A stretch of 50,533 nt of DNA from Candidatus Parcubacteria bacterium (GTDB taxonomy: Bacteria > Patescibacteriota > Minisyncoccia > Phycocordibacterales > UBA5272), in assembly GCA_039805745.1 (NCBI GenBank), contig JBDLTQ010000014.1, positions 1 to 50,533 of the forward strand, written 5' to 3'. Below, in pieces: positions 1 through 50,533 of this stretch. Within the stretch, counting starts at the first letter, position 1. Every line of letters starts with the position of its first letter. A program made the translations under genes and the position numbers. Below the pieces are notes generated by a model that had not been told where the DNA came from, did not search any database, and was given only the letters and a program-made list of their open reading frames with translations.

Positions 1-79
1 TCTCTAAAAGGATTCATGACCTCGATCAAACCTCGTCATGTCATGCAGATAACATGACTTGGTCTTCTACATAGAAATC

Positions 80-110
80 AAAACACTCCAGCAAGAAGCT
101 AGAGTGTTTT
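80..110. terminator. Stem-loop with T-runs on both flanks; likely terminator for tRNA-Asp (minus) and/or an upstream plus-strand gene
   Basis: aaaacactc (80-88) pairs with gagtgtttt (102-110). Inner agc/gct pairs, 5-nt loop. tatttt follows on the + strand, ttttgattt on the - strand. Confidence 0.45.
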
Positions 111-117
111 TATTTTG

Positions 118-191
118 CGCAGCGAATGGGATTTGAACCCACGACCCCCGCCGTGACAGGGCGGTGCTCTAACCAGCTGAGCTACCGCTGC
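118..191 (-). tRNA. tRNA-Asp (anticodon GTC)
   Basis: Manual cloverleaf on the reverse complement: acceptor GCAGCGG/TCGCTGC, D arm GCTC..GAGC, anticodon arm CCGCC-CTGTCAC-GGCGG, T arm GTGGG-TTCAAAT-CCCAT. 74 nt, no encoded CCA. Confidence 0.9.
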
Positions 192-333
192 AACACCTCC
201 TAGTATACATCATTTTTTATTTTTTTAAAATACCAGCCTTCTTCCCCTCCATATTACTAAACCCTATGATACACTGTTTGGATTCTTGTTTATTTTCTAC
301 CAACCTAACCAACTGATATTACTTGCGTACTTT

Positions 334-1506
334 ATGGCATCACGTTTTTCATCAAAAAATTACTTTAAAAAAATCTATACACCTGAACTTATCGTAGAGT
401 TATACAAACGACATGAAGTCACTGCTCTTTTTGAAATAACAGAACAAACCCCACGAAAAAATGTTCTCAATATCCTGAATGACTTTCATAACTCACTCTC
501 ACCAGAACAAAAAATAACAATCGAAGAAGAATTTCGTGCTATTTATGAAGTATTCACTCCTCACAGCGACTATATTATTTCACTTATTCTTAAAGAAAGA
601 GGACTTTCTTCTGTTACAACAATCGAATGCAAATCTTCACTTGATCTTGTGTTGTACTATTATCTTTTTAATAAAGAAGATATTTTTGATGACCTAACCT
701 TCTTTACGCGTTTTTATAAAAAAGCGGGATACATGCTCTATGAAGCAAAAGAAGTAGAGGTAAACGATGTACTTTTTGCAACGACAGAAATAGCAAAAGA
801 ATATAAGAGAATACTTGAAAAAGAAGACCGTATTATAGAAACAGAATATGATGCAAAATCACTTCAGGGGTACATCTATTTCATTATGACAGCAAAAGAT
901 ATTGTTTCGAAAAGAGAAGACACTGTTCGTGTGGTCTACATGGGTGGACAAAAAGAAATCATCGTATCACACACAGGTGGCGCGTATGAAAAAAAACTAC
1001 TTCTTGATACTTTTCTACGCATAGCATGTGCTGATGGATACCTCGAAAGAGTTGAGTCATATTCTCTTACATCATTTATGAAAGAAGAATACACATTCGT
1101 TACCCCTTCCCCTTCTCTCCTAATGTCATGGAAAGCTAAAAATATCACCCTTTCTTTTGGAAGTGATACACAACGTCATAAAATGAAGTATTCTCTTCCT
1201 TCAAAAACAGAAGGTGTTCATCTTCATCCGTTATTTGCTCTATATAAAGAGCTTGGAATCTATGACAAACTTCCTTCACTTACAATAGATTCCATAACTC
1301 TCTCTTTCTACTGTATTGATCAAAAGAATAAAGAAAAAACTGTACATATCCCTGTCACTCTTTCTTCAAACAAAACATCATTGTGTCCACTCTATTTCTA
1401 TCATGCTCATATTCGAGAGATTTTTAAAACATCAAATATATTCCAAGGTTTTATAGAACAAGCAAAAAAAGAAAAAGAAGCTGTAACAAAAAAATGGGAA
1501 GTGTAG
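334..1506 (+). CDS. Hypothetical protein (about 390 aa), no recognisable family
   Basis: ORF 286..1506 opens with TTG; first ATG is at 334 (MASRFSS...). K/E/Y/F-rich, no TM segment or signal peptide, no motif I recognise. Isolated between tRNA genes. Confidence 0.6.
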   Translation: MASRFSSKNYFKKIYTPELIVELYKRHEVTALFEITEQTPRKNVLNILNDFHNSLSPEQKITIEEEFRAIYEVFTPHSDYIISLILKERGLSSVTTIECKSSLDLVLYYYLFNKEDIFDDLTFFTRFYKKAGYMLYEAKEVEVNDVLFATTEIAKEYKRILEKEDRIIETEYDAKSLQGYIYFIMTAKDIVSKREDTVRVVYMGGQKEIIVSHTGGAYEKKLLLDTFLRIACADGYLERVESYSLTSFMKEEYTFVTPSPSLLMSWKAKNITLSFGSDTQRHKMKYSLPSKTEGVHLHPLFALYKELGIYDKLPSLTIDSITLSFYCIDQKNKEKTVHIPVTLSSNKTSLCPLYFYHAHIREIFKTSNIFQGFIEQAKKEKEAVTKKWEV

Positions 1507-1589
1507 CAAAACATATAAACAACCAAGAGATTGTTTGTGTAGTATTATTCTAGGTAGTCTCTCAATGAGCGAACGATAATAACAGTGTA

Positions 1590-1666
1590 TGGTGTCAGTA
1601 GCTGGGATCGAACCAGCGACCTAAGGCTTATGAGTCCTTCGCTCTAACCAACTGAGCTATACTGAC
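1590..1666 (-). tRNA. tRNA with CAT anticodon, elongator type (Met, or Ile2 if lysidine-modified); CCA encoded
   Basis: Reverse complement folds as GTCAGTA-TA-GCTC..GAGC, anticodon loop CTCATAA, T arm GCTGG-TTCGATC-CCAGC, acceptor TACTGAC-A-CCA. C11:G24 is elongator-like. The variable/T region resembles Ile2-type tRNAs. Confidence 0.85.
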
Positions 1667-1676
1667 AAGTTATAGG

Positions 1677-1705
1677 ATTGTACTACATTGCTCATTTTTT
1701 TTCAA
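1677..1705 (-). promoter_or_regulatory. Sigma70-like promoter for the CAT tRNA (TTGAAA-17 nt-TACAAT)
   Basis: Minus strand reads TTGAAA, 17-nt spacer, TACAAT. The -10 ends about 9 nt before the mature tRNA 5' end. Confidence 0.55.
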
Positions 1706-1734
1706 TGAAAAAACGACAACATGTCAAAAAGGTC

Positions 1735-1763
1735 TTGCAAAATAAAGATACTTATGGTACTAT
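1735..1763 (+). promoter_or_regulatory. Sigma70-like promoter for initiator tRNA (TTGCAA-17 nt-TACTAT)
   Basis: TTGCAA at 1735-1740, 17-nt spacer, TACTAT at 1758-1763, about 22 nt upstream of the tRNA 5' end. Divergent from the 1677..1705 promoter. Confidence 0.55.
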
Positions 1764-1785
1764 AAAAAGATACATAAGTAAAGAT

Positions 1786-1856
1786 AGCGGAGTAGAGTAG
1801 AGGTAACTCACGAGGCTCATAACCTCGGGACACAGGTTCGATTCCTGTCTCCGCAA
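1786..1856 (+). tRNA. Initiator tRNA-fMet (anticodon CAT)
   Basis: Acceptor AGCGGAG/CTCCGCA with an unpaired 1:72 (A-A), discriminator A, A11:U24 in the D stem, anticodon arm CGAGG-CTCATAA-CCTCG, T arm ACAGG-TTCGATT-CCTGT. Short D loop and 4-nt variable loop. No encoded CCA. Confidence 0.85.
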
Positions 1857-1870
1857 CACGTAAGAACAAA

Positions 1871-1898
1871 AGCCGTACACGAAAGTGTACGGCTTTTG
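1871..1898 (+). terminator. Rho-independent terminator after tRNA-fMet
   Basis: agccgtacac (1871-1880), gaaa loop, gtgtacggct (1885-1894), followed by tttt. Confidence 0.8.
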
Positions 1899-2156
1899 AC
1901 ATAACAAGGATAAGATAATGTAGTTATGCCCATATTACCCAAGCCACAATAATACAAGAGTATCGGTCTTTAAGAACCATACCGAATACCCAAAAAGAAA
2001 ACTAATAGCTAGTATAACTTTAAAAAAAGTCTTCTTCTTTCTATGCATTCCTCTTCCTCCAAAGAACAAAGTACTACTATATACAAAATATTCAGGCCGG
2101 TCAAATCATTCATGAACATGTAAGACTATACGATGCACCGTTAACATACATATAAC

Positions 2157-3572
2157 CTAGCTGACAATCTTTAAATCTCTAAAAACGGCTTCGAATAAGG
2201 TGAAGGCACGCTTTGCTTCACGTTCAGTCAGCTGAAAATCTGAACCTTCATGAGCAATACGATTGCGTATTTTATGTGCATCCCAAGCAAGGTCAACAGT
2301 TTTAAAACTAGCACTCTTTAGCATCTCACCAACCCCTTCCCCTTGATACCCTCGATCACGGAGTACTTCTGCAAGAAGGTTATCAGCCTCAAGAACACCG
2401 ATACGCCAAAGAGCCTCACTCTCACTACTCATATACCCTTGAATAATCGCGAACTTAGGATGATCCTTAAAATCATAGGAAGTAGGCGGTGTAGTTGGGA
2501 TGTGTTCAAGAATAGATAGACCAGCTATTCCCGCAGGTATCTCTTCATGCTTGGTATGAAGAGGGGTACTGGTGTGAGTGTTGTTATCTTTAATGATATG
2601 ATGTCCGTTATTATCTCCGTAATGATCACCATGATCAAACTGATGTTCAAAATGATCTATTCCTTGAACAAAAACAATAAACCATCGTGTAGCTGCATAA
2701 ACAAGCCCAACCATAATCAAAATAATGAGCACAGAGAGCACATTAACAAAAAAAGAAAGTATTGGATTTTGAATTGAAAAATAAATACCTTGTGTTGCTT
2801 GATGTATATCAAGAGGAAGTACTCTGCCGATATTTTCTGGATCAAGTGCGTATGTATCCATGGTATCAAAAATACCATCACCATCGGTATCTTTTTTAAG
2901 AATATCTGTACCAAGTAATTTTTCCATGCTATCACTCACACCATCACCATCAGTATCAGGACCGACTGACGAAACATTAGCATCAAGAGGTGCTTCGTCT
3001 CGACCATCGAGTACCATATCGCCATCAGTATCTGGATTGATTGGATCAGTACCCTGTAATAGTTCCTGACCATCCATAACACCATCATGATCAGTATCAG
3101 GATTTTCTTTATCCATACCATGCTTCTCCTCGTAACTATCTGGCACACCATCTTCATCAGAATCTTTTGGTCCTATACCAAACACATCACGAAGATGATC
3201 AAACCATGAGTAATCCTCCTCATAACGTTCTTTAAGTTCTGCTTTAGTAAGATTATCCGCATCGTATGGGCGACTGTCTGTAATATCAGGAATACCATCA
3301 CCGTCAGTATCTCTTACACGAATTCCAAGTTTCTCTAAAAACCTTTGCCATAAAGATACATGAGTGTCGACTGCTACCACCTTTCCATCCTGAAGAGCGA
3401 GATACTCATCAAACCACCCCCTATCACGAAGCCCATCCCACTCTCGGTATGAAACAGCATCAATGTACTCACCCTTATCTTTTCTGAGCACACCAAAAAG
3501 CCATGTATATTTTATCCATAGCAATACATCGTACACTCTATTAAAAAGATAATCGATAGAGAGAGAATACAT
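2157..3572 (-). CDS. Membrane protein: thrombospondin type-3-like Ca-binding repeats, TM helix, His-rich linker, C-terminal HEPN/DUF4145-like domain
   Basis: ATG start at 3572. Six Asp-rich loops (DTDGDGIPD, DSDEDGVPD, DTDHDGVMD, DTDGDMVLD, DTDGDGVSD, DTDGDGIFD). TM ILSFFVNVLSVLIILIMVGLVYAATRWFIVFV. Nine His in about 40 residues. R-x4-H motif RNRIAH near the C-terminus. Confidence 0.8.
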   Translation of the reverse strand: MYSLSIDYLFNRVYDVLLWIKYTWLFGVLRKDKGEYIDAVSYREWDGLRDRGWFDEYLALQDGKVVAVDTHVSLWQRFLEKLGIRVRDTDGDGIPDITDSRPYDADNLTKAELKERYEEDYSWFDHLRDVFGIGPKDSDEDGVPDSYEEKHGMDKENPDTDHDGVMDGQELLQGTDPINPDTDGDMVLDGRDEAPLDANVSSVGPDTDGDGVSDSMEKLLGTDILKKDTDGDGIFDTMDTYALDPENIGRVLPLDIHQATQGIYFSIQNPILSFFVNVLSVLIILIMVGLVYAATRWFIVFVQGIDHFEHQFDHGDHYGDNNGHHIIKDNNTHTSTPLHTKHEEIPAGIAGLSILEHIPTTPPTSYDFKDHPKFAIIQGYMSSESEALWRIGVLEADNLLAEVLRDRGYQGEGVGEMLKSASFKTVDLAWDAHKIRNRIAHEGSDFQLTEREAKRAFTLFEAVFRDLKIVS

Positions 3573-3602
3573 ACAGGTAATCCTGTTAGCTATTAGCTAG
3601 CT

Positions 3603-5018
3603 CTAGTATAACGTCTCAAAATCTTTACCGATAGTGAATAGCACATCTTCACGCATATGTGGTGCTACAAGTTGGAAGCCAAGAGGAAGACCGTTCTCTG
3701 TTTTACCTGACGGAAGAGAAATAGCTGGCACTCCGACAATGTTTATAGGAACAGTAAAAATATCAGCAAGATACATAGAGAGCGGATCGTGTGATTTCTC
3801 ACCGATAGCAAACGCAGGGACAGGTGATGTCGGGAGAGCTATCGCATCAACATGACCAAAGACACGATTGAACTCTTCATGGAGCATGTCACGAACAAGA
3901 TTTGCTTTATTATAATATGCATCATAATATCCAGAAGAAAGAACGTATGTCCCGAGCAAGATACGGCGACGAACTTCATCTCCAAGACCTTCAGTGCGAG
4001 TTTTGAAATAACCCTTGATAACGTTTTCATCTGGAACAGATAATCCGAAACGAACACCGTCATATCTCGCCATATTTGAAGAAATTTCTGCAAACACAAC
4101 AACATAATATACAGAGAGAGCCTTCTCAAGGTGATCAACCGTAATATCAACAATCTCATATCCTTGTGACGCTAATTTTTCAATAGATATTTCAAAATTA
4201 TTAAGCACTTCTTTATCAATACCTTCACGTCGTATAAATGACCACGGCACACCGATCTTCTTTTTAAGAGGCTCAGTGACTCTTTCACGTTTATTATCTG
4301 TTAATGAAGTACTATCGAGAGCATCATGACCTTTAATGATATCAAAAACAGTTTCTACATCAGAGACAGTCGCACCAAAGGGTCCAATCTGATCCAGCGA
4401 TGACCCCATTGCCATAAGCCCATAACGAGACACCGCGCCGTATGTTGGTTTTAATCCGACAATACCACAAAATGACGCAGGTTGCCGAATAGATCCACCA
4501 GTATCAGAACCAAGTGAAATAGGCACACCTCCATATGCAACAACCGCAGCAGAACCGCCCGATGACCCTCCAGAAACACATGCAAGATTGTGAGGGTTCT
4601 TGGTTACACCGTATGCAGAATTTTCTGTAGAACCACCCATAGCAAACTCATCCATATTCGCACGACCTATAAGTATTGCTCCTGCTTCTTTGAGCTTTTT
4701 GATCACAGTTGCATCATACGGCGAAACGTACTCTTCAAGAATTTTTGAAGCCGATGTTGCTTTTTCCCCTTTTACTACAATATTATCTTTAATAACAATA
4801 GGTATACCAGTAAGAGGTGTTGCTGTACCTTCCACAAGCATTTTCTTTGCTAGAAGAACCTGCTCTTCTATAAGCGCGTCAGAATAAAGACCAAGAAGCG
4901 CATGAACCTCTCCGTCTTTTTCTGCAATTCGTTTCTTTGTGTCATCTATAACACCATCAACAGATAGTGAACCGTTTCGTAATCCTTCTTGCAATTGTGA
5001 GAGTGTTTTTTGTTCCAT
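3603..5018 (-). CDS. gatA: Glutamyl/aspartyl-tRNA amidotransferase subunit A
   Basis: Amidase signature [16 protein letters not shown] motif, full-length similarity to GatA. ORF start at 5060 is TTG and overlaps gatC; the ATG at codon 15 (MEQKTLSQL...) is the better start. Confidence 0.93.
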
Positions 5019-5040
5019 AAAAGCTAGTGTTGTTAATAAA

Positions 5041-5325
5041 TTATTTAAGAACCTGAGCAACTTTTACATATCCATCTTCTGTGTCTGGAGCTTCAGAAAG
5101 AAGACTACCTGAGAGAGACCCTGTCTCTTTGGTAACATAATCATCTCTTACACTGTTATAATGAACTCCTTTAACGCGAGATATACTGCCACTTACTTGG
5201 TTTATCTCAGAAACATACTGAAGGATAGCTTGCATGTCATGAAGCATTTTTTCCGACTCATTCTCAGTAATAGTGATACGAGCAAGTGCCGAAAGGTTTT
5301 GTAAATCTTCTTTAGTAAATTGCAT
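5041..5325 (-). CDS. gatC: Glutamyl/aspartyl-tRNA amidotransferase subunit C
   Basis: 94 aa. MQFTKEDLQNLSALARITITENESEKM...ILQYVSEINQV is typical GatC. Lies immediately upstream of gatA. Confidence 0.88.
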   Translation of the reverse strand: MQFTKEDLQNLSALARITITENESEKMLHDMQAILQYVSEINQVSGSISRVKGVHYNSVRDDYVTKETGSLSGSLLSEAPDTEDGYVKVAQVLK

Positions 5326-5335
5326 ATACGTAAGA

Positions 5336-7372
<2,037 letters not shown>

Positions 7373-7381
7373 TTATATGGC

Positions 7382-8032
7382 CTACTCAACAACAGTCGTG
7401 TTGATAACAGCACGCTCTATAGACTCATTTGAACTACCACATGACGCATACCCTTGAGAAATAATTTGTCTGAATGTTTGCGTTTTATTAACTGTCACTT
7501 TCGCACAACGAGTAGTGTCTCCTCCTATATTGATTTTCATAGTAAATGTCGATGTATTTCCTATTTCTTGACCATTTGTACCTTCATAGATATACGGTTC
7601 TTGAGCAACCTGAAACCCTGTTGCTTCTGTAGAAAAAATAGCAACTTGAGCACACTTAATATCGTTTAAAGTAATAACAGACTTACTCTCTGCTATACGC
7701 TCAGTATTCACTTCATCTAAAATATCATCCATATATTCTAAAGGCGGGACACTCGTAGCTCCTGGAAAAAAACCGTACCCAGCAGAACCAACATATGTAT
7801 CATCAATAGTCATAGCACAAGCAAGAGCGTCATCAGCTACATAGTATGCAAGCTGACTTTGTTTATACATCTTTGAGAAAAAAAGTTGTTTTGAGAGAAT
7901 ATTTGCTCCCGTCATTGTCATAATAAGGATAAGCGTCGAGAGGAGCATGGTAAATGGTAAAATAAAGCCCCTCACCTTTCGTGGCGTTCTATATATTAGA
8001 CGATGAGTATCTGGTGTTACATGTTGTATCAT
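7382..8032 (-). CDS. PilX-like minor pilin / pilus-associated protein
   Basis: N-terminus RKVRGFILPFTMLLSTLILIMTM is hydrophobic and pilin-like but lacks E5. ATG at 8032 lies 10 nt after the upstream stop. The alternative ATG at 8095 would overlap the upstream gene by 53 nt. Confidence 0.6.
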   Translation of the reverse strand: MIQHVTPDTHRLIYRTPRKVRGFILPFTMLLSTLILIMTMTGANILSKQLFFSKMYKQSQLAYYVADDALACAMTIDDTYVGSAGYGFFPGATSVPPLEYMDDILDEVNTERIAESKSVITLNDIKCAQVAIFSTEATGFQVAQEPYIYEGTNGQEIGNTSTFTMKINIGGDTTRCAKVTVNKTQTFRQIISQGYASCGSSNESIERAVINTTVVE

Positions 8033-8042
8033 ACTTTTTATG

Positions 8043-8744
8043 TTATGGTCTTGGGTGAATATATCGTACAAGTTGCACAGAACGAGTAACACCATTTACT
8101 CCTCTAAATGACACGTCAACAGTAAACCTAACATCGTCATTATATTGATCTTCTGGCTGAGGACCGTCAAATGTATCTAGACGTTCTACTTTTACTGTAC
8201 GCTTATAGAGTGCACGCATTGGGGTTCCGCTTATATGAGTAGGTACACCTTTACAAACATACGAGTGCAGTGTGCTTGAGCTCACCTCTACAAGATACTG
8301 ACACTCATTTCCTGTTGTTCCATATCGTGGTGGTGTTCCTGTAGCAGAATTCAAAAAATCAATAAAATCAAATGAACAGCCGGCACTGTTTTGAGTAACA
8401 AAACAAGATGAATAAGCAGATTCTGTTGCTATCTGACTCTTAAAAACACGCCACGCTGTCTCGCCTGTTGTTTCATCGCCTGTTGGAATACACGGATCGA
8501 GACTTGGCTGTTTCTTACAATATACATAGAGTGAGTCATAATGATTCTGCCATAATTCAATAGCTTCTTCGGCTAAATATGTTGCAACCATAGTCTCCCT
8601 TGTTTGTCGTGCATACGATGACGATGTAGTAAAAAATGCAAGTGGTCCTATAATAACAAGAGTAATAATAGTAATAGATACCAATGTCTCAAGAAGAGTA
8701 AACCCTCGTATTCTTTTTTTGTTGTGACTAGTAGAGTATTTCAT
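8043..8744 (-). CDS. Prepilin-type N-terminal cleavage/methylation domain protein (minor pilin)
   Basis: Class III signal KKRIRG-FTLLETLVSITIITLVIIG. ATG at 8744 lies 4 nt after the upstream stop. Confidence 0.75.
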   Translation of the reverse strand: MKYSTSHNKKRIRGFTLLETLVSITIITLVIIGPLAFFTTSSSYARQTRETMVATYLAEEAIELWQNHYDSLYVYCKKQPSLDPCIPTGDETTGETAWRVFKSQIATESAYSSCFVTQNSAGCSFDFIDFLNSATGTPPRYGTTGNECQYLVEVSSSTLHSYVCKGVPTHISGTPMRALYKRTVKVERLDTFDGPQPEDQYNDDVRFTVDVSFRGVNGVTRSVQLVRYIHPRP

Positions 8745-8748
8745 ATAG

Positions 8749-9396
8749 TTATCGATTATCAGGTGTACGAGGAGAGACATGTGTTTGTATATTAAATGTC
8801 ACAGGCTCCTCTTTAGCAGAAACAGCATTTGTTTTTCCGGAAATAAACAATGATATGAGTGGTTGCTTATAATCAAAAGCTCCACCTTCATCTAAGGTTC
8901 CATCGGAAGTATTCGCACCATCTACATAAAACATAAGTGTTTCAATAAATACATCTGGTGAAGTCATTTGAAGTGTTGTTGTTGCAACACCAAAAAATCT
9001 CTCCTCTTTATAGAGAACACCTTCAGATAAGAAATATGCAACTCTGTCATTTTCGTGGGTTGCATTTGTTGGTTTAAAGAATACAACAGCACCTCCTCCT
9101 GTCTGACGTGTGCAATTTTTTCTCACGAGCGGAGTTCCTGTCGCTATAGTTGCTCCACAATAAAAATCAGTTCCGTAACGTATATCGCGTGTTATTGTCT
9201 GAACAGAGAGATTAGCGTTATCAAGAATGGCCTGTGTTTTTTGTAGACGAGCATTGAGTGACTGAACATTAAACAATACACCAAGCGCTATCGTTGCAAT
9301 ACTAGAAAAAAGCCCGAGCACCACAATAATCTCCACAAGAGTCATTCCTTGTATACTACGTTGTACTGTACTGCGGTAAAAAGAGAATATCTTCAT
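8749..9396 (-). CDS. Prepilin-type minor pilin
   Basis: RSIQG-MTLVEIIVVLGLFSSIATIALGVLF matches the G/x-T-L-x-E pattern. ATG start. Confidence 0.7.
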   Translation of the reverse strand: MKIFSFYRSTVQRSIQGMTLVEIIVVLGLFSSIATIALGVLFNVQSLNARLQKTQAILDNANLSVQTITRDIRYGTDFYCGATIATGTPLVRKNCTRQTGGGAVVFFKPTNATHENDRVAYFLSEGVLYKEERFFGVATTTLQMTSPDVFIETLMFYVDGANTSDGTLDEGGAFDYKQPLISLFISGKTNAVSAKEEPVTFNIQTHVSPRTPDNR

Positions 9397-9399
9397 AGA

Positions 9400-10053
9400 T
9401 TAATTACATGTCCCCATTAGTTTAGTGATCATGCCTGACCGATAGACAACAATAGACCGTACATACCCAGGGGTTGGCGATTTATTGGCATCGAATTGTA
9501 TACAAGCAGAAACATACTTAGTGCTCGTCGAGTTATTAATATAAATATCGGCTTGTGTACTTGGACGAGAATATGAAATTGTCAGACTCTGAATAGCCGG
9601 ATCATTCTCACTATTACATAGTAGTGTTGAAGTACTCATAGAGACACATAACTTCCCTATTTTATTAGTACGAGAAAAGGTAATAACTTCATATTTCTCA
9701 TCAATAGGACTTGCAGTATATAACCCATCACCAACACCAAGAACTGACGGAACACTGTCATCAATTCTATCCTTAAAAGAAAGCACTTGTGATGAAGTTG
9801 ATCGAGTAAAAAAAACTCCAGCACCACCAAAAGAACCATTGATAGAATTAACAGAACTTCCCTGTAGCTGTACCTGACGAAGAAGAAGCTCTGTTGAGGA
9901 AATACTATCCGCAAGAGAGAGACGTGTGATTGCTTCAGGTCTACCAGAAAGAGTAATTGTAAGGATCACAATCATAATACCAACACTCACCATAAGCTCA
10001 ATGAGAGTGAATCCACGTGTAGCACGTATGTATCTATGACATAGTTCTATCAT
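9400..10053 (-). CDS. Prepilin-type minor pilin
   Basis: RATRG-FTLIELMVSVGIMIVILTI. ATG start. Confidence 0.75.
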   Translation of the reverse strand: MIELCHRYIRATRGFTLIELMVSVGIMIVILTITLSGRPEAITRLSLADSISSTELLLRQVQLQGSSVNSINGSFGGAGVFFTRSTSSQVLSFKDRIDDSVPSVLGVGDGLYTASPIDEKYEVITFSRTNKIGKLCVSMSTSTLLCNSENDPAIQSLTISYSRPSTQADIYINNSTSTKYVSACIQFDANKSPTPGYVRSIVVYRSGMITKLMGTCN

Positions 10054-10069
10054 ATCTACAATAGTACCA

Positions 10070-10846
10070 CTAAGCGAACATCATTGCGATAGATACTACA
10101 TCAATACCTGTGAACAAGACAATGATAAAAGCAAAAACAATAAAAGGAACAAACGGTAACACTTGTTTTTTATAAGACCCATCATGTGCAAAATATTTAA
10201 AATACACACCGACAAGAGCTCCCATCCAGACAGACAACACGAAGACTGCTAAACCCTCCACCAATCCAAAGAATGCACCTACCCCGAAAAACAAGACAAC
10301 ATCGCCAAACCCAACACCTCTCCCTCGTGTTATCATCCAAATCATAAAAAATGGCAGAGAGACAACAAACGGTGCAGTGATAATTGCAATAGATGTATCA
10401 GTGAGCACTTGCAGTCCAAACATACCTAAAGTAAGTAACGAATACGCCGAAAGAAATGAAAGCGGTATATACGTATGAGCTTTATCATAGAGAGCCATGA
10501 CACCGAGCACAATAAAGAGAGCCGAGTAGTATACAAGCCACCCAAAACTATGAAGTATACTTTCTTGACCTTTAAGAATAGTCTGATAGAGAGCCACAAA
10601 TACAAGACCATACCCAATCTCAATAAAAAGAGCACTGATACCAAACCGAGAACTACAGTAACGACACTTTCCACGAAGTAATACGTATGAAAGTACCGGA
10701 ATAAGATCAGAAGGGCGAAGTGCCTCTCCGCAGGAGAGGCACTTACTACGCCCTTTCATGATAGGCGCCACATGGAGTCGTGTAGCAATTACTTGTACAA
10801 AACTTCCAATTGACGCACCGAGAATGAAAGAAAGAATATAGAACAC
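10070..10846 (-). CDS. pilD: Prepilin peptidase (A24 family)
   Basis: N-terminal CxxC...CxxC (CLSCGE...CRYCSS), eight hydrophobic segments, GFGDVVLF aspartyl-protease motif. Start codon appears to be GTG. Confidence 0.88.
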   Translation of the reverse strand: MFYILSFILGASIGSFVQVIATRLHVAPIMKGRSKCLSCGEALRPSDLIPVLSYVLLRGKCRYCSSRFGISALFIEIGYGLVFVALYQTILKGQESILHSFGWLVYYSALFIVLGVMALYDKAHTYIPLSFLSAYSLLTLGMFGLQVLTDTSIAIITAPFVVSLPFFMIWMITRGRGVGFGDVVLFFGVGAFFGLVEGLAVFVLSVWMGALVGVYFKYFAHDGSYKKQVLPFVPFIVFAFIIVLFTGIDVVSIAMMFA

Positions 10847-10870
10847 AATATCGACTAGACGATTCTTAAA

Positions 10871-11533
10871 CTACTGTTGTGAAGTGATATCGAAGATACA
10901 GTCTTGGATATCTTTACAAGTAGAAGTTGCAATTTCATCACGGCCAGCTGTTGAAGAAAGATCAGCACCAACACGATAACCACCAAAATCTGTACCACTA
11001 GGTGTTGTACTAGATATGATAGCTCTACCATTATCAATAAGAGTAGCTGTAAGAGAGTCACCGTTATACACTGAACAATATGGATCTAGCAATGCAGCTC
11101 CAAGGTATCCATCAATACAGTCTCTATCAGTATCAAGAGCTGGACCAAACACTTCAAGTTTTGAACCTATGTGATACGCAAATGTTGATGTCGCTGCACC
11201 TGAAGCACTTGCTTCATAATAAGTATATGCATATGTATCTCGAGCGGTAGAAGTTGTTGAAGCTGTAAAAGTTGGCAACAACGGCATATATGCAGGAGAA
11301 AGAGAAACAGCTAGATCTTTTGGATAATTAGAGTCGTTAGCTTCAGCATACTGCTCAATAGCTAACTGGAGTGACTTAAGTTCGGCGATCTTCTTCGCAT
11401 CACGAGCCTTCTTACGAGCGTTCTGAATAGGAGCTGCGATAATAGTTGAAAGAAGTCCAATAATAGCGATCACCACAAGAAGCTCGATGAGGGTAAAACC
11501 GCGTGCACGTTTTGTATTGATTGTGTGTAACAT
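10871..11533 (-). CDS. pilA: Type IV major pilin
   Basis: TKRARG-FTLIELLVVIAIIGLLSTIIAAPI is a canonical class III signal plus alpha1 helix. It has its own about 200-nt upstream intergenic region. Confidence 0.85.
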   Translation of the reverse strand: MLHTINTKRARGFTLIELLVVIAIIGLLSTIIAAPIQNARKKARDAKKIAELKSLQLAIEQYAEANDSNYPKDLAVSLSPAYMPLLPTFTASTTSTARDTYAYTYYEASASGAATSTFAYHIGSKLEVFGPALDTDRDCIDGYLGAALLDPYCSVYNGDSLTATLIDNGRAIISSTTPSGTDFGGYRVGADLSSTAGRDEIATSTCKDIQDCIFDITSQQ

Positions 11534-11571
11534 ATATTTTTTCTATCTTTGTAGATTACTTAGAAGTATAT

Positions 11572-11620
11572 ACCTATACGCTTTTAAAAAACAAGTTTTT
11601 TTAAAAAAAGGTGTGGATAA
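11572..11620 (-). promoter_or_regulatory. Candidate pilin promoter/operator: TTATCCACA 9-mer plus downstream TATAGGTA
   Basis: Minus strand reads TTATCCACACCTTTTTTT..(34 nt)..ATAGGT, then about 39 nt to the ATG. The same two elements precede the genes starting at 36441 and 37616. Confidence 0.4.
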
Positions 11621-11741
11621 CCTCAGCTATTTCTGATATAGAAGCTCTCATTGAGAAGTACTTTTATACAATATCTACCAAAAATATTGATACTTTTTAT
11701 AAACCTATCTTACACAATAAAACTTTTCTTTATAGTAATAA

Positions 11742-12965
11742 TTACTGGATAGCTTCTGTAAGTGCGTACATTGGAAGAAGAATAGCAGACACAAGAACAC
11801 CTACACCAATACCGAGACTTACAATCATAGCAGGTTCAATAAGAGCAATCATACTATCAATAGCGTTGTCGAGTTCACGACGATAGAAGTTAGCGAGATT
11901 CTTTAGGATAAAACCGAGCTCACCTGTTTCCTCGCCGATATGCACCATCTGTACAAGAATATTCGGCACAAGAGGCTCTTCGTATAACGATTTTGAAAAC
12001 GACTTACCTGTCTGCACTTTAATTGAGACACGCTGTAAAAGACTTTTATAGACTCTATTTTCTATAGTAGAGGCAGTAATATCAATCGCTTTTACAATAG
12101 GTACTCCATTAGAGAGCATTGTATTCATGTTGTCCGCAAGTCGTTGCAAGAAAAGCTTTTGAATAAGAGCATTAAAGACGGGAACCTTGAGCATAAATGT
12201 ATCAACCTGAAGTTCACCCTCATCAGTCTTTGTCCACCGATAGAAAAAGTAGCCGAGGATAGCCATTGTTGGAAATGTGATTGGCCCATACTTCACGAAT
12301 AAATCTGAAATAAAAAGAACAATACGAGTCACAAGAGGAAGCTCAGCACCTTCTTCGGCAAACATTCTAGCCATCTTAGGCACCACAAATGTAAGCATGG
12401 CTATCATAATAGCGAAGAAGGTACCAATAACAAAACTTGGATACGTAAGCGCTTTCTTAACTTTCTGTGTTAATTCGTAGTTTCTATCAAGGTAATCAGC
12501 GAGATAAGCGAACACTTCATTGAGCTTTCCACTCTCTTCACCAGCACGAACCATGTTTACATAAAAATTAGAAAAAAGGTCAGGATGCACCACAAGCGCC
12601 TGAGAAAGAGAAATACCTTTTTCTATATCATCGGCCACATGAAAAACCTCCTCTTGAAGCGTTTTATTTTCATTTTCCTGTCCAAGAAGACGAAAAGCTC
12701 TAAGCGCAGACACTCCAGATTCAAAAAGCGTTGATACCTGACGTGAAAAAATAACCACATCCTTGTTGGTAATCTTCTGTTTAAAGAGAGTGGAACCGAT
12801 AAGAGCAAAGGCGTTACCTTGCTTGTCAGCTTTTTCTTTTACTTCGATGATTGTGGTATATCCTTTCTTTTTGACGATAAAAATAGCATTATCGAGTGAT
12901 GTTGCATCGAGATCTCCTTCTTCTTTATTTCCATTATCATTAAGTGCTATGTAGTGAAAAAGCAT
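11742..12965 (-). CDS. pilC: Type IV pilus platform protein (GspF/PilC family)
   Basis: 407 aa with two T2SS-F repeats and three TM regions; full-length resemblance to PilC. Confidence 0.92.
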   Translation of the reverse strand: MLFHYIALNDNGNKEEGDLDATSLDNAIFIVKKKGYTTIIEVKEKADKQGNAFALIGSTLFKQKITNKDVVIFSRQVSTLFESGVSALRAFRLLGQENENKTLQEEVFHVADDIEKGISLSQALVVHPDLFSNFYVNMVRAGEESGKLNEVFAYLADYLDRNYELTQKVKKALTYPSFVIGTFFAIMIAMLTFVVPKMARMFAEEGAELPLVTRIVLFISDLFVKYGPITFPTMAILGYFFYRWTKTDEGELQVDTFMLKVPVFNALIQKLFLQRLADNMNTMLSNGVPIVKAIDITASTIENRVYKSLLQRVSIKVQTGKSFSKSLYEEPLVPNILVQMVHIGEETGELGFILKNLANFYRRELDNAIDSMIALIEPAMIVSLGIGVGVLVSAILLPMYALTEAIQ

Positions 12966-12974
12966 GGAAATACA

Positions 12975-14033
12975 TTAGATAAGTCTATCAAACAAGCCTC
13001 GCCTCCTAGCAAAAGAAAGAGCTACATCACGAGCAACAACACCCGACCGAACAAGCCCTGCTAAATTACGGTCAAGATCAATCATCCCCTCTTCAGATCC
13101 TGTCTCTATGAGCACATCAAGCTCATGAGTACGCTTCTCTCGGATAAGATTGGCTACAGCATTTGTATTAAGAAGAAGCTCAAATGCAGGAACAAGCCCT
13201 CCTTGAATTGTAGGCACAAGTCTTTGAGAAAGAACCCCAATAAGTGAGGAAGCAAGTTGTAACCGTATCTGACTTTGTTGTTCTCCTGGGAATGAATCGA
13301 TAATACGATCTATTGTCTGAGCAGCAGAGTTTGTGTGAAGTGTCGACAGTACCAGATGTCCTGTTTCTGCTGCAGTAACAGCCGTAGCAATAGTTTCTTT
13401 GTTACGCATTTCGCCAATCATGATAACATCTACATCTTGACGAAGAGCATGCACAAGGGCTGTATTAAAATCATTTGTATCAATACCAACCTCACGCTGT
13501 TCAATGAGTGATCTATCTTGATCAAAACGAAATTCAACAGGGTCTTCAATTGTGAGAATATGACGCTTTGATTCACTGTTAATAAGAGCAACCATGGCAG
13601 CAAGTGTCGTTGATTTACCTTGACCAACAGGTCCAACAACGAGGAAGAACCCCTGACGCTCACGAGCGATATGGGTAAGTTGTTCTGGGAGATTGAGCTC
13701 TTCGACAGTTCTTACTTTTGGAACAAGGCGAAGCGCAATAGAAATAACTCCACGCTGAAATGATGCATTACCACGCAAACGATACTGGTTACGATGAGAA
13801 TATGAAAAATCTAAATCTTGTTTAACAACAAAATTAGTTAGAGACTTCTCACTTATCATTTGACGCAAAAAGCCAAGAGTATCTTCTGCTAGAAGCTCTT
13901 TTTTTCTCGTGAGAGGAATAAGTTCGCGATTGATACGAAGTGTAGGAAAACTACCAACAGTAAGATGAAGATCAGACCCTCCCTCTTTTACAAGAGTCAT
14001 AATAATATCATCGAGTTCAACTTCGTAGTTCAT
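12975..14033 (-). CDS. pilT: Twitching-motility retraction ATPase
   Basis: Walker A GPVGQGKSTT, Asp box, LRQDVDVIMIGEMRNKET, His box STLHTNSAAQTIDRI. Size typical of PilT. Confidence 0.92.
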   Translation of the reverse strand: MNYEVELDDIIMTLVKEGGSDLHLTVGSFPTLRINRELIPLTRKKELLAEDTLGFLRQMISEKSLTNFVVKQDLDFSYSHRNQYRLRGNASFQRGVISIALRLVPKVRTVEELNLPEQLTHIARERQGFFLVVGPVGQGKSTTLAAMVALINSESKRHILTIEDPVEFRFDQDRSLIEQREVGIDTNDFNTALVHALRQDVDVIMIGEMRNKETIATAVTAAETGHLVLSTLHTNSAAQTIDRIIDSFPGEQQSQIRLQLASSLIGVLSQRLVPTIQGGLVPAFELLLNTNAVANLIREKRTHELDVLIETGSEEGMIDLDRNLAGLVRSGVVARDVALSFARRRGLFDRLI

Positions 14034-14222
14034 ATATAGTAGAGTATATCAGGAGACAAGAGAAGCACAATTGGATAACTCACATATTTTCAAAATATAA
14101 AGTATAGCTGTTAGTCATTAGCATATAAGGTATAGAAGAATGCAAGAGTTATATTCCTCTACACTACACGCTATATGCTATTTCCGCACCACATATTCTA
14201 TATTCTAATCTCCCTGCAATGA

Positions 14223-15974
14223 CTAGAGCTCTGCAAGTTCAATAAATGGTATCTTGCCTGACATACATTTAATCATTGCATCCTCTTTGATAGTAATCAT
14301 TCCGTCTTTGCGTGCAAGTTTATAAATTTCTTCCTCTCCCTTACTACGCAAAATCGCCTCCTCTATCTCATCTGTGATAGGCAAGACTTCAAACACTGGA
14401 GTTCTTCCCTTCATACCGGTAGGGTTTTCATTATTCGGCTTTGCCTCATACAAAGGTCTACTGATCTCAAACTTCTGTTTAAACTCATCTGGTAAATCAG
14501 CGAACTGAGTATCTACCAACTCCCTAAGAGAAGGAGTCATCTCCATAGGCACACCACAACCAGTAGCAATAGAACGAGAAAGACGCTGCCCAAGCGCTGC
14601 GATAAGCACAGGAGCTATAAGATACGGTTCAATACCCATGTCTAAAAGACGTGTAATTACACCAATGGACGTGTTGGTGTGGATTGTTGAAAACACCAAG
14701 TGTCCTGTAAGAGCAGCTTGAATAGCGAGCTGAGCAGTTTCTGCGTCACGAATTTCTCCCACCATAATAACATCAGGGTCTTGACGAAGGATAGAACGAA
14801 GCCCTGAAGCAAATGTATATCCAATATCAGGAAACACCTGTGACTGGTTCATACCACCAATGTTATATTCAACCGGATCTTCGAGAGATACGACATTTTT
14901 ATGATCACGATCGATTTCATTTAACATCGAATACAATGTTGTTGTCTTACCAGAACCAGTAGGACCGGAGATGAGCACCATACCGTATGGAGCACCGATT
15001 GCTTCACGAATATGTTTCATTTGAAGCTCAGAAAAACCTAAATCATTCAACAATTTTACACCTTTAATACTATCCAAAATACGGATCACGATCTTTTCAC
15101 CATAATACCCAGGGAATGAAGACACACGGTAGTCGATCTTTCTTTCTCCAAACTTAGTACTAAAACGTCCATCTTGAGGTTTACGTTTCTCGTCAAGCTT
15201 CATAGCACACAACACCTTGATACGTGCAATAACCATCGGGTGAAGTTTAATCGGAAGAGCGGCTATCTGCTCAAGACGACCATCCATACGAACACGCACA
15301 CGAACATTTAAGCCAACGTGTTCTATATGAATATCAGACGCTCCATTATCAATAGCATAACGAAGCACGGTACTAAATATTTCAGGAACAGGGAGCTTTG
15401 CAAGATTTTTATCAAGAGCACCAGAAGTATTGGCAAGATCGATATCTTCGTCTTCTATTTTATCATCATCTAACTTATCATCTTCTTTAGCAACATATGT
15501 CAAAACTTCATTATCAACCTTATCAGTGACACTCGCTTTTTCTTCTGGTTTTTCATCACCAGTGATACCAAAATGAGACTTAAATGCATCAAATGTAATG
15601 AGATACACTTTATAAGGCTGATGATCAGCACCAAAAAGAAATTGCAAACTTCCAAGCACGTTCGCATATTCTGGATCAACCACCCCAATCAAAAGCACAT
15701 CATCTTGCACTTCAAGAGGAACAGCGAGGAGTTGTTTTGACTGCACCACACTCACATATTTTGTAAGCTCTTGATCATTAGCAATTTCCTTGCTGTATAT
15801 AGGTAGACCATGTAAGGTACTTCGCACTTCAGCTATTTCTTCACTTGAAATACCTTTTTTTGAAAGAAGATCATCAACAAAAAGCCCTTGATTCGCAGAA
15901 AGAGCAGTATCTATTTCTTTTGCTTCTATTTCAGTAAGCTTGCTTTGACTAACAAAAAGATCAAGGAGTAACAT
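14223..15974 (-). CDS. pilB: Type IV pilus assembly ATPase (GspE/PilB family)
   Basis: N-terminal GSPII_E_N-like region, Walker A GPTGSGKTTT, LRQDPDVIMVGEIRD, FSTIHTN. ORF codon 1 at 16010 is GTG; the ATG at 15974 overlaps the upstream gene by 14 nt. Confidence 0.93.
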   Translation of the reverse strand: MLLLDLFVSQSKLTEIEAKEIDTALSANQGLFVDDLLSKKGISSEEIAEVRSTLHGLPIYSKEIANDQELTKYVSVVQSKQLLAVPLEVQDDVLLIGVVDPEYANVLGSLQFLFGADHQPYKVYLITFDAFKSHFGITGDEKPEEKASVTDKVDNEVLTYVAKEDDKLDDDKIEDEDIDLANTSGALDKNLAKLPVPEIFSTVLRYAIDNGASDIHIEHVGLNVRVRVRMDGRLEQIAALPIKLHPMVIARIKVLCAMKLDEKRKPQDGRFSTKFGERKIDYRVSSFPGYYGEKIVIRILDSIKGVKLLNDLGFSELQMKHIREAIGAPYGMVLISGPTGSGKTTTLYSMLNEIDRDHKNVVSLEDPVEYNIGGMNQSQVFPDIGYTFASGLRSILRQDPDVIMVGEIRDAETAQLAIQAALTGHLVFSTIHTNTSIGVITRLLDMGIEPYLIAPVLIAALGQRLSRSIATGCGVPMEMTPSLRELVDTQFADLPDEFKQKFEISRPLYEAKPNNENPTGMKGRTPVFEVLPITDEIEEAILRSKGEEEIYKLARKDGMITIKEDAMIKCMSGKIPFIELAEL

Positions 15975-16311
15975 ATGGAACGAAAGGATTAGGACGCCCT
16001 CTCGTGTCACTCATAGGAACCTCAAGCGGAATATCTGAAAAAGATTTATACAAAACACCGTTGATAAAGTTGAGACTTTTATTTGAGTCGAGTTGAATTT
16101 TTTGATTAGGATCAGCAACTGCTTGAGCGGAACGCTGTATCTTTGGATTGCCAGAAAAAATACCAATATTAACAGATGAGAGGCCTGGGTCAGTATTTAC
16201 TTGTTCTCCAGTAAAAAATACAACATATCCAAGATACGCCGTGAAGCCAATAATACCAGCGATGATAACTCCTGCAACAATCCCCTCTAATTTTTGAATA
16301 TTTATATCCAT
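15961..16311 (-). CDS. Small bitopic membrane protein, putative pilus assembly component
   Basis: One TM (IVAGVIIAGIIGFTAYLGYVVFF). C-terminal RGRPNPFVP resembles the R-D/N-P-F motif of PilP-type proteins (weak). Lies between the pilO-like gene and pilB. Confidence 0.5.
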   Translation of the reverse strand: MDINIQKLEGIVAGVIIAGIIGFTAYLGYVVFFTGEQVNTDPGLSSVNIGIFSGNPKIQRSAQAVADPNQKIQLDSNKSLNFINGVLYKSFSDIPLEVPMSDTRGRPNPFVPYVTP

Positions 16312-16325
16312 ATACTGTCAAAAAA

Positions 16326-16913
16326 TTACTTCATATAATAAACCTTAGAACTCATTGTTATATTGAGGGACTCAGTATCTTCTATGATAGCCTTTTGCGC
16401 TGAAGAATCATCTTGTTCTGGTCGTTGTATTGCAAGTTGTTCTATGTTGAAAAATCGCATACTCCTCTCATAATTTTCTACAAATGTTTTAAATGTTGGA
16501 TACTGTGTTCTCATAGAAAAAGAAACATTATAAGCGTTAAGCCCTTTTTCACCTTTAAGATCTTTTTCAACTTTAAGACCATCTATCGCAACCCCTGAAT
16601 TCGCTGCAATAGTAATAACCTCATTACGGAGCTTTACTTGATCAATCGTATCAGGCATCATAATACTCATCTTAAGCTTATCCTCCTCTTTTACACCTTC
16701 AAAATCACGTGAAAGTTTAACAGCGCCACGCTCTATTGCAGTTACTTGGTTAAGCGTATTAGCATATTGAACATTAAGTGACTGCATTCCTCGAATATTT
16801 TTTTCTGGTGTCCACACAAGACCAGGATCACCGGTATACATTGGATCTATATATCCAAAATAAAGAACAGCAGGAAGGAGAACGAGCAAAATGTTAAGAA
16901 GTTTTGGTGACAT
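16326..16913 (-). CDS. PilO-like bitopic pilus assembly protein (putative)
   Basis: N-terminal TM LLNILLVLLPAVLYFGY followed by a periplasmic-type domain. Gene order is pilM, N-like, O-like. Confidence 0.5.
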   Translation of the reverse strand: MSPKLLNILLVLLPAVLYFGYIDPMYTGDPGLVWTPEKNIRGMQSLNVQYANTLNQVTAIERGAVKLSRDFEGVKEEDKLKMSIMMPDTIDQVKLRNEVITIAANSGVAIDGLKVEKDLKGEKGLNAYNVSFSMRTQYPTFKTFVENYERSMRFFNIEQLAIQRPEQDDSSAQKAIIEDTESLNITMSSKVYYMK

Positions 16914-16915
16914 AC

Positions 16916-17701
16916 TTATTGAGTAAGAGCGCTAGTAGTAGAACCAACCTGCGCCGACTGAGCAGGAACACTAGAAACATCTGAGGGCTCCTGGGCACTT
17001 GCAGGATCGATAAACACAACCTGATCAGGAAGTACTCCTTGCACAAAAACAGGTGTTGTCACTTTTACTTTAAGAGATTTCTTTTTATCTTCGGTGAACT
17101 TATCAAGTTTTTGTGTTTGAGGTGGTGCAACTTTTGTATACTGAGTAAGTTTAAGAGCCTCTAGTTGTTGAATAAGAGACTGATAGTCATTCGTCACTGC
17201 AGTAAAACTAGCAACATATCCACCCTTCTTTTCTTTAGTAAGAGTGAAATCATTAAAATAGACCCTACGCTCAACCACATCTTCCAAAAACTTAAGCGGT
17301 GAACGAACAGAAACATATGTTTTGAGGAGCTGATCAAGCGACGCGGCTCTATCCGAAAGTCTTTTCATTTCAGAAAAAGGGTATTCTTTAAAACTTGATT
17401 CTTTTTGAGCAAGCTCTTGTTTCTTTTCTTCAATACTTGATTCCAAATACTTTCCGTATACAAAAAGTGTTCCAGCACTCACCACAGAAAGTACACAAAT
17501 CACAATAAGAACAATTTGAATATACCCATTAACAGGAATTGCACCATCCCTGTGTTGCATAAAAAGAAAAGGTGAATCTGGCGCCTGAGGAGCGTCTGAA
17601 AGAGGAATACCTTGAGGGTTAACAGCTGAGGAAGCAAAAGCAGGTGACTGACTTGCACCACCGTCTTGTTGACCTGATGTTGGATTAAATGAAAATGCCA
17701 T
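16916..17701 (-). CDS. PilN-like bitopic pilus assembly protein (putative)
   Basis: Disordered N-terminus, TM IQIVLIVICVLSVVSAGTLFVYG, then coiled coil (SSIEEKKQELAQKE). Lies directly after pilM. Confidence 0.5.
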   Translation of the reverse strand: MAFSFNPTSGQQDGGASQSPAFASSAVNPQGIPLSDAPQAPDSPFLFMQHRDGAIPVNGYIQIVLIVICVLSVVSAGTLFVYGKYLESSIEEKKQELAQKESSFKEYPFSEMKRLSDRAASLDQLLKTYVSVRSPLKFLEDVVERRVYFNDFTLTKEKKGGYVASFTAVTNDYQSLIQQLEALKLTQYTKVAPPQTQKLDKFTEDKKKSLKVKVTTPVFVQGVLPDQVVFIDPASAQEPSDVSSVPAQSAQVGSTTSALTQ

Positions 17702-17714
17702 AATAAAAATAAAA

Positions 17715-18782
17715 TTACGAAACTAATTTCTTAAGAGCACAACCAACTGCGACAGCATATGTTGGACCAATCCTTTCTATCATCTCTGATAGAAACTCAG
17801 GAACAACTACTTGCTCAAATGGTGTTACAATTCTTCCTGCTATATGTACGGTCTTACTATATGTACTAAGCATACCAGGAATCCTTGCACCGCCTCCTGC
17901 TAAAATTATTCCCTCTATAGTTTGATTATACTTTCTTTCAAACATCAAAGATAGACGTGCAACCTCCCCAAACAGTGGATAACTCGAAAGTTCGAGCACA
18001 TCTTTAAAGTATGGGTTCGATGCGTCACCTTCATATCCGAAAGCTCTCTTAGATTCTTCGGCTGTATCTAAGGTAATAGAAAGAGCTTTAGATAACTGAA
18101 GTGTTCCCTCTTGAGAACCTCTACTAATCACATGCATATCAAGAACAATACCTTGATACACGAGAGAGAGCGCAGTGCTTTGCGCGCCTATATCTACATA
18201 CATCACCATCTTATGTGTATGAGGTGGAGCACTACGAAGAAGACTATATCCATGTATCTCATAATCCACATTAGTAAGGCCGAGCTTTTTTACAAGACTA
18301 TCGTATCCAGTAAGAGTGTTATTAGCAACAGCAGCCAACACAACACTTACTGTTTTACCATCATCTCGCAATCTTACTGTTTGAGGTATATGCCACCAAT
18401 CCATCTGCACTTCAGTGAGTGGCATTGGAATATATTTTCTTGCTTCTATTGGCATCATTGTACGAAGCTCATCATCAGAAACTTTAGGAACAGTAATAAG
18501 TGACACGAATGCAGATGATGGATCAATCGCCACAACAGTATCCTGCGCTGTAACTTTTGATTCTTTAAAAAGATCTTGTATAGCTTCAATAAGTTTCTCT
18601 TCACCAAGGTGTACTGCCTGCCCTATTTTAAGAGCATTATACGGACCAAGAGCCACCTCTCCATAGGTGTCGAGAATAATGCGATTTTTTTCACGACGAA
18701 GTTGTACAACCTTTACTGAGGATGCACCTATATCTAAACCTATAGCTTGAGCAGCTTCTTCTTTCTTAAAAAAATCTAACAT
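17715..18782 (-). CDS. pilM: Type IV pilus assembly protein PilM (actin-like ATPase fold)
   Basis: GLDIGASSVKVVQL phosphate-1 motif, DIGAQSTALSLV, ILAGGGARIPG. First gene of the pilus operon. Confidence 0.85.
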   Translation of the reverse strand: MLDFFKKEEAAQAIGLDIGASSVKVVQLRREKNRIILDTYGEVALGPYNALKIGQAVHLGEEKLIEAIQDLFKESKVTAQDTVVAIDPSSAFVSLITVPKVSDDELRTMMPIEARKYIPMPLTEVQMDWWHIPQTVRLRDDGKTVSVVLAAVANNTLTGYDSLVKKLGLTNVDYEIHGYSLLRSAPPHTHKMVMYVDIGAQSTALSLVYQGIVLDMHVISRGSQEGTLQLSKALSITLDTAEESKRAFGYEGDASNPYFKDVLELSSYPLFGEVARLSLMFERKYNQTIEGIILAGGGARIPGMLSTYSKTVHIAGRIVTPFEQVVVPEFLSEMIERIGPTYAVAVGCALKKLVS

Positions 18783-18855
18783 ACAACTATGAACACATCA
18801 TATCTTTATAGTATACACGTACTCTTTTACTTTTTTATGGGTATACTCACAGTAT

Positions 18856-19479
18856 ATGTGGATGACGCGCACTCTTTTTACTCGACTACTCTCATTACTG
18901 TTCCCGTCTGCATGTATCATATGCAAAAAAGAAGGTGTTTCTTTTTGTTCAACATGTATGGAACAATTACTCCCTGCACTCGATACACCTCATCGATTTA
19001 TAGTAAGTCTATATTCCTACAAAGACCTTGCTGTTAAAAAAACAATTCACGCAATAAAATATCATCACAGACGAGACCTCATACCATCTTTTGCTACACG
19101 CATTGCAGATGAAATACCTGCATCATACATACATACAAGCATTATCATACCGATACCAATGCCTTCATACAGAAAATATCTTCGCGGATATAATCAAGCA
19201 GAACTCCTCGCGAAAGAAATCGCTCATATCACACACTTACCAATGTATACACATATACTCACACGAAAAAAAGCACCTAGACGTCAAGTAATAACACGAT
19301 CACGCAGAGAACGACTACAAAATCAACACGGGACATTTATCGTACAACAACCACTTAAAGGACAGAGTGTTATTCTTATTGATGACGTCACCACAACAGG
19401 CGCCACACTCTACACAGCAAGAGAAGAACTTCTTAAATCTGGAGCAAGTGAAGTGCTTGCTTTTACTATTGCACACTAA
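18856..19479 (+). CDS. comF: ComF family protein (phosphoribosyltransferase domain)
   Basis: N-terminal CxxC...CxxC (CIICKK...CSTC), PRPP loop VILIDDVTTTGATL. Divergent from pilM. Confidence 0.85.
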   Translation: MWMTRTLFTRLLSLLFPSACIICKKEGVSFCSTCMEQLLPALDTPHRFIVSLYSYKDLAVKKTIHAIKYHHRRDLIPSFATRIADEIPASYIHTSIIIPIPMPSYRKYLRGYNQAELLAKEIAHITHLPMYTHILTRKKAPRRQVITRSRRERLQNQHGTFIVQQPLKGQSVILIDDVTTTGATLYTAREELLKSGASEVLAFTIAH

Positions 19480-19545
19480 TACACAATCATTTCAATATCT
19501 ACACTATCTAAATAGAGAATTCTTTATAATAACCTACTCACAAAA

Positions 19546-19573
19546 AACAAAACTCCCGTTAGGGAATTTTGTT
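19546..19573. terminator. Weak stem-loop between convergent genes
   Basis: aaaactccc / gggaatttt around a gtta loop with one mismatch. A/T runs on both flanks. Confidence 0.35.
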
Positions 19574-19596
19574 ATCTGTACAAATAATAATTCTAA

Positions 19597-20409
19597 TTAT
19601 CGAACAGTTGTAGATGAAGTCTGTGCACCGGTTGTGGTGGTGGTCGCATTACCACTTAATGCCTTACGTAATCCTTTACCTTGATTATTAAGTGATCGAA
19701 CACTGTTAAAATCTTTTGCTATTTCCTTAAGACCTTTATTTACAGACTCAATCGTTGCCTTACTCGTTGTGCCGTATTGTGACACAGTTAAAGCAAGAAT
19801 TTGAGTCTTGTATCCATCAAGTTTATACATATCGTTAGCAACAAGCATTTTTGCATCATCAAGTTTTTTCTGCCAAACAGTTACATCATACCCAGCATTC
19901 TTGCGTTCATTAATGCGAGTTTGAACATTTGTAAAAATATCAGAGAGTTTTGTTGAATGGTTTTGAAGATCGTATATACGCTTCTCAAGACGAAGCTGTG
20001 GAATAATGATACCGAAGATTCTAAAATCAGAATAAATAGACGCAACAAGAGTCTTTGTACTTGTAGCATCAGTACTTGAAGCAATAGTAGTTCCAAGTGT
20101 TGTAAGACGAGTAATATTACTATCAATACGTGTCACAATAGCACTTTTCTGAGTATCAGTCAGCTTACTCGCATTAATAGCAGTCTTGTTTGCAGTAAGG
20201 GCATCAATACGTTGTTTGATAAGGATTCTTGCTTTATTCTGAAGTCTAGCAAGTGTGGTTCCAAGATTATACTCCTTTTCTTCACGAACAACAGACACCG
20301 TTGAAACTTCAGGAGATGCAGGAATATTCTCTGAAGTATCAGCTGCAGATGCAAACACTCCGGAAAGAGCAATAACCCCTACAGATAAAGAAATAATCGT
20401 TTTTTTCAT
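19597..20409 (-). CDS. Secreted alpha-helical protein, unknown function
   Basis: Signal peptide MKKTIISLSVGVIALSGVFASA-AD (ATG at 20409). The remainder is helix-forming and T/K/L-rich with a T-rich tail. Confidence 0.7.
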   Translation of the reverse strand: MKKTIISLSVGVIALSGVFASAADTSENIPASPEVSTVSVVREEKEYNLGTTLARLQNKARILIKQRIDALTANKTAINASKLTDTQKSAIVTRIDSNITRLTTLGTTIASSTDATSTKTLVASIYSDFRIFGIIIPQLRLEKRIYDLQNHSTKLSDIFTNVQTRINERKNAGYDVTVWQKKLDDAKMLVANDMYKLDGYKTQILALTVSQYGTTSKATIESVNKGLKEIAKDFNSVRSLNNQGKGLRKALSGNATTTTTGAQTSSTTVR

Positions 20410-20519
20410 ATATAACATCTAAAAAATAAATCAATAAAATTGAGAGAGGTAATCAAAAAACACTCAAGATATTACCTTCTTACACACACTATAACAGTCT
20501 TACTTCCCATATTGTGACA

Positions 20520-21191
20520 TTACCATATAATCGGTTTTTTATGATGATCAACGAGATACGTATTACATTGTGAAAAATGCTTACACCCAAAAAACCCAGA
20601 ATATGCTGAAAACGGTGATGGGTGCGCAGCTTCAAGAACAATATGTTTCGTTGTATCAATAAGATGTTTTTTGCTCTTTGCATAATTCCCCCACAACATA
20701 AAAACAAGATTACTATGCTTATCAGAAAGATGTGAGAGTACTGCGTCAGTGAATATTTCCCATCCTTTTCCTTTGTGAGATGTTGGAGTATGTGCAACAA
20801 CTGATAAGATAGTATTTAAAAGAAAAACACCCTGGCGTGCCCATACTTCTAAATTACCAGAAGAAAAATCTTTTTTAGTATTCATATCGGATTCTATTTC
20901 TTTATATACATTCTGAAGAGATGGAGGAAGTAACACACCTTCTGGAACAGAAAAAGATAACCCCATTGCTTGACCATCTCTATGATATGGATCTTGACCA
21001 AGAATCACAACAGTAACTTTTGAAAATGGCGTTAATTCAAACGCCTTAAAAAGAAGAGATTCTGCTGGGAAAATAACCTTTGTTACATATTCGCTTCTTA
21101 AAAAATCTATTAACTCTACAAAAGAGGTGCTTGTTATTACATCCTTAAGTTCTTCTTTCCATTCCTGTTCAAGTAACACCTCTTTTTTCAT
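20520..21191 (-). CDS. ung: Uracil-DNA glycosylase, family 1
   Basis: GQDPYH water-activating loop, GVLLLN-type motif (GVFLLNT), HPSPFSA. Confidence 0.93.
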   Translation of the reverse strand: MKKEVLLEQEWKEELKDVITSTSFVELIDFLRSEYVTKVIFPAESLLFKAFELTPFSKVTVVILGQDPYHRDGQAMGLSFSVPEGVLLPPSLQNVYKEIESDMNTKKDFSSGNLEVWARQGVFLLNTILSVVAHTPTSHKGKGWEIFTDAVLSHLSDKHSNLVFMLWGNYAKSKKHLIDTTKHIVLEAAHPSPFSAYSGFFGCKHFSQCNTYLVDHHKKPIIW

Positions 21192-21204
21192 ACACTACAC
21201 TGTA

Positions 21205-22470
21205 TCATAAAGAAGAAGCCTCTCCACGCCCAACAGAATCTCCAGCAACATATCCGGTAGACCAGCACAATTGAAGTGAGTATCCACCTGACGGACGACT
21301 AATATGCAACAAGTCACCTGTTATATAGAGGTTATTAATCTTTTTTGACTTCATTGTTTTCATGTCTATCTCATCACAGGGAACACCTCCGTCAACGACA
21401 ATAGCCCTGTCCAACCCCATCAACCCCTCTATTGAAAGAGGAACCCCTGCGAGAAGTTGCACCAACTTCTTACGTTCATCTTTTGTAACAGAATGAACCT
21501 TTTTAGAGATATCTACCATATTCTTAACCTCGTGAAGAACACCTTTATGTGGTCCATCTACCAGAACATCCTTAAGAACATTTTTTAATTCTTTATTTTT
21601 ATTAGCATCAAAAATAGAAACAATATGAGTATCGAGAGTCCCTATATCAGTATCTGGAAAAAAATTAATTGTAGCAGTCACTTCCCCTGTCTGAAGAAGT
21701 TCAGCAATCTTGTGTGAGCTATTCAAAATTAAAGGACCAGAAAGACCAAAATGAGTGAAAAGAACCCTGCCACGTATAGTGAATTGTTTTTTCATATCCA
21801 CAAAAAATGTAACTTTTGCATCATCTACAGTAACCCCTGCTGACTCATGGACCCACACACTTGATGAAGCAATTGGTACAAGGGTTGGTGTTGGTGTTAC
21901 TACAGTATGGCCAAGCTCTTGAAGCCATGTAAAACCATCCCCCGTAGAACCTGTCTCTTTATGTGAGGTGCCTCCAGTTGCGAGAATATATTCTTTCGCA
22001 CGAAAAATAGACGCACCAGAACACACTGAATCTATCCGAGCACCATCTCGAATAATACGAGTTACAGATGAAGAAGTGCGCACCGAAACAGTGCCTTTAC
22101 GAAGAGATGTTTCCAGCACTTTCTCAACATCATCTGCGTTATATGTTGAAGGAAATGCTCGTTTATTTGCCTCCACAACAAGAGGTAGTCCACGTTCTTC
22201 AAAAAACCGAAAAGTGTCCGCAACACCAAATATATCAAAAAGAGAATATAAAAATGGTTCTGCTTTTCCATATTTTTTAAGAAGCAGTCTTGTGTCATAC
22301 TCTGCATTTGTGATATTACATCGACCTCCACCAGAAATACGAAGTTTTTCGCCGAGACGTTTATTTTTCTCAAGAAGAAGCACCTTTTTCCCTCTCTCTG
22401 CGACCCTACAGGCGGCCATCATACCAGAAGGACCTCCTCCTATTATAATCAAATCATAGATATCATCCAT
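21205..22470 (-). CDS. FAD-dependent oxidoreductase, HI0933/YhiN (BaiN-like) family
   Basis: DLIIIGGGPSGMMAA dinucleotide fold, SGGGRCNITN, C-terminal GYSLQLCWSTGYVAG. Confidence 0.85.
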   Translation of the reverse strand: MDDIYDLIIIGGGPSGMMAACRVAERGKKVLLLEKNKRLGEKLRISGGGRCNITNAEYDTRLLLKKYGKAEPFLYSLFDIFGVADTFRFFEERGLPLVVEANKRAFPSTYNADDVEKVLETSLRKGTVSVRTSSSVTRIIRDGARIDSVCSGASIFRAKEYILATGGTSHKETGSTGDGFTWLQELGHTVVTPTPTLVPIASSSVWVHESAGVTVDDAKVTFFVDMKKQFTIRGRVLFTHFGLSGPLILNSSHKIAELLQTGEVTATINFFPDTDIGTLDTHIVSIFDANKNKELKNVLKDVLVDGPHKGVLHEVKNMVDISKKVHSVTKDERKKLVQLLAGVPLSIEGLMGLDRAIVVDGGVPCDEIDMKTMKSKKINNLYITGDLLHISRPSGGYSLQLCWSTGYVAGDSVGRGEASSL

Positions 22471-22616
22471 ACACCTATGCTATCCCAAAATAAGAGAAAA
22501 GTCTAAAAAAAACAAACAAGTGATATATCAGATAAGCACCTAACCACCAGATACTTGATACTAATAAAGTTTTCCCCTTTCACCATACTGTATCGCAAGC
22601 TATACTCAAGCATGTA

Positions 22617-23882
22617 ATGTCCGCTAAAAAAAAGGTACTCATGTTTGGCTGGGAATACCCACCATACCATAGCGGTGGTTTGGGTGTTGCCTGCAAAGGG
22701 ATGGCTCACGCACTCATTGATAATGATGTGCATGTTTGTTTTGTGCTCCCTACAACACTTACAGTTACTGATGAAAAAGTTCCTCTTCTCTTTGCTGATA
22801 CAGCAATATCAACAGCAAAAAAAACAACCACCCGCCAATCACCCCACCTTGAAACACTTGCTCGTGAACTATATAACCCCTATCTTTCTTCTGTTCAATA
22901 CGAAATAAAACTTGCTGAATTTATACAAGCAGGAGGAACTATTGTCCCTCGAACACTCTTTGAACAAGTAGAGCACTACGGCACTCTTATGAACATTCTT
23001 CCACGGTCAGCTTTTCAGGGTGTTGATATTATCCATGCTCATGACTGGCTCTGCTTTCCTGCTGGTATTGCAGCAAAAAAAATAACAGGAAAACCTCTTA
23101 TTGCACACATTCATGCGACAGAATTTGATAGATGTGCAGGTAACACTGTCAATGAATATGTCTATAACAAAGAACGAGAAGGTATGCATATCGCAGATCA
23201 TATTATTACAGTGAGTGAACTTACAAAAAATACAGTTATTGAAAAATATGGAATACATAAAGATAAGATCACTGTGATACATAATGGGAATACACAACCC
23301 GTCACACAAGTAAGTAATCGTTTTGAATCACTTCGTGGTCTTAAGCAAGGTGGAGCAAAAATAGTCCTCTTTGCAGGTCGTATCACTATACAAAAAGGTG
23401 TTGACTACTTTATCCACGCCGCACAAAGAGTGCTTGAGCATGATAAGGGTGTATACTTTATTGTAGCGGGTACTGGTGATATGGAAGAGCAAATTAAATC
23501 ACTTGTTAAACGCTTAAATATTAGTAATCATTTTTTGTTTACTGGGTACTATACACTTGAAGATTCACCAACACTTTTTGCACTTGCAGATGTTGTTGTG
23601 GTTCCGTCAGTATCAGAACCATTTGGTATTATCCCTCTTGAGTCGATGAGTCATGGGGTTCCAATCATCCTCTCCAAGCAATCTGGCGCTTCAGAAGTAA
23701 TAAGCCACGCACTTAAAGTTGACTTTTGGGACACCGAAAAAATAGCAAGCGATATTCTTGCTATCATACATCACGCACCTCTTAGAACAACACTGCGAGA
23801 TGAGGGTAAACATCAAGTTTCAGGTATTACATGGGATAAGGCGGCAAAAAAAATTAAGCATCTTTATACCACACTTTCATAA
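22617..23882 (+). CDS. Glycogen-synthase-like glycosyltransferase (GT-B, GT4/GT5 type)
   Basis: N-terminus KVLMFGWEYPPYHSGGLGVACKG resembles archaeal/bacterial glycogen synthases. E-x7-E region SEPFGIIPLESMSHGVPII. Confidence 0.8.
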   Translation: MSAKKKVLMFGWEYPPYHSGGLGVACKGMAHALIDNDVHVCFVLPTTLTVTDEKVPLLFADTAISTAKKTTTRQSPHLETLARELYNPYLSSVQYEIKLAEFIQAGGTIVPRTLFEQVEHYGTLMNILPRSAFQGVDIIHAHDWLCFPAGIAAKKITGKPLIAHIHATEFDRCAGNTVNEYVYNKEREGMHIADHIITVSELTKNTVIEKYGIHKDKITVIHNGNTQPVTQVSNRFESLRGLKQGGAKIVLFAGRITIQKGVDYFIHAAQRVLEHDKGVYFIVAGTGDMEEQIKSLVKRLNISNHFLFTGYYTLEDSPTLFALADVVVVPSVSEPFGIIPLESMSHGVPIILSKQSGASEVISHALKVDFWDTEKIASDILAIIHHAPLRTTLRDEGKHQVSGITWDKAAKKIKHLYTTLS

Positions 23883-23891
23883 TCTATCACT

Positions 23892-25088
23892 ATGCTCACT
23901 ATAGCTCTCTACCTCAAAACACATCAACCATTTCGTATTAAACACTACCGAGCTTTTGATATTGGTCATGACCATGACTATTTTAATGACAAAGGCGATG
24001 GTAATACTAACAATGTAAAAATCCTTAAAAAAATTTGCGAGAAATCATACAAACCAACAAACAAGCTTCTTCTTGAGCTTCTCAAAAAACACCCTGAATT
24101 CAAGTTTAGTATTTCATTATCAGGAACACTTCTTGAACAATTAGAAGAACATGCACCGGCAACCCTTGAGACTTTCAAAAAACTTATAGATACAGGACGT
24201 GTTGAAGTGCTCGGAGAAACGTATTATCACTCATTAGCTTTTTATTATTCTCTTTCAGAATTCGAAGAGCAAGTAAAAATGCAAAATAAAATACTCAAAC
24301 GTATTTTCGGAATAACACCAAAAGTATTTTCGAACACGGAGCTCGCATATCGTAATGATCTAGCATCATGGGCAGAACAAAATCGCTACAAAGGCATTAT
24401 CGCTGAAGGATGGGACCCAATCCTTGGATGGAGATCGTCAAATTTTGTCTACCAACCAAAAGGAACAGAAAAAATAAAACTTTTACTTAAAAACTATCGC
24501 CTGTCTGATGATATCGCCTTTCGTTTTGGGGACAGAAATTGGTCAGAATGGCCACTTACCGCAGGCAAGTTCGGGAGCTGGGTCGGAGCGTTGCATGGTA
24601 ATGCAGAAACCATCAATCTTTTTATGGATTATGAAACCTTCGGTGAGCATCAATGGGAATCTACCGGCATCTTTGACTTCCTCAAACATCTCCCTGAAGA
24701 AATACTAAAAAATAAAAACAATGGATTCTTAACATTATCCGAAACATGTAAAACATACAAAGCTCATGATACTGTGGATATGCCATATATTGTGACATGG
24801 GCAGACACCGAAAGAGACCTCTCTGCATGGACAGGTAACGCAATGCAACAGTCATCCATAGCTGAGCTCTATCGTATCGAAAAACAAATTCTTAGCACCA
24901 AGGACAAAAAAATTATTGATGACTGGCGCAAGCTTCAGACATCAGACCATGTCTACTACATGTGCACCAAGTGGTTTGCTGACGGCGATGTACATAAATA
25001 CTTTTCACCATACGATTCTCCATATGAAGCTTTTATAGCGTTTACTAATGCTCTTGCTGATCTAAAATTGCGAGCGCATATTGCATAA
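23892..25088 (+). CDS. Glycoside hydrolase family 57 (alpha-amylase/branching-enzyme type)
   Basis: N-terminal LKTHQPFR block, NTELAY, DYETFGEHQW and WTGNAMQ blocks typical of GH57. Confidence 0.8.
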   Translation: MLTIALYLKTHQPFRIKHYRAFDIGHDHDYFNDKGDGNTNNVKILKKICEKSYKPTNKLLLELLKKHPEFKFSISLSGTLLEQLEEHAPATLETFKKLIDTGRVEVLGETYYHSLAFYYSLSEFEEQVKMQNKILKRIFGITPKVFSNTELAYRNDLASWAEQNRYKGIIAEGWDPILGWRSSNFVYQPKGTEKIKLLLKNYRLSDDIAFRFGDRNWSEWPLTAGKFGSWVGALHGNAETINLFMDYETFGEHQWESTGIFDFLKHLPEEILKNKNNGFLTLSETCKTYKAHDTVDMPYIVTWADTERDLSAWTGNAMQQSSIAELYRIEKQILSTKDKKIIDDWRKLQTSDHVYYMCTKWFADGDVHKYFSPYDSPYEAFIAFTNALADLKLRAHIA

Positions 25089-25094
25089 CACTAC

Positions 25095-27056
25095 ATGTCT
25101 ACATCACTCACACTTGCAAATGGAAATATTCTTGTAGGTATCAACAACAGAGGTCTTGTGAGTGATTTTTTCTTTCCATATGTTGGAGTAGAAAACCATG
25201 TTCGAGGAGAATCTCACCGTATTGGTGTATGGCAACACGGCAAACTCTCATGGCTTACAGATGATGTGTGGGATATCACAGTATGTTTAGGAAATGACTC
25301 TTTTGTTGGTACGACACGATGCTATAACAAAGAAACCAATCTCGAACTTCTCTTTACTGATGTTGTCTATAATGAAAAAAATATCTTTATACGTGAAGTA
25401 GCGGTTACCAATCATAGTGAGCACACCGAAGAAATAAAACTTTTCTTTCATCAAGTATTCTCTATCTACGGAACACCTCAAGAAGACACCACATATTTTG
25501 ATCCTATAAAAAATACCATTATTCAATATGAAGGGAGGCGTGTTTTCATGATATATGGAGAGGTAAGCGATATACCATTTGACGAATACAGTGTAGGGCT
25601 TTACGGTATAGAAGGAAAAGAAGGAACATTTCGTGATGCAGAAGATGGCATACTATCAAAAAATCCTATTGAGCACGGCCATGTTGATTCAACCCTCTCC
25701 CTCTCTATAACAGTACAAGCCAATGAGACAAAAAAAGCTCACTACTGGGTTACGGTTGGCGAAACAAAAGCAGAAGTATATGAACTCCACGAATATGTTA
25801 AGTACAAACGAGCAACACATCTCATTGACGCAACAACAAAATTCTGGCGAGCGTGGTTACATCGTCACACAGCACTATCTATTGATGAAAAAGAGTCAAA
25901 GTACATAGATCTTTTTAAAAAATCACTTTTCTACATTCGAGGTAATATCGATAATCGTGGAGCAATCCTCGCATCCGGTGACTCGACAATGTTACAAAAT
26001 GGACGAGATACCTATAGCTACATGTGGCCACGAGATGGGGCCATGACGGTGCTTGCTTTGCTTGAAGTTGGTGAATACAATATCTCGAAGCACTTCTTTA
26101 AATTTTGTAATGATGTTATAGAACCAGATGGATATCTTATGCATAAATACCGAGCAGATAAATCTCCTGGTAGTTCATGGCATCCATTTATACGACACGA
26201 TAAACACATTCTGCCGATACAAGAAGATGAGACGGCGCTTATGCTTATCGCTTTATGGGATTACTACGAAAAAACTAAAGACATTGAGTTTATTGATAGT
26301 CACTACTATAGCGTGATTAAAAAAGCAGCTAATTTTCTCGCTGATTTTATCGATCATGACTCAGGTCTTCCCCTTCCTAGTTATGACCTATGGGAAGAAA
26401 AATACGGCGTATCGACTTTTACCGCATGTACTGTTTATGGAGCATTACAATCTGCAGCAAAATTTGCCAATCTTTTCGAAAAAGAAAATACAGAGCATCG
26501 CTATCAGATGGTTGCAGACAGGATGCGTGAAGCAATACTACAGACTCTTTATGATAAAGATCTTGGCATGTTTATCAAAATGGAAAACAGAGAAAATGGA
26601 ATAACAACTCGTGATACCACGATTGATATGTCTAGTATATACGCTATCTATACGTATGGAATACTTGATGTTCATCACCCTATTGTTACAGAATGTATTC
26701 AAACAATTGAGAACAGACTACGACTTCATGAGGGAGTTGATGGTATTCCGCGATATGAAGGTGATACCTATTATATGCGTGTAGAAGGAAAACCTAACCC
26801 ATGGTATATCACAACATTATGGCTCGCTCAGTACTACGCACTAAAAGCAGAAACAGCAAGCGATCTTAATACTGTACGTTATTGGCTTAATTGGGTTGTC
26901 TTACACTCATCTCATTCTGGTGTCCTTTCAGAACAAATCCACCCTTTTACAGGAGAGCAGCTTTCAGCAACGCCTCTCACGTGGAGCCATGCCGAATACA
27001 TCAGAACAATCCTTCGCTACAATGAAGCAACTATACGTATCACAAAACCTAATTAA
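25095..27056 (+). CDS. Glycoside hydrolase family 15 (glucoamylase/glucodextranase type)
   Basis: YSYMWPRDGA, catalytic DLWEEKYG, (alpha/alpha)6-barrel-sized C-terminal half after a beta-sandwich N-domain. Confidence 0.88.
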   Translation: MSTSLTLANGNILVGINNRGLVSDFFFPYVGVENHVRGESHRIGVWQHGKLSWLTDDVWDITVCLGNDSFVGTTRCYNKETNLELLFTDVVYNEKNIFIREVAVTNHSEHTEEIKLFFHQVFSIYGTPQEDTTYFDPIKNTIIQYEGRRVFMIYGEVSDIPFDEYSVGLYGIEGKEGTFRDAEDGILSKNPIEHGHVDSTLSLSITVQANETKKAHYWVTVGETKAEVYELHEYVKYKRATHLIDATTKFWRAWLHRHTALSIDEKESKYIDLFKKSLFYIRGNIDNRGAILASGDSTMLQNGRDTYSYMWPRDGAMTVLALLEVGEYNISKHFFKFCNDVIEPDGYLMHKYRADKSPGSSWHPFIRHDKHILPIQEDETALMLIALWDYYEKTKDIEFIDSHYYSVIKKAANFLADFIDHDSGLPLPSYDLWEEKYGVSTFTACTVYGALQSAAKFANLFEKENTEHRYQMVADRMREAILQTLYDKDLGMFIKMENRENGITTRDTTIDMSSIYAIYTYGILDVHHPIVTECIQTIENRLRLHEGVDGIPRYEGDTYYMRVEGKPNPWYITTLWLAQYYALKAETASDLNTVRYWLNWVVLHSSHSGVLSEQIHPFTGEQLSATPLTWSHAEYIRTILRYNEATIRITKPN

Positions 27057-27064
27057 TACACACC

Positions 27065-28033
27065 ATGGAACCAACCCTTCAACCACTATACACCATCAAA
27101 GAACAAACACTCCTTCGTCCAGCGATTGTCTCTTTATCTCACAAAAAAACATATACATCATATGTTGTTGTGGGTATGGGAGGATCGGCTACAAGTGTAC
27201 TACTTTTAAAGATGTTCTTCCCTTCACTTCCTATCACTCTTCATAATGGATATGGACTCCCTCTTCACCTTGCTACAGACTCGACTCTCATCATCCTCAA
27301 TTCTTATTCTGGTAACACAGAAGAAGTTCTCGATGCATACACACGTGGAAGCACTCTCCATATTGATATGGTGATGGTGAGTTGCGGAGGTGAACTCATT
27401 ACTCTCGCAGAAAACAATGCTGTACCGCATATTGTACTCCCTCACAATGGACTAGAACCTCGTTTTGCGATTATTCACCAAATGATTGCCATTCTGACAC
27501 TTATGGATGAACATGACAAAATAGAAGAACTTACAGAGTATGTCAATCGTATCAATCTACAGACCGCAGACACTCAAGGAAAAATCCTTGCAGAAATGAT
27601 GCATAATAAATATATTGTACTTCATACCACTCAGACACTCTATCCAATTGCTCATGCAATACAAGCAGCAATTACTGAGGGAGCAAAAACACCCTCATTT
27701 GTCAGTATCATTCCTGAAGCCAACCATAACGAACTTCATGGTTTTGTTCGTGATGATACACATGATGAACATGAGCACTTTGCTTTTCTACTTCTTAACT
27801 CTCTCTACGATCATCAGCGTATCCATAAACGATATACTGTTATGGAAGAGCTCTATAAAGAGCGTTCCTTTAGCATCACATCACTTACAAGTGATCATAC
27901 AAATCCTCAAGAAGTACTACAGCTTCTTTTATCTGGATATTTTATGGCGACACACCTAGCGCTACAAAGTGGCACAGAACCATACGCAACACCATTTATT
28001 CAACGTTTTAAGGCGAAGATGATTGAATCATAA
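27065..28033 (+). CDS. Bifunctional phosphoglucose/phosphomannose isomerase (archaeal-type SIS PGI/PMI)
   Basis: SIS motif VVVGMGGSATS, C-terminal PEANHNELHGF block, about 320 aa as in the PGI/PMI family. Confidence 0.78.
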   Translation: MEPTLQPLYTIKEQTLLRPAIVSLSHKKTYTSYVVVGMGGSATSVLLLKMFFPSLPITLHNGYGLPLHLATDSTLIILNSYSGNTEEVLDAYTRGSTLHIDMVMVSCGGELITLAENNAVPHIVLPHNGLEPRFAIIHQMIAILTLMDEHDKIEELTEYVNRINLQTADTQGKILAEMMHNKYIVLHTTQTLYPIAHAIQAAITEGAKTPSFVSIIPEANHNELHGFVRDDTHDEHEHFAFLLLNSLYDHQRIHKRYTVMEELYKERSFSITSLTSDHTNPQEVLQLLLSGYFMATHLALQSGTEPYATPFIQRFKAKMIES

Positions 28034-28042
28034 ACACCAACT

Positions 28043-28849
28043 ATGTATATTCTCTTTGATATCGGTGGCACAAAAACTCGTGTCGCAAAAACAGATGACA
28101 CAATAACCTTCACCTCACCAGTTATTTTTGAGACACCTCAATCTTTTGAAACATGGCTTACAAAAGCAACTGAAGTGGTACAAACACTCAGCGAAGGAAA
28201 TACTATCGATGGTATCGTGACTGGCTTCCCTGGAACACTTCATGAAGATGCAATATCGATCAATAAAGCGCCACATCTTCCTCTCTGGAAAGGTGTGCCT
28301 CTTAAAGAACATTTAGAACATCTCGGGAAATGCCCTGTTATAATCGAAAATGATACCGCGCTCGTTGGTCTCGGTGAGGCAATCTATGGTGCTGGTAAAG
28401 GTCACAGTATCGTCGCCTATCTTACCATAAGCACAGGAGTTAATGGCGTTAGAATTGTGAATAGAGCAATTGATGTTAATATGTATGGTTTTGAAATTGG
28501 TCACACAGTTATTGATGATGACAAGACAGTAGAGCACTTTATATCTGGTGGGGTACTCGAGGAGCGTTACGGTAGACCATCTCATGAAATAAGAGATATT
28601 ACATTATGGGAACAAGTTAACCACTATGCGGGTGTCTTTGGTGCTAATACTATTATGTACTGGTCACCATCTATTGTTATCTACGGTGGCCCTGTTATGA
28701 ATGATCTTCACATTCAGACAATCGAGAAGGAAGCGAAGAAACTCCTCACCATGTACGACAGATGCCCCGTATTTGTACGTGGAGTACTCAAAGATTTAGG
28801 TGGCATCTACGGTGCTCTAGCGCGCGCACAGTCAATGAGGACAATATAG
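28043..28849 (+). CDS. ROK-family sugar kinase (glucokinase-like)
   Basis: MYILFDIGGTKTRVA phosphate-1 motif, ENDTALVGLGEAIYGAGKG ROK signature region. Confidence 0.8.
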   Translation: MYILFDIGGTKTRVAKTDDTITFTSPVIFETPQSFETWLTKATEVVQTLSEGNTIDGIVTGFPGTLHEDAISINKAPHLPLWKGVPLKEHLEHLGKCPVIIENDTALVGLGEAIYGAGKGHSIVAYLTISTGVNGVRIVNRAIDVNMYGFEIGHTVIDDDKTVEHFISGGVLEERYGRPSHEIRDITLWEQVNHYAGVFGANTIMYWSPSIVIYGGPVMNDLHIQTIEKEAKKLLTMYDRCPVFVRGVLKDLGGIYGALARAQSMRTI

Positions 28850-28958
28850 AGGTTAGAGCATAGAATGTAGAGTATAGAATACAGAACATAGAGTTTAGAA
28901 ACCCTTGAAGCCTTCGGCTCCAAGGGTTTCTGGTCTATATTCTAAGTTCTAGATTCTA
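28847..28958. repeat. Heptamer arrays flanking a hairpin: 8 x TAGARNN, 15-bp stem-loop, 4 x inverted NNTTCTA-type units
   Basis: Left array: TAGAGGT TAGAGCA TAGAATG TAGAGTA TAGAATA CAGAACA TAGAGTT TAGAAAC (28847-28902). The first TAG is the ROK stop codon. Hairpin gaaacccttgaagcc/ggctccaagggtttc at 28898-28930. Right array: TGGTCTA TATTCTA AGTTCTA GATTCTA (28931-28958). Confidence 0.85.
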
Positions 28959-28969
28959 AAATCACACAA

Positions 28970-30640
28970 TCACTCCCCAACATCAACATGACTCCATGCA
29001 AAGTCGCTATCTGGATGCACTTTCTTCATTGGGTTGAGAATACCGTGTGGATCAAAAATCTGCTTTGTCTTTTCAAAAAGTTCTATTATTTCTTTAGGGT
29101 ACATAGCATCTAGATACTGAGTACGTAGGAGGCCGTCATTATGTTCCCCTGACATTGACCCTTTATATTCAAAAACAAGCGCGTACACCTCATCCATAAG
29201 CATATGCAGTGTTTCTTTGACACCTTCCTTATGAATATCTACAAGTGGAATGATATGAAAATTAGCATCACCCATATGTCCTGCAACAGTATAGACCAAA
29301 TCCTTATACACCTCCTTAGAAAAAATTGTCTCGAGTTTTGGTAAAAATTCTGGCAGATCACGTGGATGTACCACAATATCATCAATCGTTGGTGCAGTTC
29401 TCATACCTTTCATGCGAGAGCGTAGCAGTGCAAAACTTTCTCGTCTAAATGTCCAATATTTTTTTGCTTCACTTTCTCTTGTTGTACGTTTAATAGGGAG
29501 ATTAAACTGCTTCATATCAGTATACGCTTTCGTCACCTGCGCTGTGACATCTTCTTCAGAGTCTCCAGTAAACTCTGCCATCAGAATAATCTTCGGCACA
29601 CCACCTGTGAGAGCCATCCAGAACTCTGGCAAAAACTGTAGACCAAGCGTGAGCATATTACCACCCATACGAACAGCAATGTCTTTAAAAAATTTGATAG
29701 CTATTTTAAAAGTGTGGTCATCATACGACTCTAGAGTTTCTGGTTTATGCTCAAGCATTTTTACAACAATCTCTCCGAGATGAACAGTGGATGGAACAAA
29801 CATGACAATCATTCGAGAATGACTCTTTGGCTTAACACCTGTAAACGTAACCGACGTAACGCCAGCCAATGTCCCCTGACTCCCAACAATAAGTTTTGAT
29901 AAATCAAAAACACCAGCCTCCTTATCATACACATTCCAAAGATAATATCCAGAAGAATTTTTAGAAACGTTTGGTTTTGCTTGCATGATACGCTCATAAT
30001 TATCATGTATGAGGGTAAACATTTCTTTATGAATTCTTCCACCTTCACTTTTCTCTCTCATTTTCTGTTCTAGCTCCTCATAAGAAAAAGCATGGAGCAT
30101 GTCTCGTGCACCATTTGCATACACAACATCAAGGGATGTAACATATCTCTCCGTCTTGCCATACGTAAGTGTTTTTTCACCCCCTGAATTATTAGAGACG
30201 ATACCACCTATAGCCGCAAGCTCACGTGATGCAGGATAACTTGGCATAATCCACCCTTCTTTTAAGGTTTCTTTTTCAAAATCACGATAATATACCCCTG
30301 GCTCAGCAGTAGCATAGAGAGGGGCTAAATGTGTGACATGGTTCATGTACTTCGTTGTATCAACAACAATAGATGCACAGAGAGACCCTCCCGTCATACA
30401 AGTACCAGCAGCACGTAAGGCAACAGCAATATTCTGCCCCTCTTCTTTCTTCTTTGAAACATACTCAAAAAGATGACTAATATCTTCAGCGTGTTTTGGA
30501 TAGACGACCAGTTCTGGTTTTACATAAAAAAGACTAGTATCACGAGAAACCTTTTCTCTATCTTCATCAAGTAATGAAACATCTCCTTTTAAAAAACTCT
30601 TTATATCTAGCGCAATACTTTCGTAATGAGGTTCTATCAT
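28970..30640 (-). CDS. FAD-linked oxidase (GlcD / D-lactate dehydrogenase-like)
   Basis: PCMH-type FAD-binding N-domain (RAAGTCMTGGS, IGGIVSNNSGG). C-terminal FAD-oxidase_C with GSMSGEHNDGLLR. Confidence 0.85.
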   Translation of the reverse strand: MIEPHYESIALDIKSFLKGDVSLLDEDREKVSRDTSLFYVKPELVVYPKHAEDISHLFEYVSKKKEEGQNIAVALRAAGTCMTGGSLCASIVVDTTKYMNHVTHLAPLYATAEPGVYYRDFEKETLKEGWIMPSYPASRELAAIGGIVSNNSGGEKTLTYGKTERYVTSLDVVYANGARDMLHAFSYEELEQKMREKSEGGRIHKEMFTLIHDNYERIMQAKPNVSKNSSGYYLWNVYDKEAGVFDLSKLIVGSQGTLAGVTSVTFTGVKPKSHSRMIVMFVPSTVHLGEIVVKMLEHKPETLESYDDHTFKIAIKFFKDIAVRMGGNMLTLGLQFLPEFWMALTGGVPKIILMAEFTGDSEEDVTAQVTKAYTDMKQFNLPIKRTTRESEAKKYWTFRRESFALLRSRMKGMRTAPTIDDIVVHPRDLPEFLPKLETIFSKEVYKDLVYTVAGHMGDANFHIIPLVDIHKEGVKETLHMLMDEVYALVFEYKGSMSGEHNDGLLRTQYLDAMYPKEIIELFEKTKQIFDPHGILNPMKKVHPDSDFAWSHVDVGE

Positions 30641-30728
30641 ATAAGAAAAAGTATATCACACACAATGTACACTGCTACTGTAATAGCTACCTACAGGACA
30701 TTCAAAACAAGAACATTCTACAAGAGAG

Positions 30729-32456
30729 CTAAACAGATTGCTCTAACTTTTTTTCAATCTCTTTCTCTGTTATCTCAAGTCGTTTTTTGAACTTCTTAAG
30801 TATCGCCTGTTCTTCTTTGGTGAGCTCACGTTTACGCTCTGCTTTTACAAGTACATCATGAAACTCTTCAATATCACGACGAAGCGCTGAAACATTCACC
30901 CTAAGTGTACTCTCTGCTTCTTTTAGGTTACGCTTCACCTTACGACGGAATCGTCTAAACTGAACAAATGAATACCATAATGTTGCGAGCACCATGAGAA
31001 CTGCAATCACAATAATAAGTATCACGGAGAGCCAATTCATGACAAAGATACCGAGACGAAGTAGTACCATTCTTTCAACAACAATAACTTTTGTGTCAGT
31101 ATAGTCACTAATAGAACCACGACCATCCGAAACTCTTGCTCGCATTTCGTATACACCAGAATCAAGACGACTACTCCATACAAGTGTGAATACTCCAGCC
31201 TCATTTGAAGAAGCATGTTCTGTGAAGGTCTTTCCTTCAGCATTTGTAAGCACTACTTCTATTTGTGATTGCGGATATGTTGCACCAACAACCTTAAAAC
31301 GAGTATCAAAATCTACTTTCTTTGTGTACTCAGTAATGACAGGAGGGGCAATAGCCTGAATAGTCACATCAAGAGTTACTGTGCTTACATTTCCAGCATT
31401 ATCAATAGCGCTCACAACAACAGAATGATTACCGGCAGACTGTTTTGGTAAACGATATAAATGAGAAGAATCAACAGGAAACTCTATTGGCTGTCCATTA
31501 TCAATACTAAGAGTAATCTTGTTTACACCTGAAAGAGAATCCTCTGCTTGAACAGAAACGGCAGGTGTCTGATTAGTCGTAACAGCCCCATCTGGGAATG
31601 AAGCCTTGAGTGACTCAGGCGGCTGAGAGTCTACAAGGAATGCGTAGGTTGCTTTACTCCCCCATCCACTCTTGTTTTTAAACTGAACATGCATATAAAA
31701 CGTACCATCACTCTCAACAGTAAAGGAACGATTTGTTACAGGTGGATCATATACCTTAGATGGTGTATCAGATTCTTTTTCGCTATAAATAGTTCGAATA
31801 GCAATCACCCCACTTGGGACTTTCCATTCAAACGATGCATCTTTTCTGCTGTACCATTTTGTGCTATCTGGATGTGTTGGAGAAGTAATAACCGGAACAA
31901 CAGACGCGCTCACCTGAGTAGAGGGAGCGCTCACAGCGTCTTCTTCATTAATATACACAAATGCTGATCCTGTTGTTTTCAAAACATCTGTTGCGTTACC
32001 ATCATTAGCTAGAACTGACCCCTGTTTTATGGCGACACTTACATTGCCTGCCTGTTTAGCTTTAAAAGTAACCGTGACTACTTTTCCTGATGCTTTACTA
32101 TACCCTGGATTAAGAGCAACTCCTTCGAGAGACACCGTTCCTTTTGTATTAGAAAAAGCCGGCTCTTCTGCCCAAAGAGTAATAAAAGAACCACTCTTAG
32201 AGAGGGAGAGTACTTCTAATGCATCAGAAGGAAATGAGAGTGATGCAGATACAGCATTGATAGACTCAATATTATTTGTCACCATAATATCAACAGAAAA
32301 TGTCTTGCCAACTTTTGTAGAAACAGAAGATGGACTAACAATAAGATTAGCAGCGAAAGTTACCTGAAATGCACAAACAACACTTGCAATAAGAATAAGA
32401 AAACGAGTAGGTGGTCTATGTTGTTTGAGAAAGGAAGAAATGATTTCTTTTAGCAT
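30729..32456 (-). CDS. Cohesin-domain surface protein with Ig-like domains, C-terminal TM and cytoplasmic coiled coil
   Basis: Signal peptide. Cohesin-like module LIVSPSSVSTKVGKTFSVDIMV...VTVTFKAKQAGNVSVAI. Ig-like segments (SGVNKITLSIDNG, AIDNAGNVSTVTLDV). TM WLSVILIIVIAVLMVLATLWY. K/E-rich tail. Confidence 0.7.
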   Translation of the reverse strand: MLKEIISSFLKQHRPPTRFLILIASVVCAFQVTFAANLIVSPSSVSTKVGKTFSVDIMVTNNIESINAVSASLSFPSDALEVLSLSKSGSFITLWAEEPAFSNTKGTVSLEGVALNPGYSKASGKVVTVTFKAKQAGNVSVAIKQGSVLANDGNATDVLKTTGSAFVYINEEDAVSAPSTQVSASVVPVITSPTHPDSTKWYSRKDASFEWKVPSGVIAIRTIYSEKESDTPSKVYDPPVTNRSFTVESDGTFYMHVQFKNKSGWGSKATYAFLVDSQPPESLKASFPDGAVTTNQTPAVSVQAEDSLSGVNKITLSIDNGQPIEFPVDSSHLYRLPKQSAGNHSVVVSAIDNAGNVSTVTLDVTIQAIAPPVITEYTKKVDFDTRFKVVGATYPQSQIEVVLTNAEGKTFTEHASSNEAGVFTLVWSSRLDSGVYEMRARVSDGRGSISDYTDTKVIVVERMVLLRLGIFVMNWLSVILIIVIAVLMVLATLWYSFVQFRRFRRKVKRNLKEAESTLRVNVSALRRDIEEFHDVLVKAERKRELTKEEQAILKKFKKRLEITEKEIEKKLEQSV

Positions 32457-33372
32457 AAAGGTACGCCACTACACATATGATGAGTATAGTTATATGTATC
32501 AGTATACGCGATAATAAAGAGATGCGGTGAGAGTTTTCAACAGGTTGAATCGTTTCGATTGCATACGAGTTATTAGCATATACTATTTTAATATGAAGAT
32601 ACTTTGACCTATCTTGATGTATAAGCATGTATGGTGATGAAACAGCTCGCCACTCATACGAAGCAACAGCTTGCGCACTCACCGCATCACTCTCAGCAAC
32701 AAAGATCTGCTCTATTGGACTATATGATTCTTTTTCTGTGACACTAAGATACCACGCATTACGATAAACAAGATCACTTCGTGAGAGAGATATTAATAAA
32801 TTACTACTACTCACCTGTTTCTCTGGGAGAGATGTAAGTGTCGGCCTTATAGGAAGACTCTTCACATCAACACGTTCTACCACCTGAGTAGTAGGAATAG
32901 ATGTCGCCCTCTCATTAAAAGTATTAAGAGTGATTGTATCTATTGTAAGAAGACTCTCACCTCTTTTTTTAGGAATAAGAATAAGAGAAAAAGCTTTACC
33001 ATCTTTTACACCGTCATAATACGCACTACGCACTCCACTAAAACCACCAGCAAAAATACCTTCAAACGTCACATGTGTCCTGTTATCAAGATATCGCTCA
33101 TCAGAAACATGAGGATACACAACCCATGGAGTAACAACACTACCACTTGTAGTTATTGTATAAACATCAAACATATCACTCTGGAATGAAAAATCACCAG
33201 CTACACCACTTAACGGTACCCCTTCTGGAGCAATGAACACATCGACAACAAAGGGTTGTCCGTCTTTTGGTATCCCTTGTGAAAAAACAAGACGTAGGGA
33301 AGCTGCAGACACTTGTAATGTAGCAACACTAATAGTAGAAACTATAATAATAGTACGTAAAAAATATCTCAT
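32416..33372 (-). CDS. Cohesin-like surface protein with C-terminal TM anchor
   Basis: Signal peptide ending VSA-AS. LRLVFSQGIPKDGQPFVVDVFIAPEG...GDFSFQSDMFDV is cohesin-like. C-terminal TM ILIHITILIICVVAYLY. Confidence 0.6.
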   Translation of the reverse strand: MRYFLRTIIIVSTISVATLQVSAASLRLVFSQGIPKDGQPFVVDVFIAPEGVPLSGVAGDFSFQSDMFDVYTITTSGSVVTPWVVYPHVSDERYLDNRTHVTFEGIFAGGFSGVRSAYYDGVKDGKAFSLILIPKKRGESLLTIDTITLNTFNERATSIPTTQVVERVDVKSLPIRPTLTSLPEKQVSSSNLLISLSRSDLVYRNAWYLSVTEKESYSPIEQIFVAESDAVSAQAVASYEWRAVSSPYMLIHQDRSKYLHIKIVYANNSYAIETIQPVENSHRISLLSRILIHITILIICVVAYLYAKRNHFFLSQTT

Positions 33373-33376
33373 ATAG

Positions 33377-34360
33377 TTATCCAGTCCAGCAATATGCCAA
33401 AATACTAAGGTCTGTTAAATTAATTTTCCCGTCAGAACTAAGATCAACCTTTACAGGAAAACCGAGCCGTTTATACCAAAAGGCCATAATACTAAAATCA
33501 AGAATATTCACCCTGTTGTCATTATTTAAATCACAACGTTTTCTAAAACCAGCTAATTCTTTTGTTTGTGTTCTAATCCTATCAGTATCGCCCACTCGAA
33601 ATGGTACGGTTTGAGAATAGGGAGAAAGGTCATCTACAGTAAGTGATCTAGCTTTACCGTCATGATCACCAAGTTCAAGCTCACTTGAATCAAGTTTATA
33701 CAACCACGACCCTTGTGAATTGGCTTTTGTTTTTTTGAGAAGTTCTGTATCTGAATGAAATGAAAGCCTCACTTCAGCATCAGGACTTGATCTTCCAAGA
33801 AAAGTAATAATCTCTCCACGCTTTACTTCTACTTTATCAGAAGTAATAGTTGGTGGAATAAAAATACCATCAACTATTGTTGTCACACCAGAAGTGACAT
33901 AGATCGTAAATGTAAGCAGCTTTGAAGTACGTCGTTCTGTATCTTCTGCCCTCACCCCAAAACTATAGGTACCTTGTGTAAGATTACGAAGGCGTATTTC
34001 GAAAGTTCCATTTGGACTCGCAGGCATTTCAGCAACAATACTGCCGTTTTTAAGAAGAGAAATAACACTTCCCGGATAAGCTAATCCTTTAAACACTGCA
34101 ACATCTGTTGTGTCTATAGTAATAGGTGCAATCGGACTTGTTGGTGGAATAGGTGGTGTATCAGGGTACACAATAGGAGGCTGAGGAACAACAGCTGATA
34201 TAGATATATCAACAGTAAGAGGGTTCGTTGTAGTTACTTGCGCAAAAAGAAAGTAATACGGAAAAGAAAACAGTACAAAAAAAAGAAAAAATCTTTGTAT
34301 TATTTTTTTTAAAGACACTCCTACTCTTTTGCCGCTGCTCGCGCTTGCTTGATAATCCAT
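33377..34360 (-). CDS. Dockerin-containing exported protein with two Ig/CarboxypepD_reg-like domains
   Basis: Two EF-hand-like dockerin segments at the C-terminus, DLNNDNRVNILD and DLSSDGKINLTD (33380..33535). The ATG at 34360 overlaps the upstream gene by 40 nt. A GTG at about 34315 (SLKKIIQRFFLFF...) would remove the overlap. Confidence 0.75.
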   Translation of the reverse strand: MDYQASASSGKRVGVSLKKIIQRFFLFFVLFSFPYYFLFAQVTTTNPLTVDISISAVVPQPPIVYPDTPPIPPTSPIAPITIDTTDVAVFKGLAYPGSVISLLKNGSIVAEMPASPNGTFEIRLRNLTQGTYSFGVRAEDTERRTSKLLTFTIYVTSGVTTIVDGIFIPPTITSDKVEVKRGEIITFLGRSSPDAEVRLSFHSDTELLKKTKANSQGSWLYKLDSSELELGDHDGKARSLTVDDLSPYSQTVPFRVGDTDRIRTQTKELAGFRKRCDLNNDNRVNILDFSIMAFWYKRLGFPVKVDLSSDGKINLTDLSILAYCWTG

Positions 34361-35298
34361 CGGTTATATCGCTTAACGAGAATCATGAGAAGAACAATAA
34401 CAAGAAGCACCGCAACAAGTACGACTGTTATTAAGTGCCATGGGAAGATAAAATACGTAAGAGAAGCATTCGCTGTCCCAGAATTACCAAATGTAAGTCC
34501 AAGATCTGCAGTGTACATACCAAGAGCAAAATGCTTCATTTGAAATTTAACATGATCAAAAAATGGAGCAGAGACAGCTGGCGCATCTACATCTCCTAGA
34601 CGAAATTCAAATTTGCGAGTACTTCCTGGGAGAACATTTCCTTGTGATGGGTTTGCATTAATATTTGCAACATCACCACCAAACATATTAGTAATCACAA
34701 CACTACCTTCTGGCTTCGCTCTATCGTTACCTGTGTTATTAAATTTATATACAAAATCAACAGGAAGACTAGTGAAAACTTTATCTCCATCCTTAGTAGC
34801 AAAAGACGAAAGTCCTCCGCTTTCTTTGATATCTCCAGTTACACGAAGAAGGATAAGCATACCAATCTTTGAACCAACAGAGACTTGCCCTTCTTCAGCA
34901 GATGGAGGAACTGTTGAGAGAAAGATAGCTGCAAAATGCCCGCCTGATTCAGCTTCTTGTGGAATAGTCACCGTATATGGTACCGCAAGACGCTCCCCCT
35001 TTTTAATTACCACCTTTTCTGCAATAGTTACCCATGTAGAAAGCCCTTCTTGTGCTTGAATAAAGTTCGGGGTACCTGTTTCCCCTTGCGCGTCAAAAGC
35101 TTCAACAGAAGTATACAAGACTTGATCTGTATCTTGCTCATTAATAACAGTGAATGTTTTTGTGATGGTCTCACCTTTGTCACCCGTTAATTCTTCACGA
35201 GCAGGAGATACCGTGAGAGCAAAGGCACTCTGCACACTAAGCGCAGTAACAAGAAGTGAGGCAGATGCTATTTTTTTTACTATAGATGTAGCTGTCAT
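34321..35298 (-). CDS. DUF916/DUF3324-like cell-surface protein with C-terminal TM anchor
   Basis: Signal peptide (..SAFA-LTVSP), two beta-rich halves (..GGHFAAIFLS.. and ..NVLPGSTRKFEF..), C-terminal TM ITVVLVAVLLVIVLLMILV followed by KRYNRW. Same architecture as CscA/DufA proteins of WxL loci. Confidence 0.55.
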   Translation of the reverse strand: MTATSIVKKIASASLLVTALSVQSAFALTVSPAREELTGDKGETITKTFTVINEQDTDQVLYTSVEAFDAQGETGTPNFIQAQEGLSTWVTIAEKVVIKKGERLAVPYTVTIPQEAESGGHFAAIFLSTVPPSAEEGQVSVGSKIGMLILLRVTGDIKESGGLSSFATKDGDKVFTSLPVDFVYKFNNTGNDRAKPEGSVVITNMFGGDVANINANPSQGNVLPGSTRKFEFRLGDVDAPAVSAPFFDHVKFQMKHFALGMYTADLGLTFGNSGTANASLTYFIFPWHLITVVLVAVLLVIVLLMILVKRYNRWIIKQARAAAKE

Positions 35299-35319
35299 GA
35301 ATGATTCGTTATTAAATTA

Positions 35320-36441
35320 CTAGAAGTTAGCCGTTGCTACATACACGAGACTTGCGGCATATGTACCAGCTTCTGTAATAGCTGAAATGTTGGCAAGATA
35401 ACGAAGAGAGAGAGTTGATGTGAGTGTTGCTCCCGACCCTGTAGCAAAAAGAGCTGATGTTGTAGCTGTGCCATCATATCCATACGATGTAGCACCTGAA
35501 AATGTCTGATCTACAGTCACACCAGTACCGCCAGTTTCTGTAGCACGAATACCGAACTGCTCAGTTCCTGCAGTAGATGAGGCGTACGATGCACCAATAT
35601 AAGAAATTGTATTCGCCGAATTCTGTTGTGATGTAAGAGTCTGTCCACGAACTGTAAGTGCGAATCCAGATGGCGCATTAGTGGATACTCCAAGTGTGTG
35701 TGCGATTGTTTCTGTTGTATCTCCTGAAGTATTGGTAGATGAAGCAAACTTAGCTGCGCCTGATCCTAGGTTTCCAAAATAGATAGTAGATGTAGAGATA
35801 GTAAAGGTGAGAGATTGAGGAACAGTTCCTGTCATAGCAACAGTGTCATCGTTAATGATTGTTGTGGTGATAGACCCTGTGTCAGTAAAACTACCAGCTA
35901 CGAGAATCTCGTAGCTCCCTGGTGTCGCTGGGTTGGTGATTTGTGATACACCTGTTGCTCCAGAGGTAGCATTAGAACCTATTTCGATCTGTATACAACG
36001 GTTAGCTGGAATAACTGCTGTACCTGAAGTGATGGTAATAGTCTGAGATCCTTGAGCAACTCCCCATGTGAGTCCTGATGCTGATGAGGAAACAAGAGCG
36101 TCAGTAAATCCTGAACAAGTAGCAGAAGTACTTGTCGCAAGGTCTATATTATTCACATTAAAGCTTCCCATAGTATACCCTGCAGGAAAAGTAAGGGTAA
36201 TATTCTGTCCGGCTGCAACACCTGTTGGTGTAACAAACTGAATAGTGTGATCAGAGAGGGTGTTTATCTTTACTGATGACTGAGAATCTGAAAGAGATGA
36301 CAGCGCTGCTGCATGAACTATCTCAACATGAGTGATAGACACACCGAGAACAACCGCAAAAATAGTGAGAGCGCTCACACAAGAGGATATAAAATTTTTC
36401 TTCAACATAACAAAATAAATTACTACTAAAATACAGGTCAT
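35320..36441 (-). CDS. Exported protein, paralog 1, with Trp-less WxL-like C-terminal domain
   Basis: Signal peptide ..VEIVHA-AALSS. Shares roughly three quarters of residues (by eye) with the next gene. C-terminal about 160 aa shared with the 1091-aa protein; ends YVATANF. An alternative ATG at 36408 aligns with the paralog start. Confidence 0.85.
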   Translation of the reverse strand: MTCILVVIYFVMLKKNFISSCVSALTIFAVVLGVSITHVEIVHAAALSSLSDSQSSVKINTLSDHTIQFVTPTGVAAGQNITLTFPAGYTMGSFNVNNIDLATSTSATCSGFTDALVSSSASGLTWGVAQGSQTITITSGTAVIPANRCIQIEIGSNATSGATGVSQITNPATPGSYEILVAGSFTDTGSITTTIINDDTVAMTGTVPQSLTFTISTSTIYFGNLGSGAAKFASSTNTSGDTTETIAHTLGVSTNAPSGFALTVRGQTLTSQQNSANTISYIGASYASSTAGTEQFGIRATETGGTGVTVDQTFSGATSYGYDGTATTSALFATGSGATLTSTLSLRYLANISAITEAGTYAASLVYVATANF

Positions 36442-36462
36442 GATCTCTACATCATTGTCTGT

Positions 36463-36513
36463 ACCTATAAGTGTACCATTTTAAGGTAAATATGCAGGAA
36501 AAAGTGTGGATAA
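36463..36513 (-). promoter_or_regulatory. Candidate promoter/operator: TTATCCACA ... TATAGGTA
   Basis: Minus strand reads TTATCCACACTTTTTCC..(36 nt)..ATAGGT, 22 nt before the ATG at 36441. Confidence 0.4.
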
Positions 36514-36530
36514 GATACACAATAAACAAA

Positions 36531-37616
36531 TCAGTAGTTAGCGGCGGCAACATAAACAACACTTGCTACATACGTACCAGCTTCTGTTGTACCTCCGATG
36601 TTAGCAACATATCTAATAGAATACGTTGAAGTATTAGTTGCGCCAGACCCCGTTGCGAACACAGCAGATGTTGTAGCGGTTGCGTCATATCCATAAGATG
36701 TTGCAGCGCTATATGTTGCATCGACAGTAGCCCCTGTTCCACCAGATACTGTAGCACGAATACCGAACTGCTCAGTTCCTGGAGTAGATGACGCCGCGGA
36801 AGAACCCATCGCAGTAATAGTATTAGAAGAACTCTGTTGTGATGTAAGAGTCTGCCCACGAACTGTAAGTGTGTATCCAGTAGAAGCATTAGTAGACACA
36901 CCGAGCGTATGAGCAATTGTTTCTGTTGCGTCCCCTGAAGTATTGGTAGATGAAGCAAACTTAGCAGCACCTGATCCTAGGTTTCCAAAATAGATAGTGG
37001 TGGTAGAAATAGTAAAAGTAATAGACTGCTGTACCGTAGCACTAATCACAACCGTATCGTCTGTAATAATATTCTGTGTAATACTCCCAGAATCAGGACC
37101 AGCAATAACAGTGATTGCGTATGATCCTGGTGTCGTTGGGTTGGTAATCTGTGTAGCCCCGTTTGCTGATGATGTTGCGTTAGAACCAATCTGAATCTGC
37201 ACACAACGGTTGGCAGGAATAACGGCAGTACCTGATGTGATATACACCGTCGCCGTCGCTTGAGTAACACCCCATGTGAGTCCAGATGCCGCACCTGACT
37301 GAATAAGTGCATCAGTAAAACCAGAACACGTAGCGGATGTGGATGTAGCAAGATCGAAGTTAGCAATAGCAAAAGTTCCCGTTGCGTAGTTAGATGGAAA
37401 AGTAATACTAATTCCTTGACCAGCAGAAAGACCTGTTGGTGTCACGAACTGAACAGTATGATCAGAGAGGGTGCTTACTTTTACTGATGACTGAGTATCT
37501 GAAAGACTAGAAAGTGCAGCAGCAAAAACAATCTCGACATGAACAATCGAGACACCAAGAACAATGCTTATAACGGTAAGCCAACTGACACACCACTTAA
37601 AGGAATTACTTTTCAT
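36531..37616 (-). CDS. Exported protein, paralog 2, with Trp-less WxL-like C-terminal domain
   Basis: Signal peptide ..VEIVFA-AALSS. Two conserved Cys (ATCSGFTD, PANRCVQI). Ends YVAAANY. Confidence 0.85.
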   Translation of the reverse strand: MKSNSFKWCVSWLTVISIVLGVSIVHVEIVFAAALSSLSDTQSSVKVSTLSDHTVQFVTPTGLSAGQGISITFPSNYATGTFAIANFDLATSTSATCSGFTDALIQSGAASGLTWGVTQATATVYITSGTAVIPANRCVQIQIGSNATSSANGATQITNPTTPGSYAITVIAGPDSGSITQNIITDDTVVISATVQQSITFTISTTTIYFGNLGSGAAKFASSTNTSGDATETIAHTLGVSTNASTGYTLTVRGQTLTSQQSSSNTITAMGSSAASSTPGTEQFGIRATVSGGTGATVDATYSAATSYGYDATATTSAVFATGSGATNTSTYSIRYVANIGGTTEAGTYVASVVYVAAANY

Positions 37617-37634
37617 AGACGGATTGCACGATAC

Positions 37635-37687
37635 ACCTATTCATAGTCTAAGCATACCACGCAAACGAAAAGGCGTAGAGTGGATAA
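37635..37687 (-). promoter_or_regulatory. Candidate promoter/operator: TTATCCACT ... AATAGGTG
   Basis: Minus strand reads TTATCCACTCTACGCC..(38 nt)..ATAGGT, 19 nt before the ATG at 37616. A possible TTGCGT -35 lies about 18 nt upstream of ATAGGT. Confidence 0.35.
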
Positions 37688-37716
37688 TCTACAGTACTTC
37701 TACAAGAAAGAACTCT

Positions 37717-40700
37717 TTAGAAATTAGCAGTGACAACATAGACTAACCCTGTTGTATAATTTTCTGGTTCAGTAAGTGCAGAAATATTCGTAACATACCT
37801 CACTGAAAATGTTGTTGTTGCATTATCACCAACAGAGGCAGAGGCCACCTGACTTGAAGTTGTAGCCGTTCCAGCATACGCGAAACCGCTCGCTGCATAA
37901 GGAGCAGTCACAGTACCAGATCCACCAGAAGATGTCACACGCAAGCCAAACTGTTCTGTGCCGATAGTTGAAACAGTATTTGTACCACCTATTGCATTAA
38001 CAGTATATATACCAGCATTAAGTGTTTGACCTCGTACAGTAAGCATGTAGCCATTTGAAGCATTAGTGAGTACTTGTAGTGTATGAGCCTCGACCTCTGT
38101 ATCACTACCACTGCTATTTGTACTTGACGCATATCTTGCAATCACTGGAGAAGCTTGTCCTAAATAAATAGTAGATGTTGAAAGAATAAGCGTTAGTGAC
38201 TGCGCTGGTGCAGCGTTACTCTCTTCATCCCACTCGAACAAAAAACGATACCGCACAAGTGCATCTCCTTGTGTTTGCTCTTGGTAAAAAGCTAACCCTT
38301 CCCCTTCTTTTATCACAAGCTCATCACCGTAGTACACAGTACTCTCATAATCACCATACACTTGATTCACCGCACCCGGTGTGGTGACACCAAGAAGTCT
38401 AGAACTTGTTGCTCCTGAAAAAGTAGCTGAAAGGCCTGTTGTTCTTACTTCTGCAGTTGAAGTACTTGTACTTGAGTGCTTTTTTGGAATACTTGAGGAT
38501 GCTATGAGAGTACCGCCAGACGCTGTAGTAACACGGCGTATAGCAAGTGGTGTATACACAGGGGCGACACCTGTTCCACTTCGATCAGCACGCACCGCTA
38601 TTTTGCGTACCAGATAATTTTTACCAGAACCTGAAGGATTAAATAATGAAGAATATACATACCCTTGTGTTGTCGCTTGGTTTACTGGACCCGTTGTCAT
38701 AAGATACTCACTTTGAGAACTTGGCGATGAAGACTCTTCATCCCATTCAATGAGCATCTTAACTCTAAAATCAACATCCCCTGCAGAGGTGTCGTGGTAC
38801 AATCCTACCCCTTCCCCTGGCTGAAGCACAATATACTCTCTGTTACTAAACTCAATATCTTTATACCCAGTATTACCAGCAGAGGCTGAGGCAACTGCTC
38901 CTGGTGTCTGAATAGCTAATAATTTAGAATCTGTTGTACCAGAATATGTTGCCGTCACACCGGTGCGACGTATTTCCATAATACTGTTAGACGACCCTGT
39001 GTGTTTTTTTGGAATATTCGCTGCCGTTATTTGTGTACCAGCAGACGCGGAAGCAATACGACGTAATTGCATAGGAATATACACCGCAGTAGTAACAGCA
39101 TCAACACGTAAAGATACTCTTCGTATAATAGCTGTCTTACCAGAACCAACGGGGTTAAAAAATGTTGCATAATTATAGCTTGTCGCAGTACTTCCATTTA
39201 TCGGCCCTATATCTACAATATATTCACCCTGTGAAGATGGTGCTGATGCCTCCTCATCCCATTCCACCATAATCTTTATATAATCATCAACATCAGCTGT
39301 CGCACTATTGTACAGACCGATACCCTCACCTTCTTGAAGAATTATTTTTTCATTTCCTTCAAAAACTATTTCTCGTTGACCTATTGTTTGTCCAACTGCA
39401 CCAGGTGTGTTTACACTAAGAATATTAGAATCTGTTGTTCCTGAATAGGTAGCAGTTATCACCGAAGCACAAGCTGATCCACACCATCTAATCTGCATCG
39501 TACTTGACGCAGAGTCTGTATTCTTCTGTGGAACACTTGATGTGGCAATAAGTGTTCCACCAGACGCTGCGGTTATTCTTCTAAAACTAAAGGAGACATA
39601 GTTCGCGGTTGTGTCTGCATTAATACGTATTACCAACCGTTTTATAACAGCAACTTTTCCAGAACCTGATGGATTAAAAAAAGAATAGTGAGTTGTGTTC
39701 GCAGCTGAAGCAGACTCAACCCTTGATGAAGCCCAGAGGTACCCACCTTCTGCTGTTGGTGTATTAGCAGCTGAGACTTCTTGCCATTCTATAATCATAC
39801 GAACAAGCTGATCTGTATCTCCTGCTGTTTCAGATAACAAGGCTACCCCTTCACCTTGCTGTAAAATAAGTTTTTCATCACCTTCATAAAAATCTAACTG
39901 TTGCCAACCACTAGCCTGACCAGCTGCGCCACATGGAGTAACATTTGCAATACGTGCATCCGCTCCACCTACTACTGTCTCTGTTGGATTTGTATGACGG
40001 AATTCCATAACACTATCTGCAGAACTGGTATTTTTTTTAGGGATATTTGTCGATGTCACTTGTGTACCACCAGTTGACGCAGAGATACGTTGAAGTACAA
40101 GATTATTGGTATATACCGCCGCCGCATCACAAGTCTCTGAGCCAAACCAGATACGTTTTACTATTGCTGTCTTACCAGAAGAGCTCGGATTAAAAAAAGA
40201 ATTATACGTATACCCTATGGCTGCGTTAGCTTCCACTCGGGGGAAAGAGTAAAGAAATTCATCTTGAGATGCTGGTGCATTAACCGTCTCATCCCACTCA
40301 ATAAGAACAAGTACTTTTGAGTTTGTGGTTCCAGCAGCTTCCTGATACACAGCAACACCTTCTCCTGGCTGAATAACCAGCTTCTCATCATTTTGACCAA
40401 AGGTTATATCTCGTCCACTTTGATATGCTCCAACAGCACCAGATAATGGCTGTCCTATAATACGAGAATCAGTAGTCCCAGATAAGGTAACGGATGGTCC
40501 AGCTTGACGAATTTCTACAACAGAATCACTCGAGGCAGTATTTTTCTTTGGATAATTAGTAGCTGTTATCTGAGCACCTCCTGATGAGGTAGAGATTCTA
40601 CGCATTGTGAGATTCACGTAATTAGAAGCAGATGACGTAGTATTAGAACGTATAGCGATGCGTTTAATGGAAGCCGTCCTGCCAGAGCCTGATGGATTCA

Positions 40701-40992
40701 TAAAAGAAGCATAGACATAATTAGCAGATGCAGACCCATCAACAGGACCAATATCGACAACATATTCTCTTTCTCCTGAATTGACCGCCGCATGTACTGT
40801 CGTTCCCTTAAAATAGACATCAACCACATTTGGATTTTTTGAAGCAAGATACATCATATCTACAACCTTACCCCTCGGATGAATAACTTCCTGATAGACA
40901 ACGTACGATAAAGTCGCTGGATCAACTCCAGAAAAAAGCATCGAAATGATGTACACCCCCGCCAGTGTTTTTTTAATAAGGTCTCGCAACAT
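37717..40992 (-). CDS. 1091-aa exported protein: five tandem ~170-aa modules plus the shared WxL-like C-terminal domain
   Basis: N-terminal anchor/signal AGVYIISMLFSG. Repeats at aa 76-244, 245-416, 417-589, 590-761 and 762-932. C-terminal aa 933-1091 is about half identical (by eye) to the paralog C-termini; ends YVVTANF. Confidence 0.9.
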   Translation of the reverse strand: MLRDLIKKTLAGVYIISMLFSGVDPATLSYVVYQEVIHPRGKVVDMMYLASKNPNVVDVYFKGTTVHAAVNSGEREYVVDIGPVDGSASANYVYASFMNPSGSGRTASIKRIAIRSNTTSSASNYVNLTMRRISTSSGGAQITATNYPKKNTASSDSVVEIRQAGPSVTLSGTTDSRIIGQPLSGAVGAYQSGRDITFGQNDEKLVIQPGEGVAVYQEAAGTTNSKVLVLIEWDETVNAPASQDEFLYSFPRVEANAAIGYTYNSFFNPSSSGKTAIVKRIWFGSETCDAAAVYTNNLVLQRISASTGGTQVTSTNIPKKNTSSADSVMEFRHTNPTETVVGGADARIANVTPCGAAGQASGWQQLDFYEGDEKLILQQGEGVALLSETAGDTDQLVRMIIEWQEVSAANTPTAEGGYLWASSRVESASAANTTHYSFFNPSGSGKVAVIKRLVIRINADTTANYVSFSFRRITAASGGTLIATSSVPQKNTDSASSTMQIRWCGSACASVITATYSGTTDSNILSVNTPGAVGQTIGQREIVFEGNEKIILQEGEGIGLYNSATADVDDYIKIMVEWDEEASAPSSQGEYIVDIGPINGSTATSYNYATFFNPVGSGKTAIIRRVSLRVDAVTTAVYIPMQLRRIASASAGTQITAANIPKKHTGSSNSIMEIRRTGVTATYSGTTDSKLLAIQTPGAVASASAGNTGYKDIEFSNREYIVLQPGEGVGLYHDTSAGDVDFRVKMLIEWDEESSSPSSQSEYLMTTGPVNQATTQGYVYSSLFNPSGSGKNYLVRKIAVRADRSGTGVAPVYTPLAIRRVTTASGGTLIASSSIPKKHSSTSTSTAEVRTTGLSATFSGATSSRLLGVTTPGAVNQVYGDYESTVYYGDELVIKEGEGLAFYQEQTQGDALVRYRFLFEWDEESNAAPAQSLTLILSTSTIYLGQASPVIARYASSTNSSGSDTEVEAHTLQVLTNASNGYMLTVRGQTLNAGIYTVNAIGGTNTVSTIGTEQFGLRVTSSGGSGTVTAPYAASGFAYAGTATTSSQVASASVGDNATTTFSVRYVTNISALTEPENYTTGLVYVVTANF
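38197..40767 (-). repeat. Five in-frame tandem coding repeats of about 510 nt (169-173 aa)
   Basis: Each unit carries Y-x-Y-x-[ST]-F-[FM]-N-P-[SV]-G-S-G-[KR], [IV]-[KR]-R-[IV], L-x-R-I, S-G-G-[TA], [IY]-P-[KQ]-K-[NH]-T, G-T-T-D-S, P-G-A-V, E-K-[LI]-[IV]-L-Q-x-G-E-G, and [IVF]-E-W-[DQ]-E. The DNA copies are diverged. Confidence 0.9.
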
Positions 40993-41968
40993 AGTGATAT
41001 ACTTCTTCGCCTATTACCTTAAACAACTGTTCTATTTCTTTTCGCTTAAACTCATCACCATTTTTTTGTTGTATCATAACAGTGAGAATGTACGGTCTTC
41101 CAGACACATACACAATACCAGAATCTGCCATCACTTTTTCATCTAAACGAATACCTGTTTTATGAACAAAAGGTACGTCAGATGGTATTCCTGTACTAAG
41201 AAGATCATTAGGCGCTTGTTCAAGTATATCCATAAAAAGTTCTGAATGTTTTTGGTCTAAAAATGTCGCATTATACAGTGATCGAAAAAAAATAGAGTAT
41301 CGCTTCGCGGTAATACGATTATCAACCTCTTTGTCTTTTTTATTTCTTTTGAGGGCCTCGATAACATCATCCATACCAAGGTGCACATACACATCTTCAA
41401 GCTCTGCGTTTTCGAGATTGCGAAGCAGTATAAAGTGTGCCGTGTTATCAGAATTAATAAGGGATTCTTTAAGCAGGTTCTCAATAGCTATTGTTGTTCC
41501 ATTTGGTTTTTTGTATAACTCACCATAATCACTATCTTTATCCTCTTCCAAAATAACAAGCTCGTTAGAAAGTTTCCAATCTCCCTCTTGCACTTTCTTC
41601 ATTGCTGTCATAGCAACAGGAATTTTAATAAGACTTGCAGGCCACATTCGCTCATCTTTATTGATCGCAATACTTGCTCCAGTTGGAAGATACTCAAAAT
41701 AAATAGAAATGAGAAAATCATCACGATGCTCATATGTGGTTGTGAGCTTTTCTCGAAGCGTTTGAAAATCAACAATAAGATTCCTTTTATCAAGGATACG
41801 AAGTGCTGGATTAAGATAACGATTATCAACACCCATAGAAGACTCATTAGAATGAAGTGTGATATACAGCACAAAAATAACAAACATACTAATAACGCTT
41901 ATAAGTGCAACCTTATATCGATTGATTATTTTTTTACTATCTGGTGTTGTAGTGGTACGATACTGCAT
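40973..41968 (-). CDS. Membrane-anchored class-A beta-lactamase-fold serine hydrolase
   Basis: N-terminal TM VALISVISMFVIFVLYITL. SxxK (ASLIK), SDN (INSDNTAH), KTG (HKTGIR). The stop overlaps the start of the 1091-aa gene by 20 nt. Confidence 0.75.
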   Translation of the reverse strand: MQYRTTTTPDSKKIINRYKVALISVISMFVIFVLYITLHSNESSMGVDNRYLNPALRILDKRNLIVDFQTLREKLTTTYEHRDDFLISIYFEYLPTGASIAINKDERMWPASLIKIPVAMTAMKKVQEGDWKLSNELVILEEDKDSDYGELYKKPNGTTIAIENLLKESLINSDNTAHFILLRNLENAELEDVYVHLGMDDVIEALKRNKKDKEVDNRITAKRYSIFFRSLYNATFLDQKHSELFMDILEQAPNDLLSTGIPSDVPFVHKTGIRLDEKVMADSGIVYVSGRPYILTVMIQQKNGDEFKRKEIEQLFKVIGEEVYHYVARPY

Positions 41969-41970
41969 AG

Positions 41971-44541
41971 TTATTCAACAATGGACACAGAGCTCTCTTC
42001 AGAAGAACCTTCTGTTGTCTCTTTTTTTTCTTCGACAGGAAGATTCAGATTACTAATAGCATCTTCGTCGAGAACTTTATCAAGTTCAAGTTTTTTTCGA
42101 AGCGCTTCAGCAACTAACACATCATCATCAGAAAAAACCTCACCTGTTTCCCTGCTATAAAACACAAACCCACCAGAAGAAATAATAACCTCAAAAGGTA
42201 CACCTTCGAAGGATACATGTCCACGCTCTCCATGTGACACATCAAACGGTTGTAGAGCTTGCTCTAGTATACTATTTGTAGTGAGATTATATGCATACAC
42301 GATACTCCTATCATTAGACAACCAAAAGACATGTCCAGCTTTAACCCCAATAGGATAGTCCCCCGCAAAAGAAGTACTTGAACCTGTGTCAATTTTTTGT
42401 TGAGTTCCTTTTTCTACATCATATAACCACAACTCCTCTCGAGACTCTTTTTCCACCTGAACAATAATTGCATTCAAAAATGTCCCTTTTATCTTCTTAA
42501 TAATATCAAGAGCAAAGTCAGGAACTCTCTCCTCTTTCTCTTGTATATCTAAAGCTTCTTTATCTTTTTTGGTTATCTCTTCAATGAGAGACTGCGTTGC
42601 TATTGTTTTTTCTACCACACCGTTATATTTAAGCCATTTATTTTTTGGCATCACTGGTTGTATAGGGGTTGTGGTACTGTTATTTTTTTGTATAACAGTT
42701 GAGGTTGATACCTGTAGTGGTGTCGTAGTCCCCATTTCTGAAGATGTTGCTTGTGAGGTCGTTGAAGTAGGAAGTAAAATCAAAGCATCTGTACTGCTTG
42801 CTGTGTGAAGAAGTGAGGAACTCGCCTCTACTAAAGAAGTAGTAACAGTACTTGTAGCCTCCTGTTCGAGATACATATACCAGATTTCTTCTTTGTTGGT
42901 TTCATTGTTAATAATAGTCACAACACGCACACCATTAAGCACTTCATCATTAAGTATGGTATCACGCGTAAAATCTGGATGGGTATACACAAGAGCACCC
43001 TCATAGAGAACTTCTACTTTTACTGCGTCAAGATAGACAGTTGGTGTCTCATCAATTGATTTTTTTGAAACAATTTTTATCTGAAGCTGACTCATATCTT
43101 TCCATGTAGTTGAAGCGGTAACAGGTATCTCAAATGTACGGTACTTCATAGAAATTTCATTAAGCTCACCAAGAGATGTCCATAAAACACCATCAAATGT
43201 ATAGATAATCTCAAGAAAATTATTTTGTGTATCATTTGCTTCTGTTACAACCTCTTGAGGTGTAGAGGCAGTCTGTTCAAGAGACGTGGCGGCAATGGTA
43301 GAAGTCGACGGCGCTACATCAGTTGATGTTGCGGTAGATGTCGATACAATACTAGTGAGGTTCTCATTAGTTGAGGAAGCTGTAGAGCTCTCACTCGCTG
43401 CTGTGTCTTGAGAAAGAGAGGTCTGACTAGACTGTTCGTTATCGATAGAATTAGGGAGAGATTGTTCATTACTTTCTGTTGTTGTACTCATTGTGGCAGT
43501 ACTCTCTGTAGAATGAGTAGTGTCCACGATACTATCACCCTCTTCTGCAAACACTGTTGGTGCCACAAAAGAAGAAATATTAAACAACAAAGACTCAAGT
43601 AGTGATGTTGGTTCTGGTTGTGTTTCTGTCTCTTTCGGAGAAGATTGATCTACAGAAGGTGTCTGTGTTTCAGGTGAGGATGTCTCTCCTACTTGAGACT
43701 CTTCTTTCTGAGGAATCGGAGCAATCACTGTATCTGTTTCTGTAGGAAGAGTACTAGTATTCTCAAAAAGATCAGCTACAACATCTTTAACTGAGTCAAA
43801 AAGAGTACCGAAAAAAGTTTGTGAACCGTCATGAGAAGAACTTGTCGCTATCTCACTTGTAGAAGAAGTAACTACTTCAGTACTCGCTGTTGCTGGCGCA
43901 CCTAACACAGTAGAGGAACTCTCTTCCGAAGAAGTACTAGAAGTAGCTGTCAAAGAAGCCCCATCTAAAGAAGAAGATGCCTGCAAAAGAGTGAACGATA
44001 CTTCTGTTGTAGAAGCGGTATCAAGAATAGCTTGTGAAGACGATGCAAACGTCTCTCCATGAATCATCTCTTCAAGAACAAGTTCATCGCCTTTTGTCAT
44101 AGCAAATGAGACGAGTATCTTTACGGGTGTTGTTGTATCATCAAATGTTCCAGAAAAGTTTCCACAGTAGATTTCAGCCTGAGTATTCTTTGGAAGCACC
44201 GCGGAATTACTTGATGTAAATAACGTAACATCACCATTAGATGCAGTTTGTGGCTCGCCTTCTGCATTACGAGGATTCACCCATCCACCCAAACATGTAT
44301 CAGGGTGAAATATTACACTATCAGCTTTTCCTTTTGGAGAAATAAAATTACCGAGCACGAGCAACAACACCAAGGTTGAAAGCGTCATCATGAGACGTTT
44401 CTTTTGAAGTGTCTTATCAACTTGTTTTGAATATTCAAAAACCAAGCCCTCCAAAGACTTCGTTACATTATCCACATGTGACGTTACTTCTGGAAACTTC
44501 TTCGAAATAATACGTGGTCGTTTAAGATGGAATTTGCCCAT
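41971..44541 (-). CDS. 856-aa signal-anchored Ser/Thr-rich surface protein, unknown function
   Basis: TM LMMTLSTLVLLLVLGNFI, long S/T/E-rich low-complexity tracts, structured middle and C-terminal segments. Ends 2 nt before the next gene. Confidence 0.8.
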   Translation of the reverse strand: MGKFHLKRPRIISKKFPEVTSHVDNVTKSLEGLVFEYSKQVDKTLQKKRLMMTLSTLVLLLVLGNFISPKGKADSVIFHPDTCLGGWVNPRNAEGEPQTASNGDVTLFTSSNSAVLPKNTQAEIYCGNFSGTFDDTTTPVKILVSFAMTKGDELVLEEMIHGETFASSSQAILDTASTTEVSFTLLQASSSLDGASLTATSSTSSEESSSTVLGAPATASTEVVTSSTSEIATSSSHDGSQTFFGTLFDSVKDVVADLFENTSTLPTETDTVIAPIPQKEESQVGETSSPETQTPSVDQSSPKETETQPEPTSLLESLLFNISSFVAPTVFAEEGDSIVDTTHSTESTATMSTTTESNEQSLPNSIDNEQSSQTSLSQDTAASESSTASSTNENLTSIVSTSTATSTDVAPSTSTIAATSLEQTASTPQEVVTEANDTQNNFLEIIYTFDGVLWTSLGELNEISMKYRTFEIPVTASTTWKDMSQLQIKIVSKKSIDETPTVYLDAVKVEVLYEGALVYTHPDFTRDTILNDEVLNGVRVVTIINNETNKEEIWYMYLEQEATSTVTTSLVEASSSLLHTASSTDALILLPTSTTSQATSSEMGTTTPLQVSTSTVIQKNNSTTTPIQPVMPKNKWLKYNGVVEKTIATQSLIEEITKKDKEALDIQEKEERVPDFALDIIKKIKGTFLNAIIVQVEKESREELWLYDVEKGTQQKIDTGSSTSFAGDYPIGVKAGHVFWLSNDRSIVYAYNLTTNSILEQALQPFDVSHGERGHVSFEGVPFEVIISSGGFVFYSRETGEVFSDDDVLVAEALRKKLELDKVLDEDAISNLNLPVEEKKETTEGSSEESSVSIVE

Positions 44542-44622
44542 AGTATGGTACTAGTATAGCAACGAAAAGCTTTATACTTTCGTGAGCAATCCACATATTT
44601 CACAAAAAAGATATGGTAGTAG

Positions 44623-45069
44623 TTATTCAAGAATAAGTGGGCGGACCGGTCGTAGTATTGCAAGCGGATCTGTCTTCCATTCTTCAGAGACGTCAGCGTA
44701 CAACTCGAGCTCGTTACCATCTGGATCAAGAATATAAAGACTATGAGTGATAGTATGATCCGCAGAACCAAGAATGCTGACACCTTTTTGCTTCAACTCA
44801 TGCCACACAGAAACAATAGCGTCATGTCCATCACCAACCTTAAAGCCAATATGATATAAACCAGGTTTTGGTCGAAACGCACTTTGACGCTCCACTTCAC
44901 CGCCAACCTCAATAAGCAAAAGCTCATGATGTGTCCTACTTCCACCAAATAATGCTATGCCTTGATCTCTGTGTATCTCATTATAGCCAAGTATATCCCG
45001 ATAAAAATGAGCAGAGGAAGTAATATCTCTCACATACAAAACAACATGACCTAATTCTTGTATTTTCAT
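44623..45069 (-). CDS. VOC-family (glyoxalase/bleomycin-resistance/dioxygenase) protein
   Basis: MKIQELGHVVLYVRDITSSAHFYRDILGY and HIGFKV, LYILDPDGNELELY paired beta-alpha-beta-beta-beta modules. Confidence 0.85.
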   Translation of the reverse strand: MKIQELGHVVLYVRDITSSAHFYRDILGYNEIHRDQGIALFGGSRTHHELLLIEVGGEVERQSAFRPKPGLYHIGFKVGDGHDAIVSVWHELKQKGVSILGSADHTITHSLYILDPDGNELELYADVSEEWKTDPLAILRPVRPLILE

Positions 45070-45163
45070 AGTAGTATATACATCTACTATACAACATCCT
45101 ACATAACAATAACAACCTTCTTACAAAACTTGCAACTACCTTACAATGCTTTAGAATGATCGT

Positions 45164-46009
45164 ATGACTATATTCTCTAGAAAAAAGAGACTACTTAGCA
45201 TGTTACTACTTAGTGGTGTTGTTCTTTTTGTAATAACTTCAAAACCAACGGGTGAATATATCCCACAATCTCTCTCAAAAAGCATCACTAAAATACCCCC
45301 TGTTCAACCTTTACAGCAAGAAAATAAAACACCATCACAGGCGCGCACCTACATAGAAGTAACTGATAGCTGTAGCCCATACCATGAAGGTGTATGTGTC
45401 AACGTACGCAGTGGACCAAGCACCACACACCCAGTCATCACCACCTTGCGAAATGGTGTTGTATTACAAGTAGACTATTCTGTTATGACAGATGACGGAC
45501 TTTGGTACAAAATTATTTTTGATGAATGGCTACGATATCCAGAACGTGTCTCTACAGAATGGTACATATCATCACGCTACGTGACAGCATTCACCGAGGT
45601 AAAAGAAGAGGCTACAGAAAGTAGCGCATCGACAACAAAACATATTGTGATTGATAGAAGTGAGCAAATGCTCTATGCGTATACAGATACCACACTCTTC
45701 ATGAAAGAATCAATCTCAACCGGCATTGAAATCACACCAACTCCACGAGGACACTTTACTATCTACAAAAAAATACCTACTAGATACATGCAAGGCCCGC
45801 TTCCTGAAATAAGTGACAAGTACTATGATCTTCCTGGTGTTCCGTGGAATCTCTACTTTACAGAACAAGGAGCTGTCATACATGGAGCATATTGGCATGA
45901 TAAGTTTGGAAAAAAATGGTCTAATGGTTGTGTGAATATGAGGCCAGAAAAAGCACGTGAACTCTATCAATGGGCTAGTGTTGGAGTGATGGTTATTGTA
46001 CAAGATTAA
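45164..46009 (+). CDS. L,D-transpeptidase (YkuD) with SH3b-like domain
   Basis: Signal anchor. SH3b-like VNVRSGPSTTHPVITTLRNGVVLQV. Catalytic HGAYWHDKFGKKWSNGCVNM (H...S-x-G-C). Confidence 0.88.
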   Translation: MTIFSRKKRLLSMLLLSGVVLFVITSKPTGEYIPQSLSKSITKIPPVQPLQQENKTPSQARTYIEVTDSCSPYHEGVCVNVRSGPSTTHPVITTLRNGVVLQVDYSVMTDDGLWYKIIFDEWLRYPERVSTEWYISSRYVTAFTEVKEEATESSASTTKHIVIDRSEQMLYAYTDTTLFMKESISTGIEITPTPRGHFTIYKKIPTRYMQGPLPEISDKYYDLPGVPWNLYFTEQGAVIHGAYWHDKFGKKWSNGCVNMRPEKARELYQWASVGVMVIVQD

Positions 46010-46074
46010 CAGTATACAAATACATATGGAGACACAACACTATTATCTGTAGCTCCTTTTCTTATCATACAAAA

Positions 46075-46097
46075 CACTCACCGTACTATGGTGAGTG
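46075..46097. terminator. Stem-loop between convergent genes; T-run on the minus strand
   Basis: cactcacc (46075-82), gtactat, ggtgagtg (46090-97). The minus strand continues ttttgtatg. Confidence 0.6.
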
Positions 46098-46132
46098 TGA
46101 TTGGTCTTTACTGTAAATGCCTATTTAAGCAA

Positions 46133-46930
46133 TTATTTAGTAAATCTAAATGTTTTTACAATAGTTTCCCCTGTTGCGTAATACCCAAGAAGTGTTGACT
46201 CTGCGACACCTGTCTTCATCAAATCATCACGATATGTTGTCCCTGAGCGTATCTGCTCGATTGCATAACATTTATTATTACGAATAGTTCTATAACTTTC
46301 CGCCTGAGTGTATCGAGGGGTATTACTCTCCATTGTTGAAAACTTTTTAAATGCAATACCGTTAATAGTGACATTTGAAATCTTTTGATTCGGGAATGGC
46401 GCATCCGGTGTATAACATTCAGCAGTATTGAGACTCACACCAACACGAACCTCTGCAGTAAAATAAAGAGGGTATGTTTGTTTTCCTGTAGAATATACCC
46501 CTTGATCAATACTATAGATAGAGAAAGAAACGACTGACTTCCCTTGATTGGCAGAACTTGGATATAATCTCCAGTTATTTCCTATTTCATGAAAAGTTGA
46601 AAAAATACTCCGAACTTTAACATATGTAGGATACTTAATACTAAAACCATGTTCTGCACTGGCGTATGTATTAAAACCAGAAGTGTTACCACTAGAAAGA
46701 TTTGTACTTGTGGTCACTGGTTTTGTTTTCTGAGTAACTGATGACGAACTAGTACTTTGTGTTGTCGTCACTGTTTTACCCTCGTCTACTGTAGTAGTGG
46801 CAGTTTCATCTTCAGAAAGAAGAACTTCATCTTGCACACTACTCGACTGCTTTCCCAAATAAAAAGAACCGAAACTAAGAATAATAATCCCAAGAATAAC
46901 AACACCAATAACTGTTCTGTTTACTTTCAT
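46133..46930 (-). CDS. Signal-anchored hypothetical protein
   Basis: TM VIGVVILGIIILSFGSFYL, S/T-rich linker, then a globular about 170-aa domain. No motif I recognise. Confidence 0.7.
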   Translation of the reverse strand: MKVNRTVIGVVILGIIILSFGSFYLGKQSSSVQDEVLLSEDETATTTVDEGKTVTTTQSTSSSSVTQKTKPVTTSTNLSSGNTSGFNTYASAEHGFSIKYPTYVKVRSIFSTFHEIGNNWRLYPSSANQGKSVVSFSIYSIDQGVYSTGKQTYPLYFTAEVRVGVSLNTAECYTPDAPFPNQKISNVTINGIAFKKFSTMESNTPRYTQAESYRTIRNNKCYAIEQIRSGTTYRDDLMKTGVAESTLLGYYATGETIVKTFRFTK

Positions 46931-47063
46931 ATGTATATAAGTGTACTCCTAAATAAGAAGATATGCCATAGGTCATACTAGATTACTCGTGGTAATATAT
47001 TTGACATGTACATAAAAAATATGTAGTGTTTATTATAGAGTTTTTTCTTGTAAGGAGAACATC

Positions 47064-47669
47064 ATGCAGAGACTCTCAAGAGACCAAGCTCTTGAAATTA
47101 TTTCTACGTTTAAAAGAGACCCAGATGCTGGGATCGTCGACAGTTTAATCAACTTGATGCAACTTGCAGACATACTCAGTTGTATAACAACAGAAAGTTG
47201 CGAAGGACATATTGACTGGCTACGTCCGTACCCATACATAGCTTTTACTGTGCCTTATACAGGTGAAGTACGCCATCCACTATGGAAAGTATGGCTATGG
47301 AGAGAAAACTATATCAACAAAAAACAGTCACTTAACATTTTGGAAACAATAGAACGGCGAATCACCTTCACTGTTCACTTCCTCACAAAAGAACTAGTCA
47401 ATCACTATGAGACACATTCAACAAACCCGTTGATGCTATTTTCTGTAGAGAGAACAAGCAGGACATGTTTTATGATTCGACCTGTTTTTGTAAAATATTC
47501 ACAAAGTCTGAGAGAGGCTGGAAACTTTAATGAGCTAGGCACGCTCTTAGAGGAACAGAGGCGAGAGTTTGCTTCTATTTCAAAAATACTTCTCTCTTCC
47601 GTAAAAAGAAATACAGGCTTTAATGGTGTCGAATACAATGGATGCCGAGGCTGTTTAGGGAAACTCTAA
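47064..47669 (+). CDS. Hypothetical cytoplasmic protein with Cys/His cluster
   Basis: AAGGAG Shine-Dalgarno 7 nt upstream of the ATG. SCITTESCEGH near the N-terminus and CRGC at the C-terminus. Own terminator. Confidence 0.7.
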   Translation: MQRLSRDQALEIISTFKRDPDAGIVDSLINLMQLADILSCITTESCEGHIDWLRPYPYIAFTVPYTGEVRHPLWKVWLWRENYINKKQSLNILETIERRITFTVHFLTKELVNHYETHSTNPLMLFSVERTSRTCFMIRPVFVKYSQSLREAGNFNELGTLLEEQRREFASISKILLSSVKRNTGFNGVEYNGCRGCLGKL

Positions 47670-47673
47670 AAAC

Positions 47674-47701
47674 AGTCCGACCAATATGGTCGGACTTTTT
47701 A
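47674..47701 (+). terminator. Rho-independent terminator
   Basis: agtccgacc, aatat, ggtcggact followed by ttttt. Confidence 0.85.
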
Positions 47702-47805
47702 CTGCCAACAATGTCACACATACTGTATGTGTAATGTTATATATAGTATGAGAGGTACGTCGTCGATACCCTCACCGATTTCTTCAGTAAACAAAACACA
47801 TTACT

Positions 47806-48513
47806 ATGAAAAATATTTTTCAAAAAGCGTATTTGTTGCGTATATATCTCGGTTACTTTATCCTTTTTACAGTGATAACTATTGCTGTTTTTGCAACAAC
47901 ATTTACCCTCACAAAGCCGGTACATGCAGCAACATACTCACAAATAACATCTCAGCTTTCTTTTGGAAGTAGAGGTGAAAATGTCACCAACCTTCAACTC
48001 TTTTTAGCTTCAAATAAAGATATATATCCAGAAGGTATGATTACTGGTTACTATGGCCCACTTACACAAGCAGCGGTTGTTCGTTTTCAAAATCAATATG
48101 GCATTGACCCTGTTGGACGAGTTGGCCCAATAACACTACAAAAAATTAATACTCTTATTCTCGGCGGAGGATTCGGTAGTATATCTGATATATCTGGACC
48201 ACAGTTTTATTCAGTCAATCAAACAATAACCTCAACAGGAGCAACATTCACTTGGACAACCAATGAACTAGCTACTGCTAAAATATTTTACTACAACGAC
48301 TGGATAACAATGAACGAAGGAGATATCAACTCGGTTGGTTTCGGTTCAACTAATGGATGGACAGCTACAAATGATGGTTTAGCAAGAATGTCTCAGCAAG
48401 TTATCATCACAGGATTGCAACCAAATACAGTCTATCACTATGTACTAGTCTCAACGGATCTAGCAGGTAACGTAAGTGTATGGAATCCAAATACGACTTT
48501 TAAAACTAAATAA
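47806..48513 (+). CDS. Peptidoglycan-binding (PG_binding_1) protein with fibronectin-III-like domain
   Basis: Signal anchor. GSRGENVTNLQLFLA...GYYGPLTQAAVVRFQNQYGIDPVGRVGPITL. C-terminal TWTTNELATAKIFY...GLQPNTVYHYVLVSTDLAGN. Confidence 0.82.
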   Translation: MKNIFQKAYLLRIYLGYFILFTVITIAVFATTFTLTKPVHAATYSQITSQLSFGSRGENVTNLQLFLASNKDIYPEGMITGYYGPLTQAAVVRFQNQYGIDPVGRVGPITLQKINTLILGGGFGSISDISGPQFYSVNQTITSTGATFTWTTNELATAKIFYYNDWITMNEGDINSVGFGSTNGWTATNDGLARMSQQVIITGLQPNTVYHYVLVSTDLAGNVSVWNPNTTFKTK

Positions 48514-48525
48514 TACCAGTGCCTC

Positions 48526-48574
48526 AAAAGACATATAGCGCTCTTATACTACATAAGAGCGCTATATGTCTTTT
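48526..48574. terminator. Perfect 22-bp hairpin between convergent genes (bidirectional terminator)
   Basis: aaaagacatatagcgctcttat, 5-nt loop, ataagagcgctatatgtctttt. A/T runs at both ends. Confidence 0.85.
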
Positions 48575-48605
48575 GAACTAGATCAGAACTATACACTACG
48601 CAGAT

Positions 48606-48971
48606 TTATGACGATACTTCAACAGTAAACCCTCCGTATGCCAAGCGCTTCATATCAAACGGCATATCTTGATTCTTGTCTGCATATTTTTTTTCGAAAA
48701 ACTCCATCACCTTCTTGTTTACTTCATTTCGGTGTTTCTTTGAACTAAAAGTAATAAATGAAAACCACACCTCTTCATCTTCTTTTACTTTTGCCATTTT
48801 TGGAAATGTGAATACTACATGTGGTGGAACCATATCATCTCCCCTGCATTCTGTATACGACAGCGCACCAAATTTTAACCATGCCGCTTTACCTTCACGT
48901 GCCATCTTTTTATAAGCATCTTTATTTTTCTTTGGTATTGCGAGTACAAATCCATCTACATATTTTGCCAT
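48606..48971 (-). CDS. DUF1428 family protein
   Basis: MAKYVDGFVLAIPKKNKDAYKKMA...LKFGALSYTECRGDD is the typical DUF1428 (YbaA-like) N-terminus. 121 aa. Confidence 0.8.
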   Translation of the reverse strand: MAKYVDGFVLAIPKKNKDAYKKMAREGKAAWLKFGALSYTECRGDDMVPPHVVFTFPKMAKVKEDEEVWFSFITFSSKKHRNEVNKKVMEFFEKKYADKNQDMPFDMKRLAYGGFTVEVSS

Positions 48972-49120
48972 AGTTTTTTTGAATTAGAGTGACACACCTC
49001 TAAGTATAGCAACAAGACCAAAAAAAGGAACTCTCTGTGACGTCAATGGAAATAAGATGCATGCTTTGTTATTAATAAATGGTTAGCATACTAACATGTA
49101 AAACACACTTATTTAAATAA

Positions 49121-49762
49121 TTAAAGCTCAATGATGTATTTCTTATGGAGAGTAATCGGGAGGCCGCTCTTGATTGCTTTATTAAGCGTATCTTGAGTTC
49201 CTGTACTATTATTTACTTGAAATGCGTACACTTCATCTGAGATTTTTACTTCCTCATCATGGCGATCATTGTAGTGATCTTGTGTAATAAGATCACTTTG
49301 CATTTCAATAAGTGATTCAGGATTAACATCTTTTATTTGCTGAAGAAGTTTTTCAAGATCATTTATTGTTTCAATTGTTAACGGTGATACAAGCCAGTTA
49401 GTACGATAATCGTATATGTAACTCTTGAAGAAGGCAGGGATAATGACTTTTATACGTGAAGCATCTGGAAATATTTTCATTGCCTCATCCATAGCAAAAT
49501 AGTCTACACCCGTCGCTCCACCAGTTACAATTCCATGCCCACGAGAAAGCACCCCGCGAACCGCTTGACGAACATCGTTCTCTACTTCTCTATTAGTAAG
49601 TTTCCAAGTGCCTGTAAATAGCGTCCATTTCATATTCGAAATTCTAGCACATTCCTTAGCAAGAACAATCAAACGCTTGAACTCAGTAACAGAATGCTGG
49701 GGTACAAGGACTCGGTCACAAAACTTCTCCTCGCAAACTCGTCGATAAAGTTTCTCGACCAC
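49121..49762 (-). CDS. SLOG/DprA-like Rossmann-fold protein, unknown function
   Basis: GHGIVTGGATGVDYFAMDEA glycine-rich loop and later NNSTGTQDTLNKA. The ORF opens with GTG at 49762; the first ATG at 49633 (MKWTLFTG...) gives about 170 aa. Confidence 0.6.
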   Translation of the reverse strand: MVEKLYRRVCEEKFCDRVLVPQHSVTEFKRLIVLAKECARISNMKWTLFTGTWKLTNREVENDVRQAVRGVLSRGHGIVTGGATGVDYFAMDEAMKIFPDASRIKVIIPAFFKSYIYDYRTNWLVSPLTIETINDLEKLLQQIKDVNPESLIEMQSDLITQDHYNDRHDEEVKISDEVYAFQVNNSTGTQDTLNKAIKSGLPITLHKKYIIEL

Positions 49763-49858
49763 GTATTCGAGTCCTTACCATGAGTGGCGCAGGTCACTCA
49801 CTTACCCTGCAAAATATATTCACCTTGCTCATTATTTTGCTGGCATTATGGGGAGATG

Positions 49859-50436
49859 TTAGAACTTATTTGGAGAATCAGTACCTTTGATTTTCATCTC
49901 CATCTCAGGAAACATAGCCCCACTTTTCATCTTGAACTTTTTATCAGTCCATCTCCTTCCTGTATCTTTAAAACCAAGTCGTTTATAAAATTTTATAGCA
50001 TTGTTGTTGTGAGTAACAACCTCAACTGTTGTGTCCTTAGTTTGATCAATGAATTTTAATGCTTCAATCCAAATTGTATAGCCAATCCCTCTTCCTTGAA
50101 ATTCAGGTAGAACGTAGATCGCTTTTAACTGATTTTTGTCTTCATCCCTAAAGACTAAGCATACCCAGCAATTTTTTTATCAACCTTTGCAACAAAAAAT
50201 CTTTGGTTTTCGAGTTTAAGCTCTCCTTCAATTCTCTTTTTGTATTGCTCAATCCCGTCTGGGTTTAATTTATCTTTATAATATTCATTCACGTCATCAG
50301 CACTTACACCTGGAACACTATTTGGATATGTTGCTAACCATGTCTTATAAAAAACATTTTGAATTTCTTCTGCTTCATGAGGTTCAGCTCTTTCAACGGT
50401 AATTTTGAGTTCCTCAGGGGAAGGTATTGATTCCAT
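49859..50436 (-). pseudogene. GNAT-family N-acetyltransferase interrupted by a single-nucleotide frameshift
   Basis: N-terminal 93 codons (50158..50436) end ...FFVAKVDKKIAGYA-TAG. The -1 frame continues LVFRDEDKNQLKAIYVLPEFQGRGIGYTIW...NAIKFYKRLGF... to a TAA at 49859. Total length is 578 nt (3n+2). Confidence 0.8.
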
Positions 50437-50533
50437 ACCAAAAGTATACCAGGATTAATGTACAACTTGGGGCTCGAACCAATTTTTATTGAAAAATATG
50501 TTCAAAATGTCATGTTAGCTGAAGCTGTGGGAC

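Follow-up and report, generated by a model that had tools for sequence, protein, structure and literature searches.

A nine-gene locus of a Candidatus Parcubacteria bacterium that probably encodes a Pam-type pilus with a dockerin-cohesin anchor

Results

Layout of the locus and export signals

The window analysed here, 50,533 nucleotides of contig JBDLTQ010000014.1 of a Candidatus Parcubacteria bacterium, carries on its minus strand, at 30729-44541, nine co-directional genes (g1 to g9, Table 1), all of which were present as open reading frames exactly where the original prediction, made from the letters of the DNA, had placed them. The distances between them agreed as well and amount, from g1 to g9, to 2, -20, 100, 89, 21, -40, 4 and -41 nt, with adjacent genes joined by overlaps of 20, 40 and 41 nt. 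The reading frame of g5 extends to 36441 (35320-36441, 373 aa); its start is likely M12, which gives 362 aa and matches the NCBI record (P0301, 362 aa).

Export signals were judged by a hydropathy scan with a threshold, and C-terminal membrane helices were detected in g6, g8 and g9. The claim that every product begins with a signal peptide or signal anchor was borne out by an N-terminal hydrophobic segment in eight of nine, whereas the h-region of g3 (AGVYIISMLFSGV) stayed under the threshold; a signal peptide is probable there. In agreement with the original prediction, searches of the nine-gene block with Pfam and NCBIfam revealed neither a sortase nor an usher, secretin or ATPase family, and an LPXTG sorting signal was absent from g3, g4 and g5.

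Table 1. Genes and features of the nine-gene block (positions in the window).
Feature	Position	Strand	Description
g1	41971..44541	-	856 aa, Ser/Thr-rich, one membrane helix
g2	40973..41968	-	331 aa, membrane-anchored predicted serine hydrolase, Pfam Beta-lactamase2
g3	37717..40992	-	1091 aa, candidate tip adhesin, NF058581
g3 repeat region	38221..40815	-	five modules, residues ~60-924
g3 C-terminal pilin domain	37720..38202	-	residues 931-1091
g4	36531..37616	-	361 aa, two-domain, putative Pam-type shaft pilin, NF058581
g4 linker TVVISATVQ	37029..37055	-	residues 188-196, putative donor strand
g5	35320..36408	-	362 aa from M12, putative second shaft pilin, NF058581
g6	34321..35298	-	325 aa, membrane-anchored, chaperone-like, two Ig-like domains
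g7	33377..34360	-	327 aa, candidate terminator/adaptor, Big_6 + Dockerin_1
g7 N-terminal strand TVDISISAVV	34187..34216	-	residues 49-58, pilin-donor-linker-like
g7 dockerin	33380..33535	-	residues 276-327, two Ca-binding-type loops
g8	32416..33372	-	318 aa, membrane-anchored, cohesin-like domain
g9	30729..32456	-	575 aa, membrane-anchored, cohesin-like and Ig-like domains

Pilin-like proteins and candidate tip

The Pam pilus is a donor-strand-exchange pilus of the CPR bacterium Candidatus Mycosynbacter amalyticus (Saccharimonadia), structurally characterised in 2026, with the components PamA, PamB, PamE, PamT, PamC, PamD and PamR (bioRxiv 10.64898/2026.03.03.709456). Its pilin model in NCBIfam, NF058581 (CPR_Pam_pilin_C, "Pam pilus system pilin subunit"), matched g3, g4 and g5 with 59.7, 68.7 and 65.0 bits, respectively, at a curated cutoff of 55 bits; the match in g3 spans residues 959-1091. 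Diverse homologues of the pilin family matched it in 22 of 27 cases (best E 2e-23), 20 also matching PamT. By these matches the original view of the block as undescribed and assignable to no known system was overturned, while the expectation of a surface-fibre or adhesin operon whose assembly involves no sortase, usher or ATPase was strengthened by them and by the absences given above. A confident assignment to a characterised pathway was reached for the pilin and chaperone core, not for g1, g2, g7, g8 and g9; the Pam models of NCBIfam (among them NF058581 and NF058579) matched none of g6, g7, g8 and g9.

The two proteins taken for paralogs of about 365 aa, g4 and g5, proved to be 73% identical. 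In g4, for which 612 homologues were found, an N-terminal beta-sandwich (44-184) lies behind the signal peptide and is joined by a linker strand (188-196) to the C-terminal acceptor domain (199-359); in the AF2 monomer model (pLDDT 77) the linker (187-195) is unstructured, with pLDDT below 50, and in the g4 family a pair of cysteines in the N-terminal domain (Cys97/Cys138) is invariant. The linker motif V-x-[VIM]-[ST]-[AG]-x-V occurred in 72 of 73 pilins, directly ahead of the first strand of the C-terminal domain, and in 0 of 23 g3-like proteins. A sequence search of the PDB with the pilin profile matched nothing, and a structural search with the g4 model returned generic two-Ig-domain adhesins only.

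The five modules predicted for g3 were recovered at ~172 aa each and a mutual identity of 38-48%; no Pfam or PDB family matched this repeat region, and the size of g3 varied from 191 to 2064 aa across loci. Over its C-terminal 160 aa, g3 shares 52% identity with the C-terminal domains of both g4 and g5. Because g3 presents an acceptor domain without a donor linker, it would be a tip adhesin, and g4 and g5, as both donor linker and acceptor domain are present, would form the shaft.

Chaperone-like protein g6 and its relation to WxLIP

In the AF2 model of g6 (pLDDT 79.8), two Ig-like beta-sandwich domains are followed by a TM helix at the C-terminus (290-308); with the signal peptide in front, this is the architecture of WxLIP. 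Its best Foldseek matches (E 1e-10 to 1e-7) were WxLIP (9i1y/9i25, E 1.6e-10), RbmA and the chaperone-usher chaperones CfaA, CsuC, Caf1M, DraB and FimC, at TM-scores that are low (0.2-0.45) because domain orientations differ. The top PDB matches by sequence were to EfmWxLIP1 (E 0.11). The original prediction had called g6 DUF916-like: g6 itself gave no DUF916 match in Pfam, but 20 of 43 distant relatives matched PF06030 WxLIP_PGBD (formerly DUF916), and the g6 family (7935 clusters) is remotely homologous to WxLIP (DUF916-DUF3324), so that the parallel drawn to WxL/DUF916 (Csc-type) loci could be retained. We propose g6 as the counterpart of PamC and PamD, to which it was likened via their published description as FimC/PapD-like proteins with a C-terminal TM helix (bioRxiv 10.64898/2026.03.03.709456). 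Since g6 resembles RbmA and chaperones in fold to about the same degree, it may act as an anchor in the manner of PamR.

With this homology, a WxL/Csc-type cell-surface complex has to be considered, in which g6 would hold the proteins with the common C-terminal domain non-covalently on the wall, in discrete complexes and without a polymer. As in the clusters of Firmicutes (Csc loci of Lactiplantibacillus, Enterococcus WxL loci), one WxLIP-type protein is accompanied here by small proteins and one large protein with a common C-terminal domain, and in an AlphaFold prediction the WxLIP hairpin was inserted into WxL, a chaperone-like contact because of which WxL and Pam-type systems may be related. 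WxL proteins have been described in complexes bound to peptidoglycan rather than as polymers. However, the defining dual Trp-x-Leu motif is missing in g3, g4 and g5, Pfam WxL matched none of the diverse pilins and the pilin profile missed the long-WxL chain of 9i25, by which the reading of the two paralogs as WxL proteins was contradicted. Instead, these partners of g6 have C-terminal domains that score above the cutoff of the Pam pilin model, and a donor linker is present among them; moreover, the succession of acceptor-only, donor-plus-acceptor and donor-only proteins is needed by a polymer but not by a 1:1 complex. A complex of this kind is accordingly considered unlikely.

Dockerin protein g7 and cohesin-like proteins g8 and g9

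Behind its signal peptide, g7 has a short donor-like strand, which a Pro-rich linker connects to two Ig-like domains; a type I dockerin forms the C-terminus, and an acceptor domain is lacking. Pfam matched Big_6 (2.5e-6) and Dockerin_1 (27.3 bits, cutoff 22.9); together with two loops of the Ca-binding type DxNxDxxxxxxD, DLNNDNRVNILD and DLSSDGKINLTD, this confirmed the predicted dockerin. The pilin-type strand motif stands straight after the signal peptide in most of 48 g7 homologues. In one locus (L043) the g7 orthologue consists of the whole N-terminal half of a pilin, with the pilin linker at its end, fused to a Gly linker, Ig domains and dockerin (pilin profile positions 10-198 at 2.9e-40, g7 profile 40-320 at 6e-99), and it is the pilin linker that holds the position of the N-terminal strand of g7. 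When the fusion was left out, the profile-profile comparison of g7 and pilins was not significant, the common strand being only ~10 residues long. With a donor-like strand but no acceptor domain, and with Ig domains and a dockerin behind the strand, g7 is a candidate terminator.

Behind their signal peptides, g8 and g9 have a cohesin-like domain (~25-165 and ~36-170, respectively), and g8 is 29% identical to the N-terminus of g9. In g8, another beta domain follows and a TM helix (284-302) lies at the C-terminus; in g9, Ig-like domains (Big_13, OmpL47-type) lead to a TM helix (475-493), behind which stands a cytoplasmic tail of 80 aa with 49% charged residues. That both are cohesin-like, as had been suggested, was not confirmed by a direct Pfam Cohesin match, but one of 12 homologues (P0275, of g8) matched Pfam Cohesin at 5.7e-6, and the top four PDB matches of the profile of their N-terminal domains were cohesin structures (E 1e-4 to 0.16), although these matches are partial (~55 residues at E 1e-4). 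Being membrane-anchored cohesin-like proteins, g8 and g9 would serve as anchor and putative dockerin partners.

The same domains could instead belong to a cellulosome-like scaffold, with the cohesins of g8 and g9 displaying dockerin-tagged enzymes or other cargo and the remaining genes being unrelated wall-protein neighbours. The g7 dockerin with its two Ca-loop repeats is like those of cellulosomes (e.g., of Ruminococcus flavefaciens, cohesins 5aoz, 5m2o), the cohesin carriers are surface-anchored in both, and glycoside hydrolase genes lie close by at 22617-27056. Yet the sole dockerin protein has Ig-like domains only and no catalytic domain, neither attached enzymes nor carbohydrate-binding modules are found, anchoring is by a C-terminal TM helix and not by SLH domains or sortase, and the module sits inside the putative pilus operon. 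The nearby GH57, GH15 and GT4/GT5 genes, accompanied by PGI and ROK genes in what looks like sugar or glycogen metabolism, are on the opposite strand, and these flanks are missing in distant loci that retain the block. Furthermore, g7 is accompanied by g8 and g9 wherever a locus extends far enough to include them, always downstream of pilin and g6, in fixed order and with overlapping reading frames. A scaffold for enzymes was consequently judged very improbable.

Conservation of the gene order

The order g3, pilins, g6, g7, g8, g9 is kept in ~45 species-level genomes, in agreement with the synteny that the original prediction had proposed to check. Among these loci, ~15 have different flanks and the identity of g6, which is better conserved than any other gene of the block, falls as low as 39%. 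Promoter and terminator scans gave no operon-level signal above background, as a chance cluster of exported proteins without joint function would have it, but since the gene neighbourhood is conserved and one domain is common to three products, such a juxtaposition is refuted by synteny and hardly credible.

Discussion

Proposed assembly

Taken together, the nine-gene block is probably a Pam-type pilus operon in a parcubacterial version, in which a dockerin-cohesin anchor would stand in place of the transmembrane anchor. Domain content was taken from tool results, and the assembly steps we infer. By homology and motif logic, the products of g3, g4 and g5 may be joined by donor-strand exchange into a Sec-dependent, usher-less fibre, in which the incomplete Ig-like C-terminal domain of each subunit would be completed by a strand of the next. 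On the outside of the membrane, to which it is tethered, g6 would cap the open groove of new subunits and hand them on. Presumably g3 would be confined to the distal end, with the five modules as the adhesin, and g4 and g5 would polymerise head to tail. Growth would stop when the donor-like strand at the mature N-terminus of g7 caps the last acceptor groove, and its C-terminal dockerin could be received by g8 and g9 in their cohesin-like domains; this would fix the fibre to the cell and replace PamR, the transmembrane terminator of the described system.

Comparison with known fibre systems

Besides the pilin C-terminal domain, which here scores above the curated cutoff, the Pam pilus and the present block have in common a CPR host, Sec export without usher, ATPase or sortase, a two-Ig-domain chaperone-like protein with C-terminal TM helix, a tip subunit without linker, a conserved Cys pair in the pilin N-terminal domain, and the layout of PamA, PamB and PamE (N-terminal sandwich, linker, C-terminal domain), which is that of the g4 model. 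However, the block derives from Parcubacteria/Paceibacterota and not from Saccharimonadia, has one chaperone-like gene instead of two chaperone genes, and a five-module candidate tip of 1091 aa where PamT has a single domain and 241 aa. No counterpart of the RbmA-like transmembrane terminator PamR was identified; its place is taken by the donor-strand-plus-dockerin protein and two cohesin-like membrane proteins. The ATP synthase neighbourhood of the preprint is absent here, whereas its conserved genes additionally include those for a beta-lactamase-fold hydrolase and for a Ser/Thr-rich protein. Neither the cohesin-dockerin module nor the link to WxLIP is contained in the Pam preprint (bioRxiv 10.64898/2026.03.03.709456).

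Chaperone-usher pili of Gram-negative bacteria (Pap, Fim, Csu, CFA/I, Caf1) follow a similar logic of donor-strand complementation and exchange and have the two-domain chaperone fold as well. Their FimH/PapG tip consists of a receptor-binding part and an acceptor-only pilin domain, as proposed for g3, and a terminator (PapH, FimI) ends growth, as proposed for g7. In contrast, the outer-membrane usher is lacking here, the chaperone is membrane-tethered, the donor is an internal linker rather than an N-terminal extension, the pilins have two domains, and the proposed terminator carries a dockerin but no acceptor domain.

Accessory genes

Judged by its sequence, g2 is a serine hydrolase with the class A beta-lactamase/penicillin-recognising fold and an accessory gene that roughly half of the related loci possess. 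The original assignment as SxxK/SDN/KTG hydrolase was corroborated by the Pfam match to Beta-lactamase2 (5.9e-40) and by homologues that retain SxxK (23/23), SDN (23/23) and KTG (19/23); NCBIfam bla_class_A reached 89.5 bits, far under its cutoff of 200. Anchored by an N-terminal TM helix (20-38), g2 perhaps opens or remodels the peptidoglycan wall locally. For g1, which matched no Pfam or NCBIfam family, we propose an accessory role as a Ser/Thr-rich (26% S+T) anchored protein with a membrane helix at residues 50-68; its homologues, of 194-863 aa, occupy the first position in most related loci.

Operon layout and export

The nine consecutive ORFs g1 to g9, numbered in the order of transcription, all lie on the minus strand and are spaced by 2, -20, 100, 89, 21, -40, 4 and -41 nt, exactly as in the original prediction. 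In the source record the contig is a MAG under the label Candidatus Parcubacteria bacterium, with locus tags RLZZ308_284 to RLZZ308_288, which puts it in the Patescibacteria/CPR group; base composition is uniform across the window. Scans for promoters and terminators gave counts at or near shuffle level, with none in the intergenic gaps of the block. For g5, the shorter of two possible forms (362 aa) was favoured by alignment with g4.

An N-terminal hydrophobic segment was found by hydropathy scan in eight of the nine products, whereas the h-region of g3 fell below the threshold, so that the predicted export signal on every product stands for eight of them and is weak for g3. With this reservation for the signal peptide of g3, all components are Sec-exported and a dedicated trans-envelope machine is absent, as in Pam pili. 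C-terminal membrane helices were detected in g6 (TM 290-308), g8 and g9. Motif and family scans (Pfam and NCBIfam) returned neither a C-terminal LPXTG sorting signal in the products nor a sortase, usher, secretin or ATPase family within the block, the same outcome as had been read from the sequence. Both components of a sortase-assembled pilus, LPXTG-type signals and a pilin-specific sortase, were thus not found, and an outer-membrane usher, as expected of a chaperone-usher system, was encoded neither in the block nor among the window ORFs scanned.

Pfam matched only three of the nine proteins, namely g2 (Beta-lactamase2, 5.9e-40), g7 (Big_6 and Dockerin_1, both above cutoff) and g9 (Big_13). 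The membrane-anchored g2 retains the SxxK, SDN and KTG motifs, and we guess that it may remodel the wall locally.

Pilins and membership in the Pam system

Cryo-EM of filaments of the Saccharimonadia parasite Mycosynbacter amalyticus led to the description of the Pam pilus, which is built of the two-domain pilins PamA and PamB: the linker strand that joins the two domains of one pilin completes the open C-terminal domain of its neighbour (bioRxiv 10.64898/2026.03.03.709456). The same operon encodes the FimC/PapD-like chaperones PamC and PamD, both with a C-terminal transmembrane helix; PamT is a single-domain tip pilin without linker, PamR resembles RbmA and serves as a terminator that has a strand at its N-terminus as well as a transmembrane helix, and assembly involves neither usher nor ATPase (bioRxiv 10.64898/2026.03.03.709456).

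The curated NCBIfam model of the truncated Ig-like (open barrel) C-terminal domain of Pam pilins, NF058581 (CPR_Pam_pilin_C, release 20), recognised g3, g4 and g5 with 59.7, 68.7 and 65.0 bits against a cutoff of 55, and, across the family, 22 of 27 diverse homologues (best 2e-23). The PamT model matched g4 and g5 weakly as well as 20 of these homologues. The paralogs g4 and g5 are 73% identical, and the last 160 residues of g3 share 52% identity with their C-terminal domains. In the AlphaFold2 model of g4 (pLDDT 77) an N-terminal beta-sandwich (44-184) and a C-terminal beta domain (199-359) are joined by a linker, of which the stretch 187-195 (DDTVVISAT) remained below pLDDT 50 in the monomer, as would be expected where a strand finds its partner only in another subunit. 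The core of the block is hence a member of the described Pam system, for which reason the claim of an undescribed system falls.

PamA and PamB were not among the g4 matches listed in PDB sequence searches and in Foldseek of the g4 model, the latter returning nothing more specific than adhesins and integrins with two Ig domains (TM-scores 0.15-0.25), which we take as speaking neither for nor against a WxL or Pam fold. Single-sequence PDB searches with g4 and g6 and PDB profile searches with the g8 and pilin families gave no match, so that PamA, PamB and the long WxL chain were out of reach by sequence.

The chaperone-like protein g6 and its probable tie to WxLIP

The most conserved gene of the block is g6, with 54-69% identity among its best 120 relatives and a family of 7935 clusters (50% identity level, E up to 1e-3). 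Its AlphaFold2 model (pLDDT 80) displays two beta-sandwich domains and a long C-terminal helix. In Foldseek against the PDB it was matched best by WxLIP of Enterococcus faecium (9i1y, and 9i25 in complex with a long WxL protein) and by RbmA; next came CfaA, CsuC, Caf1M, DraB, EcpB and FimC, the chaperones of chaperone-usher systems, all with a probability of 1.0; the TM-scores were low because inter-domain angles differ. By model and Foldseek g6 is WxLIP-like in architecture and fold, and with its C-terminal membrane helix it corresponds to the FimC/PapD-like chaperones of Pam operons, although M. amalyticus has two such genes and the present block only one. No NCBIfam model of Pam chaperones or of PamR matched g6 or 43 distant relatives.

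The description of g6 as DUF916/DUF3324-like was borne out in part: PF06030 (WxLIP_PGBD, formerly DUF916) was found in 20 of the 43 relatives, but g6 itself had no Pfam match and DUF3324 occurred in none of the relatives. EfmWxLIP1 provided the top sequence matches of the g6 profile in the PDB, with an E-value of only 0.11. The same pattern of detection applies to the nine proteins as a set, in which Pfam recorded no Cohesin, DUF916, DUF3324 or WxL, and DUF916 (g6) and Cohesin (g8) became visible through scans of relatives.

The remote homology of g6 to WxLIP is what favours the main rival explanation, a non-polymeric complex of the WxL/Csc type. Such a complex would include at least two WxL-domain proteins (dual Trp-x-Leu, Pfam WxL), but these were not found: the W-x-L motif is absent from g3, g4 and g5, Pfam WxL matched neither these proteins nor their 27 relatives, and the pilin profile did not match a WxL chain in the PDB. 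The WxL identity implied for the paralogs has consequently to be abandoned, and the donor/acceptor pattern described below also argues against the rival. A relationship between WxL clusters and Pam pili might reconcile the two views.

Proposed polarity of donor strands and acceptor domains

The linker motif V-x-[VIM]-[ST]-[AG]-x-V immediately precedes the opening strand of the C-terminal domain (QSLTFTIS) in 72 of 73 pilins and occurs in none of 23 g3-like proteins. In g3 the last repeat module (ending in EWDEE) is followed by a short Ser/Ala/Pro stretch and then the C-terminal domain. Lacking the linker motif, g3 would be able to receive a strand but not to donate one, as is expected of a tip subunit, and in this pairing of acceptor domain and missing linker it resembles PamT. 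Compared with PamT, g3 is much larger and showed no match to the PamT equivalog model.

In g7 homologues the same motif stands right after the signal peptide, e.g. TVDISISAVV in g7 of the window and VVNISATV in locus L040, followed by a Pro-/Gly-rich spacer, two Ig-like domains and dockerin. A fused g7 orthologue in locus L043 is the key evidence that this strand would derive from the donor linker of a pilin. Its first 200 residues contain the signal peptide, N-terminal domain and linker of a pilin in full (pilin profile positions 10-198, 2.9e-40), and the remainder is g7 from exactly the donor-like strand onward (g7 profile positions 40-320, 6e-99). When the fusion was left out, hhalign of g7 against pilins gave no significant match because the common element is too short, and the donor-strand homology of g7 therefore rests on fusion and motif. 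From both, g7 looks like a pilin that kept its donor strand and lost the acceptor domain, and thus like a protein able to cap a fibre and not to be extended. Taken together, these sequence patterns lead us to infer filament assembly by donor-strand exchange.

Dockerin and cohesin-like domains

The assignment of a dockerin in g7 is solid as far as sequence can tell and agrees with the original prediction: Dockerin_1 scored 27.3 bits against a Pfam cutoff of 22.9, and the duplicated Ca-binding loop-helix segments are recognisable as two loop repeats with Asp/Asn positions invariant in 15 homologues. For g8 and g9, described as cohesin-like, the term is appropriate at the family level and not for the two proteins in Pfam. 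Pfam Cohesin matched one of 12 g8 homologues (5.7e-6), and the top four PDB matches of the shared profile of the N-terminal domain were cohesins (5aoz 1e-4, 5m2o 1.4e-4, 5m2s 4e-3, 5g5d 0.16), whose coverage of the domain is limited to its first ~55 residues. The cytoplasmic tail of g9 comprises 80 residues, 49% of them charged. In related loci g7 and g8/g9 always co-occur.

PamR has no counterpart in a single protein of the block, since none combines an N-terminal strand with a C-terminal TM helix. Its features are divided: g7 has the strand but ends in dockerin, whereas g8 and g9 have the helix but start with a cohesin-like domain, and the function of PamR may be divided likewise.

A cellulosome-like scaffold, to which a dockerin protein beside cohesin-like proteins could point, is unlikely and was rejected on synteny and domain content, because the sole dockerin protein has no enzymatic part and distant loci do not keep the glycoside hydrolase genes that lie near the block here.

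Conservation across related loci

A scan with the g6 profile, restricted to one genome per species, yielded 48 loci, whose ORFs were searched with the nine window proteins. Nearly all display the order g1, g2 (not always), g3, one to four pilins, g6, g7, g8, g9. Loci with at least 49% g6 identity also have their flanks in common (FAD oxidase, ROK, PGI, GH15) and are therefore not independent evidence, but about 15 loci with 39-47% g6 identity and other flanks still possess g3, pilin, g6, g7 and g8/g9. The gene neighbourhood, which would have dissolved in related genomes had it been a chance juxtaposition, is accordingly kept, and chance clustering is excluded by this synteny together with domain content.

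Departures from the common order are given in the table. In L047, labelled Candidatus Peribacteria, a single pilin adjoins a single g6-like gene, which suggests an ancestral core of pilin and chaperone and a later gain of the cohesin-dockerin trio. In some close relatives, as in L001, three genes occupy the place of the bla-like gene and the tip gene, only the 326-aa product matching g3; the operon therefore seems to carry a variable cassette at its tip end. The size of g3-like proteins ranges from 191 to 2064 aa across loci.

Many related MAGs were named automatically, and their taxonomic labels contradict one another. Many MAGs of one third-party assembly series (within L005-L052) have 'uncultured Candidatus Saccharibacteria' or 'uncultured Gammaproteobacteria' as their title, and one 'Polynucleobacter sp.', while independently submitted close relatives bear the titles Paceibacterota, Parcubacteria or Patescibacteria; the odd titles are probably naming or binning artefacts. 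Clear relatives of pilin and g6 were also seen at 64% GC in L055 (Logan contig of SRR26348421), where they adjoin a response regulator, and at 59% GC in L054 (GCA_964373445.1), compared with 39% GC in the window.

Location of features in the window and in related loci
Feature	Location	Strand	Remarks
TSP3-repeat protein	window 2157-3572	minus	471 aa, bacterial thrombospondin type 3 repeat
Type IV pilus cluster	window 7382-18782	minus	separate from block
Pilin-like genes	window 8043-11533	minus	at least 3, N-methylation motifs; type IV pilus cluster
Prepilin peptidase A24	window 10070-10846	minus	type IV pilus cluster
PilC/T2SSF	window 11742-12965	minus	type IV pilus cluster
PilT-type ATPase	window 12975-14033	minus	type IV pilus cluster
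PilB-type ATPase	window 14223-16010	minus	type IV pilus cluster
PilM	window 17715-18782	minus	type IV pilus cluster
Sugar-related cluster	window 22617-28849	plus	GT4/GT5 glycosyltransferase, GH57, GH15, bifunctional-type phosphoglucose isomerase, ROK kinase
Block g1-g9	window 30729-44541	minus	nine consecutive ORFs
g5 5' end	window 36441-36409	minus	longest ORF begins 11 codons upstream of NCBI start
Glyoxalase-family gene	window 44623-45069		between block and YkuD gene
SH3 + YkuD L,D-transpeptidase	window 45164-46009	plus	just upstream of block, beyond glyoxalase-family gene
g7-orthologue fusion	L043:4991-6358 (CAITGV010000002.1)		455 aa; pilin N-terminal half + Gly linker, Ig domains and dockerin of g7
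Minimal locus	L047:8994-10987		no g7, g8, g9
Tip-end variant	L001:3588-7288		454-, 464- and 326-aa genes in place of bla-like gene and 1091-aa tip gene

Proposed assembly and its significance

Attachment to host cells is the presumed way of life of CPR bacteria, whose fibres of first contact are only now being identified. From the domain identities, architecture, conservation and motif distribution returned by the tools, we infer polymerisation, chaperoning, termination and dockerin-cohesin binding as follows. After Sec export, the membrane-tethered g6 would cap the open C-terminal domain of the subunits; the fibre would start with g3, and g4 and g5 would join at the base by strand exchange until growth is ended by g7. 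The dockerin of g7 would then bind the cohesin-like domain of g8 and/or g9, the transmembrane helices of which would hold the fibre, so that these proteins together would do the job proposed for PamR in M. amalyticus.

The joint reading, a donor-strand-exchange pilus ended by the donor-strand-only g7 and fastened to the cell by its dockerin in the cohesins of g8/g9, with a Pam chaperone homologous to WxLIP (DUF916-DUF3324), is advanced tentatively and with somewhat less than even credence. Several features of the locus go beyond the text of the Pam preprint, which contains no mention of dockerin or cohesin genes, of a donor-only dockerin terminator with cohesin-like membrane anchors, of a multi-module tip, of a beta-lactamase-fold gene, of homology between the chaperone-like protein and WxLIP/DUF916, or of the lineage Parcubacteria/Paceibacterota, in which the present locus places the Pam pilus (bioRxiv 10.64898/2026.03.03.709456). 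The sequence-level model of polarity, with acceptor-only tip, shaft and donor-only terminator, is directly testable, and the dockerin-cohesin anchor is a proposed answer to how a fibre is terminated and retained on a cell without outer membrane. If true, it would be a use of cohesin-dockerin for which our literature search found no report in pilus biology or CPR surface structures. The modular tip protein, variable in size, is a natural candidate for a determinant of host specificity.

In lactobacilli, enterococci and Listeria, WxLIP/DUF916 surface clusters have been implicated in virulence, and how they work is still debated; the WxLIP/DUF916 tie links the Pam-type block to them. Should the joint reading be true, Pam pili of CPR and WxL clusters of Firmicutes would both descend from a single ancient system of single-membrane (monoderm) bacteria for surface proteins assisted by chaperones, and the homology of Pam chaperone and WxLIP would predict strand complementation, perhaps polymerisation, in WxL systems.

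Neighbouring genes

With the separate type IV pilus cluster, two unrelated fibre systems are encoded within 25 kb. The plus-strand cluster of glycosyltransferase and glycoside hydrolase genes looks like glycogen or sugar metabolism and is syntenic with the pilus block in close relatives only. A YkuD gene lies on the other side of the block, and the TSP3-repeat protein may, by virtue of this repeat, be another surface or Ca-binding protein.

Follow-up and report, generated by a model that had tools for sequence, protein, structure and literature searches.

Pam pili are donor-strand-exchange pili described by cryo-EM in the CPR bacterium Mycosynbacter amalyticus, with PamA and PamB resolved to 2.8 and 3.6 Å (Troman et al., bioRxiv 10.64898/2026.03.03.709456), and the NCBIfam profile NF058581, 'Pam pilus system pilin subunit', was defined from them. 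In PamA and PamB an N-terminal β-sandwich is followed by one linker strand and by a C-terminal domain of truncated Ig-like fold, and conservation is highest in the donated linker and in the site that binds it; PamC and PamD are membrane-anchored chaperones with two β-sandwiches and a C-terminal TM helix. The hosts named are mainly Saccharimonadia and Microgenomatia, with Parcubacteria/Paceibacteria unmentioned (bioRxiv 10.64898/2026.03.03.709456).

The WxL clusters of Firmicutes comprise small WxL, large WxL and WxLIP (DUF916-DUF3324-TM) proteins (Pfam PF13731, PF06030, PF11797; PDB 9i25, 9i1y). WxL proteins are described as peptidoglycan-bound and not as filaments, and the WxL/WxLIP pair shares the logic of donor-strand complementation. 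Small WxL-like proteins also adjoin DUF916 genes on plasmids and chromosomes of the actinobacteria Clavibacter, Cellulosimicrobium and Rathayibacter.

The window analysed here is a stretch of 50,533 nt from a CPR host, 'Candidatus Parcubacteria bacterium' (contig JBDLTQ010000014.1, GCA_039805745.1). Three of its genes, all confirmed on the minus strand at the positions in Table 1, are quite likely genes for subunits, secreted through Sec, of a predicted pilus of the Pam type. The sequence relationships, family matches, predicted folds and synteny described below are direct observations.

Table 1. Features of the pilin-like gene cluster, in window coordinates.
Feature	Position	Strand	Basis
361-aa pilin	36531..37616	-	signal peptide, ~160-aa β-sandwich N-terminal domain, linker strand, C-terminal acceptor domain
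Second pilin paralogue, 373-aa ORF	35320..36441	-	NF058581, 65 bits
1091-aa giant subunit	37717..40992	-	N-terminal hydrophobic segment, five tandem repeats, linker and C-terminal domain
Five tandem ~172-aa repeats, residues 61-923 of 1091-aa protein	38224..40812	-	repeat alignment
Module in 361-aa pilin, residues 196-361	36534..37031	-	alignment; CTD HMM E 3e-56
Module in 373-aa ORF, residues 208-373	35323..35820	-	alignment; CTD HMM E 2e-52
Module in 1091-aa protein, residues 930-1091	37720..38205	-	alignment; BLASTP E 4e-38
Putative linker/donor strand QSITFTISTTTIYFG, residues 197-211 of 361-aa pilin	36984..37028	-	conservation; modelled strand 199-203
Putative linker/donor strand QSLTFTISTSTIYFG, residues 209-223 of 373-aa ORF	35773..35817	-	alignments
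Putative linker/donor strand QSLTLILSTSTIYLG, residues 931-945 of 1091-aa protein	38158..38202	-	alignments
325-aa protein, putative Pam chaperone and/or anchor, remote DUF916/WxLIP homologue	34321..35298	-	AlphaFold2, Foldseek, PF06030, hhalign, tblastn
Three further co-oriented overlapping genes	30729..34360	-	Pfam; gene order
Two upstream co-oriented genes	40973..44541	-	ORFs; PF13354; synteny

A shared C-terminal module

The preliminary description of this DNA, made from the sequence, had reported three paralogs with a common C-terminal domain. The domain was recovered in all three: residues 931-1091 of the 1091-aa protein are 52% identical to the 373-aa protein over 166 aa (BLASTP E 4e-38), the same C-terminus is 53% identical to the 361-aa protein over 138 aa (E 6e-29), and a MAFFT alignment of the three C-termini has no large gaps, 78 invariant columns and every motif that had been listed. 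This likeness is far above chance. Paralogy over the full length applies to the 361- and 373-aa proteins, which are 74% identical, whereas the 1091-aa protein has only the C-terminal ~165 aa in common with them.

A search of 1.84 billion representatives (E<=0.001) found the module in 662 clusters (50% identity), always at the C-terminal end of proteins of ~160 to 3243 aa whose N-terminal parts differ widely; in the window, the CTD HMM detected three module-bearing ORFs only and no further copy in the remaining ORFs. The module region is rich in Ser, Thr, Ala and Gly, which would suit a compositional resemblance among Ser/Thr-rich proteins with no real domain behind it, yet the chance of this is vanishingly small: it is refuted by the BLASTP value, which was obtained with compositional adjustment, by the invariant columns across the three copies, by the end-to-end presence of the module throughout the 662 clusters and by the confidently predicted fold (AlphaFold2 pLDDT 90-96 across the C-terminal domain of the 361-aa pilin). 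Among 146 representatives, the best-conserved blocks are the linker, G-Y-x-L-T-V, GTEQFG and the terminal strands, by a small margin (each ~2.7-2.9 vs 2.2-2.4 bits per column).

The model of the whole 361-aa pilin (pLDDT 88.6) has a helix at residues 4-32 and is all-β thereafter, and C97 and C138 of this protein are invariant. NCBI annotates the 373-aa ORF as 362 aa and its homologues also begin at Met12, the probable true start (position 36408), which would give 362 aa. Each of the five repeats of the 1091-aa protein closes with EW[DQ]E, and sequence searches of Pfam, NCBIfam and the PDB matched them to no known family. All three module proteins are paralogous, abundant-looking secreted β proteins rich in Ser, Thr, Ala and Gly.

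Relationship to Pam pili

All three C-termini pass the curated NF058581 cutoff of 55 bits, with 68.7 bits for residues 225-361 of the 361-aa pilin, 65 bits for the 373-aa ORF and 59.7 bits for residues 959-1091 of the 1091-aa protein, a margin of just 5-14 bits. The preliminary description had preferred a WxL-type domain and had listed a confident match to another family, pilins included, as speaking against it; NF058581 (59.7-68.7 vs 55) is such a match, and the alternative offered there, a 'fibre subunit with a conserved terminal strand', comes closest to the outcome. The model of the 361-aa pilin reproduces the PamA/PamB layout as published, a likeness judged by NF058581 and the published architecture; whole-chain Foldseek, against PDB copies lacking the PamA-D entries (25PZ, 25QA), retrieves only generic two-domain Ig adhesins (MSCRAMMs, integrins).

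As in M. amalyticus, the C-terminal domain passes the family profile cutoff and follows a predicted signal peptide, a β-sandwich N-terminal domain and a linker strand, two pilin paralogues adjoin, a neighbouring protein combines two Ig-like domains with a C-terminal TM helix, and the CPR host is without an usher. Several features differ: a single chaperone-like gene stands in place of PamC and PamD, the 1091-aa subunit carries five novel repeats, and dockerin-bearing and TM-anchored partner genes are kept with the cluster. Neither a linker-less tip subunit resembling PamT (19-22 bits with the PamT model vs a cutoff of 240) nor a clear PamR equivalent can be recognised in the window, and the flanks scanned lack the ATP-synthase neighbourhood that has been reported around pam operons. 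The locus would extend Pam pili to Parcubacteria.

The preliminary description had also raised S-layer subunits. Units of an S-layer or another two-dimensional surface array, held by a common C-terminal anchoring domain, could be paralogous, abundant-looking and of this composition, and the neighbour faintly matches the NCBIfam 'putative S-layer protein' (E 0.28); given the specific match to a pilin family, the chaperone-like partner gene and the lack of any SLH or S-layer family match, this explanation is very improbable.

Relationship to WxL domains

The C-termini had been proposed to resemble a WxL domain with Trp replaced by Phe/Tyr. Trp is indeed missing across the family, the two aromatic positions being Tyr in 141 and Phe in 5 of the 146 representatives, and Tyr in 137 and Phe in 7, with Trp at neither. 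Family membership fails: Pfam WxL (PF13731) matches neither the three C-termini nor 48 homologues even at E<=10, whereas Firmicutes WxL proteins, as a positive control, score E 1e-63, and a WxL HMM run against the window's ORFs does not pick out the three proteins. Compared with the WxL profile by hhalign, the module gives 17-20, which is not significant, as unrelated β domains span 9-26. Judged by these profiles, the module is not a member of the WxL family.

The resemblance nevertheless survives in part. As with small and large WxL proteins, there are small and large forms of the module, all confined to the C-terminus, and after its N-terminal strand (L-[ST]-[FI]-x-[IY]-[SA]-x-x-x-x-F-G) come two aromatic-x-hydrophobic strands spaced nearly as in small WxL domains (anchors at 36/103/6 vs 41/106/8 residues). 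The proposed equivalence of the two motifs agrees with this spacing and with the best profile alignments, which fall on both motifs and are non-significant. Together with the DUF916/WxLIP homologue encoded downstream, these features make it a reasonable hypothesis of deep homology that a WxL relative without Trp is encoded beside a WxLIP-like gene. The actinobacterial pair is similar in arrangement (a small secreted β protein, then a DUF916 and TM protein), in its spacing of 43/103/4 and in a second motif without Trp (ITLSLFE), but it retains Trp in the first motif (GWYV), lacks the N-terminal pilin domain and reaches an hhalign P of only 0.013 against the CPR module.

A stronger version would make the module a true divergent WxL-type domain, a peptidoglycan-binding, non-polymerising anchor stabilised by the DUF916-like membrane protein and displaying the N-terminal parts as monomeric surface adhesins, the model now put forward for the WxL clusters of Firmicutes. 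The same partner gene, C-terminal placement, small and large forms, spacing and motif alignments would suit it. We regard it as unlikely in view of the profile results and the missing Trp above, the second domain of the partner, which is not recognisably DUF3324, and the fact that the matching profile NF058581 was built from proteins seen as filaments by cryo-EM. A further difference from the Firmicutes clusters is that no LPxTG partner is present.

The downstream 325-aa protein

The protein encoded 21 nt downstream of the pilin genes is a remote DUF916/WxLIP homologue, as the preliminary description had suspected. PF06030 gives sub-threshold matches to 29 of 46 homologues, actinobacterial 'DUF916 domain-containing' proteins are the closest annotated relatives (tblastn E 2e-7), its family aligns with 57 Firmicutes WxLIP proteins at 81% probability (hhalign, E 1.2e-5), and the top Foldseek match is EfmWxLIP1 of E. 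faecium with a bound long WxL (9i25_C, E 2.4e-11). A common ancestry of this locus and the WxL clusters known from Firmicutes and Actinobacteria is therefore probable; the WxLIP-like neighbour hints at a common origin of the Pam and WxL surface systems, a plausible and apparently unreported link.

The AlphaFold2 model (pLDDT 83.5) has a signal helix, two Ig-like β-sandwiches, the second without similarity to DUF3324, and a C-terminal membrane helix (residues 287-324). Foldseek matches include WxLIP (9i25_C/9i1y), RbmA, CfaA, CsuC and Caf1M (E 2e-11 to 3e-8), with RbmA, the PamR analogue, matching as well as the chaperones do. The predicted fold is compatible with a membrane-anchored Pam chaperone.

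Proposed assembly

For the preferred Pam-type reading, we infer polymerisation, strand exchange and the individual subunit roles as follows. The first ~15 residues of the module (QSLTFTISTSTIYFG) would form the linker strand, whose putative donor role is taken by analogy from the PamA/PamB structures, and the other ~150 aa an incomplete Ig-like acceptor domain whose groove is left open. Within the filament each subunit would insert its linker into the groove of its neighbour, which would explain why the linker, G-Y-x-L-T-V and the terminal L-V-Y-V strands are conserved. The two ~360-aa paralogues, with their β-sandwich N-terminal domain, would make up the shaft, as PamA/PamB do; the 1091-aa protein, in which the five repeats take the place of that domain, is most likely a specialised adhesin-like subunit of the same filament. 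The 325-aa protein, presumably membrane-tethered through its C-terminal helix, may cap the groove of freshly secreted subunits with a strand until exchange, and could also anchor the fibre; the candidate capping strand is its best-conserved stretch, VSVGxKxGMLxLL (residues 139-151).

This predicted principle, an incomplete Ig-like subunit that takes the chaperone's strand first and its neighbour's next, resembles that of the chaperone-usher pili of Gram-negative bacteria (Pap/Fim, CFA/I, archaic Csu, Caf1), and the 325-aa fold matches CfaA, CsuC, Caf1M, EcpB and DraB (Foldseek E 3e-10 to 2e-7). In contrast to those systems, there is neither an usher nor an outer membrane, the putative chaperone is membrane-anchored, the subunits have an extra domain, and the donor strand would be an internal linker instead of an N-terminal extension; PF06030 is the commonest match in the 325-aa family, PapD-family Pfam models not being among the top matches.

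Gene neighbourhood

Upstream lie two genes that are conserved along with the cluster: one encodes a Ser/Thr-rich protein of 856 aa, the other a β-lactamase-family protein of 331 aa (PF13354 E 6e-40) and overlaps the start of the 1091-aa gene. The further genes encode a 327-aa protein (Big_6 and dockerin), a 318-aa protein (C-terminal TM) and a 575-aa protein (Big_13 and TM), the last two having an N-terminal domain in common, and their order is kept in three other Parcubacteria contigs. The order giant subunit, two to three pilins, chaperone is kept in two other Parcubacteria contigs, and a third keeps the order from the chaperone downstream.

A C-terminal module common to three proteins

Three minus-strand genes of the window (Table) encode proteins of 361, 373 and 1091 aa that end in a common module, composed of a putative linker strand followed by a predicted Ig-like domain. 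The 361- and 373-aa paralogues, hereafter the pilins, are 74% identical over their full length, while the 1091-aa protein, the giant subunit, has only its last ~165 residues in common with them. By BLASTP, this C-terminal region is 52% identical to the 373-aa protein over 166 aa (E 4e-38) and 53% identical to the 361-aa protein over 138 aa (E 6e-29); 78 columns are invariant among the three copies. The shared module and all of the motifs listed in the preliminary description are thereby confirmed, the latter in the three-copy alignment. The start codon of the 373-aa ORF is probably Met12; the NCBI call for this ORF is 362 aa, and homologues begin at Met12 too. Searched with the module HMM, the window contains only these three module-bearing ORFs, each with the linker.

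An exhaustive HMMER search of 1.84 billion representatives recovered 662 clusters (50% identity) carrying the module at E<=0.001, in every case at the very C-terminus. The module-bearing proteins range from ~160 to 3243 aa, the smallest consisting approximately of a short leader and the module, and 18 of 148 module representatives are <=260 aa. Across 146 representatives, conservation is highest in the linker, in AHTL..TNA..GYxLTVxGxTL, in GTEQFG and in the final two strands, with ~2.7-2.9 bits per column in the conserved blocks versus 2.2-2.4 in the intervening loops, a small margin. Explanations of the shared C-terminus by low complexity or as an S-layer feature were both rejected.

Features of the gene cluster, with forward-strand positions in the window
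Feature	Length (aa)	Position	Strand	Basis or remark
Gene 1, Ser/Thr-rich protein with low-complexity stretches	856 (~850 in the conserved order)	41971-44541	-	no family match
Gene 2, beta-lactamase-family protein	331	40973-41968	-	PF13354 E 6e-40; overlaps giant gene
Gene 3, giant subunit	1091 (~1090 in the conserved order)	37717-40992	-	ORF call
Five tandem repeats in the giant subunit, residues 61-923, each ending EW[DQ]E	~172 each	38224-40812	-	repeat alignment
Gene 4, two or three pilins (two in the window)		35320-37616	-	
Pilin	361	36531-37616	-	ORF call
Pilin	373	35320-36441	-	ORF call
Gene 5, candidate chaperone	325	34321-35298	-	
Genes 6-8, dockerin/Big_6 protein, TM protein, Big_13 TM protein	327, ~318, ~575	30729-34360	-	

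The module matches the Pam pilin family

Pfam gives no match in the 373-, 361- and 1091-aa proteins. In NCBIfam, their C-termini fit the profile NF058581 (CPR_Pam_pilin_C, 'Pam pilus system pilin subunit') with 65.0, 68.7 and 59.7 bits respectively, the curated cutoff being 55 bits, and the match covers profile positions 10-148 of 148 up to the last residue of each protein. The preliminary description had suggested a divergent WxL-type domain; as a family assignment this does not hold, the confident match being to the Pam pilin profile instead. The family goes back to Troman et al. (preprint of 2026, bioRxiv 10.64898/2026.03.03.709456), who studied thin filaments of Mycosynbacter amalyticus, a CPR parasite, by cryo-EM and identified the pilins PamA and PamB. 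In the Pam filament, the linker strand of one subunit fills the open C-terminal domain of its neighbour by donor-strand exchange, and conservation within the pilins is highest in the linker and in the site that binds it (bioRxiv 10.64898/2026.03.03.709456). The same operon encodes the PapD/FimC-like chaperones PamC and PamD, with accessions WP_260763277.1 and WP_260763284.1, which differ from Gram-negative chaperones in having a membrane helix at the C-terminus; the system is reported mainly from Saccharimonadia and Microgenomatia, with no mention of Parcubacteria/Paceibacteria (bioRxiv 10.64898/2026.03.03.709456).

The AlphaFold2 model of the 361-aa pilin (alignment of 48 sequences, mean pLDDT 88.6) comprises a helix at 4-32, a putative signal peptide, an all-beta domain of about 10 strands at 36-184, a short strand at 199-203, which falls in the conserved QSITFTISTTTIYFG and in the putative linker at 197-211, and a C-terminal domain that is again all-beta (pLDDT 90-96). 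C97 and C138 of the N-terminal domain are invariant cysteines among homologues. The predicted layout of signal peptide, beta-sandwich, linker strand and truncated Ig-like C-terminal domain corresponds to the description of Pam pilins. The giant subunit differs from Pam pilins in having five repeats in place of the N-terminal domain: its hydrophobic N-terminus is followed by the repeats (motifs FFNPSGSGK, RRI, PKKNT, GEG and EWDE), the linker and the C-terminal domain, which makes it one of the large forms of the module. No entry of Pfam, NCBIfam or the PDB matches the repeats.

The window proteins and their named homologues come from Candidatus Parcubacteria or Pacebacteria MAGs, all within the CPR. 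One homologue of the candidate chaperone (P0233; 54% identity, 20 member sequences) is labelled Polynucleobacter sp. at NCBI, and is probably a misbinned CPR contig rather than a true occurrence outside the CPR. The linker-less tip subunit PamT is not recognisable among the cluster proteins, for which NF058579 gives 19-22 bits against a cutoff of 240, and no clear counterpart of PamR, the RbmA-like terminator or anchor, is recognisable. The pilin sequence, the profiles of pilins and chaperones, and the repeats were each searched against PDB sequences and gave nothing meaningful, in copies of the database that lack the PamA/PamB entries (25PZ, 25QA). Whole-chain Foldseek of the pilin model returned only generic two-domain Ig adhesins, because the domain orientations differ (TM 0.2), and is uninformative on the C-terminal domain; the WxL-bound structure 9i25 was absent among the best 50 matches listed. 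A single PDB match of the model is of domain size, the hypothetical protein TTHA1873 from Thermus thermophilus (7wwo_A), with 174 columns and a TM of 0.59 on the target. Judged by the family profile and the published description of PamA-D, the locus is best classified as a donor-strand pilus locus of Pam type, here in Parcubacteria.

The neighbouring protein resembles DUF916/WxLIP proteins

The gene of the 325-aa protein starts 21 nt after the 373-aa ORF. Its AlphaFold2 model (pLDDT 83.5) comprises a signal helix, two beta-sandwiches and a C-terminal helix at 287-324, and its best Foldseek match in the PDB is the WxL-interacting protein EfmWxLIP1 of Enterococcus faecium, 'bound to long WxL' (9i25_C, E 2.4e-11); EfmWxLIP1 alone (9i1y) is also among the top matches, both entries having been released in January 2026. 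Sequence comparison identifies both structures as genuine DUF916-DUF3324 proteins (E 5e-43 against a WxLIP verified with Pfam). The chaperone-usher chaperones CfaA, CsuC, Caf1M, EcpB and DraB match the model at E 3e-10 to 2e-7, and Vibrio RbmA is among the top matches, as good as the chaperones.

At the sequence level, PF06030 (WxLIP_PGBD, i.e. DUF916) is the commonest Pfam match in the family of the 325-aa protein, found in 29 of 46 homologues with a best E of 0.003 and all below the gathering score. By tblastn against plasmids, the protein matches DUF916 domain-containing proteins of Clavibacter and Cellulosimicrobium (E 2e-7 and 2e-5), which themselves pass the Pfam cutoff; weak matches also occur on Deinococcus plasmids (E 0.02-0.3). 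Aligned with 57 Firmicutes WxLIP proteins by hhalign, the family reaches 81% probability and E 1.2e-5 over 112 columns of the DUF916 domain, and a Firmicutes WxLIP HMM ranks the 325-aa ORF first among 207 window ORFs (E 0.019; family median 0.004). A DUF916-like gene directly downstream, as noted earlier, is thus well supported. With respect to the full WxLIP architecture, the DUF916 part and the TM helix are supported; for DUF3324, neither Pfam on the 46 homologues nor hhalign detects any similarity in the second domain.

Like PamC and PamD, the 325-aa protein has a predicted chaperone-like fold with a C-terminal membrane helix. It may serve as a chaperone, as a PamR-like anchor, or as both, given that RbmA matches the model equally well. 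Chaperone-usher pili differ in several respects: none of the nine cluster proteins has an usher or PapD-family Pfam match, the PapD family is not among the top families of the 46 homologues, and the chaperone-like protein here is predicted to be membrane-anchored, in contrast to the soluble periplasmic chaperone of those systems.

Proposed assembly mechanism

The homology, family match, predicted folds and synteny of these proteins are observations; alongside them we infer that the subunits polymerise, which strand the chaperone uses and where each subunit sits. In the proposed mechanism, which as a whole we consider likely, the pilins would be exported through Sec, and the membrane-anchored 325-aa protein would cap their open C-terminal domain with a strand of its own; the candidate is the invariant VSVGxKxGMLxLL (residues 139-151), which adjoins a loop of low confidence. 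The capping strand would then give way to the linker strand of the next subunit, so that the fibre grows. The shaft would consist of the two ~360-aa paralogues, and since the giant subunit retains both donor strand and acceptor domain, it could enter the same fibre as an adhesin-like subunit.

Possible relationship of the module to the WxL domain

The preliminary description regarded the module as a Trp-less WxL-type domain, with G-[FY]-x-L-T-V and L-V-Y-V at the positions of the two WxL motifs. Membership in the WxL family is not borne out: the three C-termini and 48 homologues give no match to PF13731 at E<=10, control WxL proteins from 68 Firmicutes loci being detected by it at E 1e-36 to 1e-63, and none of the 146 module representatives has Trp at either motif position, where the Y/F counts are 141/5 and 137/7. 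A purpose-built WxL HMM ranks the window pilins 8th and 11th of 207 ORFs (E 6-7) and does not single out the three module proteins.

Module and WxL profiles were compared using hhalign in local, global and low-mact modes, shuffle and reversed controls, a matrix of unrelated beta-domains and ORF ranking. With the deeper alignment, hhalign gives a score of 19.8 (P 0.025) and aligns AGxYxxxLtYv with AxxYxTxLTWxL, the second WxL motif, while with the shallower alignment the best segment places GYxLTV over GWxLxV, the first motif. The proposed register is retained in that these segments fall on both motifs; the score lies within the range of unrelated domains. It exceeds all 200 of 200 column shuffles (maximum 17.4), yet falls inside the 9-26 obtained for unrelated beta-domain pairs, and because unrelated beta-rich domains reach such values, it is not evidence on its own. 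Real module sequences are separated from reversed ones by a slight margin, with p 0.066 for the Firmicutes WxL HMM and p 0.001 for an actinobacterial WxL-like HMM. As judged from sequence profiles, the signal is faint, right in register and not significant with realistic controls.

The anatomy of the two domains favours a deep relationship. The module resembles WxL domains in being strictly C-terminal, in occurring in small and large forms and in its motif spacing (Table), small WxL domains having ~106 residues from motif to motif (PMC9772566). The N-terminal strands are also alike, with LTFSISDNxIGFG versus LSIDYASSLDFG in the module/WxL comparison. [quoted passage not shown]

Median spacing, in residues, between the FG, the aromatic residues of the two motif positions and the C-terminus
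Group	FG to aromatic 1	Aromatic 1 to 2	C-terminal tail
CPR module	36	103	6
Small WxL (41 Firmicutes domains)	41	106	8
Actinobacterial WxL-like proteins	43	103	4

The WxL families are hyper-divergent among themselves. With a small enterococcal WxL protein as query, phmmer misses the long-WxL chain of 9i25, because WxL domains are too divergent for that route. In actinobacteria, a gene for a secreted protein of ~210 aa is paired with a following gene for a DUF916 + TM protein (L001:6046-7888 on a Cellulosimicrobium plasmid, L002:6041-7855 on a Clavibacter plasmid), among genes of glycan degradation (GH43, LamG). In the small proteins, the first WxL motif is retained as GWYV and the C-terminus reads ITLSLFE, the second Trp being absent; they have no Pfam match, though UniRef names relatives 'WxL domain-containing'. 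By hhalign, they reach only P 0.009 and 0.02 with Firmicutes WxL and P 0.013 with the CPR module. As a bridge they were rejected, being marginal to both, and the gap stays. The first domain of the chaperone family scores 26.0 and 22.1 against the WxL domain itself (hhalign, P 0.001-0.008), above the module-versus-WxL score, which could reflect generic Ig-like similarity or hint at kinship between chaperone and subunit domains.

The strongest evidence for a deep relationship between Pam and WxL is the DUF916-like neighbour; in this respect the earlier WxL proposal, while failing as a family assignment, probably sensed a true connection. We give even chances to a reading in which the Pam pili of the CPR and the WxL/WxLIP clusters of Firmicutes and Actinobacteria are one ancient strand-complementation surface system of monoderm bacteria. 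WxLIP (DUF916) would be the membrane-anchored chaperone, the WxL domain would be the counterpart of the Pam acceptor domain, and the mobile N-terminal strand of WxL, GPLSIDYASSLDFG, would correspond to the Pam donor/linker strand, QSLTFTISTSTIYFG. WxL is not mentioned in the Pam preprint (bioRxiv 10.64898/2026.03.03.709456), and the literature searched holds no link of WxL to donor-strand or chaperone-usher systems or to Pam beyond passing mentions in 2012-13 reviews; the connection appears to be unreported. If true, it would give the Pam system an evolutionary origin, left open by its discoverers, and would predict that in enterococci, listeriae and lactobacilli the WxL proteins occur as strand-exchanged oligomers or fibres, not simple peptidoglycan-bound monomers. 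This suggests a new mechanistic view of the WxL clusters, which are virulence and colonisation factors in Enterococcus, Listeria and Lactobacillus.

The locus alone extends a pilus system described only in 2026 to Parcubacteria, another large CPR lineage, and shows that the cargo of the C-terminal assembly module varies greatly and extends to giant repeat proteins, which reach 3243 aa. This diversity bears on how ultrasmall episymbionts reach and hold their hosts. Moreover, the partner protein ties the CPR system to DUF916/WxLIP by sequence and fold, which turns the origin of Pam into a testable hypothesis.

Gene cluster and flanking regions

The cluster consists of nine tightly packed minus-strand genes running from 44541 to 30729, with gaps or overlaps <=100 nt; the overlaps amount to 20 nt between the 331- and 1091-aa genes, 40 nt between the 325- and 327-aa genes and 41 nt between the 318- and 575-aa genes. 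The full gene order recurs in two other Parcubacteria contigs, and in a third from the chaperone onwards; the cluster behaves as one conserved unit. All of its proteins are annotated as hypothetical in the MAG. Speculatively, the beta-lactamase-family protein may be a wall-remodelling enzyme for pilus passage. The 327-aa protein combines Big_6 with a type I dockerin motif, and the TM-anchored 318- and 575-aa proteins have in common a ~100-aa N-terminal domain (29% identity, E 3e-8) that looks cohesin-like by eye and has no Pfam match; the three may act together as a tether of cohesin-dockerin type, connected with the pilus cluster.

One flank encodes a glyoxalase, a YkuD transpeptidase and a PG-binding protein, and the other an FAD oxidase, a ROK-family protein, PGI and a GH15 enzyme; the ATP-synthase neighbourhood reported for pam operons is absent from the flanks scanned. 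Promoter-like sites in the cluster are at background (43 versus 40.1 expected). Terminator-like sites are about twice as frequent as in shuffled sequence (17 versus a mean of 8.6, sd 2.9), none of those in the cluster scan lying at an obvious operon boundary. GC skew is positive only at 34001-38000 (+0.03) and negative elsewhere in the window, and GC content peaks at 0.41-0.425 over 34001-40000, a pattern that probably stems from the Thr/Ser/Ala/Gly-rich pilin genes.

Follow-up and report, generated by a model that had tools for sequence, protein, structure and literature searches.

Gene organisation and domain layout of the locus

The window, by which we mean the whole stretch of 50,533 nucleotides that was analysed, comes from a Saccharibacteria-type (CPR) bacterium and contains a gene for a secreted protein of 1091 amino acids (Table 1). 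More than 100 near-full-length orthologues of this protein were found (1037-1124 aa, 49-69% identity), every one of them labelled 'hypothetical'. The 5' end of the five-unit gene shares 20 nt with the 3' end of the upstream gene, which encodes a serine hydrolase. Such a hydrolase gene lies directly upstream in seven of the eight related loci compared, overlapping in most of them, and was not detected in the eighth (L011). The gene order beta-lactamase-like, five-unit, pilin, pilin, signal-peptide plus C-terminal-TM protein is kept in Saccharibacteria MAGs. Two shaft pilins follow immediately downstream and in the same orientation in the window and in L005-L008, and recognisable pilins are absent downstream of the five-unit genes of L010 and L013.

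The first of the two pilins consists of a signal peptide, an N-terminal domain, a linker and a C-terminal domain. The 325-aa protein encoded after the second pilin has a middle part that appears beta-rich by eye. Since no family or PDB match was found for it, we infer from its topology and position alone, following the published description of the Pam system (10.64898/2026.03.03.709456), that it is a candidate PamC/PamD-type membrane-anchored chaperone.

Table 1. Features of the five-unit gene and its neighbours (positions are those of the window)
Feature	Position	Strand	Basis or remark
Whole gene, 1091-aa secreted protein	37717..40992	-	Leader, five modules and Pam pilin C-terminal domain; ORF list
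Sec-type signal peptide or signal anchor, aa 1-25	40918..40992	-	Sequence; basic n-region R3, K7, K8
Leader/pro-region, aa 26-75	40768..40917	-	Conserved motif VVDxxYLAxxNxNVVD, kept in orthologues
Unit 1, aa 76-244	40261..40767	-	
Unit 2, aa 245-416	39745..40260	-	Most conserved unit
Unit 3, aa 417-589	39226..39744	-	Unit-specific insertion WCGSACASV
Unit 4, aa 590-761	38710..39225	-	Unit chosen for single-unit AlphaFold model
Unit 5, aa 762-932	38197..38709	-	Joins pilin domain
Pam-pilus pilin C-terminal domain, aa 933-1091	37720..38196	-	NCBIfam NF058581; ends ...LVYVVTANF
Two-domain Pam pilin, 361 aa	36531..37616	-	NF058581 68.7 bits; alignment; conserved synteny
Two-domain Pam pilin, 373 aa, second shaft subunit	35320..36441	-	NF058581 65.0 bits; conserved synteny
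325-aa protein	34321..35298	-	Signal peptide, C-terminal TM helix; position conserved in L005-L008
331-aa membrane-anchored class-A-beta-lactamase-fold serine hydrolase	40973..41968	-	Pfam PF13354, E=5.9e-40; SxxK, SDN, KTG motifs

At the N-terminus of the 1091-aa protein, the hydrophobic stretch LAGVYIISMLFSGV forms a helix in the full-length AlphaFold model (residues 2-19), and this signal helix may be cleaved. The leader that follows is the most variable part of the protein (mean entropy 1.97 bits in the orthologue alignment) and is not a folded domain, with pLDDT <50 at residues 37-68. It terminates in TVHA|AV, a sequence similar to the VHA|AA or VFA|AA site in both neighbouring pilins. 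This A-x-A|A-like site follows the hydrophobic region at a distance of about 45 residues, an unusual spacing for signal peptidase I. If the helix were left uncleaved, it would keep the N-terminus at the membrane, an arrangement incompatible with the position at a pilus tip that is proposed below.

An old repeat of an unnamed module

The tandem repeat described from the sequence is real: its five full-length units, each about 170 aa long, can be aligned over their whole length (window 38197-40767). Their identity is 38-49% for amino acids and 51-55% for codon-aligned nucleotides, and unit-unit BLASTP gave E-values of 2.5e-26 to 2.7e-48 (100-156 bits), against no more than 22 bits for any of 100 shuffles of unit 5. 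At the DNA level, Tandem Repeats Finder found no array, and only patches of 45-67 nt with 60-77% identity recur at a spacing of about 516 nt. This indicates that the protein repeat is old and has diverged, and that it did not arise as an artefact of assembly, in agreement with the initial annotation. The ladder of sequence motifs proposed for the units is also present, but to call it invariant is too strong: strict invariance is limited to 23 of about 169 columns, and several motifs vary among the units (GSGR/SSGK, SAGT, PQKNT/PKKHS, GGADA/GATSS, SGAV/CGAA and IEWQE/FEWDE). The loop N-P-x-G-S-G-K, which resembles a phosphate-binding loop, is strongly conserved, with N and P invariant and S nearly so.

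We defined the module family by an alignment (A2); the module is about 165 aa long, and its core reads F-N-P-x-x-S ... R-[IV]-T-x-x-S-G-G-T-L ... E-V-R ... G-E-G ... W-x-E. All five units match its profile (independent E 3e-39 to 2e-46), and an exhaustive HMM search recovered 872 representatives at E<=1e-3, clustered at 50% identity. The module was thought to belong to no recognised family, and this holds: the unit has no match in Pfam, NCBIfam or PHROGs, and none of these gave a high-confidence match to a known Ig-like or adhesin repeat family. A Pfam scan of 78 family members returned nothing relevant, the sole match being that of one member to DUF3246 (E=0.0094), and neither the 1091-aa protein nor the family profile has sequence relatives in the PDB. 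Pfam matches of the unit or the whole protein to ATPase_2 and SopE were dismissed as chance, and weak NCBIfam matches to ABC-ATPases were produced by the Walker-A-like NPSGSGKT loop. The modules thus constitute a sizeable, newly defined domain family that is absent from Pfam, PHROGs, NCBIfam and the PDB.

Unit 4 alone was modelled by AlphaFold as an all-beta structure (pLDDT 92.4, pTM 0.88), and the predicted fold is confidently a jelly-roll-like beta-sandwich. Its best PDB match by Foldseek had E=3.4e-3, probability 0.63 and TM 0.27 (TM <=0.36 for the top matches), and the top neighbours are all jelly rolls, none of them significant (single-jelly-roll capsid proteins, C1q, CBM35). The full-length model gave tandem jelly-roll chains with TM <=0.43 and rmsd 9-26 A. 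Because of the weak TM, the high rmsd and the insignificant E-values, these matches establish neither membership in a jelly-roll family nor the packing between domains. In broad fold class the units resemble jelly-roll knobs, capsids and single chains composed of several jelly rolls (TNF/C1q heads with the single-chain C1q 5hkj, PNGase F, and the double-jelly-roll capsid proteins of PRD1 and PBCV-1). Ig-like or Big-type stalk adhesins are also built from tandem extracellular beta-sandwich modules, but the five-unit protein differs from them in having no Pfam or NCBIfam match, a count fixed at five and non-equivalent positions.

A pilin domain without a donor strand

The C-terminal 159 residues (aa 933-1091) form a truncated Ig-like domain that would accept a donor strand. 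The protein matches NF058581 (CPR_Pam_pilin_C) with 59.7 bits, above the curated cut-off of 55 (aa 959-1091, model positions 10-148), and this domain is 47-49% identical to those of the two adjacent pilins. Alignment with these pilins shows no counterpart in the 1091-aa protein for their linker segment ...IITDDTVVISATV..., and the donor segment ITDDTVVISATV, which precedes the C-terminal domain in both, is missing. In the AlphaFold model, the last jelly-roll strand of unit 5 (residues 913-925) instead passes through a short coil into the first strand of the pilin domain, and this linker equals the unit-to-unit linkers in length. A derivation of the units from duplicated pilin N-terminal domains was rejected (hhalign probability 0.06% for the module profile against the pilin sequence, which covered the N-terminal domain).

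The Pam pilus is a donor-strand-exchange pilus of CPR/Patescibacteria, described in 2026 with the pilins PamA, PamB and PamE and the tip pilin PamT of Ca. Mycosynbacter amalyticus, the pilins being encoded in an operon with membrane-anchored PapD-like chaperones (10.64898/2026.03.03.709456). During its assembly a pilin inserts its linker into the C-terminal domain of its more distal neighbour, so a subunit without a linker occupies the tip (10.64898/2026.03.03.709456). With the Pam pilins the 1091-aa protein shares the truncated Ig-like C-terminal domain, a Sec leader and the operon with two-domain Pam pilins. However, PamA, PamB and PamE each have one nine-strand N-terminal domain and a linker, whereas the 1091-aa protein has an 857-aa head of five modules and no linker. 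PamT is a single domain, and the multi-domain 1091-aa protein has only the lack of a linker in common with it. It did not match the PamT equivalog model NF058579 at E<=1; hence it is not a PamT equivalog, though it may work like PamT. As only three ORFs of the window have the NF058581 domain (the 1091-aa protein and both downstream pilins), there is no separate PamT there that consists of the C-terminal domain alone. A search of the PDB with the 361-aa pilin gave no meaningful match, and the copy searched apparently held no Pam structures.

The same logic is found in FimH and PapG, adhesins whose N-terminal part binds the receptor and whose C-terminal pilin domain takes up a donor strand; they have none to give, and are consequently found at the tip. 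The likeness is one of architecture and logic only: there is no sequence or family relationship, the 1091-aa protein has five jelly-roll-like modules (~860 aa) where FimH and PapG have one lectin domain, and CPR bacteria lack the outer membrane and the usher of chaperone-usher pili. Neither Pfam nor NCBIfam gave a fimbrial or adhesin family match for the protein.

We consider it rather probable that the 1091-aa protein is the tip subunit, or adhesin, of a Pam-type donor-strand-exchange pilus with a fixed head of five modules. It would be exported by Sec, its C-terminal 159 aa would fold as an incomplete Ig-like pilin domain, and the next subunit would fill the groove of this domain with its 'linker' strand. 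This next subunit would be one of the two downstream Pam pilins, likely the 361-aa one. Having no linker strand of its own, the protein could accept a strand and not donate one, so its only possible place would be the distal end of the filament, like that of PamT in the Pam model and of FimH/PapG in chaperone-usher pili. There it would display a rigid head of exactly five non-equivalent jelly-roll-like beta-sandwich modules. The repeats, their fold class, the phage homology, the pilin domain, the operon context, the constant count of five and the rigidity of the model are results of the analysis; the tip position, the binding of a ligand and the nature of that ligand are proposed here by analogy. 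Contact with the host cell of the episymbiont would most likely be made by the head.

For the way in which CPR/Patescibacteria episymbionts recognise and hold their hosts, the 1091-aa protein provides a concrete and widely conserved candidate, as the contacting tip. In the Pam preprint the contact of the pilus with the host envelope is stated to be unknown and the tip is a bare single-domain pilin; the five-unit protein is not described there, and the only mention of anything fibre-like in the vicinity of pam operons is a 'tail fibre-like protein' node to which neither the text nor the supplement gives a name (10.64898/2026.03.03.709456). With more than 100 orthologues, all annotated as hypothetical, a role at the tip should be testable in cultivable Saccharibacteria.

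A different arrangement, which we regard as improbable, is a surface head without a pilus shaft, in which the pilin domain is completed by a PamR-like anchor strand or a chaperone, giving a one-subunit fibre or a released protein. Such a completion has a model in the anchor PamR, which inserts its N-terminal strand into a pilin C-terminal domain (10.64898/2026.03.03.709456). Three conserved downstream genes encode signal-peptide proteins, two with Ig-like or dockerin domains (Pfam) and two with a C-terminal TM helix, and the five-unit proteins of the two loci that lack recognisable downstream pilins would also fit. Yet two shaft pilins do follow directly in the window and in L005-L008, and the search of the downstream genes for a chaperone or PamR signature (NCBIfam E<=10, Pfam) returned only Ig-like (Big_6, Big_13), dockerin and OmpL47-type domains. 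Two further observations bear on the tip reading. Against it, a narrow pilin HMM derived from the window missed the C-termini of 45 of 139 five-unit proteins, so the association of the head with Pam pilins is not a strict one. In its favour, the architecture recurs: even divergent five-unit proteins into which long domains are inserted have pilin-like ends, their full-length matches to NF058581 being sub-threshold (E 1e-6 to 2e-4).

Relatives of the module in tailed phages

The only significant structural relatives of the unit are uncharacterised proteins of tailed phages. A Foldseek search of BFVD gave 27 matches at E<=1e-3, all of them to uncharacterised viral proteins and nearly all to tailed-phage ones, the best being HUN41_00113 of Streptomyces phage Coruscant (A0A7G4AW45; E=1.9e-11, TM 0.78). 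By tblastn, 16 Streptomyces phage records were found with 34-42% identity. The module is shared by the Streptomyces phages FlowerPower (gp42), Coruscant (HUN41_00113), BRock (gp150) and JXY1, and also by Pantoea phage LIMEzero (F4N9W0); none of these relatives has a known function, a PHROG family or a solved structure. Cultured phage carriers infect Actinobacteria, which are the known hosts of Saccharibacteria.

Hundreds of stand-alone homologues of 150-210 aa occur in metagenomic data. All five whose context was examined are situated in or beside phage head/tail gene modules. Stand-alone homologues were seen between capsid and adaptor or tail-fibre genes. The position is variable in the cultured phages, since the BRock gene lies between terminase and portal and the Coruscant gene among tRNAs. 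In longer proteins, which are presumably of phage origin, the module is found at the C-terminus of repetitive, fibre-like N-terminal chains; two of these (P0167 and P0192) sit on contigs of 2-4 kb with uninformative context. Phage proteins thus have one module, alone or C-terminal on a fibre-like chain, whereas the CPR protein has five, and the family ties the virion gene modules of tailed phages to a bacterial pilus. A prophage origin of the five-unit gene itself was rejected, the neighbours being cellular and syntenic across MAGs and a pattern-limited IMG/VR scan having given no match.

Another reading is that a phage virion protein was domesticated for an enzymatic or lytic task instead of adhesion (envelope or glycan degradation, host penetration), perhaps together with the adjacent beta-lactamase-fold hydrolase. 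The module shared with phage structural gene modules, the conserved position of the hydrolase gene and the phosphate-binding-loop-like motif would all be in accordance with it. However, no catalytic family or fold was matched, and among the weak PDB neighbours of the unit and the full-length model, jelly rolls of the capsid, lectin and C1q types predominate, with a few enzymes beside them. The ORFs examined on either side of the gene include no other evident phage genes, and a pattern-limited scan of IMG/VR found no close relative of it. We think an enzymatic or lytic role quite unlikely.

The five units as a probable fixed head

The initial annotation read the units as a beads-on-a-string stalk that projects the N-terminus away from a C-terminal anchoring domain. 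The anchor exists, namely the pilin domain, and a stalk would indeed consist of tandem beta-sandwich modules with short Pro-containing linkers between them, but the stalk itself found no support. There is nothing to project, as residues 1-75 comprise just the signal/TM helix and the low-confidence segment, with no folded domain before unit 1, and the sequence ahead of this unit is no longer than 91 aa in any of 139 complete homologues. Repeat number usually varies in spacer stalks. Here no such variation was seen: exactly five units are present in 139 of 150 long homologues and more than five in none, and every apparent protein of two to four units begins or stops mid-unit and looks truncated at a contig end.

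The units are also not interchangeable. Each is 58-68% identical to the unit at the same position in other genomes and 37-47% identical to those at other positions. Unit 2 has its own Cys288 and Cys354, kept in 104 of 105 orthologues, and Cys504 and Cys508 of unit 3, within WCGSACASV, are kept in all 105. Among orthologues the units are more conserved (mean entropy 0.88-1.24 bits) than the pilin domain that would anchor them (1.57 bits). The full-length AlphaFold model has a pTM of 0.82, which indicates a predicted rigid assembly and not a flexible string. Moreover, some family members have extra spacer-like domains (RCC1 as called by Pfam, LamG- or FN3-like by eye), and these are placed between unit 5 and the C-terminal domain; hence the five-unit block would be the head and the spacers the stalk. 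A passive spacer holding something off the C-terminal anchor is thus largely refuted and very hard to uphold, and the five modules, fused as they are to a Pam pilin domain, make the protein the best candidate for a host-contacting tip. One observation that runs against a tip is the strong conservation of the head among orthologues, as determinants of host range are often hypervariable, although a conserved ligand is possible.

The strictly five-fold single-chain architecture needs a structural explanation. As a tentative suggestion, for which we hold only a modest expectation, the five modules may lie laterally against one another and form a single-chain pseudo-oligomer that is closed or fixed in some other way, such as a pseudo-pentameric ring, so that CPR bacteria would mount a phage-type receptor-binding device on the tip of a pilus. 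If so, the head would be the covalently fused counterpart of a homo-oligomer formed by single-module phage proteins on virions, and CPR episymbionts and phages would recognise the same kind of host envelopes. The module would then represent a new class of host-recognition domain common to phages and ultrasmall parasitic bacteria.

A divergent repeat of an undescribed module

The five segments of about 170 aa (aa 76-932) that the initial annotation had read as full-length tandem units of the 1091-aa protein can be aligned end to end at 38-49% amino acid identity, and all ten unit pairs are highly significant in BLASTP (E = 2.5e-26 to 2.7e-48), with shuffled-sequence controls never above 22 bits. 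Codon-aligned nucleotide identity between units is only 51-55%, Tandem Repeats Finder detected no DNA-level repeat in the gene, and DNA similarity is confined to short patches of 60-77% identity spaced by about 516 nt. Taken together, the significant unit pairs and the absence of a repeat at the DNA level beyond such patches indicate that the repeat is real and ancient and not an assembly artefact, as had been claimed. The motif ladder proposed for the units is also present, but it is not invariant, with only 23 columns strictly conserved across the five.

The module's best-conserved loop, F-N-P-x-G-S-G-K-T, is found in each unit (window 38197-40767, minus strand; for instance FMNPSGSGR at aa 98-106), and its resemblance to a Walker-A/P-loop produces spurious weak matches to ABC ATPases (modC, sulfate transporter). 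In the AlphaFold model it forms a hairpin within an all-beta domain, and it may serve to bind an anion or a ligand.

The module could not initially be placed in any known family, and this still holds: the unit has no family match in Pfam, NCBIfam or PHROGs, 78 family members scanned against Pfam gave nothing relevant, and the 1091-aa protein and the family profile found no match among PDB sequences. Profile search identified 82 relatives; when 1.84 billion representatives were searched exhaustively by HMM, 872 passed E <= 1e-3. This module family is so far undescribed.

Relatives in phage structural modules

Unit 4 was predicted by AlphaFold2 from a 78-sequence alignment as an all-beta domain of 10 strands (pLDDT 92.4, pTM 0.88). 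Foldseek found no significant relative of the unit among solved structures, the weak top neighbours being single jelly-roll capsid proteins, C1q and CBM35. The significant structural relatives are all viral: 27 Foldseek matches in BFVD at E <= 1e-3, all to uncharacterised proteins and with few exceptions from tailed phages, led by one from Streptomyces phage Coruscant (E = 1.9e-11, TM 0.78). By tblastn, 16 Streptomyces phage records contain the module. In the contexts examined, stand-alone homologues of 150-210 aa sit within phage structural modules, namely, in FlowerPower-like podophages, with the major capsid gene on one side and an SU10-type adaptor or tail-fibre-like genes on the other, 3' of the portal, protease and capsid genes on a 95-kb contig, and immediately upstream of the portal in BRock. 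Proteins of 330-800 aa carry the module at their extreme C-terminus, behind a repetitive and fibre-like N-terminal part; the extreme C-terminus of a fibre chain is the classical position of the fibre knob.

A pilin domain without a donor strand

For residues 933-1091, the score against NCBIfam NF058581 ("Pam pilus system pilin subunit") exceeds the curated cut-off, and the two genes directly downstream (361 and 373 aa) also match this model; no relation was detected between the module and pilin sequences. These three are the only pilin-domain ORFs in the window, which hence contains no separate PamT, the linker-less pilin proposed as the tip. The Pam pilus is known from work on Ca. Mycosynbacter amalyticus (preprint of 2026, 10.64898/2026.03.03.709456), in which the linker of a subunit fills the groove of its more distal neighbour, PamT without a linker is proposed as the tip, and the chaperones have C-terminal TM helices. 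In the alignment of the three window proteins, the segment IITDDTVVISATV precedes the C-terminal domain in both pilins; the 1091-aa protein has no counterpart of it, and both alignment and predicted secondary structure show unit 5 passing straight into the C-terminal domain.

The best-supported interpretation is that the 1091-aa protein is the tip subunit of a Pam-type pilus. It would accept a donor strand, with the pilin segment ITDDTVVISATV inserting into the groove of its C-terminal domain, and would be unable to donate one. FimH/PapG and PamT follow the same working logic, although the protein belongs to neither family. The displayed part would be a head with a fixed set of five modules, homologous to proteins of phage virion gene modules, and probably represents the host-contacting element. 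Rival interpretations are a passive stalk, surface display of the protein without a pilus shaft, and a function as an enzyme or in lysis.

Tip subunits of donor-strand-exchange pili are an already known type of system, but the five-unit head is so far undescribed. The Pam preprint does not describe the 1091-aa protein; it mentions only a "tail fibre-like protein", left without a name, in the vicinity of pam operons (10.64898/2026.03.03.709456), and further literature searches gave no account of the module family or of a five-unit head.

The leaders of the two pilins (window 35320-37616, minus strand) end almost identically (VEIV[HF]A\|AALSSLSD), and a similar TVHA\|AV lies about 45 residues past the hydrophobic helix of the 1091-aa protein. 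These motifs may reflect a processing site that the three proteins share and that is perhaps unusual.

A probable fixed head rather than a stalk

The initial annotation proposed a beads-on-a-string stalk, and several independent results contradict such a passive role. Variation in repeat number among related genomes, which it had suggested checking, was not borne out: the eight related loci whose repeat region is complete all carry exactly five units. Among 150 family members of 600 aa or more, 139 have exactly five complete units and none has a higher number, and the nine proteins with 2-4 units all begin or stop partway through a unit. Each unit is 58-68% identical to the same unit in other genomes versus only 37-47% to other positions. 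Across 105 orthologues, the units show stronger conservation than the pilin domain (mean entropy 0.88-1.24 versus 1.57 bits), and unit-specific cysteines are invariant (C288/C354 in unit 2, C504/C508 in unit 3). The full-length AlphaFold model (112 sequences; pLDDT 89.6, pTM 0.82) is disordered only at residues 37-68, and such values over 1091 residues imply a predicted inter-domain arrangement that is rigid and probably compact. Foldseek with the whole model found only loosely similar tandem jelly-roll chains. The head could form a ring, a compact body or a rigid rod.

In the 139 five-unit proteins, at most 91 residues precede unit 1 and 98-2940 follow unit 5. Extra domains sit C-terminal to unit 5 (RCC1 called by Pfam; LamG-, FN3- and beta-helix-like by eye only), and many divergent members retain pilin-like C-terminal ends. 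The five-unit block is constant in front of very different C-terminal regions (L012 9920-16585; P0302, P0305, P0104 and P0095), including variants of about 1650 aa with an RCC1-repeat insert, giants of 2200-3800 aa and other types (loci L010 and L013), which suggests that the head is reused as a module. Two metagenomic fragments, both truncated, form the one apparent exception to the N-terminal placement of the units: P0112 has a 547-aa region ahead of its first unit, and in P0109 the last unit is followed by a Trp-rich repeat region.

Conserved gene neighbourhood

Patescibacteria MAGs, most of them Saccharibacteria, yielded nine related loci, four of which (L005-L008) keep the order Ser/Thr-rich 856-aa protein, beta-lactamase-fold hydrolase, five-unit gene, two pilins, 325-aa protein, dockerin protein, two signal-peptide/C-terminal-TM proteins and FAD oxidase.

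Features of the five-unit locus (window coordinates)
Feature	Position	Strand	Remarks
575-aa protein, conserved downstream gene	30729-32456	-	signal peptide, C-terminal TM helix, Big_13/OmpL47-type Ig
Conserved downstream gene	32416-33372	-	signal peptide, C-terminal TM helix
327-aa protein, conserved downstream gene	33377-34360	-	Big_6, Dockerin_1
325-aa protein	34321-35298	-	
373-aa pilin	35320-36441	-	
361-aa pilin	36531-37616	-	
Five-unit ORF	37717-40992	-	encodes 1091 aa
Membrane-anchored class-A-beta-lactamase-fold protein	40973-41968	-	PF13354, E=5.9e-40
856-aa Ser/Thr-rich secreted or membrane protein	41971-44541	-	two genes 5' of five-unit gene

The 325-aa protein has no detectable family, and its signal peptide and C-terminal TM helix fit the described Pam chaperone topology; it is a putative chaperone. 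The three conserved downstream genes could include the pilus anchor, a PamR analogue, and the 575-aa protein ends in a charged tail. In Southlakia epibionticum, a protein with a dockerin domain (SEML1_0315) has been reported to be essential when the bacterium grows as an epibiont (PMC10633639).

A beta-lactamase-fold homologue lies immediately 5' of the five-unit gene in seven of the eight related loci compared, all except L011, where none was detected, and also where the five-unit protein ends in a different C-terminus. This suggests functional coupling of the two proteins, perhaps in processing, cell-wall remodelling or attachment. In the window, the hydrolase gene overlaps the five-unit gene start by 20 nt, and its SxxK (SLIK), SDN and KTG motifs are intact. 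The 856-aa protein has no family match; besides its synteny in L005-L008, it has partial matches in L011 and L013.
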